A stretch of 64,000 nt of DNA from positions 310,001-374,000 of the forward strand of contig BQFW01000010.1 in assembly GCA_020891255.1 (NCBI GenBank), written 5' to 3'. How positions within the stretch are numbered: position 1 is the stretch's first letter; each line of letters starts with the position of its first letter. Origin of the DNA: Entomortierella parvispora E1425 (taxonomy: Eukaryota; Fungi; Mortierellomycota). The translations under genes and the position numbers were made by a program. Shown here one piece after another: positions 1 to 64,000 of the stretch. A model generated the notes under the pieces. The model saw nothing but the letters and a program-made list of their open reading frames with translations. It ran no database searches and was not told the origin of the DNA.

Positions 1-827
1 CAATATCGTCGTATGGTATGGGCGAGTTCCTGACATCCTGTCGAGATCGATAGTCGAAGTAAAGGCCGTTCGCTGCTCTTGATCAGCAGTTGTTCAAGGT
101 AGGGACTTGACTCTACAATAGACACCAGGGGGTAGACGTTGAAATCGCGGGTTATTAACCCGAAGCTCCGTAACCTGTAGCTTGTTCTCTTGTTCTCCCT
201 CTCCTTATCCCAGTCTCTGATACATCTTGGCAGAGAACTGGCACTTCCATCCGTGGGGCGCGTCTCCTGAATGACGTGTAGTTCCCGCAAGGTCGGAATC
301 CGGTCCAAGATGAACTCGATGGCGAAAAGCTCAAAAGAGCAGCACTCAAGGGACAGAAAGCGAAGGCTTGAGAGCGTAGAGACCACCTGAAGGGTTCTTT
401 CGGGTAGGGTGGGCACATTGCCTAGTAGGAGGTTCAATCGTCTCAGTGAAGTCCTATGGGTGTGGAGGACAGAGAGCATCCAATCCGCAGAATCCCCCTG
501 GATCTTTGGCGACGTAAAGGCGGTCAGGTTCCGTAGGTGCATGAGACGACTGAAAACTGGACAGAATAAAGGGCACTCGAGCACGCGAACAAAGACCTGG
601 TAGCGCGGGAGGGCTCGCACAAAGGCTCTCTTTTCAAAGAGTTCGGGCTGGATGGAGCGCCAGAGGTGAGATGCAAATGGGCGGAGCCAGCACTTGGCGA
701 CCGCGCATCCATTGGCGAGGTCGGACCTGGGAAGAAAAGCGGCAATCAGAGACAAGATCTCGGGCGTGTCCAGGGGATGTATGTCGGACATTGCACCTTT
801 GCCGCGAAGAGATGGAATCATGGCCAT
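1..827 (-). CDS. F-box/LRR-like protein, 5' part (runs off the left edge of the window)
   Basis: Not in the ORF track because no stop falls inside the window. Manual minus-strand translation from ATG 827 (or 791) is open to base 1: MSDIHPLDTPEILSLIAAFLPRSDLANGCAVAKCWLRPFASHLWRSI is an F-box (LPxEI-like ...W...W), followed by LRR-like segments (LRRLNL, LRFLSLECC, LRELHV, SSPYLEQLLI). Confidence 0.8.
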   Translation of the reverse strand, partial: MAMIPSLRGKGAMSDIHPLDTPEILSLIAAFLPRSDLANGCAVAKCWLRPFASHLWRSIQPELFEKRAFVRALPRYQVFVRVLECPLFCPVFSRLMHLRNLTAFTSPKIQGDSADWMLSVLHTHRTSLRRLNLLLGNVPTLPERTLQVVSTLSSLRFLSLECCSFELFAIEFILDRIPTLRELHVIQETRPTDGSASSLPRCIRDWDKERENKRTSYRLRSFGLITRDFNVYPLVSIVESSPYLEQLLIKSSERPLLRLSISTGCQELAHTIRRY

Positions 828-1322
828 GGATGAACGAGGAAAGAATGAGATTGGATCCGACGCAGTCAAGGTGGTGAGAGATATCTCCTTTTTATCCTCT
901 TCCCGTCTCACATGCAGTGTTTGCAGCAAATAGCGCCTTGGCCCCTGGGGCAAAAACGCTCTCAGTCCGTGTCACCACACTGCACGACAATTGTTGTTGC
1001 CCATGGGCTCAACCCAACCAGGAAATCCGCGATGACAAAACCTCAAAGCCAGATGTTTGCTCGTCGTTCACTCTGCTTCTCAGTCTTTTTTTTTTTTTGA
1101 GTGGATGGAGTATGTCCTGCCATGTCCCACCCCTCACTTTTCTTGGAGCTCCTGTCCTCCCACGCATCAAGGTGCACGTGATGGCAAAAACCCCTTTTGT
1201 TTTTTGCCACCGTCAACTTTTTTTTCCCTCCCTTCTCTTCTTATTTCTTCATCCTTCTCTCATATCATTCTCCAATATTCAAAAAGTCATCACAATCCGT
1301 CCTTAACCCTTCGCAACCAACC

Positions 1323-3191
1323 ATGCACATTATATCTCGAGACGCAAAAAGACGTTTGGTCGCCGATGACCACACTACCACACTCTCTCTTCTTCCACAG
1401 CATCCTCAGCAGCCGCCAAGTGTCCTATTCCTGCCAGAGGTCTTGTTCCAAGTTGGCACACTTATGGACTATGCTGAACTTTGGTCCTGCTCTCTTGTTT
1501 GCTCCAAATGGCATTCAACATTCTCGCCGTTCTTGGACTGGATGGCGATTGGCGACTTCATGTGGTATATGAGTAGAAACAAACATAGGTGCAACGCTAA
1601 CTCTTGCGCATGTACAGACGAAAATCGTGACCGGTGGTGTCCTCAAGGAAGCGATTTTATCAATACGCTCATTCAAAGGGTTACCAAACCCGATGCCGCC
1701 TTTGGGTTTCACAGCTCTCGAAACAGCGAGTTGTTCTTTGCGCGCCTGGACTACATTGAACCCCACCCCGACTCTCCTACCCCGAGCTCAACACCAACTC
1801 TTCGAATCGATTCCATCTGTTTGCTAGCAGAAAAATCCAAAGGTTTGGAACGACTCTCTCTGAACATGAGGCAAAAACTGGATGTTCAGACAGATCAACA
1901 GCAATGTCAGTGGTCACGGGACTTGCGCGATCAAACGGACATGGAGGTTTCGAAGGAGAGTAGTTCTTCAAAGAAGGCTGAAAGTGATTCCAAATCGTGT
2001 TTCGATCTGCCTTTCCCTATGACTCTTCATCAGGTTGAAAGTCCAAACTGGCCCTTTCTAGGAGATGTTACTCTACAAAAGTGTCATTTGGAGCACTCAT
2101 TCCTCCGCGTTCTCATGATCAACGCGCCTGATCTTGAAAATATCGATCTCATATACGTCTCCTTCTCTAAGCCCGAGCCTCGAGAGCTTGCATCTCCTAT
2201 TCCAGTCCAACAGACCGACATCAAAGTCCAGCCTGAAGAGGGAGCACCAAAGAAGGAAACAAGTGACAACAAGAAAGCGCCGGCCATTACTTCACTGAGT
2301 CTTTGGCACGTCAAAGGATTACAGCTTGAAGAAGTTCTTGAGTTTGCAAGCAGGTTGCCCAAGCTCGTTGGTTTCAAATGTTGCCTTGAAGACAGCGCGA
2401 TGCCAAGTCCAGCTATGTCGTCCGATCAAGAATCACTTTCAGCTCTAGGTGGATTCAAGAGTCTTGATAGACTTTCTCTCTACAACAGTCCATGCAAGGA
2501 CACCACCGCCATTTTCAAGACTGCCCAGGATGGCTTCTCTTACTTCACTCTTTCGGATTCGCCAATGAATGAGCCCTTGGTCCAAGCCCTTGTGAGTGCT
2601 CCACACCCTGACGTCATGCGGACAATTGAGCTCATCAACATTGATCTGGTTGATTATGACCATGCCTACAACACCATATTGTGTTCGCTCACTTGTCTGG
2701 AATCGTTCTGTGTCCGTGGAGGAGTCATGGTTTGTGATCCTACAGTCCTAGCACAAGCCAAGTGGGTATGCTCTGACCTCAGGCAGCTGATCGTGAAACC
2801 CAAATGCAATGGCGGCGGGCAAAGATACTCGGCACAGGAATCCCAAGATGCATTCTTGGCACAAGTTGCGTCGCTCGGGCATCTATCTTACTTTGATTTC
2901 GAAGCAGGCGATGAGAAAGGTGACACTTATGGATTCGCTCCCGAACAAAGTTTGGAGATCATTGGGACTATTCCAGTTCTGAAGACATCTAGTTGGCAGC
3001 AGAGGCGAAAGATTAATCTAGGAATGAAGGCGTACAGGAGGATGACAGCAGAGCATGTGGACCAGATTATGACGTGGGAAAAAGGGTGGGTGTTCTATGG
3101 AGTCCCTGTGGCTGAGGATGTCGCCTTTGTTCAGTGCATGAAGATGAAGAAGCAATTTGAACAATTGCACAGATATCACGAGCGGATCTAG
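1323..3191 (+). CDS. F-box/LRR-like protein, subfamily A copy 1 (intact, intronless)
   Basis: ORF 1197..3191; the likely start is ATG 1323 (MHIISRDAKRR). F-box LFLPEVLFQVGTLMDYAELWSCSLVCSKWHSTFSPFLDW; C-terminal AKWVCSDLRQL and QDAFLAQVASLGHL motifs typical of fungal F-box/RNI-like proteins. Paralogous to 7859..9705 and 13054..14790. Confidence 0.85.
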   Translation: MHIISRDAKRRLVADDHTTTLSLLPQHPQQPPSVLFLPEVLFQVGTLMDYAELWSCSLVCSKWHSTFSPFLDWMAIGDFMWYMSRNKHRCNANSCACTDENRDRWCPQGSDFINTLIQRVTKPDAAFGFHSSRNSELFFARLDYIEPHPDSPTPSSTPTLRIDSICLLAEKSKGLERLSLNMRQKLDVQTDQQQCQWSRDLRDQTDMEVSKESSSSKKAESDSKSCFDLPFPMTLHQVESPNWPFLGDVTLQKCHLEHSFLRVLMINAPDLENIDLIYVSFSKPEPRELASPIPVQQTDIKVQPEEGAPKKETSDNKKAPAITSLSLWHVKGLQLEEVLEFASRLPKLVGFKCCLEDSAMPSPAMSSDQESLSALGGFKSLDRLSLYNSPCKDTTAIFKTAQDGFSYFTLSDSPMNEPLVQALVSAPHPDVMRTIELINIDLVDYDHAYNTILCSLTCLESFCVRGGVMVCDPTVLAQAKWVCSDLRQLIVKPKCNGGGQRYSAQESQDAFLAQVASLGHLSYFDFEAGDEKGDTYGFAPEQSLEIIGTIPVLKTSSWQQRRKINLGMKAYRRMTAEHVDQIMTWEKGWVFYGVPVAEDVAFVQCMKMKKQFEQLHRYHERI

Positions 3192-3588
3192 GTAGAAACA
3201 CAAGTGAAAGAATAACAATATTGCCAGGTCCCCGCACTCAGGCTTTGAATAACTGCTCAAAGCAGTGTGGCCGCTCCCGCAATCAACACCAACACAATAC
3301 CTCAAGGTCCTGAGCCTCTGAAATAAAAACATATTCTTCGTCTGACATCGACGAATCTTTTTTTTTTTTTTTTTTTTTTTGGATTATTTTTCACACCTAT
3401 ATCTTGCCGATCCTTTCCACAAGACAACTTTCAACCTCGCAGAGCAGACAGACCATGTACTGTCTGACTTCCCAGTACACTAGCGAGAGAAGGGAAAAAG
3501 ACAACGACGTTCAATTGTATTGTTGGTGACGAGTAAACAAAGCCGCTATAGCCCGGTCTTTGATCTCACTGCGACCCCAGCACCAGTG

Positions 3589-4791
3589 TTACGATCTGAC
3601 TCTCCATGGCTCTAGTCTCTGGATTGCGCTCTCTGGAAACTCGACCTCGACGATCTGAAGATATTCTAACGTCTCCCTGTTATCAAGGATCGCATCCACT
3701 ACCAATTCGTCATAACTATTTGAGAAGCTAGGTCCAAATATCAGACGCTTCCATCCTCCGCCCCTGCCCTTCTTTGCAAATCCAGGATCATTAGAACTAC
3801 TACTATTATATATGTATGAGCAACAAGCACCCTTGGACAGGACTTGGGCCAACTTCCCGCTCATATTGTCACTGATTCCAATGACTTCTAGTTCCTCCAG
3901 GGCTGGACATCGTTTTAGAAGCGCCATTAAAACCTCCATGTCAACGCTTAATCCCGCTATCGTCAAGGACCTCAATCTCTCAAAAGCCTCAGTCGCTACT
4001 GGAATCTCTGCGATCCGATCCAGGATCGCCAACCTCTCCATCTCCACAGCCTTGGGCCGAGTGCTCTTGTTCCTGAATCCAAAGCAACGCAGTTCCAACT
4101 GTTCGATGTTTCGGGGCAAAGCTGCCAGAAGGTAGGCTTGATCCTCGGGGTCCCAGTGTTCAGCGTTAAACTTGACAGTAAACTTCTTTAGAGTTCCAGT
4201 CGCGCGTTGGAGGACGTCCTGGAAGGCTGTAACTTGTGCTGGTGTTCGCGCCGGTCCACCTTTGTAGTCTAGATCAATGCCGAGATCCTCGAAATAGAGC
4301 TTTGTTTTTGTCTTTGAAGCCTCCACTGATGCTGTTGCGGTCGTCACTTCAGAAGATGGCTCTTGATCGGTTAGAGCCTTGTCGTGTCCTAGTCGATCCA
4401 TGCAGGCATCATTCTCTCGGATAGCTCGATAGAAAATATCAAAGAGAGAAGCATGCTCGAGAGACAAGACTTTGATGCGGTGCAGATGAGGCCCCAAGTG
4501 TGAGGATGCTGCAACAGTAGTAACGGTGGGGCTGGTTGTGATGGCGTCTCCAGTCGGGCTGTCCTTGGGCTCTCCATAGCAGTTGACAAAACAATGGTAG
4601 TTGGTGCTTTGTCTGTGGACATCTGGATGCCAGATATGGACCTTGTGCCAGACTTGGTCAATGAATAGATTGTACCAGGCTTTGGAGACTCGCAAACAAA
4701 CCGTGCTTTCATGCCTGGAGAAGAGGGCAAGGATTTGCAAAATGATCTCTGTGGGCAGATCGTTGATGTTTGAGGCGATGGCACGATTCAT
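3589..4791 (-). pseudogene. F-box/LRR-like protein, subfamily C copy 1, C-terminally truncated
   Basis: F-box INDLPTEIILQILALFSRHESTVCLRVSKAWYNLFIDQVW from ATG 4791. It is collinear with the 5508..7475 paralog (shared RCPALEEL) but stops just after SAIQRL, where the paralog continues for ~250 aa (WVC...LGRLTQLREL). Confidence 0.65.
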
Positions 4792-5507
4792 GCTGACGGA
4801 GGGAGGGAGAGAGTTGAAGTTATCCAACGAAGAGGCAAAGCGAGGTAGGGAAACAGCGACAGCAATTGAGAAATCAAAAGGAGAAAGGGAACAATGAAAG
4901 GTCAGAAATACAGTCCTTGAGAGTGGAGGCGCAGTGTTGTTGATGTTGGGACCAGTGAAAGTGCCACAACCATGCTTTGCCTCCCCCACCGAGTGTTTTA
5001 TTAAGTGTTGAGAGAGCCGCTGGGGTTCCAGCACCCTTGCTGCCAAAGGAGGCGCCATACCCACGACCTGTTCCCTCAAGATAGATCGTCTCTCCCCCTT
5101 CATGCAAATGCTGCGCGTGCGCGTGCCCCTCGCGCCCTCTCTTTTGTTCTCATGAAAAAGAAGCTTTTATAGCAACGGCAGTTTTGCTCTGCATGCTCAA
5201 CATCACATGGATGGATGGACGTCAGCGGCAGGGACTTTTAGGTGGAGGACTTGGGGAGAATCAGAGAATCAGTGAATCAGGGGCATCCCTTTTGCTGTCA
5301 TGGGTTGCCTCCTTACCACATGGTGGGCGATGCGATCGAATGAATCCGAGAAAATGGCGACATTCGCGGATTCCATTGACATGAAGTTCACACGATCACA
5401 GCCAGCTAATGCAAAGTAATGGAACTGCGGCACGGTTGAAATCTTCTTTGCCCTTTTCTTTCTTCCAGCTCCTTCTCGGCCAGCCATCAGCTCCAGGATC
5501 GGCAACC

Positions 5508-7475
5508 ATGGACCATCCAAGTCGCACGACCTCCACCATCGCCACAACCACGACCACCGGCAGCTTGTTTAATCTCCCAACTGAAATCCTCTGGGAGATT
5601 AAAGCCTACCTGACTTTACAGGATCGTATACGTTGCGTCTTCGTCTGCAAAGCTTGGTATCAGGAATTCATAAAGGACGTTTGGATGTTCCTGGATCTCA
5701 GTCATAACTATGACAAAAAGTCCATTGACTTTAGGGGGATGCCTCAGTCAATATACGGCTTGCTATTCGCACCAGACAGGCGGTCGATCCCCGAGGTAGC
5801 AGCCACCGAAATCCTTGGTCGATGCCTGTACTGGGTCCACACCCTGGTCATAGATTACAACACTCTTATTATCTTGCAAGATAGGCAAAGGCAGACGGCT
5901 GCAGTGACATATCTGAATGGCAATGGAGAGGGTAATGTGAATGAACATCAGCTACCTCAACAAGCAGCACAGGAGGCATCGATGTTTCAAGCACTCTGGA
6001 GACTGGAAGACCTCACGGTTTGGATTGACCACTTTTGCGGATCTTCTGCCGTTGAGCCCCTTCACCTTGAGCCCATCATCCAACTTCTCCAATCCGCCAC
6101 TCGTCTTCGGAATTTCACGCTCAGGCTGGATTACAAAAACCTCTCTGTTGTGGTCACGATAGAGAAATGGCAGGGTTGTTCAGAGTCCTTCCCAAGAGTC
6201 TGGAACGACTGACAGTGCAATGCCGGGCCAATCAACCTAAAGAGATGACAGGTCAGGACAGTGGCAACATGCCTCCTATAGACACAAAAGAGCTAGAGAC
6301 CATGGAAAATCTGAAGGCGCTTTATCTATTTCACTACAGAGCCGAGCTCAATAATACCATCCTCAAGGAGCTGCTGTTACCAGACGGACGCTGCCCTGCC
6401 TTGGAGGAACTGCATGTTCAAGTGTCACCCAATGCCGACCGCTCTCACCATTTTTCGCGAGAGCACAACATGAACAAAAGCTTGGCCCGTATCATTTCCA
6501 GTGGCAACGGTTCCTCCGGCGAGACTGAACTACGGCCCGATGACAACAGGGTCCCCAGAAGATGGAAAACTATGGCGTTCAAGAGGATGGATTCATTGTA
6601 CATGGATAACGAAGTTGTCGCGGCCATCCTCGACCCACGACTTTGCGCGCATTTGGAGAATCTTTTAGTGGACGGGTGTGAGGCTTTCAACAGTGCATCA
6701 GTGCATCTATGCAGAGGCTGCTGTGCTCATCTCCAAGACTGAAACGATTCAACAGCTTGCCATCGACGATAGAACCAGTCAAGAGGATGACCCGCTGCCA
6801 ATCGATGCATTCATACTCAAGGCAGACGACATTACCTGCTCCCAGTGGGTCTGTTTGGAACTCGAGTCCCTCAAGTGCCTGATTGGTGGGGTCCCGCGAC
6901 CGGATGTCGCCGAAAGGACCAACGGCTGGAAGCTCCTATTCGACCTCAACAACCCAAATTTGTATTCCATGGAGGACAGCCAAGTCGCTCAAAGGCGAGT
7001 TTTGGCAGAGTTGGGTCGACTGACACAATTGCGAGAGCTGTCACTTGGGCGGGATGGGATCGAAGTGAAAGTGGATCGATGTCATGAGTATGGATGCTAT
7101 GGTGACTACTACTGTCGTTTTGCAGGAATGGACCATCAGCTGGATGACGAAACCTATTGTCAGAGATACATGATCGACTTTGACCCAGGGCAACAATACC
7201 AATGCTTATCCTTGACGCTAGAAGATGGATTGGACCTTCTAGTAGGGTTGAAGGCGATGAAAAATTTGGAGGCTGAATGCATGAGACTCCGAAAAGGACC
7301 AAAGGAGGACAACTGGATATACGACAACTGGCCACAACATGATGGCGAGTGGGTGGACTATTTTTGGGCAGAGCGCGGGTATTTCGATCTTTTGCTCGAA
7401 TGGATCGCAGAGATGAACGTTAATGCATGGTATAAAGGACCCTACCTTTTTGCCAATTCCAGAACGACACGCTGA
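5508..7475 (+). pseudogene. F-box/LRR-like subfamily C copy 2, frameshifted (3 lesions)
   Basis: F-box LFNLPTEILWEIKAYLTLQDRIRCVFVCKAW. The coding sequence is split across ORFs 5409..6212, 6167..6742 and 6678..7475. Frameshifts lie at ~6150, at the 8-bp duplication 6692-6707 (removing it restores FNSASMQRLLCSSPRLKRF) and at ~6750. Confidence 0.8.
6692..6707 (+). repeat. Exact 8-bp tandem duplication AGTGCATC x2 causing a frameshift
   Basis: The sequence reads ttcaac-agtgcatc-agtgcatc-tatgcagaggctgctg. A single copy restores the conserved motif. Confidence 0.9.
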
Positions 7476-7858
7476 CTAACACGATAGGTAATAAAAGTTG
7501 ATCTCTCTCCTCTCTTCTCTCTCGTTTGCGGTGATCGGACTGGACTCTATGATTCAGTTACGGGGGTGAACTTGGACACCATTGAGAGGTATGAGGTCCT
7601 TCAGAGATGACTTTTCTCATTGAGGGCATGAGAAGGGTCAACTAGTCTTTTTTTTTGACTTTATTCAATGTTTAACGAGCTACTGTGCAATCAAGGGGGA
7701 TGAGGTCAGGGAGACCAAGATCGTGCACATTTTCCGGATTTTAGATCTCGCTATCTTTCTGAGGTCATGTCCCTCAACAGTGTGTCTAAACTCTGCAATT
7801 GATGTCCGAGAATCATATCTGATGGCAATATTTCGCCGTTATCGTTTGGTCCCACACA

Positions 7859-9705
7859 CTATGGCTCGTGAAGATATCTCCTCACTTTGATATCGGGACC
7901 ATGTTCGCGCATGTAGTCGACAAAGGCTGTATTCTCCGTGACAGGTACCCCATTCAGACGTCTCAGTTTAGGCCACTTTTTCAGGATAAGCTTAGCATGC
8001 TCGATTGTCAATCCTCGGCTTGCCTGAAGTCCCAGTCTAGCGGTTTCAAGACACGGCATGGTCCCGAGCAGATCCAGACTTTTCTCTGGGGCGAATCCTA
8101 GAGTATCACCGTCCCCAGATTGTTCTTCAAAAATCAAGCGGCGAAGTTTCTTCAGTGACCCGACCTGCTTCATGAACGCGTTTTGGGACTCTTCCACTGA
8201 GTAGCTTTCACCACCACGGTCGCACTGGGGTTTTAATTCAAGGTAGTTGAGGTTGGAGCATACCCATCTCGTCTGTTCGAGGAGCATAGGCTTGCAAACC
8301 ATGACCCCTCCCCAAACCACAAGCAACTCCAAACCAGAGAGGGAACAGAGTATAAAGTGGAAAGCGTCCTCACAATCGACAAGGTCTACATTCCTGAACA
8401 TAACACGCCGCAATGTGACGGCATGCTGGCCTCCTACAAGAGCTTGAACTAAGAACTCGGTCACTGGTGAAGAGGTAAGTCCGAAATCAGAAAGAGAGCG
8501 CTGAGCACCCTGGAGTATCTTGGTGGTATCTTTGCTGGGACAACCCTCAAGGCAAATATCCCTAATTGACTGAAAGCCACTAGCGCCAGTGAGAGACTCG
8601 TGATCCAACAAAGCATCTGAGTCCTTGGAAGAATGTTTCCCGATATCGCAATTGAACAGTGAGAGATAGGGAAGATTGCTTGCGAATCGGAGAATATCTG
8701 CAAGCTGCAGCCCTGCGATGCTATGGAGTATCATTGATTTAATAACCGATGCCTCCATGTTCATCTTTATAGAATCCTCTGGAGCTCTCCCTTCCTCAGA
8801 AGGAACCCTGAAGCCAGCGACTGTCATTTGATCCGTTGCAGGATCCACTGATAACGGTTCATGGAAGGCGACACGAGAAATGAATATACTTTCAAGAGCG
8901 GGCGCGTTGCTCATGAGGACTTGAAAGAAAGAGTGCTCCAAGCTACAACCTTGTATATATACATATATACGGATTTTAAACAGGGCCAATTGGGATTCGA
9001 GATTCGTAGACGTGTCATTGATAGAGGTGGAGCAAGGCATGGCTCAGGATGAACTAAGGGTGTAAATGAAGAGCTGTCTGCATCCTCCGTGGAAGCTTTG
9101 GCTTTTGTCAGCTTTCTCAAAGCCCTTGACCACGACAAGTGTTGTTCCGGTTGTTCATCCAACTTGTGTTTCATTTCCAAAAGGAGATGCCGCAAGTTGT
9201 GGGACCTTTCTATTATCAAACAAATGGCATCCGCTCGAGGAGTTTGCACTGCTTTTGACATATGAGAATCAGAGTCGGGCCCATGGTAGCCAAAGTAAGT
9301 ATTGGATAAATGAGTATTCCGAGAGCTATGGGATCCAAAGGCTGAGCTGGGCCTGTAAACCCTGTCCAAGAGCATATCAAAATAGGGGCTACCCTCACGA
9401 ACAAACCAAGTGTCCCAATATTCATCGGTCATATTGTGAGTCTTGGTCCTGTTTCGAATTGTGTTCTTATATTCATCATAGTTGTCGAGGGCCATCCAGT
9501 CTAGGAATGGTGAGAACAATGAATTCCAGGTGGAGCAGACAAGCGAGCAAGGTAGGAGTTCAGACTTGTCCAGATATGTGCCAATTTGGAACAGGATCTC
9601 GGGTAGGAACAAAGCGAGAGAGGGCTGTTCCTGTTGTTGTGCAGAAGGAGAGGGACACTGATCGATAAGCAGGCGTCGTTTTGCAGCTCGAGTGATGACG
9701 GGCAT
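7859..9705 (-). pseudogene. F-box/LRR-like subfamily A copy 2, one frameshift
   Basis: ORFs 8911..9705 and 7859..9040 join into one protein collinear with copies 1 and 3 once one copy of an 8-bp duplication (8955-8970) is removed. This gives NPNWPCLKSVYIQGCSLEHSFFQVL, versus SPNWPFLGDVTLQKCHLEHSFLRVL in copy 1. Confidence 0.85.
8955..8970 (+). repeat. Exact 8-bp tandem duplication ATATATAC x2 causing a frameshift
   Basis: The plus strand reads ttgt-atatatac-atatatac-ggat. Confidence 0.9.
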
Positions 9706-10530
9706 TGTGGATGAGAAGAGATGCTGTGATGCTCAACAAAAAGAGTCAAGTGTGGGCAAAGAGCGAATGAAGGGAGCAAAGGAGGCAACAGAGGGACAAT
9801 GTTGGTTTTTGCCACCATTGCCACTGTCATTTGAATCACGTGGCTTCCGAATATCCTGGAGGTGCGTGCGGGAGCTTGCCATTGTCGAAAGGCGGGCGAA
9901 CGACCCCAATTGTCCTCATGGGACGAGAGCTGTTGACTGCAGGTCGCTACGACACGAATAAAAAGATTCAGTCAAACGATACTTCGAGAGAGCGGATCAA
10001 GCAGCGGTACTCCAGTGACAACGCGCGCTGATGACGCCCTTTTTTTGTTTTGTGAAATGATGTCATAATTATAGAATGAAGGTGGACATGAGTTCGAATG
10101 TGGGACCAGCTAATGGCAAGGTTGAACGAATGAGGGTGCCACAACAAAAACGCATGCATGGACACGCATTTTTCTCGAGGAAGCAGTGACCCTCTGGGGG
10201 GTGACACACACAGTCCATGCTCCGAGGATACAAAGAGGGGTCTGGGCTGAGCCAGCAACCTTGGGCGGGCTGGGGAATGGGAAGAGAGGCAGAGAGAGAC
10301 AAGAGAGACGTTCAATGAGAGCAGACGGCAAAAGGTGCGCTCTTCGATTGGGCGGATCCATTTAGAGACCGGCGGACTGGGGCGCGTGCACACCGCGCAT
10401 GGCGTGTCCTGTGGGCGGGGGAACCCTTGACTTCGCTTCATCGTCTTCATTTGTCCTCTTCCTGTTTTCTTCTTCTTTGCTCTCCTTCCTTCGCTTCCCA
10501 CTCACACTGACGATCCCCTGCCTTCACACC

Positions 10531-12798
10531 ATGCTCCTTCCGGAACTTTTCGCCCTCATCGCCCCTTACCTTGATCCCCCGTCCCTCGTCTCTGCCTCTC
10601 AGGTCTCCCGATGTTGGTTTACCAGTCTCACTCCGGTTCTCTGGTCGACCATCGCAGACTCTGACTGGATCCTCCCGCACTTCAGCCCTCGACAACTCTA
10701 TGCCCATGGTCACCTTGTTCACTCTCTCACCTGGGACTCGCTTCAAAGCCAGCCACACTCGTTATTCCTGACCCGCCCCCCTTCATTATTGCCCTCATCC
10801 TTGGAACAAGATGGAGATTCTGCAGCTGGACGCAAGGATAAAGAATACCATGACCATGGCACAGCCTTGCGTAAAATGTTGAGGGTCATCCCTGTCGACT
10901 CTGCATCGCGCCTTTCGATGCGCTGTCTCGTTCACATAGTGGGCAACTGCGCGCATCTCCAGCATTTGAAGCTTAACTTTGGCGCCTACAACGGAGATCC
11001 GGAGAGCGAAGAGGGCAGGATTGTTGGAGGAATGATCCAAGTCATTCGTAATTTGAGATGTCTTCAGCGCCTGGAGTTGGTGGCTCATTCAGTCTTGCTT
11101 CTTCCAGAGGACAAAAAGTTCAATGATGACAACAGCGAACAAGTCGCAGGAGGCCATTCAAATCAACCTGATCTGGGTTGCACAAGCACCGTATCTGCCT
11201 CCAGAGGACTGAATGTTCAATGGCTCCTCCAGGACTTGCCCAACCTTCAATCACTGGATCTGCGCGGTTCGGCCTTTTGGTTTGACATGCCGTCACCACG
11301 GTTGCCAACAGCATCCTCCACAGAAACATCAACAAGATCGGCAACAACATCCTCTGCAACAACAACAAAACCGACGTTTCCTATTCGCCATCTCTCACTC
11401 GAGCCCGCCGCCTCTGTTTTGACGGAGGAGGCTTTGATGTTTCTCATCGAGCAGTGCCCGCGCCTCACGTCCTTGGACTTGCCTGGAGGACTTGCTTGGG
11501 AGATCTCTCCCGCCTTCACAAAGCACTTGCAGACCTCCTGTCCCAACCTTGACTCCTTTTCAATCAATGCCTCATCTGCCTCTGTGCGAGGTCACAGCCT
11601 GATCCCTGATACTGCCGACCAGCCCCCTTTAGATACTACCAATGGAACCGATACCCCCACAGCACCATCATCAACACCACCAACACAAGCACAAGCAGTA
11701 GTCGGAGCCTCCCTGCATGTGCGCATCATTCCTGAAGATGACCGACTTGCATCGTTGATCCGAGGATTGACCCAAAGTACAGAAGTACCTTTGCGCAGTT
11801 TTGGTGCCCGCTCTTGTTATTTCGGAAACGCCTCGCTCCAAGCGTTGGAAGAGCTATGCCCCAGCTTGGAAAAACTCGATCTATCGTTGAACCGCGCCAG
11901 TAGCAGTGCTTTTGTGTCCAACCATCCTGCCCAGATAGCCCTAGCGACGGCGGTAACAACTGTGGTCTCGCAGGAACGGACAGTGCTCTCCAAGGATCGG
12001 TTGGTTCAGTATCTGAAAAGAGCCGAGAATTTGAAAGAGTTGATAGCCGAAGGTGTTTGGATCGACTTGGCAGATCTGCTACTACCTTCGCCACCGCCGT
12101 CAGAGGGGGATGAGTCGCAGCATGGAGGACATGGAGAACACGGAGAACCAGTGATGACCGCAGAGCTGGCGCAACAACAACAACACCAGCATTGGCCTGT
12201 GAGTGCGCCGACCGTTGAGCACTGGGCTTGTGCAACAACCTTGACACGCCTTGTCCTTGGATTCTCTGCGTTCAATCAGGCACACCAAGCACACTTGCAC
12301 TCTTATCCTTCTACATCGTCAACCGTCCTGTATACCTTCCTGTCGAGTCTGCGATCTCTTCAAGTGCTGAAGATCTCGAACACTACCCTGACCGACTTTC
12401 AAACGCCTAATACCTACCTTTCAACGTCATCATTACCACAGCCATCGTCATTCCACCTCTTGTCTGCCTTGCGAGACTTGCGTGAATTCGATATCGAAAC
12501 CTGCTCGTATTCTCCCTCAGGGCTCATGAACAAGGGCACGATCCAATGGATGGTGGGTCAGGCCTGGCCAAAGCTCGAATCCTTGCAGATCCACCGTTTG
12601 GGCGTTAGTCAAGAACGAGAACTCCATGGATGGCTCAAGGAAGTGGGAAGAGACCGTCTTGTTGTCAACGGGTGTTGTAATCGTGTTCTCCACAGCGCCA
12701 ACGGAAGCAATGGCGGCAGCGAGGGCGGACTTGGTGGATCTCAGGAACTCTCGGTCCTCTCTTCGTTAAGGTTGATGAACATGATGATGTCCTATTAA
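10531..12798 (+). CDS. F-box/LRR (RNI-like) protein with low-complexity inserts (subfamily D, intact)
   Basis: Start context cacaccATG at 10531. F-box MLLPELFALIAPYLDPPSLVSASQVSRCWFTSLTPVLW; LRR units CAHLQHLKL, LPNLQSLDLRG, CPRLTSLDL, CPSLEKLDLS; HWACATTLTRL. Confidence 0.85.
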   Translation: MLLPELFALIAPYLDPPSLVSASQVSRCWFTSLTPVLWSTIADSDWILPHFSPRQLYAHGHLVHSLTWDSLQSQPHSLFLTRPPSLLPSSLEQDGDSAAGRKDKEYHDHGTALRKMLRVIPVDSASRLSMRCLVHIVGNCAHLQHLKLNFGAYNGDPESEEGRIVGGMIQVIRNLRCLQRLELVAHSVLLLPEDKKFNDDNSEQVAGGHSNQPDLGCTSTVSASRGLNVQWLLQDLPNLQSLDLRGSAFWFDMPSPRLPTASSTETSTRSATTSSATTTKPTFPIRHLSLEPAASVLTEEALMFLIEQCPRLTSLDLPGGLAWEISPAFTKHLQTSCPNLDSFSINASSASVRGHSLIPDTADQPPLDTTNGTDTPTAPSSTPPTQAQAVVGASLHVRIIPEDDRLASLIRGLTQSTEVPLRSFGARSCYFGNASLQALEELCPSLEKLDLSLNRASSSAFVSNHPAQIALATAVTTVVSQERTVLSKDRLVQYLKRAENLKELIAEGVWIDLADLLLPSPPPSEGDESQHGGHGEHGEPVMTAELAQQQQHQHWPVSAPTVEHWACATTLTRLVLGFSAFNQAHQAHLHSYPSTSSTVLYTFLSSLRSLQVLKISNTTLTDFQTPNTYLSTSSLPQPSSFHLLSALRDLREFDIETCSYSPSGLMNKGTIQWMVGQAWPKLESLQIHRLGVSQERELHGWLKEVGRDRLVVNGCCNRVLHSANGSNGGSEGGLGGSQELSVLSSLRLMNMMMSY

Positions 12799-13053
12799 AT
12801 CATGATTTCGCCCCTGTCAGCTATCGTCTATGTGAAATCCTGAACCATCGATGTATCGACATTGGGATCAAAAAAAAAAAAAAAAAGAACCTGGGCGGTC
12901 TGTGCAGCTTGCGCTCGTGTCTGAATGACAGCAGTCACGGTGGCAAAAGGCGGCCCTCATCGTGGTTGCTTCTTGTTGACATTTCCAGTTCTCCCTTCCA
13001 CCACCCTTACATCAGCCCAGCGTCATCCCAACAGCACCCTATCACAGATTACC

Positions 13054-14790
13054 ATGGACCCCACATCCACTGCCGCAGTACAGCTTCCTCAACAGGATCA
13101 TCCTATTCCCCCTCCTGCTTTTCGACCTCGCACCCGTTGTGTGCAGTCCCCGGGGCCTCTATTCATTCCAGAGATCCTATTCGAAATAGGAGCGTATTTG
13201 CAGAAACGAGAACTGTGGTCAACGTCTCTCGTCTGTGTTGCCTGGCACAAGGTGTTCTCTCCTTTCCTCAACTGGACAGCTCTCGACAACTGCGATGGGT
13301 TCTTCGACAAACTCCGTTATTCAGAATACAGATATAACTATCAACTCCTTGATGCACTTCTCGAGAGAATTCGTGGGCCAGATGCTGCCTTTGGGTTCCA
13401 CAATGCTCGTAACGTCCACCTCTCCAACCGCTCTATTGTTAGCTATATACTACACAAAGAGAAAATAAGCCCTCAGCTCGATCGGCTCCACCTCATGATC
13501 ATTGAGAAGTCCACTCTTTTGGAGAGACTGACATTTGTTCCATTTCATCTCACCAGCGAACGCTGTTACAGATGGACAGCAAAACTGGAAATTGAGGCAG
13601 AGTATAGAGCAGATAACCCATCTCTGATGGCGAGCCACCTCCGCCCTGGATGGGGATCAACCGGGCCACTCTCCATGACCTCTCATCGGCTATCTGCTCC
13701 ACGTTGGCCTTGCCTTATAGAGGTCAGCATAGGGTTTTGCCGCGTACACCATTCATTTCTTCAAGTTTTATTGAGCAACACGCCTGCTCTTGAAGACCTC
13801 AATGTCTTTCAGGTCGTGGTGAACCAGCCTGAACCTCTTGAGACCAAAGAAAATAGGACGGATTGTTCAGATAAGATAGAGGGAAAAAAGAAACACTGGA
13901 TGCAAGAGACCTTCATGGCAACATCGGTTTTAAGTAAGCTGGCGTTCTTGAACACTGAGGGTCTGGAATGGGCCGATGTTCTTCTCTTTGCAAGCCAACT
14001 GCCTCTCCTCTCGAAATTCTCCTTCCACCCTGCGGAGCCTTGGAGCGAAGGCGTCTTACCGTTCGCGTCTGGCTTTCCTTGTTTGAGGCGTCTAGATTTT
14101 GAACATCTGCCTCAGGACATGATAGATTCCGTGGTGTCCACCGTCCCCACAGGACTCTGCGAACTAAATCTTGAAAGGATGCGGCTGGGCCATTCCTTCG
14201 TACAGAGCCTCCAACCCGCTCACACGCACACGTTGCAAAAAGTGCATTTTTCCGCGTGCACTTTCATCGAGGGGAATGATCACGTCCTTCACTTGATCCT
14301 GTGCACGCTGACGGGTTTAGAATCGGTTGGATTTTCCAAAAAGCCCATGGTCTGTGATCCCAGAGTCCTTCAGCAGACACCCTGGGTGTGCCGCAAACTC
14401 CAAGTCATGGGTATCACTCCGAAATGCAATGGGAGCCCTCACTACTCTTCTATGGAGGCCCAGGAAGCCTTCTTGACCCAAGTCGGCTCCCTGACAAGAC
14501 TCGAATGCTTGTTTCTGTCAGAACTGCAACTCCATGGCATTGACAACGAGTTTGCTCCCGAGAAAAGTTGGACCCTGCTGCAAGACTTGAAACAGTTGAC
14601 TGACATTGATTTGGGGTTCGCGCCAAGGACAACGCTGACCGCTGACGATGCTAAAATGATGATTCGATACTGGCCGCGTCTGTCATCGTTGCATGGCATC
14701 CATCCTGAAGGAAGTGCAGCTTTTGTGGCCTACATGAGAAAGCGTAAGGGGTTTATTAATGTATTTTACAGAGGTGCTGGGTGCTATTAA
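13054..14790 (+). CDS. F-box/LRR-like protein, subfamily A copy 3 (intact)
   Basis: F-box LFIPEILFEIGAYLQKRELWSTSLVCVAWHKVFSPFLNW. It shares GPDAAFGFH, HSFLQVLL, MVCDPRVLQQTPWVC and FAPEKS with the other A copies. Confidence 0.85.
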   Translation: MDPTSTAAVQLPQQDHPIPPPAFRPRTRCVQSPGPLFIPEILFEIGAYLQKRELWSTSLVCVAWHKVFSPFLNWTALDNCDGFFDKLRYSEYRYNYQLLDALLERIRGPDAAFGFHNARNVHLSNRSIVSYILHKEKISPQLDRLHLMIIEKSTLLERLTFVPFHLTSERCYRWTAKLEIEAEYRADNPSLMASHLRPGWGSTGPLSMTSHRLSAPRWPCLIEVSIGFCRVHHSFLQVLLSNTPALEDLNVFQVVVNQPEPLETKENRTDCSDKIEGKKKHWMQETFMATSVLSKLAFLNTEGLEWADVLLFASQLPLLSKFSFHPAEPWSEGVLPFASGFPCLRRLDFEHLPQDMIDSVVSTVPTGLCELNLERMRLGHSFVQSLQPAHTHTLQKVHFSACTFIEGNDHVLHLILCTLTGLESVGFSKKPMVCDPRVLQQTPWVCRKLQVMGITPKCNGSPHYSSMEAQEAFLTQVGSLTRLECLFLSELQLHGIDNEFAPEKSWTLLQDLKQLTDIDLGFAPRTTLTADDAKMMIRYWPRLSSLHGIHPEGSAAFVAYMRKRKGFINVFYRGAGCY

Positions 14791-15129
14791 TCGATGGAAC
14801 GGATTAAACAAAGGCCCTTGTTTCCACAGTGTACCCTTTGTCGAGAAATCCAAGCAATTCTTTGAGATGTTCAAACGGGAAATAAAATGAAACCTGAACC
14901 TGACATCCTTGTTGTTGCTTTTGTTGCTGATCACTCAGTCCATTCCCATTCTCTCTCTTTTTTTTATTTCCTTTCAAAAAAAAAAAAAAAAAAAAAAAAA
15001 AGTGCGTTTGGCTATGTACAAAAAATCAAGCGGGAGAGGGCGAGGAAAAAAAAAAAAAAAAGGAAGAGGATTCCTCAATTTTCTTCTAGGTGTTGGCTGA
15101 TGTTGGGGGAGTTCCCACTTTCCGAGTCC

Positions 15130-18100
15130 CTACTTCGGAGTGGACTTTGCCTTTGGCCGGGATCTGGATGCAGAGTCTTTGGCGGAAATGGATACCACAG
15201 GTTCGCTCCCCGTCCGCCCTTCACCCAATGCACCTCCCAAGTCTGGGTTCAGCACCGACTTTTCTTCTACAGGCAGAGCCTCGGGCTCTTCTGGTGGGAG
15301 ATCATCAGCTTTAGTGTCCACCGCAGCAGGTTCATCTTTGACAGGCACATCCTCGGCAACAACAACATCAACAACCTCATCCGCATCCTTCGTTTTGCTA
15401 TTATGACCAGGCTGAAGTCCTGTTGCTCCACCACCAGCTGCATGACCAGAGTGAGTGGATGTGGCTGGAATCAAAGTCGAAGTCGAAGATCTGGTCGAGG
15501 ATGAGTCTGATCTTGAGGGTCGGGAGCCCCCAGGACCACTTCCCCCAAGTCCCATCGGTGGCTGCTGCTGATGACCTGAAAAGTGTGCCGCAGGAGGCGG
15601 TACTAAAGGTCCTTGCGAGGGATGAGCATGGGAGCCGGGATGTGGTGGCTGACCATAATAGGGTGCTGGGTATTGTTGATAAGGATGGTGGTACATAGGA
15701 TGGGGGTAGGCACCAGGATGTTGAGGGTAATGACCATAGCCAGGGTGGCCGAGATGGCTATTTGGATTGCCATGTTCCCCTTGAGCCCCACCGTCAGTCT
15801 CAGAACCTCCTTCCTGCGCGGGCATGTATCCGTACCCGTACATCGACTAAACATTCATAATAAAATATCAAAGTGTTAGTCCGCCAAGTATATTCACGTT
15901 AGACTTCAATCGTGTTGACGAATTGCCCTAACCTGCTGATATGCCTCTTCAGCCGGCATGTATCCATATGAGACACCATCGAAGTATGGAACAGCTCCTT
16001 CCATAGCCCCCACTTCTGGTTCTTCTCCTCCGCCAGTGCCTCCAGTTCTAGATTCAGAAGTGGACGATTGGCCAGGAGTACTGGTACTGCTACCACCAGT
16101 ATTGATCTCAGCTCCTGCCGCAGTCGCAGCAGCGCCTATTGAAGTGCTTCCAGGGATCGGCGCAGGAATCATTCCAGGTGACATGAGTGGTCCTTGACTG
16201 GGATGATGCCAGACCATAGGATGGTGCATCATCATACTGGGTCCGGGGTGTGCATACGGGTTGTAGCCCATGTATGCTCCAGGGATTGGCCCCCCCGAAG
16301 GTCCCATCATTGGGTATCCAGGCGGTGGGACATGTCCATGAGGATGGAATGGTAATGGTGGACCTCCAGGAGCACCAGGGTATCCTGATGGTGGCGGTCC
16401 ATGTTGCTGACTCATGGGTTGTGGTCCTCCCGTGACAGTGCCTGACGGGGGCGAGGTGTGTGCAATTGAGGGTGGTGATGGTCCAGAGCGAGGTCCAGAG
16501 TAATTGTAGTCATGGTACGGTGAGGTCTTGTAGCCTGGGGCATTTCCATTTCCATTTGAATCGGCTGCGGGAGGAGACAGATTTGGTCGACCATGGTTCG
16601 AGTTATGGCCCTGGTGCTGATGATGAGGGCCACCTTGACCTGGAGTGGGTCGCCGTTGTCCATGAGTCCCTTGGTAGTACGGTTGATGTGATGGGTATGG
16701 GTAGTCATACCCGTAGTTGTTGTTGTACTTGTTATTATTGCCGCCTTTGCGTTGGTCCTGGTAATGATTACTGTGTCCAGCCATCATATGTTGACCTCTA
16801 GGCGAACCATACTCTGTGCCAGGGTTAGGTGAGCCTCCGTAGCTGCCCGATGAAGAGGGTCCGCCTCTGTAATTAGACTTCCAACCCTGTCGCTGGTGTT
16901 CACCATGCTGATTCGAGGGATGATACGCTGATGACTGGTCATACCCAGAGTAACCATACTGGCCACCTTGTCGTTGGCTTGATCTGTAGCCACCGCCCCC
17001 TGAAGGAGAGTGTGTCTGATACTGGTGATGATGGTGACCGTCGCCTCCATAGGGTCCTCGTTGATGGTTATTGTACTGCGAGGGTTGTCCTCCTCCTGAC
17101 TTGTGGTGTTGACCTGCATAGGGGCCCTTTTGGGACGATGACGATGATGGGTCCACTGACGTTCGCCTTTCTCTAGCTGAATTTGAACCCACTGACCGTG
17201 AGCTCATAATGCTTGAGCGACGTGATGACGAGCTTCTTGGAGTTTGGTGAGGTAGGTGTGCGGGCGGCGCCAAAGAGGATACAGAAGGGGTGGCGGGGTT
17301 ATCGCCTGCAACACTGGACCGACGACTTCCCGTCTCAGAGTTGGATTGACTATCTGCATTGCTGGCGCTCTCCGCTTCATCTCTTTGGCTCCGATTTGAT
17401 CTTTGGAACAGACTCAACAGTTGTTCGCCGACGGACGCCTCAACCTCTGTGCCGTCCTTGGAGACCTTGACCTCCCTGTTTTCGTAAAGAGGATTAAGCA
17501 AGTGTGTTGTCCGGGAAAAAGGGACCTTGTGACTATATCGACATAGGTCGTATAAGGTTAGTTTGTTATTCAAAAGAAGGGGCACCGAAGTGAGCATACT
17601 GCTGCAATTATCCACTTACACTTGAATCCACTCGACCGTAAATACAGTTCCCCAAGACGTCGTTGTCGTCGAACCTCTCGCAATGATCTCGGCCTCTTCG
17701 TTTGTCAGTTGTCGTCCTTCCTTGGTCGCCTGCTCATACTCTTCCAAAAGAGAAGCTCGCATCTCGGGCGAGAGCGGGATCTCAATGCTTGGTTTCCAAG
17801 GTTCATTCGCCTCCAGAGTCAGTGAATTCTCAGAGCTGATTGTACTTGTCATACTAATGAAGAGCAAGACGAGGTAGAGGACGAGAAAGAAGGAAAAAAA
17901 AAAGGCAACAAAGGATGCAACTGTTTAGAAAATAAAGTGACACTAAATATCAAGGTATTCAGAAAGAGCAAGGACGCTGTGGACCCATTCTTTCTTTCAC
18001 GCGAGATATACGTACCGCGCATAGCCAAAGAACTCTCCGCTCTTGTTGGCACTGAACACAAGATAGACGTTTCTTGTGTTCTATAGGCAGGAGATTGAAA

Positions 18101-20518
18101 ATGATAAACGAGAGCAAACAGTGCCGTTGAGAGCAAACGCGTCAGCAAAATGTTGACAGGGCCAATACATCGGGGGGGGGGGGGGGGTTAAAGAGCAAGG
18201 ATATGCTATGCTTACCTCGAACGCATCATTCAAAATAGGGACAAGATGGTCCTGAGTCGCCCATTGTCCATATTGGACGCTCAACTTTAGATCCTCCTCA
18301 TTCAGGCTCTTGAGAATGAAATAGCGCGATTCAGAAAAGCCCAAGGACGAAGATGAGCGTGACTTTTTGGAGGATCTGTCTTTTTCTTTGAGCAGTGGCC
18401 CGCCCTCACCTCCACTGGACGGACTGTTGGACACAGGGCTCCTTCCGGAAAGACGCATTCTTTCCATCGATGCCTGAGCTTCATTCATTTCATAGCGGCG
18501 TGAATGGTCAGCTCCTGTTGGGTCACCTTCGTAGAATCCCAGAGGCGACAGATAGGGTGACTCTCCAGATGGATGATTCATTTGTGATTGGAATCGTCCT
18601 GGTCCAGGAGATTTTCCTGACTGTGAGGACGAGTCTGTTGCAGGATCCTTGCGTGGGCGACAGACAAGCCTCGTGTTTTTAAATTCTCGGTCGTGAAAAC
18701 GAAGAACGGCTCTATCCACTGCTTCATGGCTGGAATAGTTTACAAATGCGCAATTTGACTTTGCAAGGATGAAAATACTCTAAGGAAACGTACATGCAGA
18801 GTGTTTGTTAGCAATGTTATCACAGCAATGGCACAGTATTGTCACAAAAGCAAGGACGGGAAAGTTGCACACTGAGCTATCCAATGTCCTACCTCGGGAA
18901 CATCATGTTGTACGTCGCCTTCGGCTTCTGTTGGCTCTGCCTCAAAGATGGCTTGCAGCTCTGCAAGGGTCGTGTCGTTTAAAACATTGCCGACCCACAT
19001 TGCTTTGTCCAGCTCTTTTGGTTTCTTTTGAAGTGATGGTGCGGGATGTCCTCTCCAGCTTTCAGGCCCATGGTAGTAGCCTGGGTACTCTGGAGGGTAT
19101 ACTCCCTGATTCAAAAATGGCGGTGGTTTGAATCCAGCCGAGCTGTGGTACTGAGGGCCAGCGAGGCGCAGGCCGGGTGAACCCATCGGATGAGAGCCCG
19201 TCGGTACTGAAGACTGGGGATGAAAGCCCATGGGCCGACGAGAACCTGGGGAGGAAGGAATCACAGAGTTGTTGGGAGAGTAAAAAGGCGGGGGGATTCC
19301 GTATCCTTGGTGTCCAGGAGGACCAGGGGCCAGATTTCCTGGGGTGTGCGGTCCACCCGGTCCCTGGCCTTGTGGGCCAGAGAACGGCTTTGGGTGCGGG
19401 TGATTGTGACGTGGGGCATAGTAGGGCGCAGCGGAGCTGGACCTTCCTTGCGGTTGGTAACCTTGATGCTGGTTCTGAAGGTGTGGGTGGTGTTGGTGCG
19501 GTGAGAACGGTGGCTGGGGTTGTCCTGAATAGGTGTCTGGCAAAGAGCTTGGTGGGATTGGTTGAGAGCCCCCTTTTGAGTTCTGTGTCTCTGAGTGCCG
19601 TTCTTGTTGTGCCGGTTCCGTTTGCCCTGGTTCTCGATGGCTATGGTTCCTTTGTGCTGTTTCGGGACCCGTTCCCGAGTTTTCGGAGGGGTCTCCTGTC
19701 GTGGCGGTGGTTTCTGTAACCGCTGCCAGCTCCTGTTCTTCGTCTGCATCTCCTCGCAGTCCTGTCTTTACTCCCACGCTATCCGCCAAAGAAGATACGC
19801 CCTCAGCAGAGTCCGATTCTGTCGTGTCAAGAGAATCTGGATGGTGTGACGTCGGTTGTTGTGGCCCTGTGCGCTTTGGGCGCTCTTGCGACGGGCGATG
19901 TGCTTCGTTCAGAGCAGGGTTGCTGTCGATGTGGGCCATCTTCGGGGAGGACGAGGACGAGGACGAGCACGAGGGGACCTGCGAGCCAGTCGAGTTCCCT
20001 TTTTGAAGTGCCTCTACACTTTGCTGGTGCCCCTTTATCCGTTCTTCCTCTTGGCCCAATTCCGCCCTGCCGACTTTGTTGGTCTTGTTCTCGGTCTTTA
20101 ACTCTGTTGAGCCGGTGAAACTCGAGTCTGTGCTGTCCAAGGAGGGGGATGATTCAAGCTGGAGCATATCTGGGGTCGAGATACTCTCAAGTCTCGTCGC
20201 TGGGTGTGTCCCACTCAAGGTTTTGCCGCTGGTCTCTGATATGGACAACGGAGCACTTGTGGGGCCATGTATTGGCGCGAGAGAGCCCCCGGTGCCGTGT
20301 GGAAGATGTTGAGCGTGGGAGTGAAGCTGCTGAGGGTGTGGATGCTGTGGATGAGGGTGTTGGTGTGGGTGTTGCTGTTGTTGCTGCTGCTGGCGGTGGT
20401 GAGGGTGTTGGAGTGGCGGTGCTTGATCGTAAGGCGGCATTGGACCTGGGTGATAGCCCATTGGAACTTGCTCGCCGTTGGGGCCAATATAGACTGGCGC
20501 TTGATAATATGGGATCAT
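15130..20518 (-). CDS. RRM + YTH (YT521-B-like) domain RNA-binding protein, 6 exons
   Basis: Exons by manual GT-AG parsing: 20518-18893, 18779-18216, 18080-18016, 17853-17620, 17532-15933, 15846-15130. RRM: AMWVGNV...SIFILAKSNCAFVNY...RLVCRPRK. YTH: SRYFILKSLNEEDLKLSVQYGQWATQ...VYLVFSANKSGEFFGYARM...SWGTVFTVEWIQ...NPLYENREVKVSKDGTEV. The 5' end is uncertain and upstream exons are possible. Confidence 0.85.
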
Positions 20519-20816
20519 ACCCGGATGTGGAAGCGAAGGGTGGTGGGCTGCTGGTGTTTGGCAAGGTGAGGCGGGGGTTACGGACGATGGTAAAGTCCCC
20601 GTCGTTGTTTTAGCTGTGGCTGGTCTGTCCTCTGTTGTTGTTGTTGTGTTTGGTGTCTTTGTTGTTGTTGTCGTTGTTGCTGTTGTTGCTGATGGTCCTC
20701 TCGAGTGGATAATCGTCTATGCGAGGTTTGGGCGCGGGAGGAGAAAGAGGTGAGGGTGGAAAGAGAGGTAACAACGCCTTGATGATGGGCTGGAGAGACA
20801 AAAGAGGAAAAAGCGA

Positions 20817-20820
<4 letters not shown>

Positions 20821-20848
<28 letters not shown>
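20821..20848 (+). repeat. (AG)14 microsatellite within a purine-rich low-complexity tract
   Basis: Read directly from the sequence. Confidence 0.9.
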
Positions 20849-20853
<5 letters not shown>

Positions 20854-22654
20854 GATGTGTTTGAAGGGGTGTGGTCACTGTCAGAGGACAAGGAAGACAG
20901 GGACACGGAGACCAGGTTGGACGCTGTCACGGACGCTGGAACAGGCGACAAGGACGAGGAAGAAGTAGCAGCAGCAGCAAAAGAGACAAGACTGGACAAG
21001 AAAGCAGGGGGGGAGGGACAACGGATGCAGAAGCAGAGGAAGCGAGAGCGGGAGAAGGGGAGAGAGAGAGAGAGAAAGAGCGAGAGCAGGAGAAGAAGCA
21101 GGAGCAGAACAGAAAGAAGAGGAACGACGGGAGAAGGGAAGGCAAAAGAGGAAAGAGACGACGACAGCGGGACAGACAATGATCGTCCTTGTGCGCGGGA
21201 CAGCAACGGGGGGACAAGATTCGTTCGCCTGTTTTTTTTTTTTTTTTTGTTCTTTTTTTTTTTCTGGTTCTCTTCCTTCTTGTTCCTTCCTGCTGCCCAT
21301 TGCCATTGCAGGTGGGGTGGGCAGGGTGCTCTCTGCTGCTGGCCTTGTTCTCGTGGCTCTTGTACCTGCTGTCGTCGACAGGGCACTTCTTGTGCCCCTG
21401 TTTGGGTTACAGTTTGTTTGCTACTGGAGTTGCCGCAACCCATCCTCGTCTTTCGTCTTTGTTCATGGCCAAGCCCGGGAAAACATTTGGACAAGGACCG
21501 CCGTTGACCCTGCAAGAAACGTCCGAGAACTGGGCGATTTATTGCTCTTGGGCTTTTCCCTTGTACTTGGCCCAGTGGCAGCGCCAGTGGATGTCTGTTC
21601 CTGGCAAAGACAGGAGCCTGCTCTGACCCGACTCGGTCATAACGACAGTCCTCGGTCATGGGCAAGTTCACTCGAAATGAATGAATGAATGAATGATTGC
21701 AGTGTGGATGAAGAAAAAAAAACTGCCATGGGCAAGAGATACAATGCATGCACCACCAGATTACCATGCAATGATGCAACATGCACGAATGAAAACGCGC
21801 AATTTTTCTTTTTCTATCATTTCTGAGTATGAGTTGTTTTTCGTTTTTATTGATTTGGGAACAGTTGGGTCGGTTGTGTGTCTTTCCTTCCTTTGCTTTC
21901 GTTCGTGTTTGGTCCTTCTGCTCCTGCCTTTCATTTTGCTTTCATTTGATCTCTTTCTTGTTTTTTTTTTATCCGAGGCGTTGTGGGGGGGGAAAAGAGA
22001 GCGGACTACAGGTCATTGGAATGGGTCATGTTGTGCTTATGGATTCCGTTGCGGTCGTGGCTGCGGAAAGAAATGTCAAGCACACAAGGCACCATCCGAG
22101 AAGGGTTGCCAACAAGAAAAAGGTAAAGAAAAAGAAGAGCAGGAAAAAAACAGAGTATAAAAGACGAGTCGACACAAGGAGAGAGATCCGGAGATATGAG
22201 GCAAAAGAGATACGGGGTAACAGGGAGGCGGCAACGACATAGAAAACAGTGGCAATGGGACAGCAGCAAATGGGAGTAAAAAATGAGAAGGCAAGAAAAA
22301 CGGTCATTATCACAAAAGAGTCATTTCTTTTTCTGCTTTGGATTCAAAACCAGGCGCGACTCTGATCCGTGGCAAACAGGTTCATCAAAAAGGCAAAGGA
22401 GATGAGGGCGCCAGAATGGATATAATAAAGGGATCAAAGCAAAGCATCCCCCACCTCCTTTTCCTTGAGAGTTGGTCCTTTGTCGAGAAAAAAAAATATC
22501 TCCGGAGCGTGCAACTCGTCAATGCCAATCATCCTCAGGGCTGATACCTAGTAGATCCCAAAAAAGAGATCAGACATCATTGATACATGGAGACCTCCTT
22601 TTCAAACTAATGGAAGCTGATTTATCAGACGTTGAGACTATGGACGACAATGGC

Positions 22655-24824
22655 TTACATGCGGTCTGACTGATTTACTCGTGGGTCGTTGCCCTGATCC
22701 TGGCTCTGAGCCATGGATTGCATTGGGGGCGCCACTTGAAGGCGGCGGCGAGGCTGCGAATCCAAAACCACAACGGGCGGTGGGGCGGGTCGGTCGTAGC
22801 GGACGGTGTTCTGCTGCATGGGCTGCTGGTGCTGTTGCTGAGGAGTATACAGCGTGTTGTATTTCTAGGGTTCCAAGAGTTTAAAAGAGTCAGTTTTGCA
22901 AATACAAACATGATCATCATTAAAAATGACAGGATGAATCAATTGGGAGTTCCGTACCTGCTCCTGTGGTGGGGGTAGTGGTTGGTGCTGCTGTTGAGTT
23001 GGCGCATCGTTCATGGCCATCTGCTGACTGCGAGTTCCCTCCTTTTCCTAATAATGAGGACGAATTAGGTATCAGTGGCCGCTACTAATCGGACACGGTT
23101 TTCACAGCTATCTCTGCCCCTCAGACTTACATATTTGTAAATGGTCCAGTCAAAAACATAGTCGTACTGGAAGCCCTCGCGAACAAAGAGGTCACGGAAG
23201 AGCTTGCGCAGGTAAGAATAATCAGGCTTGTCGTCAAAACGGAGAGAACGCACATAGTTGAGGTAGATCGAAAACTCTTGAGGGAATCCCCGGCAGAGAA
23301 TATCTGTAGATGTAGTCATCTTTTTCTCCATGATACGATCGTATTTCTGCTTCTTGGTCGCCGCCTTCAATCCCTGCCATGGAAGTGATCCTCTGCAAAA
23401 ATACATCATCACATATGACAACGATTCCAAATCATCGCGACGGGATTGTTCTAGAGCAGTAGCCAGAAATGTAAATCAGTAACATCCTCGAGACGGTAAG
23501 CAGGGTCTATTCCAATGCAAGCCAAGACATTTGCAACACAAATGCATACCAACTCCAAGATGGGTGTTGATACTGGCGTAACGGGCGGTTCCTGTCAGGT
23601 TCTTGTTTTCCCTGTAAGGGATGTGAAGATGACTCTTTGGGTCGCGGTACTTCTTTGCCAGTCCGAAATCAATGACATAGACCTGGTTGCCACGCTTGCC
23701 AATGCCCATCAAGAAGTTGTCGGGCTTAATATCGCGATGAATGAAGTTCTTAGAGTGGATATATTCGATGCGAGAAATCTAGATATGGGATAAAGAGGCG
23801 TTTGCAGAAAACCTGTTAGGTCAGACACAGCTAAGACTTTGCTTCCAAAAGACAACAAAACAGTAACAGGCTTACCAATTGATCGGCAAGCAAGAGTACT
23901 GTCTTCAGCGAAAACTTCCTGCTGCAGAAATTGAACAGGTCCTCCAAACTGGGTCCAAGCAGGTCCATCACCATGGCGTTGTAATCGCATTCCGTTCCGA
24001 ACCAGCGAATAAAGGGGATGCCGATACCACCGGCCAACGTCTTGTACACTCGTGCTTCATATTCCAGCTGTGGATGCTTTGCTTTGATGGACTCCAGTTT
24101 GATGGCAACTTCTTCGCCATTGACGATACTTGTGCCTATAAGAGCAAGATCAAAAAAACGGTAGTCAGTCAAATCGGTCCACGATCGGCTCCTTTCCATC
24201 CAAGAATGTGAGCCAGGAGGTATCCGTGACGAGATTTCAGACAGCTCAATCAATAAAAGAGAAAAAAAGAACCAGCACAAATGCGTTGCGCGGTACGTCT
24301 GAGCCATTTGCATGCCAATTTATGAGCCATGACAATACGCTCAAAGTATGACCTTCGAGCGAAACATATGGAGCTTCCAGCTAGGCCATGCATATGCGCA
24401 GGCTGGCATTGGAAAAATTCAATAAAGAGCGCACAGAAATTATCATGCAAAGATACACCGGCATTGTCCGATATCAGCTGGCAAGCCATTGATTCCAGAG
24501 ACAAGGCGGCCTCAAGCGTGGGCGCCAACATCGGCAATAGATAGTGATCTTTAACCAAAGCAGTTTAGATGGGGGTGGGGGGGGGGGGGAAGGTCCACAT
24601 GTGTTACGTATGCAACAATGGCTGTGCCCAGCTGCCGATGGAATGGGCCGTCAGCTGGTCAAAGCAATGACAAAGCCGAAAAAAGAAATGGAGCAAAAGA
24701 AAAAAAGCATGCTTCAAATGCTGTCTAGAGAGAAGGAGCTTTGCTTACCGAGATAGATGTCTCCAAAGGAGCCAGAGCCAATCTTGCGGCCGATTCTGTA
24801 CTTGTTTCCTACTCGCAGTTCCAT
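22655..24824 (-). CDS. HRR25: Casein kinase I (CK1 delta/epsilon type, Hrr25/Hhp1), 6 exons
   Basis: Exons 24824-24749, 24135-23876, 23778-23550, 23450-23131, 23047-22958, 22864-22655. Motifs: [89 protein letters not shown], plus a Q/P-rich tail. An alternative in-frame ATG lies at 24830. Confidence 0.95.
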
Positions 24825-27328
24825 GGTCATTGGTTCAGACTCGTGATGGGGTGCGGAATGAGGCGGCGCAACTGATGGGAAGCTGTTGTTGCTCTGCTGA
24901 AAGGGTGGGTTGCAGATGAGCTGTAAGTTGAGATGGCACAATCAGATGGTCAGCTAAGGAGACTAAAAAAAGGATTGGGATCAGACGAGGTTGATTGACA
25001 GAGAGGATGGGGGGGGGATAAGAGTAGGAGGAGGGGAAAAGGAAGAGGAGAAAAGAAAAAAGCGAATTGTCGCAAAGGATGAGCACGCAAAAGACTTGCT
25101 GGCTATGACAGCAACGAGAGGGGAAAAAAGGAGAGGAAAAATCAGCCAGAGAGGAATCAAAAACAAGAGAAAAAAAACCACCCTCTGGCTCGTACCCATC
25201 CTCAAATCCATATCCATGTCCATATCCACCCTTTTGTTGGCTGAGGAACCAGAGAACACAAGCCTGTGGGAGCAGAGCAACGCCGTCATGGAAGACGGCC
25301 AAGGCTTTTCGCAGCAAAGTGAGCAGCGCTGAGAGGGCAAGAGGTGGTGACAAAAAGAGCTGAGGGGTCGAGCCATGCCCCAAGAGGAGCAACAAAGGGT
25401 CAATGCCCCATTTGTTTCGACTCTTTGGCCCTGGGGAGTAAGAGCGATCTGTAAAGAGCCGTATTTGCTGCCACAGAACCACAGAAGGTGAGCAAAGGGG
25501 ACGGGTCCAGGGAAGGTCACACACTCTTCTTTCTTTGCATGATGGACCAACTGCACCGAATGATATTATGACCAGACGCCTTTCTTTTGCCACTCTTTCT
25601 TTTGGAGTCAACGCCAACTGCCCGCAACGCAATCGCAAATCACCAGGCAGTGGAGGAGGAAAGGAGATGCGACAAGAAATATAAATATCATTGCCGCGTC
25701 AGTAAAGAAACGAACGGAGCACACAAGGGGAAGGACACAAGGAAGGAAAGGAAGGGAAGGAAAGGGAAACGAGAATGGGAGGAGGTCCCAAGGTAAGAAG
25801 GAGGCGAGGGCGAACCTCTGCAACTGTCGCTTAATCCTTCGGGTGAGTGGGTCTTCGGAGACCAAGCAAGGGTCAGGTCGCCATGGTCATAAAATTATCG
25901 ACAGCATGCCTCCTCCAAACAAACACACAGCTGTGGAGTAGCAGGGAGTAGGGGGTGAAGATGGAGGTTGAGTATGGGTAGGCGTGGAAGGTCAATGAGG
26001 GATCAGCTGATCGTCTCCTTCGGTATGTCCGCCCTTCCCCCCTTCATCCCCTTGCTTCGTTCTCCTTTGGTTTTGTGCATGCTGACCGAGTCGCCCATCC
26101 ATTCATCCATCCACCCAACCAGCGAACCCAGCACCAGTAAGCCAAGTGCATCACGGCAAAGGTCAGGAACACCAACATGCTGCCAGGTGTTCAGTGTTCA
26201 TCATCACCCTGTGGACCGAGAGCCGGCTCCTCTTCCACATCACCCACTGGCGCTCCCACAAGAGTAAAAAAAGATAAATAGCCTTCAAACACAAAAAATG
26301 AAAACGCGCGAAACAACGCCATCACAGCCACGGGGACGTCACTGGCTGGCTGCCACATACCATGAACACAACAGGGGGTAGATGAGGGATTAAATTGGAA
26401 TGGGGATGGTTGGACAACAACCATCCTGGGTGATTATGGGAAGGGTTGCGAGGAAGGTGAGGTGATCATTTGCACCACAGAGCCTTTGACGAAAAAAGGG
26501 ACAATCACGCATTGAAAACGAGCCTAGTTAGTAACCTACTGTTGGTTTTTGGTGGATAGGACGGCAAAGGAGTGAGAGATGAGGATAGAATACGATGCAA
26601 AGGGGGTGTGATGAGGATGGAGAGCGAGACAGATGACAAGGGGCGAGGAGGTGAAGGAAGAGGAGGAAGAGATGATGGCAGCCAGCGGACAGGAGGGCAG
26701 CGAGATGAAAAGTGTGTGTCTGTCTGTCTGTGTGGTGCCGCAGGGCCTGATTTCCACACGATTTGTGTGTGTGATTGGACCGAAGCATCCAAAAAAATGA
26801 ACTATGTTGTCACTGTATTTAGAATCATCGTTGAGACTGCGCTGCATCTGATCCGCTGTGAAGGCAGTCCACAGAGTAAACATTAGGGACTGCGTTTCTA
26901 GCTGACCTTTTTTTCTTTTTTTTTTTCTTTGAAAGGGACAAAGCAAAAAGCAGGCAAAAGAACGCAGAACTGGATAGGCAAAGGGACCGCTTCTTTTTTC
27001 TCTTTGTCCCTTCTCTCTCACTTTCATCCCGCTGCATCATTGCTTTTCTGTCCTCTCTCTCGGCAACCTGATCATCGATTCCTCCCTCGATTCACTCCTT
27101 TGCCTGGAAGACATTTGAAAAGATATCCTCCCCCCCACCCTTCTCCTCGCCATCCCCTTCTCTTTTTATTTGTATTGCATTCACTCCATTCATTGCATAG
27201 CATAACAGCATAGCATCGCATCTATTTTTTTCCTTTCCTTTCCTTTTCCCTTGTATCGCCCACAAAGACTTTGACAATCCATATCAAGGTCTTTCCAAAC
27301 CTCACTTCCTATAATATCTTTAACCATC

Positions 27329-30300
27329 ATGTCGTCAACAAAAGAGTTCAAGGCTCCCGTGACAAAGCGGAAGCAAAAAGAAGAGGAGGACTTTCCCCGT
27401 GGAGGTGCCTCGGGCTTGACCCCTCTCGAATACAAGGAAGTCGCACACCAAGCCGACTCCTCCCTTTTCTCTGTATGAATCACACGTTCAAGGTTCTATG
27501 CCTTTGTCTTCAAGCCAAGGTTTCGTTGAACTAACCGACGTGTCCAATGTATCTAGGAACCTGGAAAGACCGCCACCACCGAGAGTGGAGAGCCTCTCAA
27601 GAAGAAGCGCAAGCCTACCAAGAAGCCCGTCAGCAATGTCACAAACTTTGAAAACACTTTCGATAAGAAGCAGCTTAATGTCGAGATTCTGTCCTTCAAG
27701 GTACGGCACAGGTCTTTGGTGGCATTACGGGTTCAGCGCCGTAGATCACCTACTTACTTTTTCTCGATCTCTCTACTGCCCTTGACATTTAGCGCCTTAC
27801 TGAGGGAACCAAGGTTCTTGGATGCATCAGCGCAATTGGACGATCTCGCGACAGTGATCTTCCTGAATTGGTTGTTGCTCTCCCCAACAACCTCACTGGA
27901 TACGTCAATATCGCTGAAATCTCGGACGAGTTGATTCAAAATGCTGGCGACACTCTCCCTGATCTTAGCTCCATGTTTTTCATTGGCCAGTGGGTTCAAT
28001 GCGTCATTATTGGATTGCAACAAGGTGCCACCGGAGGAACTGCTGCTTCGGGTACTGACAAGCACAGGCGTAAAGTCATCTTGAGCATGAAGCCTTTCAT
28101 CGTCAATGCTGGTGTTAAGCCCGCCGATATCGCTACCGGAACTGTAAGATCTAGGATTCAGAATGACTGTTGAGAATGAGTTTGAGTAGATTCGATTCTA
28201 ACAGCTATTTTTTCACCTTTGTAGATCATTGCTGGAGCTGTTCAGAGCGTGGAGGATCACGGCTACATTGTGTCTCTTGGAATGAATGGAATGCATGGAT
28301 TCCTCAAGAACTCGGAGGCAAAGATGTACCAGCGAATCAAAAACAACGACAAGCCCCTGTCTGAGGGCCAGGTTCTGGCTTTCAGCGTTGTTTCAGTCGA
28401 TGGCAACAAGAAGACAGTCCAGCTCACTGTGGACGCCATGAAGGTGTCCAAGGCGTTGGTGAGTAGCATCTCTGATACTTTAAAAAAAAAACGAATAATG
28501 GCGTACAATAGTCAAGTGTTCTAATTAAGCGCCTTGTCTTCAATTATTCTTAGCTTGGCGACAAGTTCGCTTACTCAGAAATCAGCTCTATCATGCCTGG
28601 AAATGTCATCGAGGCCCACATCACTGGAATTCAGGACATTGGTGCCCTTTGCAAGTTCATGGGTCATTTTGATGCCACCATTGATTACTTCCACACCTCG
28701 AAGGGCTTGATCACTTCCAAGAAGGACTTGGAAGAGACTTTCAAGATCAACGACAAGGTCCGCGCCAGAGTTTTGTACATTGATCTCGCCAGCACACCCA
28801 CCAGGATCGGACTCTCGAATGCCAAACATGTCATGGGATTGACGCAGCCCAGCACAACTGAGGAGCAGATCGGCGCCAAGGTCTACCCCGGAAACGCCAT
28901 CCCAGTTGGAAAGACTTTTGACACTATCACTGTCAAGCGTGTCGACGCTCGTCATGGACTTCTGTGCACTATTGACGGCACGGATATTCCTGGATACGTC
29001 CATATCTCCCGTGTTTCAGATGAGCATCTTGCCACCATCTCTGCCACTGGAAAGCACCGTGTGGACTCGACCCATCGTGGAGTTGTTCTTGGATATGACC
29101 CCGTTGATGGCCTGTTCCAGCTGAGCTTGCAGCAGGCCATGTTGGACGAGCCTTTCTTGCGTGTCGAGGATATCAAGGTTGGATCAGTCCTCAAGGGAAC
29201 CGTTTTCAAGAAGACTGATAAGGGAGTCGTGGTTCAGCTGACAAAGACCATTCGTGGTTTTGTTCCCCTCATTCACTGCGTGGACTCTGTCATTACTAGC
29301 AGCACTAAGAAGCATGTGGATGAAAAGTTCCAGGAGGGCAAGCCTGTCAAGTGCAGAGTTCTCTCCACTGACCCTGTGGAAGGCAAGGTTACATTGACCT
29401 GCAAGACCACTTTGGTCACCAGCAAGAACCCCATTATCACATCCTTCGGCGATGTCACCCCTGGCACACTTTCTGAGGGTGTCATCCTCAAGACTAACGC
29501 CCACGGCTGTATTGTTTCCTTTTACAACAACATCAAGGCGTTTGCTCACATTTCCCAGCTTCAGGAAGCCCATGTCACCAACCTCAACATCTTCCAGCCC
29601 GGTCAGGTCAAGACCTGCAGAGTCTTGGAGGTCGACCCTGAAGCTCAGACCATGAAGGTTTCATTCAAGGTAGGGATTTTGCGTCTATGTTTTAAGTGTT
29701 ATCAGTTTTATATGTATATTGCAAACATACTGACCCCAATTTTTTCCTCTTTCAATAGAAATCGTCCGAAATCGACCTCAGCAACATTGCCGTTGGATCG
29801 CTCCAGAAGGGAAAGATTGTCACCATCAAGAAGGATATTATCCATATCACCTTGAAGCCCTCAGAAGTCAAGGCGGTTCTTCCCGTTGGACATCTTTCTG
29901 ACCATCTCGGTGAGCAGGCTGATCGCATCTACAAGAGCTTGAAGGAGGGCATGGTCCTCTCTGACCTTGTTGTTCTTAACAAGGATGAAACTCGCGGCTC
30001 AGTCTTGGTCAGCAAGAAGCCCCTTTTGGTTCTCGCTTCCAAGGAGAACAAGTTGATCACTGAGCGCAAGCAGGTCAAGGTTGACCATATTTACCCCGCC
30101 TCGGTTCGTCAGGTTGCTACCTTTGGTGTGTTTGTCGAGTTTTGCGGTGGAGTCGATGCTCTGGCCCTCAAGAGTGGGTTGTCTGACATGTCAGACACCA
30201 CCTTTGTCAAGGACCAGTCCATTTTGGTCAAGGTTACCAAGATTGATCCTGCCGATGGCAAGATCCAGGTGACCTTGAAGCCCTCCGAGATTGGATATGA

Positions 30301-33145
30301 GGGTGACTCGATCCACTTCCAGGGCGAGTTCCTCTCCTCCTACTTCAAGCAATTGGAGCGCTTGGCAAAGCAGACCAACTCTGCTCTTGCTGTAGGCGCC
30401 TGCACCACTGTCGAGGTCAAGGCTGTCACTGCTGATCACTGGACTGTTGCCTATGGTAACGACGAATCTGGCCAGATTTCTGCCGAGCAGACCAAGGGTA
30501 AGGGCAAGGCTGGCGCCAAGTTCCCTGCCAAGGTCTTGGATGTTGATTTCGAAAAGGGAACTGTGGACTTTACCATTAAGGATTCGCTGTTGACTGCCGA
30601 GGAAACCAAGGGAGCCGAGGCTGGAAAGTTTTCGTCCGCCAATGCTGCTAAGGATCTTTCCAAGCTCAAGGAGCTTCAGAAATCCCAGGAGGCTTTCGAG
30701 GCTGTGGTCGAGTTGGTCAAGGAAGATTATGTTGTGCTCTCGATTCCCCAGGTCAACAACATGATTGCCTTTGCCGCCACCCGCTCTTACAACAACAGAC
30801 GGGATCGCTTCATTAGCTACAAGGTCGGTGAGAAGGTCCGCGTGTTGGCTGCTCATGTCCCCAAGTCTCAGGGCAAGGGTCAAACAGCCGAGCGTGTTGT
30901 CGTTGTCATTGAGCAGGCTGTGGCTGTCAAGAACGGTGCCTCCAAGGACTCGAAGAAGGTTGCTCTCAGCGCCGTTCACTCGTTTGAGGATGTCTTGGAG
31001 GGTGAGCTTACCAGCGGTCGCATCTCTGGTGTTCAACATACTGGATTGAACGTCCACTTGGGAGGAAAGGTCTACGGTCACATCCACGTCTCCGACATCG
31101 CCGATACTTATGCCTCTGCGGATGAGTTGTTGAAGGGCTTTAAGAAGGGACAGGTCGTCAAGTGCTACGTTCTCCGTGTTGACAGCAGCAACAAGAAGAT
31201 TGACCTTTCGCTCCGTCCTTCTCGTCTCTCGCCTGAGAGCCACTCCATTGTTCGTGATCCCGAGGTCAAGAGCATCAAGGATCTCACTGCTGGAAGCATC
31301 TTCCAGGGCTTTGTCAGCAACGTCGCTGACAAGGGTCTCTTTGTTGCTTTGAGCCACAAGGTTAGCGCTCGCGTCAAGATTGCCGAGCTTTCTGATGATT
31401 ATCTCAAGGACTGGAAGAGCCACTTCACTGTTGGTCAATTGGTCAAGGCCAAGGTCGTCAGTGTGAACGAAGCCCGTAACCAGGTTGAGTTGACTCTCAA
31501 GGCCAGCCAAATCGATCCTAGCATCAAGGCCAATAAGACCTTGGCTGACTTCACCAAGGGTGAGAAGGTCAAGGGTACAATCAAGGCTGTCAAGGATATC
31601 GGTGTCTTCATCAAGATTGACAACAGCATGGTCAGCGGTCTCTGCCACATCTCTGAAATTTCCGAAAACCACGTGCCCGATGTTTCCAAGCTCTACGCTG
31701 TTGGCGATCCCGTCAAGGCCAAGATTCTGGACATTGACCTCGAGAAGAAGCGCATCTCTTTCGGCTTGAAGTCCTCTTACTTTGAGGAGGCTGACGCTGA
31801 GGAGGGTGTGGAGGACTCTGAGGACGAGGGTGTCGAGGCTGAGGACGAGGATGAGGAGATGGAGGATGCTAGCGATGAGGACATTATCATGGCTGACGAC
31901 GACTCTGATGTTTCTGACGATGATGAGGATGAAGAGGATGAGGATGTCGAGAACATCTTTGCTGGTCACGACAGTGATTCTGATGAGGCTGAGGAGGAGG
32001 ATGAAGATACCAAGGCCGGCGATGACGACAGCGATGTCGAGATGTCGGAAGCCGCCCCTCTCGCTGTTTCTTCAGGATTCAACTGGGATGGCAAGGATGA
32101 TGCCGAGGATTCCAAGAGCCAAGCATCTGACTCTGAGGACGATTCGGATGATGAAGTCTCCAACAAGAAGAAGAAGGCCAAGAAGCAGGCCGCTGTTGTG
32201 AGCGATGATACCGCTGATCTGGAGTCTCAGGCACCTCAGATCTCGTCCGATTACGAGCGTCTCTTGCTCGGATCGCCCAACTCTTCTTACCTCTGGATCA
32301 ACTACATGGCTTTCCAGCTTCAGTTGTCCGAGATCCAGAAGGCTCGTGAGATTGGTCAGCGTGCGCTCAAGACGATCAGTTTCAGAGAGGAGCAAGAAAA
32401 GATGAACGTCTGGGTGGCTTTGATGAACTTGGAGAACACTTTTGGCAGTGCTGATACTTTGGAGGAAGTTTTCAAGAATGCTGTCCAAACGTGTGAACCC
32501 AAGAAGGTCTACCTTCAGTTGGTCAAGATCTACGAGCGATCCAACAAGATTGACGTAAGTGGTGCACACATTTTTTTTTTTTTTTTTTTTTTTTTGGAAT
32601 TTGCCAACTCCACGTCCCGAATCCATTATTAATCTCCATCGCTTATTTTTCTTCTTCTCCTTTAGCGTGCTACCGAGTTGTACAACACCATGACAAAGAA
32701 GTTTGGTCAGAGTTCAAAGGTGTGGACCGGATTCGGTCATTTCCAGCTTCACCATGGCAACTTGGAGTCTGGACGCGAGTTGTTGCAGCGCAGTTTGAAG
32801 TCTTTGCCCAAGCGTAAGCACATCAAGACGATCTCCAAGTTTGCTCAGTTGGAGTTCAAGTATGGCGAGCCTGAGCGTGGTCGTACGATCTTTGAGGGAG
32901 TGATGAGCAATTACCCCAAGAGAATCGATCTGTGGTCGGTCTATATCGATATGGAGGTCCGGAACGGTGAGCAAGATGCTGTCCGCCGCTTGTTTGCCCG
33001 TGTTGTGTCTCTCAAGTTGTCGTCCAAGAAGATGAAGTTCTTCTTCAAGAAATGGCTGGCCTACGAGAAGGACAATGGCGATGAGGAGCATATCGAGGAG
33101 GTGAAGAGGAGGGCCATGGCCTATGTTGAGTCATTATCGGCTTAA
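27329..33145 (+). CDS. RRP5: rRNA biogenesis protein Rrp5 (S1 repeats + HAT repeats), 7 exons
   Basis: Exons 27329-27472, 27557-27700, 27793-28143, 28225-28458, 28554-29669, 29759-32554, 32666-33145. It has the N-terminal DFPRGG motif, many S1 domains, an acidic linker, and the C-terminal DYERLLLGSPNSSYLWINYMAFQL...ARGIGQR-like/KTISFREEQEKMNVWVALMNLEN and KFAQLEFKYGEPERGRTIFE HAT repeats. Confidence 0.95.
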
Positions 33146-33445
33146 GTTTCCTGTCTTCTTTTGCATGGTTGTTAGAGTGCAACAGAGAGGAGGAAGACAT
33201 CAAAAAATATCATCATTTGCATTTCAGAATAAAATATCATTTTCGCGTTTAGTTTATTCCAGGTATTTTTAACATGTGACTAGAGATCTAAGCCTCCGCC
33301 ACAAGGCATTCATTCAAATCGCCTTCGCCTTCCAGTTCCTCTCATTCATTGTCACCACAACTTCTTGACTGGACCGTCTGGACTCTACTGTACCGAGGGA
33401 CAATTACCCCAACGGAGCACCGCAAACAGCCACTACGAAACGAAC

Positions 33446-36400
33446 ATGGATTCACAGGAACTCAAGCGATGGGTTTCAGACACGTCCATCAAGGTCCTGG
33501 GCATGTCAGATGTCAGCACTCGAGACTTTCTCATCGCCTGTGGTAATGCATCGCCTTTGCCCTGAACCCTTGACGCTGTGCGCCTTTCATTCATGGACCC
33601 GGCACTGACGTTCCTTCTGTCTGTCTTTTTTTTTATCTCTATGAACAGCACAATCTGCAAAATCGCCCGCCGATCTGATGAATTCTCTCCAGGCCATGGA
33701 TATTCCTGCCAATGCCAGCACGCAGTCCTTTGTCCAGGAACTTTACAAACGCACACCCCGATCCTCTTCTTCAGGGTCCCGGAAATCTGGAAGTAGTGGT
33801 GCTGGATCTGAGGCGGCTAAAAAGAAGCGACAGGAAGAAGCTGCGGCGTTGAAGCTCTTGGAGATGAATGACTCTTATGGGTTGCTGATCGACGACGAAG
33901 CCCCCGTCAAAGAAAAGAAGAAGAAGAGCAGCAAAAAAGACAAGGAGCCCAAGGATTCCAAAGACGCTTCCGAAAAGGACAAGGATCGGAAACGTGAAAA
34001 GAAGTTCCGGAGAAAGGATGATACCGAAGATGCCTGGGGCACCGATGAGGAAGGAAATGAATACAAGCGACGAAAGAGAGAGGATATGGAACGCGCTTCT
34101 CGGCCCGTCAAGACGGAAGGTAATGTTGATAGAACTGCATTTCCAGTCGGTTAAAAAGGATGACAACCAGGCATGAGGTGGAGATTGATGGCATCAAATC
34201 ACTAACGCTGAATTTTTACATTTTCTACATTTTCCTTATTAACAGAGGAGCTTGAGGAAGAACGCTTGGAACTGGAGCGGGAAAGAGATATTCGAGAACG
34301 TGATGAATTCGAAAACCGACTCAGGAACAAGGATGACGGAAAGACCAAGAAGTTGGTCGAGGATCGATCGTCCAAATCAGATTCCCGAAGAAACTTGGCA
34401 GATGATCCCGAGGCCAGGAGGGCTGCAGTATCGTCATTACGTGAACGTGCTCGTCAGGAGTATCTTGGAAAGCGAGAGGAGATTCAGATTGAAAAGCTGA
34501 GACTCAAGATTCGTGATGAGGAGCAACTCTTTGATGCCAGCGAGTTGACAAAGAAGGAACGCGAGGATCTCGAATACAAGAAGGAGCTCTTGCGACTGGC
34601 TGAGGAACGTATGAGTATCAAGGACACCTACGATGGATACCATATGCCAGAGGACTATATCACAGAAAAGGGCAAGATGGATAGCAAGAAGAAGCACGAC
34701 GCCCTTTACAAACGGTACGAGGAAGAGCCTGGCAAGGAGTTTATATCTGAACAGGATCAGTGGGAGCAACAGCAAGTCAAGGCAACACGTCAGCATTCCA
34801 CCCGCAAGTCTGACATCAAGGAAGGAGCCGAGATGGAGTACGAATATGTCTTTGACGACCAAAATATCGATTTTATCATCGAGAAGCAGCAAGAGACCAA
34901 GGAGCGCGAAGCCGAGGAACTGGTAGAGAGGATTGAGGAACTGGAGCGCAAGGACATGTCCATCAAACAAGTGCGAGAGTCACTGCCTATTTACCAGTAC
35001 CGCCAGGAGCTTTTGGATGCAATCGAGGAACATCAGGTCTTGATTATCGTCGGAGAGACAGGATCGGGAAAAACAACCCAGCTGCCACAATACCTCTATG
35101 AGGCAGGATACACCAAGAAAGGGATGAAGATTGGTTGTACACAGCCCCGTCGTGTTGCTGCTATGAGTGTTGCTGCTCGTGTGGCGGAGGAGATGGGAGT
35201 CAAGCTGGGACATGAAGTTGGATACTCGATTCGTTTCGAGGACTACACCAGTGAGAAGACCGTTATGAAGTACATGACGGACGGCATGTTGCTCCGTGAG
35301 TTTATGAGTGAGCCCGACTTGGCCGGATACAGCTGTCTGATCATCGACGAGGCCCACGAGCGGACACTTCACACGGATATCTTGTTCGGACTCATCAAGG
35401 ATATTGCTCGTCTTCGGACGGATCTCAAAGTTTTGATTTCCAGTGCCACCATGGATGCAGACAAGTTTGCAGACTATTTTGATGGTGCACCAAAGTTTTA
35501 TATTCCTGGACGACCTTTCCCAGTCGAGGTGCATTATACTGCGTCACCCGAAGCCAACTATCTTGCAGCCGCAATCACGACCGTAATGCAGATTCACATC
35601 TCTCAGGGGCCCGGCGACATCCTGGTGTTCTTGACGGGTCAAGATGAGATCGAGAATGCAGAAGAGAACCTAAAGCAAACATGCAAAGTACTAGGAGACA
35701 GGATTCAGGAGCTCATCATATGTCCGATTTATTCGTCTTTACCCTCGGATATGCAGGGCAAGATTTTCGCACCTGCTCCAGAGGGCACCCGAAAAGTCGT
35801 ACTGGCAACCAATATTGCTGAGACCTCCCTTACGATCGATGGAGTCAAGTACGTGATCGACCCTGGATTCTCCAAGATGTTAAGTTACAACCCCAAGACT
35901 GGTATGGAGTCTCTTGTTGTCACGCCATGCTCTCGTGCTTCTGCCAACCAGCGCAAGGGCCGTGCAGGACGTGTGGGACCTGGCAAGTGTTTCCGTCTCT
36001 ACACTCAATGGGCGTACTATAACGAACTGGAGGAGAACACAGTACCCGAGATCCAACGTATCAACTTGACATCTGTGGTTCTGACTCTGAAGTCATTGGG
36101 CATTAATGACATTATCGGATTTGAGTTCATGGATCCTCCTCCAGCGGAGACGTTGATGCGCGCACTGGAACAGCTTTACGCCTTGGGAGCTTTGAACGAC
36201 AAGGGTCAGCTGACAAAACTGGGACGAAGAATGGCTGAATTTCCTGGCGACCCAATGTTGGCCAAGACGTTGATTATGGGCGAAAAGTATAAGTGCACGG
36301 AAGAGATTGCGTCCATTGTCGCCATGCTGTCGGTCCAAAATGCCCTGTTTTATCGACCCAAGGACAAGAAGGTTCATGCAGACAAGGCGCGACAGAACTT

Positions 36401-36929
36401 GACGCGGCCTGGAGGCGACCATCTGACACTTTTGAACATCTGGAACCAGTGGGTGGAGGAAAACTACTCGATCCCATGGTGCTACGACAACTTTTTGCAA
36501 CATCGATCAATGACTCGAGCCCGAGATGTGCGCGATCAGATGGTGGGGCTCATGGAGAGGACAGAAGTGGCGATGGTCTCCAACCCGAACCCCAACGACA
36601 CCACCAACATCCGGAAAGCAATCACTTCTGGATTTTTCTACAATGCGGCCAAGTTGACAAGGTCAGGGGACTCCTACAGGACGGTAAAGAGCAACCAGAC
36701 GGTTATGATTCATCCTAGCAGTTCGCTATACCAAATCAACCCGCGCTGGGTAGTTTATTTTGAGCTGGTCCTCACAAGCAAGGAGTTTATGAGAATTGTC
36801 ATGGAGATTGAGTCCGAGTGGTTGATGGAGGTAGCACCACACTATTACAAGAGCAAGGACCTTGACGACGATAGCAAAAAGAAGATGCCCAAGGGACAAG
36901 GCATGGCCCGGATTGAGCCACCGCGCTAA
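33446..36929 (+). CDS. DHX16: Pre-mRNA splicing DEAH-box RNA helicase, DHX16/Prp2/Cdc28 type, 3 exons
   Basis: Exons 33446-33542, 33649-34119, 34246-36929. Motifs GETGSGKTTQ, TQPRRVAA, DEAHER, SAT, TNIAETSLT, QRKGRAGR, HA2 and OB-fold regions. The N-terminal ARQEYL.KRE and acidic region fit DHX16 rather than Prp16/22/43. Confidence 0.9.
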
Positions 36930-36982
36930 GGCTAAAGGCCAAAATAAAATTAAAAAAAAAACGGAGTGCTTGGAGAAGGTCA

Positions 36983-37009
36983 CATCCTTCATCCTTCATC
37001 TCATCCCTT
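36983..37009 (+). promoter_or_regulatory. (CATCCTT)n tract just upstream of F-box B1
   Basis: catcctt catcctt catct catccctt. The same unit lies upstream of B2 and B3. Any regulatory role is inferred. Confidence 0.5.
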
Positions 37010-37036
37010 GTGTAATCGGCTTCTATTGAATTCACA

Positions 37037-39899
37037 ATGTCAGACCCAGTGGTCCTAGGCGACATTCCCGAGATCCTCATCATGGTGGCAAATTACCTGG
37101 GAACCAACACCTTGGCGAAAGCTGTGCGAGTTTCACGTCAATGGCATCGCCATTTGCTCCCAGAACTCTGGTCATGGATACATCTGTACTCGTATGGCAC
37201 TCGCTTTGGACTGGCCAGTCCACATTTCTTCCGCTCCTTTGCTCGATACGGCCACTTTCTCCACGTGCTCTGTATCATCGATGTCAAAAACCTTGATATG
37301 TTCCGCTCACGTCCAATCCATCTTCTGGGCCATGATTATTGCCTGGTAAAGAATCTCACCCACCTGTGCCTCGAGGACGACCTGGTGGACTCTAGGGATA
37401 TAGGGGGAGAAAAGGAGCTGCCTGAGCAAGAAATACATCGACTCTTCGGCCTTATCCTCATCGCCAGGGCTGACTATGAAAAAATGAACGACCTGTTAGA
37501 CCAACTTGCGACCGAGTCGTCTAGTGAGAACGATAGCACACCGATCCAGACTACGGAGAAGAAGGAGAACCAACGTATCCTTGTCAATATCGGTGGTGAC
37601 TACCTCACGCCAGAGTTACTCCCGTCTGTTGACGACGATGAAAATTTCGACGAATACTGGAATCGACCTGTGGATGCCTTAATTCATCCAAACTACTTTG
37701 ATCCTCTGATGCATCTCTTACGACACAACCGCCACCTCCGTTCCCTGACCGTGTACCTTTTCCCTAGCTGGTCTGAGCAAGCTATTAGAGCAATTTGTCG
37801 CGAAGGACTACCTCTTCTGCAGGAATTGGATTTGGGGTCCAAGCGATCGGCGATGGTCAGCACCCGACTGATGAGGATCCTTCTGAACGGCCTGACCCCT
37901 AAACTACGGAAGCTCAACATCTGGATTTCCTTCCTTCATGACGACGAAAACCCGGAGATATGGACAGCGAAAGCACTGGAGAACTTTTGGCACTACCGCT
38001 ATCGAAAAAGCTGTCGCGATCCAATGATGACCTGTTTACCAATTGAACCACCCAATGAACATGATCTCGATCTAGAGCTCGCGGACAGATACGACTTGAA
38101 GGAACTTTCCATCAACCAACCGGATTCAAATGGACGTAAAAGTCGGATTGAACAGGAAGGCGCTCTAAGGTCTTTAGTGCCCTTCTTGAGGCGGTGCCAT
38201 CAACTGGAGCGATTGGAACTTGTGAAAATCCCGCGAAATGGCTCGGTCATGAAAGAGTTGACTGCGACATTATACGACTTTTGTCCTCTGTTCAATGCGT
38301 TTGAGGTCATAAATTCACCCCATGGATCCCGTGAGACCATTAAGGACGAATGCTTTGAACAGGTTCTGCTGGCATCGCGAGAAGGGTGGAGGAGCATCGA
38401 TTTGAGCTCCGCCAGGCATTTGTCCTGGTTTTCGATCTATGCTTTCATGGGAACAGTAAAATAGCAAGGACCTGGCGACAAGAAGACGCCAAATGCCATC
38501 GAGTTGGACATCCTACCCACCATCGGTCTTTGAACGAAGTCTGGTAGATCTACAAGGACAGTTCCGAAACCAAGAGGCGCCAGGCGCTTTGAAAGTCATA
38601 GTGAATACGACAACCGACTCCTGGGCGCCTCAGATGGAGGCTGGACTTGTGGATTATGTGGGGAAAATTATGATACGCCCTCGACTTCGAATGTTGGAAA
38701 CACTAAACATCGCTGGCTGCTCCATGGTCGAGAGCCAAAATATTCAGACAATCCTTTGCAGCTGTCCTCTCTTGAAGAAATTCGTAGCAATCACTGACGG
38801 CATCGATGCCTCGATGGATGATCCATATTTGAAAGCTGAGGACATGGTAGCAAGCGTGGAGTCATTTGAGCGCAGCTTTTCGAACAGCACCAGTGCTGAG
38901 GAGGAAGAAGACTATTGCCAGGGACCGGACTGGAGGTTCTTTGCTTGAAGATTGAGCTTTCAGCTCGACCAGATACTCGACTGGAAGTAATCAAGACTCT
39001 AAGACAGACTACTGGAGACGGAAAACCCTCCGAGTCACAAAAGCTGCTGGATCGCAAGGCAATGAAGTCGTGTCGAGTAGAACAGAGACTTGTCTACCGT
39101 GAGCTTGGGCGTCTTAACCGACTCAGGAAATTAGGTCTAGGGCATTGCTATTCTAGCTTTCAATGGATGAATCGAGGATACCATCCTGCGATTTGTGATT
39201 TCTTGGATACTTCATCTCTGGATCTTGAGCACAGCGCCGGTACAGGAAACAACGACTCGCCTGCTAAAGCAGAGGAAGCGCTCCTCACACCATTGCCATA
39301 TCCACAAGAACGTGAAATCTCCCTCGGAATTCAATGGCACTCTCCGCGCAAAGACAGCAGTCGTCACTAACCATTCAGGATCTTGCTCCTCCAGAGCCAT
39401 CATTAATGTTGGAGTGTATCAACGCCAATCCTTGGAGTTCAGTTTAGCGAGCGGCTTGGAGTTAATGTTGCAGGGGACACCTCGATTGGAGATCTTGGAA
39501 GTACCACAGATGGCGACTCGGATAGGACTGAAGTAAGTGCAGGCCATGGCCACTGCCTGGCCCAAATTGAGGCAACTTGGACTGAGGTCATTCACGGAGA
39601 TTGATTGGAGGGACGGGGCGAAAGATGATAACTTGGATTACAGGAATATGACCACGTTACCACCACCACCTGTTATTTCAGATGGCCTTTTGCCGGCATT
39701 GCTGGAGTGCATCCACTATACGGAGACTTCTGCGTTGGGGCAGATAAAACTAGTTGAGCGCAGGGATATGATTCAAGACGAGTGCTTAAATTGGGTACGG
39801 GAACATTACCCATATATTGACGTGCAAGGCGCGCGAGGGGACAATGAGCTTGAGGTACAACCAAAGAATGGTGATAAGTGGGAACGTTGGGATGAATGA
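37037..39899 (+). pseudogene. F-box subfamily B copy 1, disrupted
   Basis: Collinear with intact 44742..47501 (DIPEILIMVANYL...AVRVSRQWHRHLLPELWS). Lesions: +1 A at ~38459, a deletion/frameshift at ~38915, a frameshift at ~39250-39350, and an in-frame TAA at 39534-39536 where paralogs have GAG. Confidence 0.85.
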
Positions 39900-39909
39900 T
39901 TATCAGATG

Positions 39910-40323
39910 ATTCTTAAGTTCTGGCCGTTGGAAATTATCTCTGACAGATACTCGGATTTGACTGAAGGAGGTGCAGGCCATGGCCGTTGCCTAGCCCAAA
40001 TTGAGGCGACTTGGACTGAGGTCATTCACAGAGATTGATTGGAAGGATGAGGTGCAAGATGATACCTTAGGCTAAGCGATCCGACTAGTACCACAGCCAC
40101 CTCTTATTGGCCTTTTGCCGAGATTGTTGGAGTGCATCTGCTATGAGGAGACCTCTGCCCTGGGACAATCGGACCTAGTGGAGCGTAGGGATATGATTCA
40201 AGACGAGTGCCTGACTTGGCTATGGGAACATTACCCAGATATCGATGTGCGGGCGCGCGAGGAGACAATGAACTGGAGGTGGAACTGACCTGCTTTGATG
40301 AGTGGGAACGGTGGGATGACTAA
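39910..40323 (+). pseudogene. Decayed tandem duplicate of the last ~130 codons of F-box B1
   Basis: It repeats 39490-39899 (e.g. gtgcaggccatggcc, aggtcattcac.gagattgattgga, gagcg.agggatatgattcaagacgagtgc, gggaacattaccca) with stops such as gcc-tag. Confidence 0.85.
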
Positions 40324-40629
40324 CAAACTGTTTCCAAGCTCTAGCCCTCGGATACCATCTCAATAAAGCAAGCATTCAAGGCACAAACATCAATTGATGT
40401 TGGTTTAGAGCAGGCCAGCATGGGAGAGAGATTGAAAAAAAAAGAAAAAAAAGCGTGCCTCTTTTGAACTCTATCTGTGTGCACAACGGTCTGAAGGACA
40501 GGGGGTGGAACAACAATCCGGTCTTGGCAAAAGACGAGTACCTTGTTTACTTTGGCTGTATTGGCTTTATTCTGTAACTCATCTACAAACTTGGATCTAC
40601 AATGGTTTGTTTGGATGCAAAATTCGCGT

Positions 40630-41617
40630 CTATTCCTCTTTGGGGCGTGCGGTGACCTCAATTGCAGCATCCAGAGCGTCTTGGAAGGCTTTTGCCTCAA
40701 AATCACCGACAAAGGTGACCTTGTTGTCGACAACGACCACCATGCAAGGCACTCCCATGAACCCAGCCTTCATGAAAATATCTACATCAAGCACAAAAAA
40801 ATGTTAGCCAGAGTAACCTTTCCACGCTCTTTTTTTGCAAATGAGCCTCCCCTTCAAGTCATTGTGGGGATGTGGTTTACCATTCTTTGCTTGGTGATCA
40901 CTGTCCACGACGATGGTGTAACGCATGACATCTTTCTTTGCCTCGACCGCAGTCTTGACCTTCTCGAGATCGTGAGGTTTGTCTGGTCCGAAAATCGCAT
41001 CATTGTTGATTCCAACGACGGCCACCTTGCCAGTTTGCTTCTCTGCCCAGTCTGAAATCACAGGCGCGGCTTCAATGCAGGATCCACACCTGTAAACAAA
41101 GGATCGTGCCGAAAATCGTGAGCACAATGGAGGTCAGAGACAATATAAGACAGAAAAAGGACAAAAAAAATAGCTAGCAGAACGCAGAGAACACCTGTTC
41201 CTGTTGAAGCAGAACTTACCATGTAGCCCAGAAATCCAAAACAACGACACGTTCATCGCCCAAGAACTTTGGTCCTGCAAGGTATTCACATCGGCCAATG
41301 AGCTCCTTGGTATCCACGGTTTCTCCTACAAACTCGCTCACCCATCCTTCTCTCGCGAAGGCTGGGGGTCCGGCCTTCAGATAGTCCCTGACGGCCTCGT
41401 AATTGGGAAAGCTTCCCTTCTTTTTCATGTATTCGATAGGGTCCTCCGGGAGTCCGAGTTCCTTGCCATGGGCCTTGAAGCCCTCGACAGCTTCCCAAAA
41501 CTCAGATTCGACAAACTTGTCCTCGTACTTGGTTTCGAAGGGCTTGGCAAAGAACTTCATAAAGCCTTGGTTGAGACCAGTCTTTTGCTCAGCGGTCAAT
41601 TCTTGTGTGTCTGCCAT
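40630..41617 (-). CDS. Thioredoxin-like (TlpA/redoxin family) protein, 3 exons
   Basis: Exons 41617-41220, 41089-40881, 40781-40630. Splicing creates VVVLDFWATWCGSC. The later AGFMGVPC segment is the cis-Pro loop typical of the thioredoxin fold. Confidence 0.85.
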
Positions 41618-43099
41618 GGTTTCGTGGGTAAGGCTTTTGCTTTGGCGAGGGGAGGTGCTGTTTTGTGTATCGTCGTGGGGTGAGTTGGCTAACAAAGTAG
41701 AAAAAAAAAAGAGAAAAGTAGGGGGTAGCATTTAAATAGGTGTCCATCATCCCCTCGCCCTTGTTTTTGTGTCCAGCGGTTCTCTTCTCGAAAGAAAGAG
41801 AAGAAAAAAGCATACATGTACTGTACAGTACACGCCACGTTTCCATTTTTGTTCACGCTGGCATTTGCTATCATGGTTGCAAGGGCTGCTGCTCTTTCAG
41901 CAGCCCTGAGAAAAATTTCGACCATTCATTGGTCAGTTTGCCCCAATTGTGCACCTGTTGGGGGGCACTTCCAACACAGTCAAGGTTCGACTTTTGATTT
42001 TGCCTCCTCTTGATGCTCAACCATTGGCACCAATAAACGGTTCCAGCTAGGGGTCACAAGGCTGCTCTCCAGCTTGGCACAAGGTTCGATGTTGCGATAA
42101 ACGGTCAAACTGCCAAGGCAGAAAAGAATACGCCCAACAATTGGCCCTTCTCCTTTCCTGCCTGTCGACTTTTTTGATTTGTCTACTGCAGTACTTTCCA
42201 GCGATAATCAAGTCACGGCTAGTGGCGTGAGATTCACCATCTAGGAGCGGCTGAGGAGATTGCGCCTAGGACGCCATTCTGCTCTGTTGAGTTTGTCCAA
42301 GCTAGCAAGGAATCCAATGGGCCGAAAAAATGAAGTGAAAACAGAGGAGTGATGGGGAGGGGCGGGTCAAACGAACTTGCTGTTTCTGTTCTGGTCTTTG
42401 CAACCGTGTTTCTTGGTGGCAAAAGAACTGACAGCAGAACATCAAACGAGAGCAATCGTGTTCATGGTCTGCCATGGACTAGCCGACGAACCCTCCAGGT
42501 AGCTGGCCACCCTGTAACCCTCTAAAAAAAGCAGAGGTATAGCGAAGGTATAACGCAGGACGTGATTGCTCTCTGAAAAATCTCCATCTTTTTTTTTCTC
42601 ATTCCTTCCTCGCACCTTGCACCACCTACAAGTGCAGACGGCTACAACAGACGTAGCTATCAGCGCTCACTATTCATGTCTCCGTACATAACCCGCCTCA
42701 AGTCTTCAATCGCCGATCGAGCACAGCTTCTTGCAGCTCGACCCTCATTATCCACATGCCGCCCTTGCACAACCTCTCTTGCTGAGTGACTTTCCTCTGC
42801 CTACATCAAGGAAGGTCCTGATATCTTCTTACTCCTCTCATTCCATTGACAAGCAATCCTCGCACGTTACCAGCTAATCATCAAGCCCGACGACTCTGAC
42901 GAGGATATCCGGCTCCTAGTTCACATCCAAGATCAGTCCAAGATAAAAACAACCCCAGCCTCCCCTGGGCCTTCAAACACACTGGATATCACTAAACCGC
43001 GTCCTTACTTTTTGCAACAACAAAAGGGTCCAGTTCTTGTGTTTCTCAACGGATCCGACTGTGCCGAATGCAAGAGAGTACTTGAGGACAGAAGGTTGC

Positions 43100-43410
43100 G
43101 GCGACTGGTGGACGTGAAGTTTGCCTTGCCAAGGAAGCCAAAGAATTGGAGGAGTGCCGGGAAATGGTCAAAAGACGCCATTTTAGTCCTGCAATGCTTC
43201 TCTACCATGATGTTTCTCCAAACCACCCAGATTACAGACTTTTGTGCTTCATGGATGGTGTCGACAATGCCATGTACGTGTCTATGTACTCAGCAAGAGT
43301 GTGGAGTGTTTGTAGTTGGCGCCGATACCAGGGATATTTCTTTTCGTGATATTGTCGATTGGAACGGTATATATCCTAGAAGAGGCTGTGTCCCGTCTGG
43401 AAGCTAAAGG
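43100..43410 (+). pseudogene. Possible decayed exons of an unidentified gene
   Basis: A protein-like frame (KELEECREMVKRRHFSPAMLLYHDV...DYRLLCFMDGVDNA) ends at a GTACGT donor. After a tttgtag acceptor the frame continues with TGA/TAG stops (WRRYQGYFFS*YCRLERYIS*KRLCPVWK). The family was not recognised. Confidence 0.25.
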
Positions 43411-44317
43411 CCCATGTCCAACTGCAAACCAACACGCGTCCGGACTTTTTGTAGCCTTGGACCTTGCCAACCAGAAACGATGCCTACTCCTGCTGAGCCA
43501 TGTAGATCCACGTAAAGCTTTATCTCATCATCTATTCCTATGGACTTAGGAGCAACGTACTTTCTTTACACCTCTTTGGCACCTTTGACACCCTCGGCAC
43601 CCTCGATCCCTTATCGCCCATGCTATGAGTGAGAACACCAATACCAACGAAGTGGCGTGTGCTCCTGCCGCAGACCTCTAGTTCGCTCTATACACTGGCG
43701 TTATCAACATTGAGCTGCTGACACATGCCGGACCGAAGCTATGAAGGGGTTTTCAGCATCGTGGACGTGGTCCATGACAGATAGGGTCATTACTCGTCTT
43801 GGCCTTGGACGTAGACGCCCGTTCATGATACCCTACTAAGTCTCACACTCGAACCCACGAGAAGGCGTTCTCAAGGCTATCATATCCCGAACCGGCCTAC
43901 CCGATGTAAAAAAGTCATAAGAAGATGATGCTCCGATCTTAAAACATTTGAGCAAAATCACTCAGCTATTAATATGTTCAGCTATGTTGCTTTATTCCAC
44001 TGACCACGACATGGTTCATTTCCTCGCGGTTTGCTACTCGGGCACTGATTGCTTACATAGCATGTCAAGAAGAGGAAAATTAGGCATGGATTATTGTGAG
44101 CTATCTCTCTTCCTCGCAGGATGTACTGCGTGCTGTGTGTAGTCTTCTGTGGGTATATCGAATTTGGTTGTGTGTGGTCACAAGTTGAATGTGACAAGTT
44201 ACGCACTGAAGAGCAGGAGCTGCGAGGAGAGGAAGGTGGACTTTCATCCAGTGCCGCAGTTGTCGCGGTGGATCGACGGGGTGGGTTCTCTGAAGTATGA
44301 GCTGAGGATGCAGACAG

Positions 44318-44431
44318 CTACCGGTCTCCATGTTCCCGCTTTTGCTTGCGCGTTGTGGGAAACAGGTACAGGGATCCAACAAAGAGCGCTGAAAGGCTGA
44401 GGCATGAGAGAGCCGCTTGGACTGAAGACAT
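44318..44431 (-). pseudogene. N-terminal fragment resembling CAAX prenyl protease Rce1 (type II)
   Basis: MSSVQAALSCLSLSALFVGSLYLFP resembles the first transmembrane segment of fungal Rce1. It stops at TAG 44320, and no EExxFR/FGxAH motifs were found downstream. Confidence 0.35.
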
Positions 44432-44663
44432 GTTGGTAGTAGATTGCGGCGGACGAGGAGCCGTGTGCATGAACAATGTCTCTATCCTGTTAGTGGACTC
44501 TTCGTTCAGAACGGTTGGATCACTTACTTGGACACGACGGGTAGACCTGTTCAGCGACAATGGCCAGGATAAATGGCATTGAAATCCCGCACTGAAACAA
44601 ATCAAAGAAAAAAAAAAGCTGCGGCGTTCCTGATTGCGATTTCAGACGAGAATGTCCGTCTTC

Positions 44664-44705
44664 CATCCTCTTTCATCCTTCATCCTTCATTCTTCATCCC
44701 TCATT
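44664..44705 (+). promoter_or_regulatory. (CATCCTT)n tract upstream of F-box B2
   Basis: catcctcttt catcctt catcctt cattctt catccct catt. Confidence 0.5.
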
Positions 44706-44741
44706 TCTCCTGTCTGAATTACCCAGCTCCCTGTTTCCACA

Positions 44742-47501
44742 ATGTCTCTCTCCATGGATCTCTCCGACATTCCCGAGGTTCTTGTCATGGTGTCCAAGTA
44801 CCTGACAACCGAGGACTTGGCACGCGCCGTGCGAGTATCGCGTCATTGGTATCGCCATTTGCATCCAGAACTCTGGTCCTGCGTTTATATTATCGAGTTC
44901 AGAAGCCGCTTCGGGAATGCTGGCCCTCAGTTCCTCCGATCCCTGATCCAATATGGTCATCATATCCGCGAGTTCTGTGTTCATGGTACAAAACCCTTGG
45001 ACCTCCTCCGCCCTCGTCTTGGTCACCTGCCTGGAAACGACTTTTGTCCTCTCAGCAATCTCACCAAGCTGATTCTCCTGGATTACAATGACAGGGTTTG
45101 GCCCGTGGGACCAGACAACTCTTGGCCTGCTCAGCAGCGTCTCATCGGTCTTATCCTCCGTGCAAGGGCAGATTTTGAGTTGGTGAGCACCATCCAGAAC
45201 GAGATGTACAACAAGATTGAGAACGAGAAAAAGAACGAAGGGGCCCAGGACGAAATATGCGATGGCGATGAAGACGAAGAGAGCGACTATTCTGCAGATA
45301 TTGTGCTCCCGCCAGTTGAGGACGAGGAGACATTTGACGATTACTGGGATCAGCCAATTGAGATTATGATCCACCCAACCCACTTCGACCCTATGATGCA
45401 TCTCTTACGACACAACTGCCATCTCCATACCTTGACCGTTCACCATTTCCCGAGCTGGTCCGAGCAGGCTATTAGAGCGATTTGCCGCGGAGGATTACCG
45501 GTGCTGCAGGAGTTGGATTTGGGAAGCGAGCAATCCACCATGGTCAGCACACGTCTCATGAGGATCCTTCTGGATGGCCTGACCCCGAAACTGAAAAAAC
45601 TCAACTTCTGGATTGCCCAACTTATCGAAGATGACAGTGCAAAGATGCAGACTCCAGAAGGTCTCGCAAATTTTTGGCACCAGCGTTATTTAAGAGCCCA
45701 TCACGACTCCACGATTATGAAAGGAGTAGAGAACATGTCGGAAGAAGATCGTTGTGTGGAATCGAAGCATTTTGAAAGCTATGAATTGAAGGAGCTTTCG
45801 ATCGGTCGGACGAGTGCAGACAGAAACGAGAGGAGTATTGAACAAGTTGGCGCCATTCGATCATTGGTACCTTTTTTGAGAAGGTGCCATCGCCTGGAGC
45901 GATTGGCTTTTGCAGAATTCTCAGAGGGCGGTGGTAATCTTTGGGAGTTGACTTCGACATTACACGACTTTTGTCCACAACTCAATGCCTTCAAGGTCCT
46001 TTCGGCGTTCGATACATACCCCCGACATATTCCGGATCAAATTTTTGAGCAGCTTTTGCTGGCCGCACGGAGAGGGTTGAAGAATGCGGATTTGAGGTTC
46101 TCGGATGAGGCATCCCTGCCGTCGATCCAAGCTTTCATGGGAACTGCCGACAGCAACGAGATTGAGACAAATCGACGCCTTAAACCTATGGAATGGATAT
46201 CCTACCCACCATCAGGATTCGAAAAACACCTGGCTACTCTGGAAGAAGAGCGCCAAAGCAAGGAGGCGACTGGTGTTGCAATCATTGCTACGAGGGCGAT
46301 ATCCAAGAGCTGGCCTCAGGTCAAACCCAAGCTCTTGGGGGACATTCAGGAAATTGTGATCCGTCCTCGACTTCAAATCCTGGAGACACTGAACATCGCC
46401 GGCTGCCCATTGATTACGAGCCGCAACATTCAAACCATTCTTTGCAGCTGTCCTGTCTTGAGGGTGTTCGTGGCGATCAGTGGGAGAGTCTCAACTCTTG
46501 GTCCTTTTTTGACGGTCCAGCATATGAAAAGACCCGTCGTGTCATTTGTCGGTTCCTTCTCGGATCAAGACGCCAATGACGGTAAAGACGAAGACTTGGA
46601 AGACTGGCAACGGCCGAAATGGGTATGCCTGGGTTTGGAGGTTCTATGTTTGCGGATTGAACTTACTTCTCGGCCAGATTTACGACTCAGAGTAATCGAG
46701 CCACCTCAAAGCGTCGGCGGAGACACCAATAATACCGATTTGCAGTGGTCTGTGGATCCCAAGGCGATGGAATACTGTCGGTCAGAGCAGAGACTTGTTT
46801 ACCGCGAGATTGGTCGGCTTTCACGTTTGAGGAAATTGAGGTTGGGGCAGTGTTATTCTTTCTCTCAGTGGCGTACCAATGAATACTGCCCTGCAACCTG
46901 CGACTTTTTGGACACCACGTCACTGAATTCTGTCTGCGATGTTGTTGCTGAGGCAAAGACAACGGACTCGTATGACTTGTCGGGATCAATCACCTCCAGA
47001 GCCATCGTAGACGTTAGTGTATACCAATACCAGTCTTTAGAGTTCAGTCTCGCAAGTGGCTTAGGGTTGATGTTGCAAGGGACGCCTCGATTGGAGATCC
47101 TGGAGGTACCAGAGATGGCGACTCGGATCGGACCGAACGAGATTCAGGCCATGATCACCGCCTGGCCTAGACTGAGACAGCTAGGACTACGATCATTTAC
47201 CAAGGTCAATTGGGAGGGGGTGGTCGACTTTAAGGGCGACAGCTTTACGCCAACCGAGGTGCCTCCACCACCTGGTCTTCCATCAAGTCTGATGACATCA
47301 TTAGCAGAGGCGATGCAGTTTGTCGCTGGCTCTAAACTGGAAAGACCGTTGACCGAGCGCAGGAATATAATTGAAGACGAGTGCCTGACCTGGCTGAAAG
47401 ATCATTGTCCCGATGTGGATATCAAAGGTGCTGAGGGATACTCTGAATTGGAGGACTGCATCCCAGGTAGTTTTGCCGATGTGGATTTCACACGCTTGTG
47501 A
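44742..47501 (+). CDS. F-box protein subfamily B copy 2 (intact, 919 aa, intronless)
   Basis: F-box MDLSDIPEVLVMVSKYLTTEDLARAVRVSRHWYRHLHPELWS; LRR-like LQELDLGS and LETLNIAGCP...IQTILCSCPVLR; KWVCLGLEVL; QSLEFSLASGLGLML. Confidence 0.9.
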   Translation: MSLSMDLSDIPEVLVMVSKYLTTEDLARAVRVSRHWYRHLHPELWSCVYIIEFRSRFGNAGPQFLRSLIQYGHHIREFCVHGTKPLDLLRPRLGHLPGNDFCPLSNLTKLILLDYNDRVWPVGPDNSWPAQQRLIGLILRARADFELVSTIQNEMYNKIENEKKNEGAQDEICDGDEDEESDYSADIVLPPVEDEETFDDYWDQPIEIMIHPTHFDPMMHLLRHNCHLHTLTVHHFPSWSEQAIRAICRGGLPVLQELDLGSEQSTMVSTRLMRILLDGLTPKLKKLNFWIAQLIEDDSAKMQTPEGLANFWHQRYLRAHHDSTIMKGVENMSEEDRCVESKHFESYELKELSIGRTSADRNERSIEQVGAIRSLVPFLRRCHRLERLAFAEFSEGGGNLWELTSTLHDFCPQLNAFKVLSAFDTYPRHIPDQIFEQLLLAARRGLKNADLRFSDEASLPSIQAFMGTADSNEIETNRRLKPMEWISYPPSGFEKHLATLEEERQSKEATGVAIIATRAISKSWPQVKPKLLGDIQEIVIRPRLQILETLNIAGCPLITSRNIQTILCSCPVLRVFVAISGRVSTLGPFLTVQHMKRPVVSFVGSFSDQDANDGKDEDLEDWQRPKWVCLGLEVLCLRIELTSRPDLRLRVIEPPQSVGGDTNNTDLQWSVDPKAMEYCRSEQRLVYREIGRLSRLRKLRLGQCYSFSQWRTNEYCPATCDFLDTTSLNSVCDVVAEAKTTDSYDLSGSITSRAIVDVSVYQYQSLEFSLASGLGLMLQGTPRLEILEVPEMATRIGPNEIQAMITAWPRLRQLGLRSFTKVNWEGVVDFKGDSFTPTEVPPPPGLPSSLMTSLAEAMQFVAGSKLERPLTERRNIIEDECLTWLKDHCPDVDIKGAEGYSELEDCIPGSFADVDFTRL

Positions 47502-47647
47502 TAGAACATTTCAACGATTCAACATTTGACGATTTGACGGCCACAAAGCATTGAAATGAAAAAAAAAAAAAAAAAAAAAAGAGTCTGTGCACGCGCTTGC
47601 AATAAAGATCCGGGACATAAAGAGCCTGTTGTTTCATTTGGTTATAC

Positions 47648-48607
47648 CTTCTCGGATCCAGGCGTCAAGGATGAATTGAGAAAGAGCCAGTTCGGAGTAT
47701 GGGATGGATAAAGACGAGGACTTGGAGGACTGGCAACGACCGAAATGGGTATGTCTGGCTTTGGAGGTACTCTGTTTGAGGATTGAGCTTACAACCCGAC
47801 CTGATATATAGCTTGAGATGACCGAGTCACCGGATACCTTGCTACCTCACGTGTCGAATGAAGGTATTCAAACCACTTTTGTGCAAGGCCTGTGGATCCC
47901 AAGGCGATGGAATCCTGTCTAGCAGAGCAGAGACTTGTGTACCGATAAGTTGGCCGGCTGAAACGGTTCAGGAAATTGCGGTTGGGACAGTGTTACTTTC
48001 TCTATCAATGGCCAGACAACGCATACAACCCTGCAACCTGCAACTTTCTGGACACCGCGTCACTGGCTCACAGTGCTGATACTGGCACAGAAAGTGGAGC
48101 AGTCTCTGCAGAGACAGTAAATTCGTATGGCTTATCGGCATCAGCCGCCTCCAGAGCAATCCTAAACGCTGGCGTGTATCAGTCCTTGGAGTTCAGTCTC
48201 GCAAGTAGCTTAGGGCTGATGTTACATGGGACGCCACGACTGGAGATCCTGGATGTGCCAGAGATGGCAACTCGGATCGGACTGAAGGAGATCCAGGCCA
48301 TGATCACAGCTTGGCCCAAGTTGAGGAGACTAGGACTGAAATCGTACACGGAGGTCAATTGGAAGGGGTGGTGGTCAACCACAAGGAGAACGATATTTGG
48401 TCCGCTAAGGCACCACTGCCACGCACTATTCCATCGCGTCTGATCAGCCCGCTAGAAGAGGCCATCCACTTTATTGCAGGCTCCAAATCGAAACGGCCGA
48501 TGACTGAACGCAGGGATATGATCGAAGACGAGTACATGACCTGGCTGAAGGATCAATGTCCCGGCGTCAATTTCAAGGGAGCTGGAGGAGAAATGATTTG
48601 GAGGTGA
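47648..48607 (+). pseudogene. Orphan 3' third of an F-box subfamily B gene
   Basis: It starts with ccttctcggatc, matching B2 at ~46555, then DEDLEDWQRPKWVCLALEVLCLRIEL. It has stops (ata-tag, cga-taa) and frameshifts. There is no 5' part. Confidence 0.85.
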
Positions 48608-49064
48608 GCAGCCAAGATGACATTCCCCCTGTGGAGTGGCGGCGATGGGATGTTGAGCAATGGGATTAGAATAGTTTGATGCTATTCCATTTGGCAGATT
48701 TAGTTCCAGACCTGTGGCAAAGAACGCAAATCATGAGTCCTTTTAGTGAGACGTGCTCTTGTAGTCGCGTCCAAGCGCGCGAAATGTTTGAAATGAAATA
48801 AAGGCATCTATCTTCACTCGTGAGAACTTGTGATGGATACTTTTGTGAATGGAAAGTCAACAAACCTCTCCAAGGTGGCGGGAAGAAGTTAGGCAGTGTT
48901 TGCACTAAATCGATCATACGTTCCGTCCGAAATGACTGAGTTTCCATTGCTGCAGGAGAAAAAAAATAAAAAAAAAATAAAACAGTCGGAGCGCTTACAC
49001 GCAGCATTCTCACGCCTTGTAAAATGTCCATCAGGCAATCTTCCTTGCTCCATCTCCCATTCTC

Positions 49065-49113
49065 CATCCCTCATCCCTCATCCTTCATCCTTCATCCTTC
49101 ATCCTTCATTCAT
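49065..49113 (+). promoter_or_regulatory. (CATCCTT)n tract upstream of F-box B3
   Basis: catccct catccct catcctt x4 catt catc. Confidence 0.5.
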
Positions 49114-49157
49114 CATAATCACTCCAGTCTAATCTACCTAACTTCCCTGTCTCCATA

Positions 49158-50750
49158 ATGTCAGTCTCGATGGATCTATCCGATGTTCCTGAGATTCTTG
49201 TCATGGTGTCCAAGTACCTGCAAGTCAAATCTCTTTCAAGAGCCACACGAGTGTCGCGTCAATGGCATCGATTTTTGCTCCCGGAACTCTGGTCCTGTCT
49301 TCATATTGTCGGATACAAAAGCCGCTTCGGGATGACTGGCCCCAAGTTCCTCCGATCCTTGTTCCGATACGGCCATTTTGTCCGTATGTTCTGCACCTTG
49401 GACCACCTACACCTGGACCTGTTCCGACCCCATCCTGGCAACCATCCTAGAAATGACCTCTGTCCTCTGAACAAACTCACAAAGTTGATCCTTCCAAACT
49501 TTGATTCAAACGACTGGGAAACGGGACCAGGACTTCACACTCCGTCAGCCAAGCAGCGTATCGTCGGTCTTCTCCTCCTCGCAAGGGCCGACTATGAGTT
49601 GGTGAACAAGATCCAAGATGATGTTTACCGCAGGATAGATTCAAGCCCGAGGCAGCGACGACGACGACGACAATGGCGATGGCGAAGGCATTTATTTCAC
49701 TCATGACACACTCCCGCCAGTTGAGGATGAGGATGACTTTGACGAGCACTGGGTGCCAAAGGTGGATGTCATGATCCATCCGCCTTACTTCGATCCTCTG
49801 ATGCAGCTCCTGCGACATAACCGCCAAGTCTGCTCCTTGACCGTCCACCGTTTCCCCAGATGGTCTGAGCAAGCCATAAGATCAATTTGTCGTGAAGGAT
49901 TGCCTTTGCTGCAGGAATTGGATTTGTCGAGAAAACAGCCAGCGATGGTGATCACCCGTCTTACGAGGATCCTCTTGGAGGGTCTCACTCTTAAATTAAG
50001 GAGACTCAAGATTCATATCGACCCTCTGCTACAAGATGACAGCTTATGGATGCAAAGTAAAGAAGGCCTGGAGAACTTTTGGCACCGGCGATATCGAGGC
50101 AATCAGAACTGCCCCAAGACAAAAGACGGATTAACGGAATAATCAGAGGAAGTACGTCGACTTGGACTGGAGTGGGCGGAGATGTATCAATTGAAGGAGC
50201 TTAGAATCGACGGGACAACATTTAGGACACGTCACCGTTGGACAGAACAGCCTGGCGCTCTTCGATCTTTGGTTCCTTACTTGAGACGGTGCTGACAACT
50301 GGAACGATTGGCACTTATAGCATTGCCGCAGGGAGATCGTCCTCTTTGGGAATAGACCTCGACATTTATGGCTTTTGTCCTCGGTTCAATGCTTTTGAGA
50401 CTTGCAGAGTGGAAGCGGAAAACATCGGCACCGCCCAGAATGAATTTTTTGAGTAAATCCTGCTACCATCCCGGAAAGGCTGGAAAAGTTTCGACTTGGG
50501 CACTTTCGACAGTCTGTCCGCCTTGTCGATCAACGCCTTCGCAGGAGCAACAGATGGCAAGGAAATCGCAGCGGACCAACGCGAAATTCAAAAAAAAAAA
50601 AAAAAAAAATGAATATCCCACCCTCCATTGACAACAGAACTACGACTGGCTGGTCTATATGGAATATACCAAAGCGACGGTACAGGGAACGTGAAGGTCC
50701 ATGCAACCCTCGTTGGTTCATCGCGTCAGATCGATTGGTCCTTGGAGCTA
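49158..50750 (+). pseudogene. F-box subfamily B copy 3, disrupted and 3'-truncated
   Basis: MSVSMDLSDVPEILVMVSKYL... with a frameshift at ~49640, in-frame stops (TAA 50140 and further TGA/TAG/TAA), and an A20 run at 50590-50609. Similarity to B2 fades at ~50700-50750, just before the inverted repeat. Confidence 0.85.
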
Positions 50751-50887
50751 AAATAAGGATGAATCATGTTTAACAATATGAGATTGTTCCTCGCAGAATA
50801 GAATGTAGAATCGCGTTCGGGAGACCCCTCGACTAAAAAAGGGCAAAAAAATAGACAAATTGAGGCATCTCAGATAGAGGGAAATTG

Positions 50888-52481
50888 TCAGACTGGACCG
50901 TGCACAAGGAGACCAAAAAGAAAAAAAAGAAAGAAATCAGCGAAACAACAGCGGGCGGGCTCAAAATGGGCGAAGCACGTTTTCCCCCTGGCGTTCTCGC
51001 GCATATGTTGCCCTCTTCTCGTCTTTCTCATGCCTCCGTCTCTCAATGCCTGGCCTGCATTCTCTGCATCTCTCCATTCCACCATCCATTCTCCATCACC
51101 CCTCTCTCTCTCTCTCTCATGCAGGGACACCAGCCTCCATTCACTCCATCTCATTCCTTACTTCATTCGCTCAGTGCAGGCATCTCTCGACTCATATGCC
51201 ATTGGCGCGTTTGACAGCACTAATTCAGAGCAGACCACTTGCGTCCAAGAGGCCTGATCTCCTTTACAATTGCCACCATGCCCACCGTTCAATTCAACGA
51301 GATCATTCACACACAAAGTCAACATTTATCATCCAAATTAGTCCATTATTTTGTCAGAATTAAAGAGAGAAAACAAGAATTTTAATAGAGTGCTTTGAAA
51401 GGGAGTACTATGGAGGGGAAGGGAGTACTTTGGAAGGGAGGAGAGTGCTGTGGAAGTGGAAAAGATAAGAAAATGTAAGTTTCAAAGAAAAAAAATGGTT
51501 TGTGGAAGGGATAAAGTGAGTTGGCGTACCAAGTCCCCCGATGTTTGTTATAGATGCTGACGACTGCGTGCCATCACCACATCCCATCGGGATCATGGAT
51601 TTGTGGAAGAAACAAAGAGCAGTACCAAGTCCCCGATGTTCGCTGACGACTCTGAGCCATCACCTCATCACATCGGCATCATGGATGACCGCCCACTATC
51701 TTAACTACACTAGGGCTAAACTAACTAGTCTAAAAGCGAAGGAAGGGGGACGGAAGAAAAGGACGTTTTCTCTCTTGATTCTTGTTTCTTGATTCTTGTT
51801 CTTGTTTCTTGGATGGGGGGCTCAAGACCAAAGAGGGTAGGGAGGCAACTGCATTTGGGAGGCAGGCCATGATCAAGCCGAGGAGGCCAAGTGGTCTTGA
51901 GGGCCAAGGTCAAGTCCGAAGAGTCAGATAACCTTGAGGCCGAGGCTTGGGCCGGAGCGTGCAAACGGGCAGGCGGTCTTGTGGCCGAGGTAGGTCTTGA
52001 GGGCCGAGGTCAAGCCATGAGAAGGCAGACAACTTTGATGCCGAGCCTTGAACTTGAAAAGGCAGGCAAGTTTGCGGCCAAAGACTTGAAAAGGGCAGGC
52101 AGGTTTGCGGCCAAAGACTTGGAAGGGCAGGCAGGTTTGCGGCCAAAGACTTGGAAGGGCAGGCAGGTTTGCGGCCAAAGACTTGGAAGGGCAGGCAGGT
52201 TTGCGGCCAAAGACTTGGAAGGGCAGGAAAGGTGGGCCAGGAGATCAAGACCATTGGGACCGGGGCCAATGAGGGCAGGACCGAAGTTGAAAAGCCGATG
52301 TCGTTGGTCCGGAGACACTTGTTGCTGGCCGAGGGGAGGATGGCAGCATGGTGGTGTGTGCTTGGTGTGCTTAGTGCGCTTTGTGTGTGTGGAAGGGGAG
52401 TGAGGAAGAAATGAAGGATGAGGAGCAAAAAAAAAGAGGGGAATCATGGGGGGTATTTGTATGAAAGTATGAGAGTGGATT
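50888..52481 (+). repeat. Left arm of a large inverted duplication (~1.6 kb)
   Basis: It is the reverse complement of 52931..54511. The outer end tcagactggaccgtgcacaaggagacc and inner end gtatttgtatgaaagt...ggatt both match. By eye there are 5 substitutions in 51901-52070, plus indels elsewhere. Confidence 0.95.
52061..52221 (+). repeat. Tandem repeat of 32-bp unit GGCAGGCAGGTTTGCGGCCAAAGACTTGGAAG, 5 copies
   Basis: Units start at 52061 (33-bp variant), 52094, 52126, 52158 and 52190, with no spacers between them. Confidence 0.95.
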
Positions 52482-52930
52482 GTTCGGATGGGCCGTTGTT
52501 TTGTTTTCATCCGCCAAGCCATCATTGTTTTTCAGAATTTCACCAAATTTCAAAAAAAAAGCGAAAACGCGTCGCCGTCTGCCACCTTATTTTCGTCCTC
52601 CGTGGCAAAAATGGCCCGTTCACGCGTGGCCACTTCCCTTATTTTCATCCTCCATGGCAAAATGGCACGTCTGATCTCGCGTCCACGCGCAGTCAGTTCT
52701 CTTATTTTCGCTCCACACCCAAAAGTTAACGTCTGCTCGCTCGCTTATCTCCTCTTTCACATGTTTCGACAGGCCAATCGCCATCCTTCCTTCCTTCACG
52801 ACAGCATCGTTCCTCCGTTACCTTATCCTTAGACCAATCAATGTCATCCCTCCCTCATGTCGCCATGTCGCTATCTCGCTATCGCATCGCACATCTGAGA
52901 CCGCAGTCGATAGGCGATAGCAGAGAGATG

Positions 52931-54511
52931 AATCCACTTTCATACAAATACCTCCCATGATTCCCCTCTTTTTTTTGCTCCTCATCCTTCATTTCTTCCT
53001 CACTCCCCTTCCACACACACAAAGCGCACTAAGCACACCAAGCACACACCACCATGCTGCCATCCTCCCCTCGGCCAGCAACAAGTGTCTCCGGACCAAC
53101 GACATCGGCTTTTCAACTTCGGTCCTGCCCTCATTGGCCCCGGTCCCAATGGTCTTGATCTCCTGGCCCACCTTTCCTGCCCTTCCAAGTCTTTGGCCGC
53201 AAACCTGCCTGCCCTTCCAAGTCTTTGGCCGCAAACCTGCCTGCCCTTCCAAGTCTTTGGCCGCAAACTTGCCTGCCTTTTCAAGTTCAAGGCTCGGCCT
53301 CCAAGTTGTCTGCCTTCTCATGGCTTGACCTCGGCCCTCAAGACCTACCTCGGCCACAATACCGCCTGTCCGTTTGCACGCTCCGGCCCAAGCCTTGGCC
53401 TCAAGGTTATCTGACTCTTCGGACTTGACCTTGGCCCTCAAGACCACCTGGCCTCCTCGGCTTGATCATGGCCTGCCTCCCAAATGCAGTTGCCTCCTGC
53501 CCTCTTTGGTCTTGAGCCCCCCATCCAAGAAACAAGAAACAAGAATCAAGAAACAAGAAACAAGAATCAAGAAACAAGAATCAAGAGAGAGAACATCCTT
53601 TTCTTCCGTCCCCCTTCCTTCCCCCTTCCTTCGCTTCTAGACTAGTTAGTTTAGCCCTAGTGTAGTTAGGATAGTGGGCGGTCATCCATGATGCCGATGT
53701 GATGAGGTGATGGCTCAGAGTCGTCAGCGAACATCGGGGACTTGGTACTGCTCTTTGTTTCTTCCACAAATCCATGATCCCGATGGGATGTGGTGATGGC
53801 ACGCAGTCGTCAGCATCTATAACAAACATCGGGGGACTTGGTACGCCAACTCACTTTATCCCTTCCACAAACCATTTTTTTTCTTTGAAACTTACCTTTT
53901 CTAATCTTCTTTTCCACTTCCAACGCACTCTCCTCCCTTCCAAAGTACTCTCTTCCCTTCCATAGCACTCCCTTTCAAAGCACTCTATTAAAATTCTTGT
54001 TTTCTCTCTTTAATTCTGACAAAATAATGGACTAATTTGGATGATAAAAACAAACATCAGATCCTTTGACCCGCGTACTGAGGTTGACTTTGTGTGTGAA
54101 CGATCTTGTTGAATTGAACGGTGGGCATGGCGGCAATTGTAAAGGATATCAGCCCTCTTGGACGCAAGTGGTCTGCTCTGAATTAGTGCTGTCAAACGCG
54201 CCAATGGCATATGAGTCGAGAGATGCCTGCACTGAGCGAATGAAGTAAGGAATGAGATGGAGTGAATGGAGGCTGGTGTCCCTGCATGAGAGAGAGAGAG
54301 GGGTGATGGAGAATGGATGGTGGAATGGAGAGATGCAGGGAATGCAGGCCAGGCATTGAGAGACGGAGGCATGAGAAAGACGAGAAGAGGGCAACAGGCG
54401 CGAGAACGCCAGGGGAAAACGTGCTTCGCCCATTTTGAGCCCGCCCGCTGTTGTTTCGCTGATTTCTTTCTTTTTTTTCTTTTTGGTCTCCTTGTGCACG
54501 GTCCAGTCTGA
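52931..54511 (-). repeat. Right arm of the large inverted duplication
   Basis: Mirror of 50888..52481. It has 3 copies of the 32-bp unit (53182-53277), a longer AAGAA(A/T)C 7-mer tract (53526-53585), and a ~34-nt segment (~54050-54085) missing from the left arm. Confidence 0.95.
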
Positions 54512-55181
54512 AATGAACAAAGCCCAAACCCCACTCCAAGGCCTGTTGAAACCGATGGCTGTTATAATGACATGGCTGTTGGTGATGTTGTGGTGTGGAT
54601 CGCCTGCTTTGCAGACAATCGATCTATCTGTGGATGAACTTGTACTTGTGTCGAGCATGAAGAAGAGAGGGAGAAAAAGAGAAGATACCACTGAGATAGA
54701 GTTTTGCACAGCCTGACTTTTGTCTCACACTCACTGGTAGGCAAAGTCTAGACCATGGGCCTTGGGTAGCTGTTTGTATCCGCCTCGGAGAAAGGGGTAC
54801 AGATCCATCGCACACGCGCCTACTGGTCCAATGTGATTTGCCCTGTCCAATATGACGATATGACTGTTTGCCTGTGTGCACATGTGTCTGCGGGAAGTTC
54901 TTTCCTCCCTGTCCTTCTCCCTTTGCTCCAAGTCCATCTACCTTTTTCTCTCCTCTTCCTTCTTCATTGCATCTATCGCTGCGGCAGTAGGCGTCTTGTG
55001 TACCTAGAGAATAGTACACAGCAGTGACACCACCAGCAGCAACAAATCTCACCTCCATTCCATTCATCTCTTTTGTTCATTCTCCTTGTGTCATTCCTGC
55101 ATTCCATTTTCAAGTAGATCAACCAATTCTCAAAAACCCACCCACCCCTTTAATAAACATGATCCTTTTTTTTTTGCAAGA

Positions 55182-55931
55182 TCAAAAGCCGACCTTGATG
55201 TTGTAGCCGCCAGGTACCTTGGTGGACGAAAAGCCGGTTTTGCCTTTGCATCCGGCATCATTGTATTCAAAAATGCCATAGACACTCCCGTTACCAGTGC
55301 CAGCGGTGGTCGATGTGGGATCATAAAATGTAGATTCTGAGTGAGGCAGGGTGCCACAGACGATATCAGCCTTCGATTTGCCGTTCCAAGGGTAATACTC
55401 TACAAAACCGGTGTTGGCATTGTTGAGCTTTCCGGACCCCTTGGGCAATGTCCACTCTCCGATGACAGTGGAGGTCCCCGTCACGGCATCGACGAGAGCT
55501 CCTCTCCAGGTTGTGTCTTGAACGAGCTGTACCACCAAGTTATAGGTATGATCGTAGTTTCCGATGATGTCTACCGCACAGCTGACACCTGGTCCATAGT
55601 CGGCCCCATTGTGGCAGTTTGGGTGGGTGGTAGTGGTTCCATTCTGGAAGGAGGAGAAGGCTGCGTGGACGATGCTATTGCCCTTGGAGTCGCTTCGAGG
55701 TTGAAGCCCAGTATAGCCCACGTCACGAACATTATGGAAGGAGAACATCTGAGAGAAATAGTAGCCTGCAACATGAGGTGACTTTGCCATGTTGAGAGGA
55801 AAAGTGATGTCGTTCAGGCCATCGGAGGGAAACGTTAGAAATCTCCAATGGTTCCCAACAAGGTGGCCATTGGATGCGAAGGCCAGTGAAGGCACGCAAA
55901 TCGCAAGGGTGGCAAAGATGGAAAGCTTCAT
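55182..55931 (-). CDS. Secreted protein, 249 aa, intronless (DUF3472-like family, tentative)
   Basis: Signal peptide MKLSIFATLAICVPSLAFA; motifs GYYFSQMF, GYTGLQPR, FSSFQNGTTTTHPNCHNGADYGPGVSC and GFVEYYPWN; four Cys. The family name is from recollection and was not searched. Confidence 0.75.
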   Translation of the reverse strand: MKLSIFATLAICVPSLAFASNGHLVGNHWRFLTFPSDGLNDITFPLNMAKSPHVAGYYFSQMFSFHNVRDVGYTGLQPRSDSKGNSIVHAAFSSFQNGTTTTHPNCHNGADYGPGVSCAVDIIGNYDHTYNLVVQLVQDTTWRGALVDAVTGTSTVIGEWTLPKGSGKLNNANTGFVEYYPWNGKSKADIVCGTLPHSESTFYDPTSTTAGTGNGSVYGIFEYNDAGCKGKTGFSSTKVPGGYNIKVGF

Positions 55932-56214
55932 TGTGGAGAGAGCGTGCTGTTCTGTTTTAGTAAAGGTTTGGTGAGCAGAGAGGTTTGTGACAGGGGAATC
56001 AAAGGTTTTTAGGGGGGTTTTTTTTTATCGGTCCACGAACATGGCTCTAGCGATTCCGTTGCCTCGGAACGCTCAAACCAGGAATTTCCATTTTCGTGCA
56101 GTTGTGTATCCCAGAACAGAACCAGATCGCTGGTACAGGGAGTGTTGGGGCACAATCCCAAGTTTTTGATCGCCTTATTATCTCAGCGGTTGAACTTGTT
56201 GTCAACGGAGACTG

Positions 56215-56450
56215 CTCGAGTGACCCTTAACCGCAGTTGCCAGGGCCTGAATAAAAAAATATGTCCACTTGTGCCGCGGTATGTCCATCTTCTGTGTCCC
56301 TGTGTCCATCTGTGAACAAAGACAGTGAACTCCCTCTTTCTTCTTTCACACGCGCTGCGCGGTCATGGATCGACCCCTTTTTTCTTTTTCTCTTTCAAGT
56401 GCTGTGCATGTGTCATTGTCTACCTATGAACGCATTCTTCATTCATTAGT
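56215..56450 (+). repeat. Diverged direct repeat, copy 1 (copy 2 at ~57151-57390)
   Basis: Shared blocks in the same order: ctcgag..tgacccttaaccgcag, tctgtgtccctgt, ctgtgaacaaagaca, cacgcgct, ggatcgacccctttttt, tgtgcatgtgt. Confidence 0.85.
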
Positions 56451-56526
56451 TGAGCGAATGAGATGCATGGATCAGAAGTCCTTGCACGCTCGTCGCCAAC
56501 GAAGCACTGGCTTGATTCGGTGACGC

Positions 56527-56573
56527 AGCAAATACGATTTTAGGAAGTATTTCTACCTAAAATCGTATTTGCT
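56527..56573. repeat. Perfect 18-bp inverted repeat with 11-nt loop
   Basis: AGCAAATACGATTTTAGG-aagtatttcta-CCTAAAATCGTATTTGCT. Confidence 0.95.
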
Positions 56574-56619
56574 TCAGAATAGCAAGTACGATGACGGTAG
56601 ATTTTCATTCGTCACTTTT

Positions 56620-56770
56620 CATTTCGCAAAAAAAACAGAGAGATGGCGAAAGATGAGGCATGCAGAAGAATGCCACCTGGGAGCAAAGCCACCCTGTTGC
56701 CCAGAAACGTGCTTCGCCCATTTTGAGCCCGCTGCTGTTTTGCTTTTTTCTGTTCCATTTTCTTCTCATA
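56620..56770 (-). repeat. Third, partial copy of the outer end of the inverted-repeat arm
   Basis: The 28-nt AAACGTGCTTCGCCCATTTTGAGCCCGC at 56705-56732 is identical to 54417-54444 and to the reverse complement of 50955-50982. The flanks are weakly similar. Confidence 0.85.
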
Positions 56771-57150
56771 GAAGTCCGTCCTCCAACTGTACTTGTATTT
56801 TCTTATGAGCGACATGCCTTTACAGCTTCATCATGTGAGCCCATTGTCCTACATGCCTCCCCTGCTTGGAGTCATTAGTGTGCACTATGGCAATGGTTGT
56901 CACCAACTCGCTTGCTATGCTAGTTCTAGAAATGTAGGATAGGGCTCGGGGCTTGCCTCTAACCCCCCCTTTATTTCACATTTTCTAGCTCTTCAAAAAG
57001 TCGCAGACAGGCGCAACAACCATAGCTACGAATAATACTTGTAGAATATACGACTCTAGCCTTCAGTACAGCCAAGAGAGAAAAAAAGACAGAGAGAGAA
57101 TGGTTCAAATGAGAGACAAAAAGGAAGGCACAGCGCGCACTCAATCCAAT

Positions 57151-57390
57151 CTCGAGAATTGACCCTTAACCGCAGCTGGACTGTCTGTGTCCCTGTAGGC
57201 GTCCATCGTCTGTTTTCTGTGTGTGTCCCTGTGAACAAAGACACGCCCCTTTTTTTTCTCTTTCGCACGCGCTTCTCCGCCTGTCCGCGTGCTTTGTGCG
57301 CGTGGTCTTGGATCGACCCCTTTTTTCTGTTGTCTTGTGCATGTGTACTTGTGTGCCTTGCATGTGAATGCAGCTCATTCATCCTTCTTT
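57151..57390 (+). repeat. Diverged direct repeat, copy 2, upstream of the PA14-domain gene
   Basis: See 56215..56450. Confidence 0.85.
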
Positions 57391-57573
57391 TCATTCATCA
57401 CCATTGTCATTCACTCTTTTCATTCGTGTGTTTCATTCGTGTGTTCTACTCTCCTTACTTCTTCCCTTCTCTCATTCCTTGAAGCCACCCTAGCTGCATC
57501 CCTAAATCCCTTTATCTTCACTCTGACGCTCACCTCGACCACTTGCTTCAGATCTTTCTTCCCAAACCAAGCC

Positions 57574-60500
57574 ATGCTCGGGACAACAGCTGCACAAGCA
57601 GGTATGTCGCCTTGTCTAGCTCATGTCGTGCTACTCTTACCTTCATGGCCCGCGAGCTCTAAATAAACCACAACGCTCTTCTAACCATGTAGATTTCCAA
57701 GCGCGTCCGTGGAGCAGCTTTGATACAACTGGAGCCAACCATGAAGACCTGGTTGCAGCTCAGCCGCCTTTACGCACCAAAGCCTCGTCGACATCCATCG
57801 CATCCGATACTTCCACAGGATCTGACACCACGTTTCTCTCCACTCTTTCATTTTCCACTACCACCGGCGCTCACTTCAGAACGCAAACCCAGGAGGAGCT
57901 ATTTCGTAACGGGGGAGTCGATGCTGGCGCAGACGATGAACAAGGGGACAATGAGGATGGTGGTTATGATCAGGATGAAGATGCAGAGAGCTTGGATTTA
58001 GACACGCTGGAGGTCGCCATACTCACGCCTAGAGAGAAAATGCGCATCATTACTCCTGGAGATCATCTTTCTTTAACACAACCACTGCATCGAAGGCAAG
58101 AGTCCCATTCGAGGGATCCATTTTTTCCTATCGATGAAATGGCGCAGGAGGAAGGAGAGGAGCAATACTCATCTTTGAAGTCACTGTCATTTTCCCCCAC
58201 TTCAAAACGACATACAAAGTCTTCAAGTCAACATAGCACAGATCGAGACACCATCAAAGGATACCATTCGATTGATGCCTCTTTATCGTCACTTTCAAAG
58301 GATATATCTTTCAAGAGCCGACGACTTCGATCTGATCGACAGCAGAACTCGCAGGACACCAAGTTAGCCCAGAAATATGAGCAGGAGCTCAGCCATCGTA
58401 GTGTTGAAGATTGGCGAGAAAGTCATCGGGAAGCCAGCGATGGCGCAGATGACGTTGCTGAAGAAGAGGACCACCAACCTACAGACATGCAGCTTGCATC
58501 CCCAGACTACAGAAAGAGCATGGCGCCGAGTCTCCAGAGTGATGTTGCAACGGATCATCTCTCTAGTCCCACAAAGGGCCGCGGTTCGTCTGTCTACCTG
58601 ACGTCAGAGACTCCTTACACGAACTTGTTGCGGGATGCGACCCTGATCATCGAACAGCAACAGCAGAGGCAGCCTGGACCAAGCACATGGATCCGAGGCG
58701 ACCATGGTTCCGACGAAGGTTCAAGCACCGCCCCTTCTAGAGATCCTAAAGCACAAGCATCGGAATCGAACCAGCGTGGAGCTGTCGGTATCGCACCTTT
58801 GGACTCTACGGGGTCAGCCACTAAGGAGCGCACCTCAGCCCCCAGCAACAGGAGCACACCGAAACGCTCGCGATCTCGACGCTTTTCCGCCCCAGGAAAC
58901 CAATTCTCTAGCCAAAGCTCCTTGTCTTCTCTATCACAGTCCACTAGAGCTGGAGCAGCTGGTGGACTGAAAATGTCTTCCGATAAGCAACCAAAAGATG
59001 AGGACATTCAAAAGACTCAGGCACGAGCACCCCAGGCTCTGAGTGAATATGAGACCAGGTTGCCCAGGGACCCAAGTGGCGGTGGAGATAGTGACGGCGA
59101 TGATTGTGGAGGCGCCAATCAGCAATCAAAAGCAGCCGGGTCATCCAAGCATGCGACGAATCTGTATCCACTACAACACCATCCAACCATGCAAGCTAGC
59201 GTGAATGCGACGTTGACGACAACGACAACAGATGGGCTTGTGCCGCCATCACTCCACCTCAACAATCAGTTACAGCAACGACATGACTTTCGACAAGGTG
59301 TCGTCTTTGAGTATTACGAGGGAGAATGGGACTGGCTGCCTAACTTTGATGAAATGCGACCCCTCCATGCAGGAATTGTCGGAAACTTTATGATTGACGA
59401 TACGACAGAGTGTGATCTCTTTCGTCCTCAAGGCCAGGAATTCATGGGAGCATCGCGACAAGGCAACAATAACCGCAGTCGACCAGCCAAAGAATCTGGC
59501 AATTTTGCAGTGCGATTCACGACCCATATTGACATTACCCAGGATGGTGTCTATTCCTTTTGGCTATCGTCCAATGATGGATCTGTTCTGTACATTGAAA
59601 ACAACTTGGTGGTCGAGAACGACGGGATGCATTACGCGACTGAGGTCGAGGGAAGGGTCTTGTTGCAGGCTGGGAAACATGCCATGACGGTCGAGTTCTT
59701 CCACAAAAATGGAAAGATGCTGGAGGGATTCCGATCCACGGGGCCGAGTCTTGTCGTCAGCTACCGTAAACCAGGACCAGTTTGGTCCTTTGGTCTTGCT
59801 GCTGGTCCTAAGAGGGTGATCAAGTCTTCCAACCTATTCTATGATCATGGAGGTAAAAACGCGTTTCGAGACTCGAAAGGAGGGATGCCAAGATCTCTGA
59901 TAGAAACCCCAGGGACGGGACTAACATCTCATCCGTTTGCATTGATTTCAATTACAGATGCCCGTCTTCGAAACTTATTGAACGAGTTCGGCGTGGATTC
60001 TATGGACAGGCATAGTCAGGGTCAGATGTCCCCTCTTTCTTACAGAGACCCTTCGTCAGATGGACGGAGCTGGCATAAGGAAATGAACAACTCTAATCAT
60101 GGTTACGGTCAAGATCTACGGTCACCGGATCAGCTTCAAACATCGGGGAACGGCGGTCGCGTGCCTGCTAGGCACCGGGTTATGAGTGGCGATATGGGTC
60201 AAATGCAACCCTCCACTCGGGAGTTGCTTGTTCAGATGGAAAACGCGAAAACGACTATCAAGGATCTCGAGAAGGTAAGAGTGACCTTTTGGCGAAGACA
60301 GCAGTTCGCTCTCAATTGAGAATCGGTCCATCAATCTTTTGTTTGAAAGATTTTAATTTTTGACCATCTATGGTTTTGGTGCCTATCATTTGTCCATAGA
60401 TCATCCAAGACCAGGCAGAGACGCACAAGAAAAAGATGTCTGATCTTTATGACATTCTGCAGGATACTCAGGCGCAAGTAGACCGATTCAAAACGGGATT

Positions 60501-61105
60501 GAAGCAGGCAACCTTATTTGAAAAGCCTAAAACGACGATCCATCCTAGTCACACCAGTAATCCCGCATGGAGAAACTCTGTTGTGTCTATCTACGTCGAT
60601 GCAGAGGAGGACCATCCTTTGAAATTTGGACAAGAGGGCGCCGAGGATGCCGAAGAAGGGAGCGATGGAGAGGCTGACAACACAGAGGCGGCCAATGCGG
60701 TAATAATGGAGGCTAGTTAATGAACAAGATTGAGACTGCCATATGTAGCAGTTTCATTGACCTTTACTGTACATTTTTGATGTCTCTTAGATCGGAGGAG
60801 AAGGAGACTTGCTGTTGGAAAAACACCTTCAAGATCTCGAAAAACTCAAGCAGATGTACTTTTTCTCCATGGCGCTTTCCGTCAAAATGAATTGTGAGAT
60901 GATGGCCTCCAGCAAGGTCGGTGTCACAGGTGCGGCAGCGTTGTCCACTGCTGCCTCGAGTCAAGGCGCCTCTCCAGAGTACACATCCACCTCGGTTCAG
61001 AAGCTCTACGAGGATTGTACATTTCTCCACAAGATTCCTGTCGAGGGCTGGCCAGGATTTGTGAGCCGACACTTTGCGAGTCGTGGACGTTATAATCGGA
61101 CTTGA
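57574..61105 (+). CDS. PA14-domain protein with long disordered N-terminus and C-terminal coiled-coil/helical region, ~5 exons
   Basis: Exons 57574-57601, 57693-59852, 59958-60274 (the 105-nt in-frame intron before it is uncertain), 60400-60699, 60791-61105. PA14 signature GVVFEYYEG...NFAVRFTTHIDITQDGVYSFWLSSNDGSVLYIENNLVVENDGMH...EGRVLLQAGKHAMTVEFF. No signal peptide is evident. Confidence 0.85.
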
Positions 61106-61232
61106 TCAATAAAAACACGAAGCAGCGCGACCCAACGCGACTTTTTGACATTGTGGGTGGCGTCCAGATACATTGATACATTCCATTTATTGTACAGTAC
61201 ACATACATGGTGTACATCTGCTGCTGCATCTC

Positions 61233-64000
61233 CTAGAGAGTGCGTTTCTTGGGAGGGGACATTGTGACATTGTTCTCAAACTTTTTGAAAATGGAGGCCA
61301 TGCTTGTTCTTTCCGAGAGTCCCTGATGCATCTTCAATCTGTCGGCCGCCGCTTCATGTCGGTCTTTCCATCGCTGAAGCCTCGATCCTTGCGCTTCGAG
61401 ATGGTTCTAACTCAAACAGAGGATTATAGAATCCAAATGAGAAATTAGAAAAAAAAAAAAGTGAAATTCAAGGGGCAAACTGGTGTCTCTTGGGGATCAA
61501 CATACCATGAAATTCCACAAAATGGCCAATGTGGGAGTGGTCATAAACTCCATTAGGCCACCTTCAGTACAAGGCAACTGCACCACATGTGGGGTGGCCT
61601 TTCCTGCCACCGCTACACCATCCATCTGCACCACCTGATACACAACTCCAGAGTATCCTATGGGATGGGATGGACATGTTAGCGTTCCTAACGAGGAGAT
61701 ATGAGATGGCTAACCGTGAATTAATCGATGCATTAATAGAGCTTACCAGCCACATCCGCCATCAAGACTGACGGGGCCTCAATGCCGTATTTAGCATGGG
61801 ATTCCTGGAGGCACCGTCCGAGTCTAACATTCTTTCTGTTTTGGATCCTTATCTCCGTCTCGTCGATACCCTGTCTCTTAAACTCGATATTAGAGAGTTC
61901 GATATCCCCCATCATGAAGAGACAGTCGGCCTTGCGGCCGGAATCGGAGGGATCTCCAAATTCAGAAGACTGCATCTGTCGTACAGCTTTCGAAGCCGCC
62001 ATCACTTTCTCCCCGCTAGAATTTGTGCCAGAAAGATATCCGTTAGAATGTGATTCACGTTTCAAAAATAGAAAAAAAAAAAAAAAAAAGAAAGAGGTAA
62101 GGGGATAATCGTTTTCCTTACGTGTGAAAAGTGACATTCCTGGCAAGCACTGATAGTACCGAGACCCACAGCATTAAAATATCGTTTTCTGAGGGCTGTT
62201 TTTTTCCGAAGGGGGGCTTGGTGACAAATTTGCAGCTGTAGCCAAAACGTTATTCGGTCAGAACATTGGCGACACAGTTGTGTCCATTTCAAGAAAGCTC
62301 ACTCAAGGAAACAGTCAAAGAGTTGGCATTTTTGAGGGTCACTTACAGTATCAGGAGAACTTGGAGAGTTCTGTCGGTCAGATCGGCGGATATAGGCAGG
62401 ACATCCTCGTTTGAATATTCTTCGTAGAGTTTCCCCAAATCCTGCGCAGCACGCCTTGATAATTGATGAACACCTTTGTCTACAAGAACATCCTCGTATT
62501 TTTTCAATATCCCAGTGGCAGGATAGTCATCCATCCTTTGGATTTCACAGAGACGACGTGCTCTTGGAATGATGTTGGGATCCAATTGGTCAAAGAATGA
62601 ACATGTGCGTCCAGATATAGTGTTGATGAGGCAAGACATCGCTACCCTATTCTCGAGATTGAGATAGAAGCGATTGTTTAAAATTACCCCACCAATTTCA
62701 ATTGTCAAAAAAAAAAAAACTTCACTTACTGTGCATCTTTCATAAGCATATCTCTCTCTTTGATAGGCTGGTTCACATATATCCTGAGAGTTTCCACGGC
62801 GTGTTGGAACAAGAGATTGTGGATATGGGGCATGGTCGGTTGTTCAGCTGGGAAGTTGATATCCGTCTCGCCGTTCACCTAAGGACCGATATTCACAGAT
62901 CAGTCAGCACCAGGAAAACTACAAATTTCTAGATGTCAAAGTTTGATACTTACGATCTTTATCAAGCAGCGCATGAGAGACTGCCAAGGTTCTTCCGTCT
63001 CAACAATGCTTCCTTTTCTTTTTCGTTTTGGCGATAAGGCCCCTGCTGTCGAGGTAGTGGATGATGCAGCAGATACAGGAGTCGAAGACGACGACGATGA
63101 CAAAGAAGATGGTGTCTGCAGTTGAGATGATGTTGACGCTTTCGTTGTCACTACTGGTGTTAGAGATGGTCTCGAATCTAATCGGCTCAAAGTCGCCGTT
63201 TCTACTATGGCCCAATCCAACATCACCACCAATAAAAGAATGTATTAATAACATGGCCTCTTGCTCAACCGAGCCACCCAATTAATGGCACGAGGGGAAA
63301 GCCAATGCAGCTCAACTCACCAGATGAATTTTCTCCCCTAAGGTTCAATAAACTCGCCTCACCATCTCCCTCATCATTTGCGTTTCCTCCCGACTTGTGG
63401 ATTGGAAGGGAGCCTATCAGGGAATCAAAAACGTTAGGGCCAGGCTTATCGAGTTGTGCATGTGGTGGTCAACATTCAAATACACAACGACATTGTATGG
63501 TGTGTAAGAGGAAATAATGGCCCAGCACTTACATTTTTTGTGCGCTTGATAGAACTCATCAAGTTGGCGCTGTGCCAGAGCCGTAAGGTGGGACGTAGAG
63601 CTTCCGTGGTGTAGTTTAGACTATTGAGCATTTTTGGATATAGCGGGTGACAATTTTCGATTCCAAAGGGTCAAAGACAGTTAGTAAGTATGAGCCGACA
63701 AAATCATATGTAGCGCATATGGTTCTTCGTCTACCTCTTCACGACCAGCGAGGTCAAGTCCTCTGGTGGTTTTTTGTTGCTCGAGTAACGACTTGTTTTT
63801 AGCCTGTACCAGCTTGAGCCTTTCCTCCTCTAGATAAGAGTACTCATAAGTGCCTTGCCGTGCCATATGTGTAGATTTTAACCAAATGAACAAAACCCTT
63901 ACCAATATCTGCTCGCGCCTCATCCACCAAAAGGCTCTCTGCATCCTCAAGGCGGATATCTGCGGTCACCTTCAAACGCTCAAGTCTCCGTTTTCTCCGT
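61233..64000 (-). CDS. Multi-exon hypothetical protein (5' end beyond window) with a putative PD-(D/E)XK-like C-terminal domain
   Basis: Manual splicing gives frame-consistent exons (e.g. ~62015-61747, 61657-61506, 61406-61233): PSENDILMLWVSVLSVLARNVTFHT|GEKVMAASK...SGRKADCLFMMGDIELSNIEFK...QNRKNVRLGRC...ADVAG|YSGVVYQV...LAILWNF. The upstream exons were parsed less fully. Confidence 0.7.

Follow-up and report, generated by a model that had tools for sequence, protein, structure and literature searches.

The window analysed here, a 64,000-nt stretch of contig BQFW01000010.1 of Entomortierella parvispora E1425 (contig position = window position + 310000), contains a long palindrome just downstream of a truncated F-box gene. 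This annotated 130-aa F-box-like gene (B3; 49158-50808, forward strand) is a shortened paralogue of the gene at 44742-47501, which encodes 919 aa. B3 resembles its paralogues up to an A20 tract close to 50590, whereas the annotated CDS runs to 50808; the palindrome therefore starts 80-300 nt after the truncation and not exactly at it, as the first-pass annotation had stated. The missing remainder of B3, which would mark an insertion into the gene, was not found to the right of the palindrome.

Repeat finding and global alignment place the left arm at 50888-52468 (1,581 nt, forward strand) and the portion of the right arm that pairs with it at 52936-54511 (1,576 nt, reverse strand), with a spacer of 467 nt (52469-52935) between them. 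The arms are 98.2% identical over aligned bases, with 1,480 matches and 27 mismatches, although some of these single-base differences could be leftover Nanopore errors, and the pairing is far above chance level. The earlier description of near-identical inverted arms around a spacer of approximately 450 bp is thus confirmed. Gaps occupy 143 alignment columns and correspond to 11 indels, the largest of which measure 65, 33, 22 and 11 nt. The spacer is asymmetric, without internal inverted symmetry, and contains three repeats of approximately 55 nt and two ACGCGT motifs; the arms continue into it in degenerate form, with a 9-nt deletion, which leaves approximately 430 nt truly unpaired. No inverted homology, even weak, was found beyond the ends of the two arms.

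Tandem arrays with periods of 20, 7/13, 19, 32 and 9 nt are present inside the arms, in addition to two units of approximately 100 nt. The 20-nt array (51399-51461, forward strand; mirror at 53917-53970) marks the outer edge of the part of the arm that is multi-copy and apparently covered by RNA. The two tandem ~100-nt units form a conserved core at 51491-51700 (forward strand), which is mirrored in the right arm at 53670-53880 (reverse strand). A 7/13/20-nt array is located at 51773-51811 (forward strand), and its mirror at 53526-53586 is 22 nt longer. The 32-nt array comprises 5.5 copies in the left arm (52052-52227, forward strand) and 3.5 copies in its right-arm counterpart (53176-53286), which explains the 65-nt length difference between the arms, equivalent to two 32-nt units. 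No Pfam domain is found among the arm and spacer ORFs, and the element contains no tRNA or Rfam match. It encodes nothing for its own movement, in agreement with the first-pass statement that no transposase, reverse transcriptase or recombinase ORF is present.

The palindrome is a genuine chromosomal structure. Illumina unitigs of the flanks, at a single-copy depth of approximately 77, extend to 50909 and 54521 (X1). Additionally, a unitig covering 54019-54161 (X1 record 6), also at single-copy depth (79.5), shows no differences from the assembly and confirms the right-arm-specific 33-nt segment together with three right-arm-private substitutions, which bears out the earlier argument that the differences between the arms speak against a simple read chimera.

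A sister palindrome of 5.2 kb lies on the same contig, 79 kb upstream (L001 6998-12224). Its arms measure 2.38 kb and are 98-100% identical, and its spacer measures 469 nt; in both copies, long arms form the bulk of the element and flank a short middle domain. Window positions 50884-54652 align to L001 7749-11591 at 92-97% identity, spacer included. The two spacers are 97.6% identical, the arm-spacer junctions are identical on both sides, and the same 9-nt asymmetry occurs at the arm-spacer region in both palindromes, whereas the sequences directly bordering the two palindromes are unrelated to each other. The window palindrome and its sister derive from one ancestral palindrome, and the shared spacer and identical junctions indicate that the palindromic layout predates the separation of the two copies. 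Within the 64-kb window, no third copy of the arm sequence is present. In the annotation of the sister palindrome, a 131-aa "hypothetical protein" (P0001) spans the 32-nt repeats.

A comparison of the ends of the two palindromes reveals that the window copy is a truncated version of its longer sister. The sister arms reach 750 nt further outward than the left arm in the window, which is cut at approximately 50884-50888 relative to the sister, with sister homology beginning at approximately 50884. The homology of the right arm to the sister runs 145 nt past 54511, to approximately 54656, and this unpaired outward continuation (54512-54656, reverse strand) is homologous to both sister arms at approximately 92%, with a 20-nt insertion. 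Given these outward extensions of 750 nt and 145 nt, positions 50888 and 54511 are not the ends of the element. Relative to the sister arms, the window copy falls short by 750 nt on the left and by 610 nt on the right; its two break points are thus unequal, and they share just 2-3 nt of microhomology.

The alignment of the four arms contains 29 sites with an AABB pattern, at which both window arms differ from both sister arms. Private sites number 15 in the right arm of the window, 10 in its left arm and 1 in a sister arm; no ABAB or ABBA site is present within the arms, and ABAB sites occur only at the spacer edge. The sister arms differ at one column of the paired region, and the window arms are 97.1% identical in this alignment, whose slices take in edges of the flank and the spacer. 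Between the two copies, arms on the same side are approximately 97% alike and those on opposite sides approximately 96%. The 29 shared differences, together with the absence of arm-specific shared sites, indicate that the arms within each palindrome have been homogenised since the copies separated. The homogenising process is most likely arm-to-arm gene conversion; alternatively, the arms may have been born identical at every copying event. No RIP-like mutation bias is observed (30 transitions and 24 transversions). A core block of approximately 200 nt shows 0-1 variable columns among the four arms, versus 3-40 in the neighbouring 100-nt windows.

Illumina depth (X1), relative to single copy, is approximately 2-5 on the outer arms, 4-21 on the inner arms and 9-12 on the spacer. 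Two copies are read directly; the others are deduced by summing the depth of contigs, a measure that may be raised by tandem repeats and by double placement. The conserved core of the right arm lies on one unitig of 244 nt (X1 record 5, depth 1360), at approximately 17 times single-copy depth. Three non-reference spacer contigs carry variants absent from L001, and depth and variant contigs indicate at least three additional spacer-bearing copies besides the two loci with unrelated immediate flanks. The first-pass annotation had named a single genomic copy as the finding that would speak against a transposon; a sister palindrome is present. A second sample (X3) carries the inner arms, the spacer and the outer arms and almost nothing on the flanks; its conserved core is 97% identical, whereas its unique flanks are less than 85% alike. 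Both the inner arms (approximately 51396-52490 and the mirror) and the spacer belong, as modules, to a small and apparently dispersed family of non-coding repeats, which probably has several to approximately ten further copies in the E1425 genome and more in the second sample, and the outer arms occur essentially in the two sisters only. Protein searches with the arm ORFs (word-indexed and exhaustive HMMER) return only P0001, apart from unrelated low-complexity repeats. Exact-protein look-ups of the arm and spacer ORFs of the window yield no matches, and metagenome DNA scans yield only one 24-nt chance match (L002).

Sequencing run X2 exhibits a summed depth of 5,000-57,000 on the inner arms. 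The outermost 500 nt of either arm reach only 6-58 and the F-box gene approximately 12, and the spacer stays at 0. The run was automatically guessed to be DNA, and we infer that it is probably the RNA-seq of the strain, because the depth is beyond DNA coverage, the spacer is absent and the genome paper reports an RNA library (PMC8759367). Contrary to this assignment, two low-depth contigs scale like DNA copy number, with a depth of 24 for the two-copy outer arm of the sister and 15 for a single-copy variant. The possibility that X2 is a Nanopore DNA run was rejected, as a summed depth of 45,000-58,000 is more than 430-fold coverage of 20 copies could yield and the spacer, though multi-copy, is missing. 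Read as RNA, X2 points to abundant transcription of the inner arm module and to none of the spacer. The rDNA spacer was also considered as a source of the abundant RNA and was rejected because the ~17-copy core unitig is just 244 nt long and the copies diverge directly outside the core, unlike homogenised rDNA units.

In light of these results, we favour, with moderate confidence, the interpretation that the palindrome is a truncated sister of the 5.2-kb palindrome and a relic of a small dispersed, foldback-like, non-coding repeat family, and that it is neither a transposon with defined ends nor a local fold-back. An ancestral palindrome would have given rise to the two copies on the same contig, and the copy in the window may be either a DNA-level partial copy or an eroded relic of a longer palindrome. 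The unequal break points, the short microhomology and the absence of a target-site duplication (TSD) point to a partial copy or relic rather than to the insertion of a transposon with defined ends. The arms within each palindrome would then have been kept alike, most likely by conversion between them, and the two arms may act as separate transcription units that give the same RNA, rather than as one hairpin transcript. The literature searched contains no account of elements of this type from Mortierellaceae or Mucoromycota.

A possible, though doubtful, alternative is that the locus is functional, with each arm holding one of two genes for an abundant non-coding RNA, driven from or ending at the shared spacer, in which the palindrome is kept by selection and the copies by gene conversion. 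The near-invariance of the 200-nt block among the four arms is consistent with this, as are the single high-depth unitig of the core mirror, its 97% identity in X3 next to diverged flanks, the repeated spacer motifs including the two ACGCGT sites, and the X2 depth, which is very high on precisely those arm portions that are multi-copy, with none on the spacer. However, no Rfam match is found, and the folding of the core units is unremarkable (z-scores +1.5 to -2.0), with no compensatory changes between units. Moreover, the X2 profile would bear on this only as RNA, and high transcript levels and conserved cores are common in selfish repeats too. An equally tentative proposal views the palindromes as miniature "ampliconic" loci, in which each arm would be a gene for an abundant, conserved non-coding RNA around the invariant pair of ~100-nt hairpin units, arm-to-arm gene conversion would keep the layout, and whole palindromes would be the units by which the family spreads, with no transposase involved.

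It is rather improbable that the palindrome is an intact or recently active non-autonomous Foldback/MULE-like transposon with ends at 50888 and 54511 and with its transposase supplied in trans from another locus. Long arms with tandem arrays around a short non-coding middle are indeed known from FB and Tetris (PMC4079207), the modules are multi-copy and present in the second sample with different flanks, and the two readable copies have unrelated flanks. These observations are offset by the ends, since 50888 and 54511 are merely where the shorter arm stops. No TSD is present at 50888/54511 or 50884/54656, and no direct repeat beyond a TA dinucleotide is present at the sister ends (6996/12228), a test that covers two copies, one of them truncated; the first-pass remark that there is no convincing TSD holds at all of these sites. 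The TA on both sides of the sister also fits a Tc1/mariner-type insertion, although such a match arises by chance in 1 of 16 cases. Conserved outermost termini common to the copies are absent, as the window copy ends inside the sister arms. TIR transposons share their outer ends, whereas here the outermost arm sequence is the least repeated part by depth, which is the opposite pattern, and no transposase domain is found in the element. A true transposon whose intact ends lie unseen would fit the rise in copy number in X3 and the dispersed distribution. The first-pass proposal of an undescribed fold-back element therefore stands in part: the family is repeated, non-coding and palindromic, with long arms that hold tandem sub-repeats, but its termini do not lie at 50888 and 54511 and neither copy shows a TSD.

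Very little probability attaches to a hairpin-RNA/siRNA locus, in which one transcript of the two arms and the intervening spacer would be cut up by the RNAi machinery. Complementary arms of 1.6 kb around a short loop do provide a suitable geometry. However, no transcript through arm, spacer and arm is seen in X2, a result that is valid only if X2 is RNA; in that case, the zero depth of the spacer against thousands on the inner arms argues against read-through hairpin RNA, and the low depth on the outer 500 nt of the arms also stands against it. Additionally, symmetric transcription of inverted arms yields identical, not complementary, RNAs. A local inverted duplication formed at the site, for example by hairpin-primed break repair beside the truncated F-box gene, is just as unlikely and is already largely refuted. 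The position of the palindrome beside this gene, in a region rich in rearranged F-box paralogues, and the lack of a TSD would suit such an event, but the sister 79 kb away shares the spacer, the junctions and the 9-nt asymmetry, so the inverted layout is older than the window copy, and the immediate flanks are not part of the arms. The first-pass suggestions of a young fold-back event and of a duplication made in place consequently find no support. An artefact of assembly from chimeric fold-back reads is the least credible explanation. The assembly is Nanopore-based (SMARTdenovo, polished with Pilon; PMC8759367) and several 1-nt arm differences fall in homopolymers, but single-copy-depth Illumina unitigs back the left junction, the right flank and the right-arm-private variants, the spacer is unique and asymmetric, the palindrome is embedded in a 1.8-Mb contig, and the independent sister locus shows identical architecture.

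If the interpretation as a truncated relic of a dispersed palindromic family holds, the locus would provide a small, tractable case of concerted evolution of palindrome arms in an early-diverging fungus, and would indicate that palindromic repeats in such a fungus can multiply, by spreading or by copying, with none of the usual marks of transposition. The two palindromes of the family lie 79 kb apart, each with both orientations, which predisposes the F-box cluster between them to inversion, deletion or duplication; the pair may help to account for the rearranged state of this region. The apparent very high level of inner-arm RNA, if confirmed, would suggest either a non-coding RNA that is abundant and unannotated or a repeat promoter of high activity. 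At present, the finding is mainly one of repeat annotation.

Among known systems, the FB, Tetris and Galileo elements resemble the palindrome in that their arms consist of domains including internal tandem repeats, their short middle is non-coding, and few copies are structurally complete while many are rearranged (PMC4079207); Tetris of D. virilis has very long inverted repeats of up to 1,735 bp (PMC4079207). These elements have conserved outer ends and TSDs of 7-10 bp, whereas the two fungal copies show no TSD, end at different points and have the outer arm as their least repeated part. An autonomous partner of a Foldback-type element would encode a transposase of the Mutator/P superfamily, and none lies inside the window palindrome. 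DIRS-like retroelements likewise combine inverted repeats with the absence of a TSD, but no reverse transcriptase or tyrosine recombinase ORF is present here, the arms make up nearly the whole element, and the spacer has no match to the arm ends of the kind expected for a DIRS-type internal complementary region. The hairpin-RNA small-RNA loci of fungi and plants share the inverted-repeat geometry, with long dsRNA possible upon transcription through it; in contrast, there is no sign of transcription across the spacer here in X2, read as RNA. The palindromes of mammalian X and Y chromosomes and willow sex chromosomes also have near-identical arms that flank a unique spacer, and their arms evolve together within each palindrome, as at the 29 sites here, a signature credited to arm-to-arm gene conversion (for example PMC8600007 and PMC8327919). 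The E. parvispora palindrome is 10- to 1000-fold smaller, non-coding, autosomal and fungal, and it appears to belong to a dispersed repeat family rather than being a single conserved orthologous locus. If the "ampliconic" proposal were true, the family would be a fungal, non-coding counterpart of the sex-chromosome palindromes.

A repeat search of 49000-56500 reveals that the left arm of the palindrome (50888-52468) is tiled against the right arm (52936-54511) by a chain of inverted pairs that are 96-100% complementary; on the BQFW01000010.1 record, the structure occupies 360888-364511. In a global alignment of the left arm with the reverse-complemented right arm, 1,480 positions match and 27 do not, and 11 indels account for 143 gap columns, which gives 98.2% identity over aligned bases; the longest indel, 65 nt, corresponds to two units of a 32-nt array, and the next are 33, 22, and 11 nt. 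The first-pass description of near-identical inverted arms around a short spacer (467 nt, 52469-52935), which differ by substitutions, indels, and repeat copy number, is borne out by these values. The sequence itself shows a degenerate continuation of the arms slightly towards the centre, in which the right side has a 9-nt deletion. In addition to two ~100-nt units, the arms contain tandem repeats whose periods are 20, 7/13, 19, 32, and 9 nt. No ORF in the arms or spacer has a Pfam match, in agreement with the proposed lack of coding capacity for mobility, and neither a tRNA nor an Rfam family is found in the palindrome, nor a further copy of it within the 64-kb window. The spacer contains two exact ACGCGT motifs (52567 and 52622) in successive ~55-nt repeats and CGCG cores at 52678 and 52686, a series that could be a candidate repeated factor-binding site.

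The E1425 assembly is Nanopore-based and Pilon-polished, and Illumina libraries of both DNA and RNA were reported with the genome (PMC8759367). Read support was assessed with Logan contigs from four runs placed on 49900-55500, of which X1 was treated as the Illumina DNA library on the basis of its behaviour. The X1 left-flank unitigs reach 50909 at a depth of 76-79, and the right flank from 54521 onward lies in a 10.5-kb contig of the same depth that spans the true right junction at ~54656. A 143-nt unitig (depth 79.5) exactly matches 54019-54161 and takes in a 33-nt segment found only in the right arm, along with three substitutions private to that arm. These single-copy flank and arm-private unitigs indicate two distinct arms, each joined at its outer end to unique flank. 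The structure is real and an assembly artefact is very unlikely; some 1-nt homopolymer differences between the arms may be polishing errors. In X1 and in X2, a run from the same sample and study, a contig of single-copy depth joins 51957 and 53319 on opposite strands; the preferred interpretation is a different member of the family, whose tandem array is ~61 nt shorter, instead of a local rearrangement.

The single database protein matched by an arm ORF, the E. parvispora hypothetical protein P0001, is annotated at a locus on the same contig (L001; record 268580-288975, reversed). L001 contains, 28 kb before the window start, a larger palindrome with arms at 6998-9373 and 9843-12224 (2.38 kb, 98-100% identical) and a 469-nt spacer. 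Window positions 50884-54652 align with L001 7749-11591 at 92-97% identity, uninterrupted across the spacer; the two spacers share 97.6% identity, and the arm-spacer junctions coincide on both sides. The window left arm ends at 50884-50888, and the right arm extends, unpaired, to ~54656; this extension resembles both sister arms at ~92% identity, apart from a 20-nt insertion. Positions 50888 and 54511 are thus not the ends of an element but the point at which the shorter arm stops. Compared with the sister, the window left arm is shorter by ~750 nt and the right arm by ~610 nt; microhomology to the sister sequence at the window junctions amounts to 2-3 nt. The best account of the window structure is a truncated sister copy of the longer palindrome. 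A target-site duplication, already reported as unconvincing at the window copy, is absent from both palindromes; the sister is bordered by TA on both sides, a 1-in-16 coincidence.

The immediate flanks of the two palindromes are unrelated, with F-box paralogues further out around both and an F-box ORF just left of each, within an F-box-rich region. At L001 5821-6825, an ORF of 334 aa, which has an F-box-like domain (Pfam, E = 4e-8) and is absent from the gene calls of the locus, ends 170 nt before the sister palindrome; each palindrome thus closely follows an F-box ORF, which in both cases lies on the same side of the spacer. The sisters occupy record positions 276752-281978 and 360888-364656, with their spacers in opposite chromosomal orientation. 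Each carries the repeat in both orientations, and at 79 kb apart they could serve as substrates through which the F-box-rich segment between them is inverted or deleted.

The palindrome had been thought to start exactly where the F-box B3 gene is truncated. However, the similarity of B3 to its paralogues ends near 50590 at an A20 tract and its annotated CDS ends at 50808, which places the palindrome start 80-300 nt after the truncation. The tract (50590-50609) is the point where B3 diverges from the paralogues B1 and B2, and B2 has its own A-rich tract at 47553-47582. The 280 nt between the A20 tract and the palindrome have no match elsewhere in the window, and the Illumina contig depth over 50648-50834 is ~2.6 times single copy (204 vs 78), which indicates further genomic copies of part of the left flank. 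On the other side, 2.2 kb downstream, a 66-nt block at 56705-56766 in right-arm orientation is ~80% identical to the outer-arm start (50919-50982 / 54417-54480), including 22 consecutive identical bases; the similarity breaks off abruptly at both sides, and the block could be a fragment left as a relic, or else a regulatory motif common to both places.

To compare the two palindromes, the four arms were aligned and substitution patterns were counted inside the paired region. Both window arms differ from both sister arms at 29 sites, the window right arm alone at 15, the window left arm alone at 10, and one sister arm alone at 1, and no site separates left arms from right arms. The left-versus-right pattern is confined to the first ~20 spacer columns, as expected of a shared asymmetric centre, which indicates that the palindromic layout is older than the split of the two copies and refutes a young fold-back duplication made at this site. 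Judged from the alignment, the changes fixed in both arms of a copy since the split point to concerted evolution, most simply through arm-to-arm gene conversion, which has been described for large sex-chromosome palindromes; alternatively, one arm may have been regenerated from the other. Transitions (30) and transversions (24) among the arm substitutions form an ordinary spectrum, free of RIP-like bias.

Copy numbers were estimated roughly from summed X1 contig depths relative to the single-copy flanks (~77). Depth is ~2-5 times single copy over the outer arms (50888-51395 and 54014-54574), for which the two sisters alone would supply 4 copies, 4-21 times over the inner arms, and 9-12 times over the spacer. 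A 244-nt unitig of depth 1360 (~17 copies) covers the conserved core, the two ~100-nt units in each arm (51491-51700; mirror 53670-53880); within 51491-51690 the four arms show 0-1 variable columns, compared with 3-40 in neighbouring 100-nt windows. Three non-reference spacer contigs bear variants differing from those of the sister, which indicates at least three further spacer copies, and in two contigs the spacer sequence beginning at 52495 is linked to unrelated DNA, so some copies lack this arm next to the spacer. In X3, from a different sample under the same species label, contigs with 85-97% identity cover the arms, both inner and outer, and the spacer (the core in a 250-nt contig of depth 1419 with 8 consistent differences) and almost nothing of the unique flanks. 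The palindrome modules are therefore probably a dispersed repeat family, at these rough depths, with abundance varying between isolates.

In X2, depth is ~12 on the F-box gene and 6-58 on the outer arms, drops to 0 on the spacer and right flank, and sums to 5,000-57,000 across 51396-52517 and 52892-54013, with a peak at one position of 58,910 in 11 contigs. Nanopore DNA does not account for this profile, since twenty arm copies at 430-fold coverage give at most ~8,600 and a multi-copy spacer should not vanish. X2 is most likely, with good confidence, the RNA-HiSeq library; against this, the depths of two thinly covered contigs follow DNA copy number (24 on the outer arm of the sister, present in two copies, and 15 on a variant present once). 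Should X2 be RNA, the inner-arm module of the family would be very abundantly transcribed, with transcripts that end at the spacer and the outer 500 nt of the arms hardly expressed. The direction cues are mixed: P0001 is annotated in the outward direction, inward transcription would be in line with a TATA-like, AT-rich stretch immediately beyond the RNA edge, and an ATTAAA on the outward strand falls outside the covered region. P0001 (EMPS_07317, 131 aa), present once per arm at L001 8820-9215 and 10001-10396, spans the 32-nt tandem repeat, which cycles through all three frames; because no genuine homologue is found among 1.8 billion representatives either, it is probably a spurious ORF. It is possible, if rather unlikely, that the palindromes are non-coding RNA gene pairs kept by gene conversion. 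Inverted arms transcribed symmetrically give identical, not complementary, RNAs, which together with the zero spacer coverage in the putative RNA run leaves a hairpin RNA without support.

The parent family would be a small, dispersed one of non-coding, foldback-like repeats with homogenised arms, whose inner arms are probably strongly transcribed. The full-text library searched yielded no account of foldback or inverted-repeat elements from Mortierellaceae or Mucoromycota. The closest anatomy is that of foldback-type transposons such as Tetris, in which terminal inverted repeats of up to 1,735 bp contain a flanking domain, tandem repeats, and an inner domain, with a non-coding middle, 8-9-bp target-site duplications, and few complete copies (PMC4079207). 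The suggestion of an undescribed fold-back element holds for this anatomy and for the repeated, non-coding family; however, the two copies have neither target-site duplications nor shared outer termini, so a defined foldback transposon is not supported and the palindrome is not filed as a Foldback or MULE element. A DIRS-like relic is dismissed, as there is no internal complementary region and no RT or recombinase ORF. The homogenised arms resemble those of palindromes under arm-to-arm gene conversion, whereas the present structures are far smaller, non-coding, and part of a probably dispersed family.
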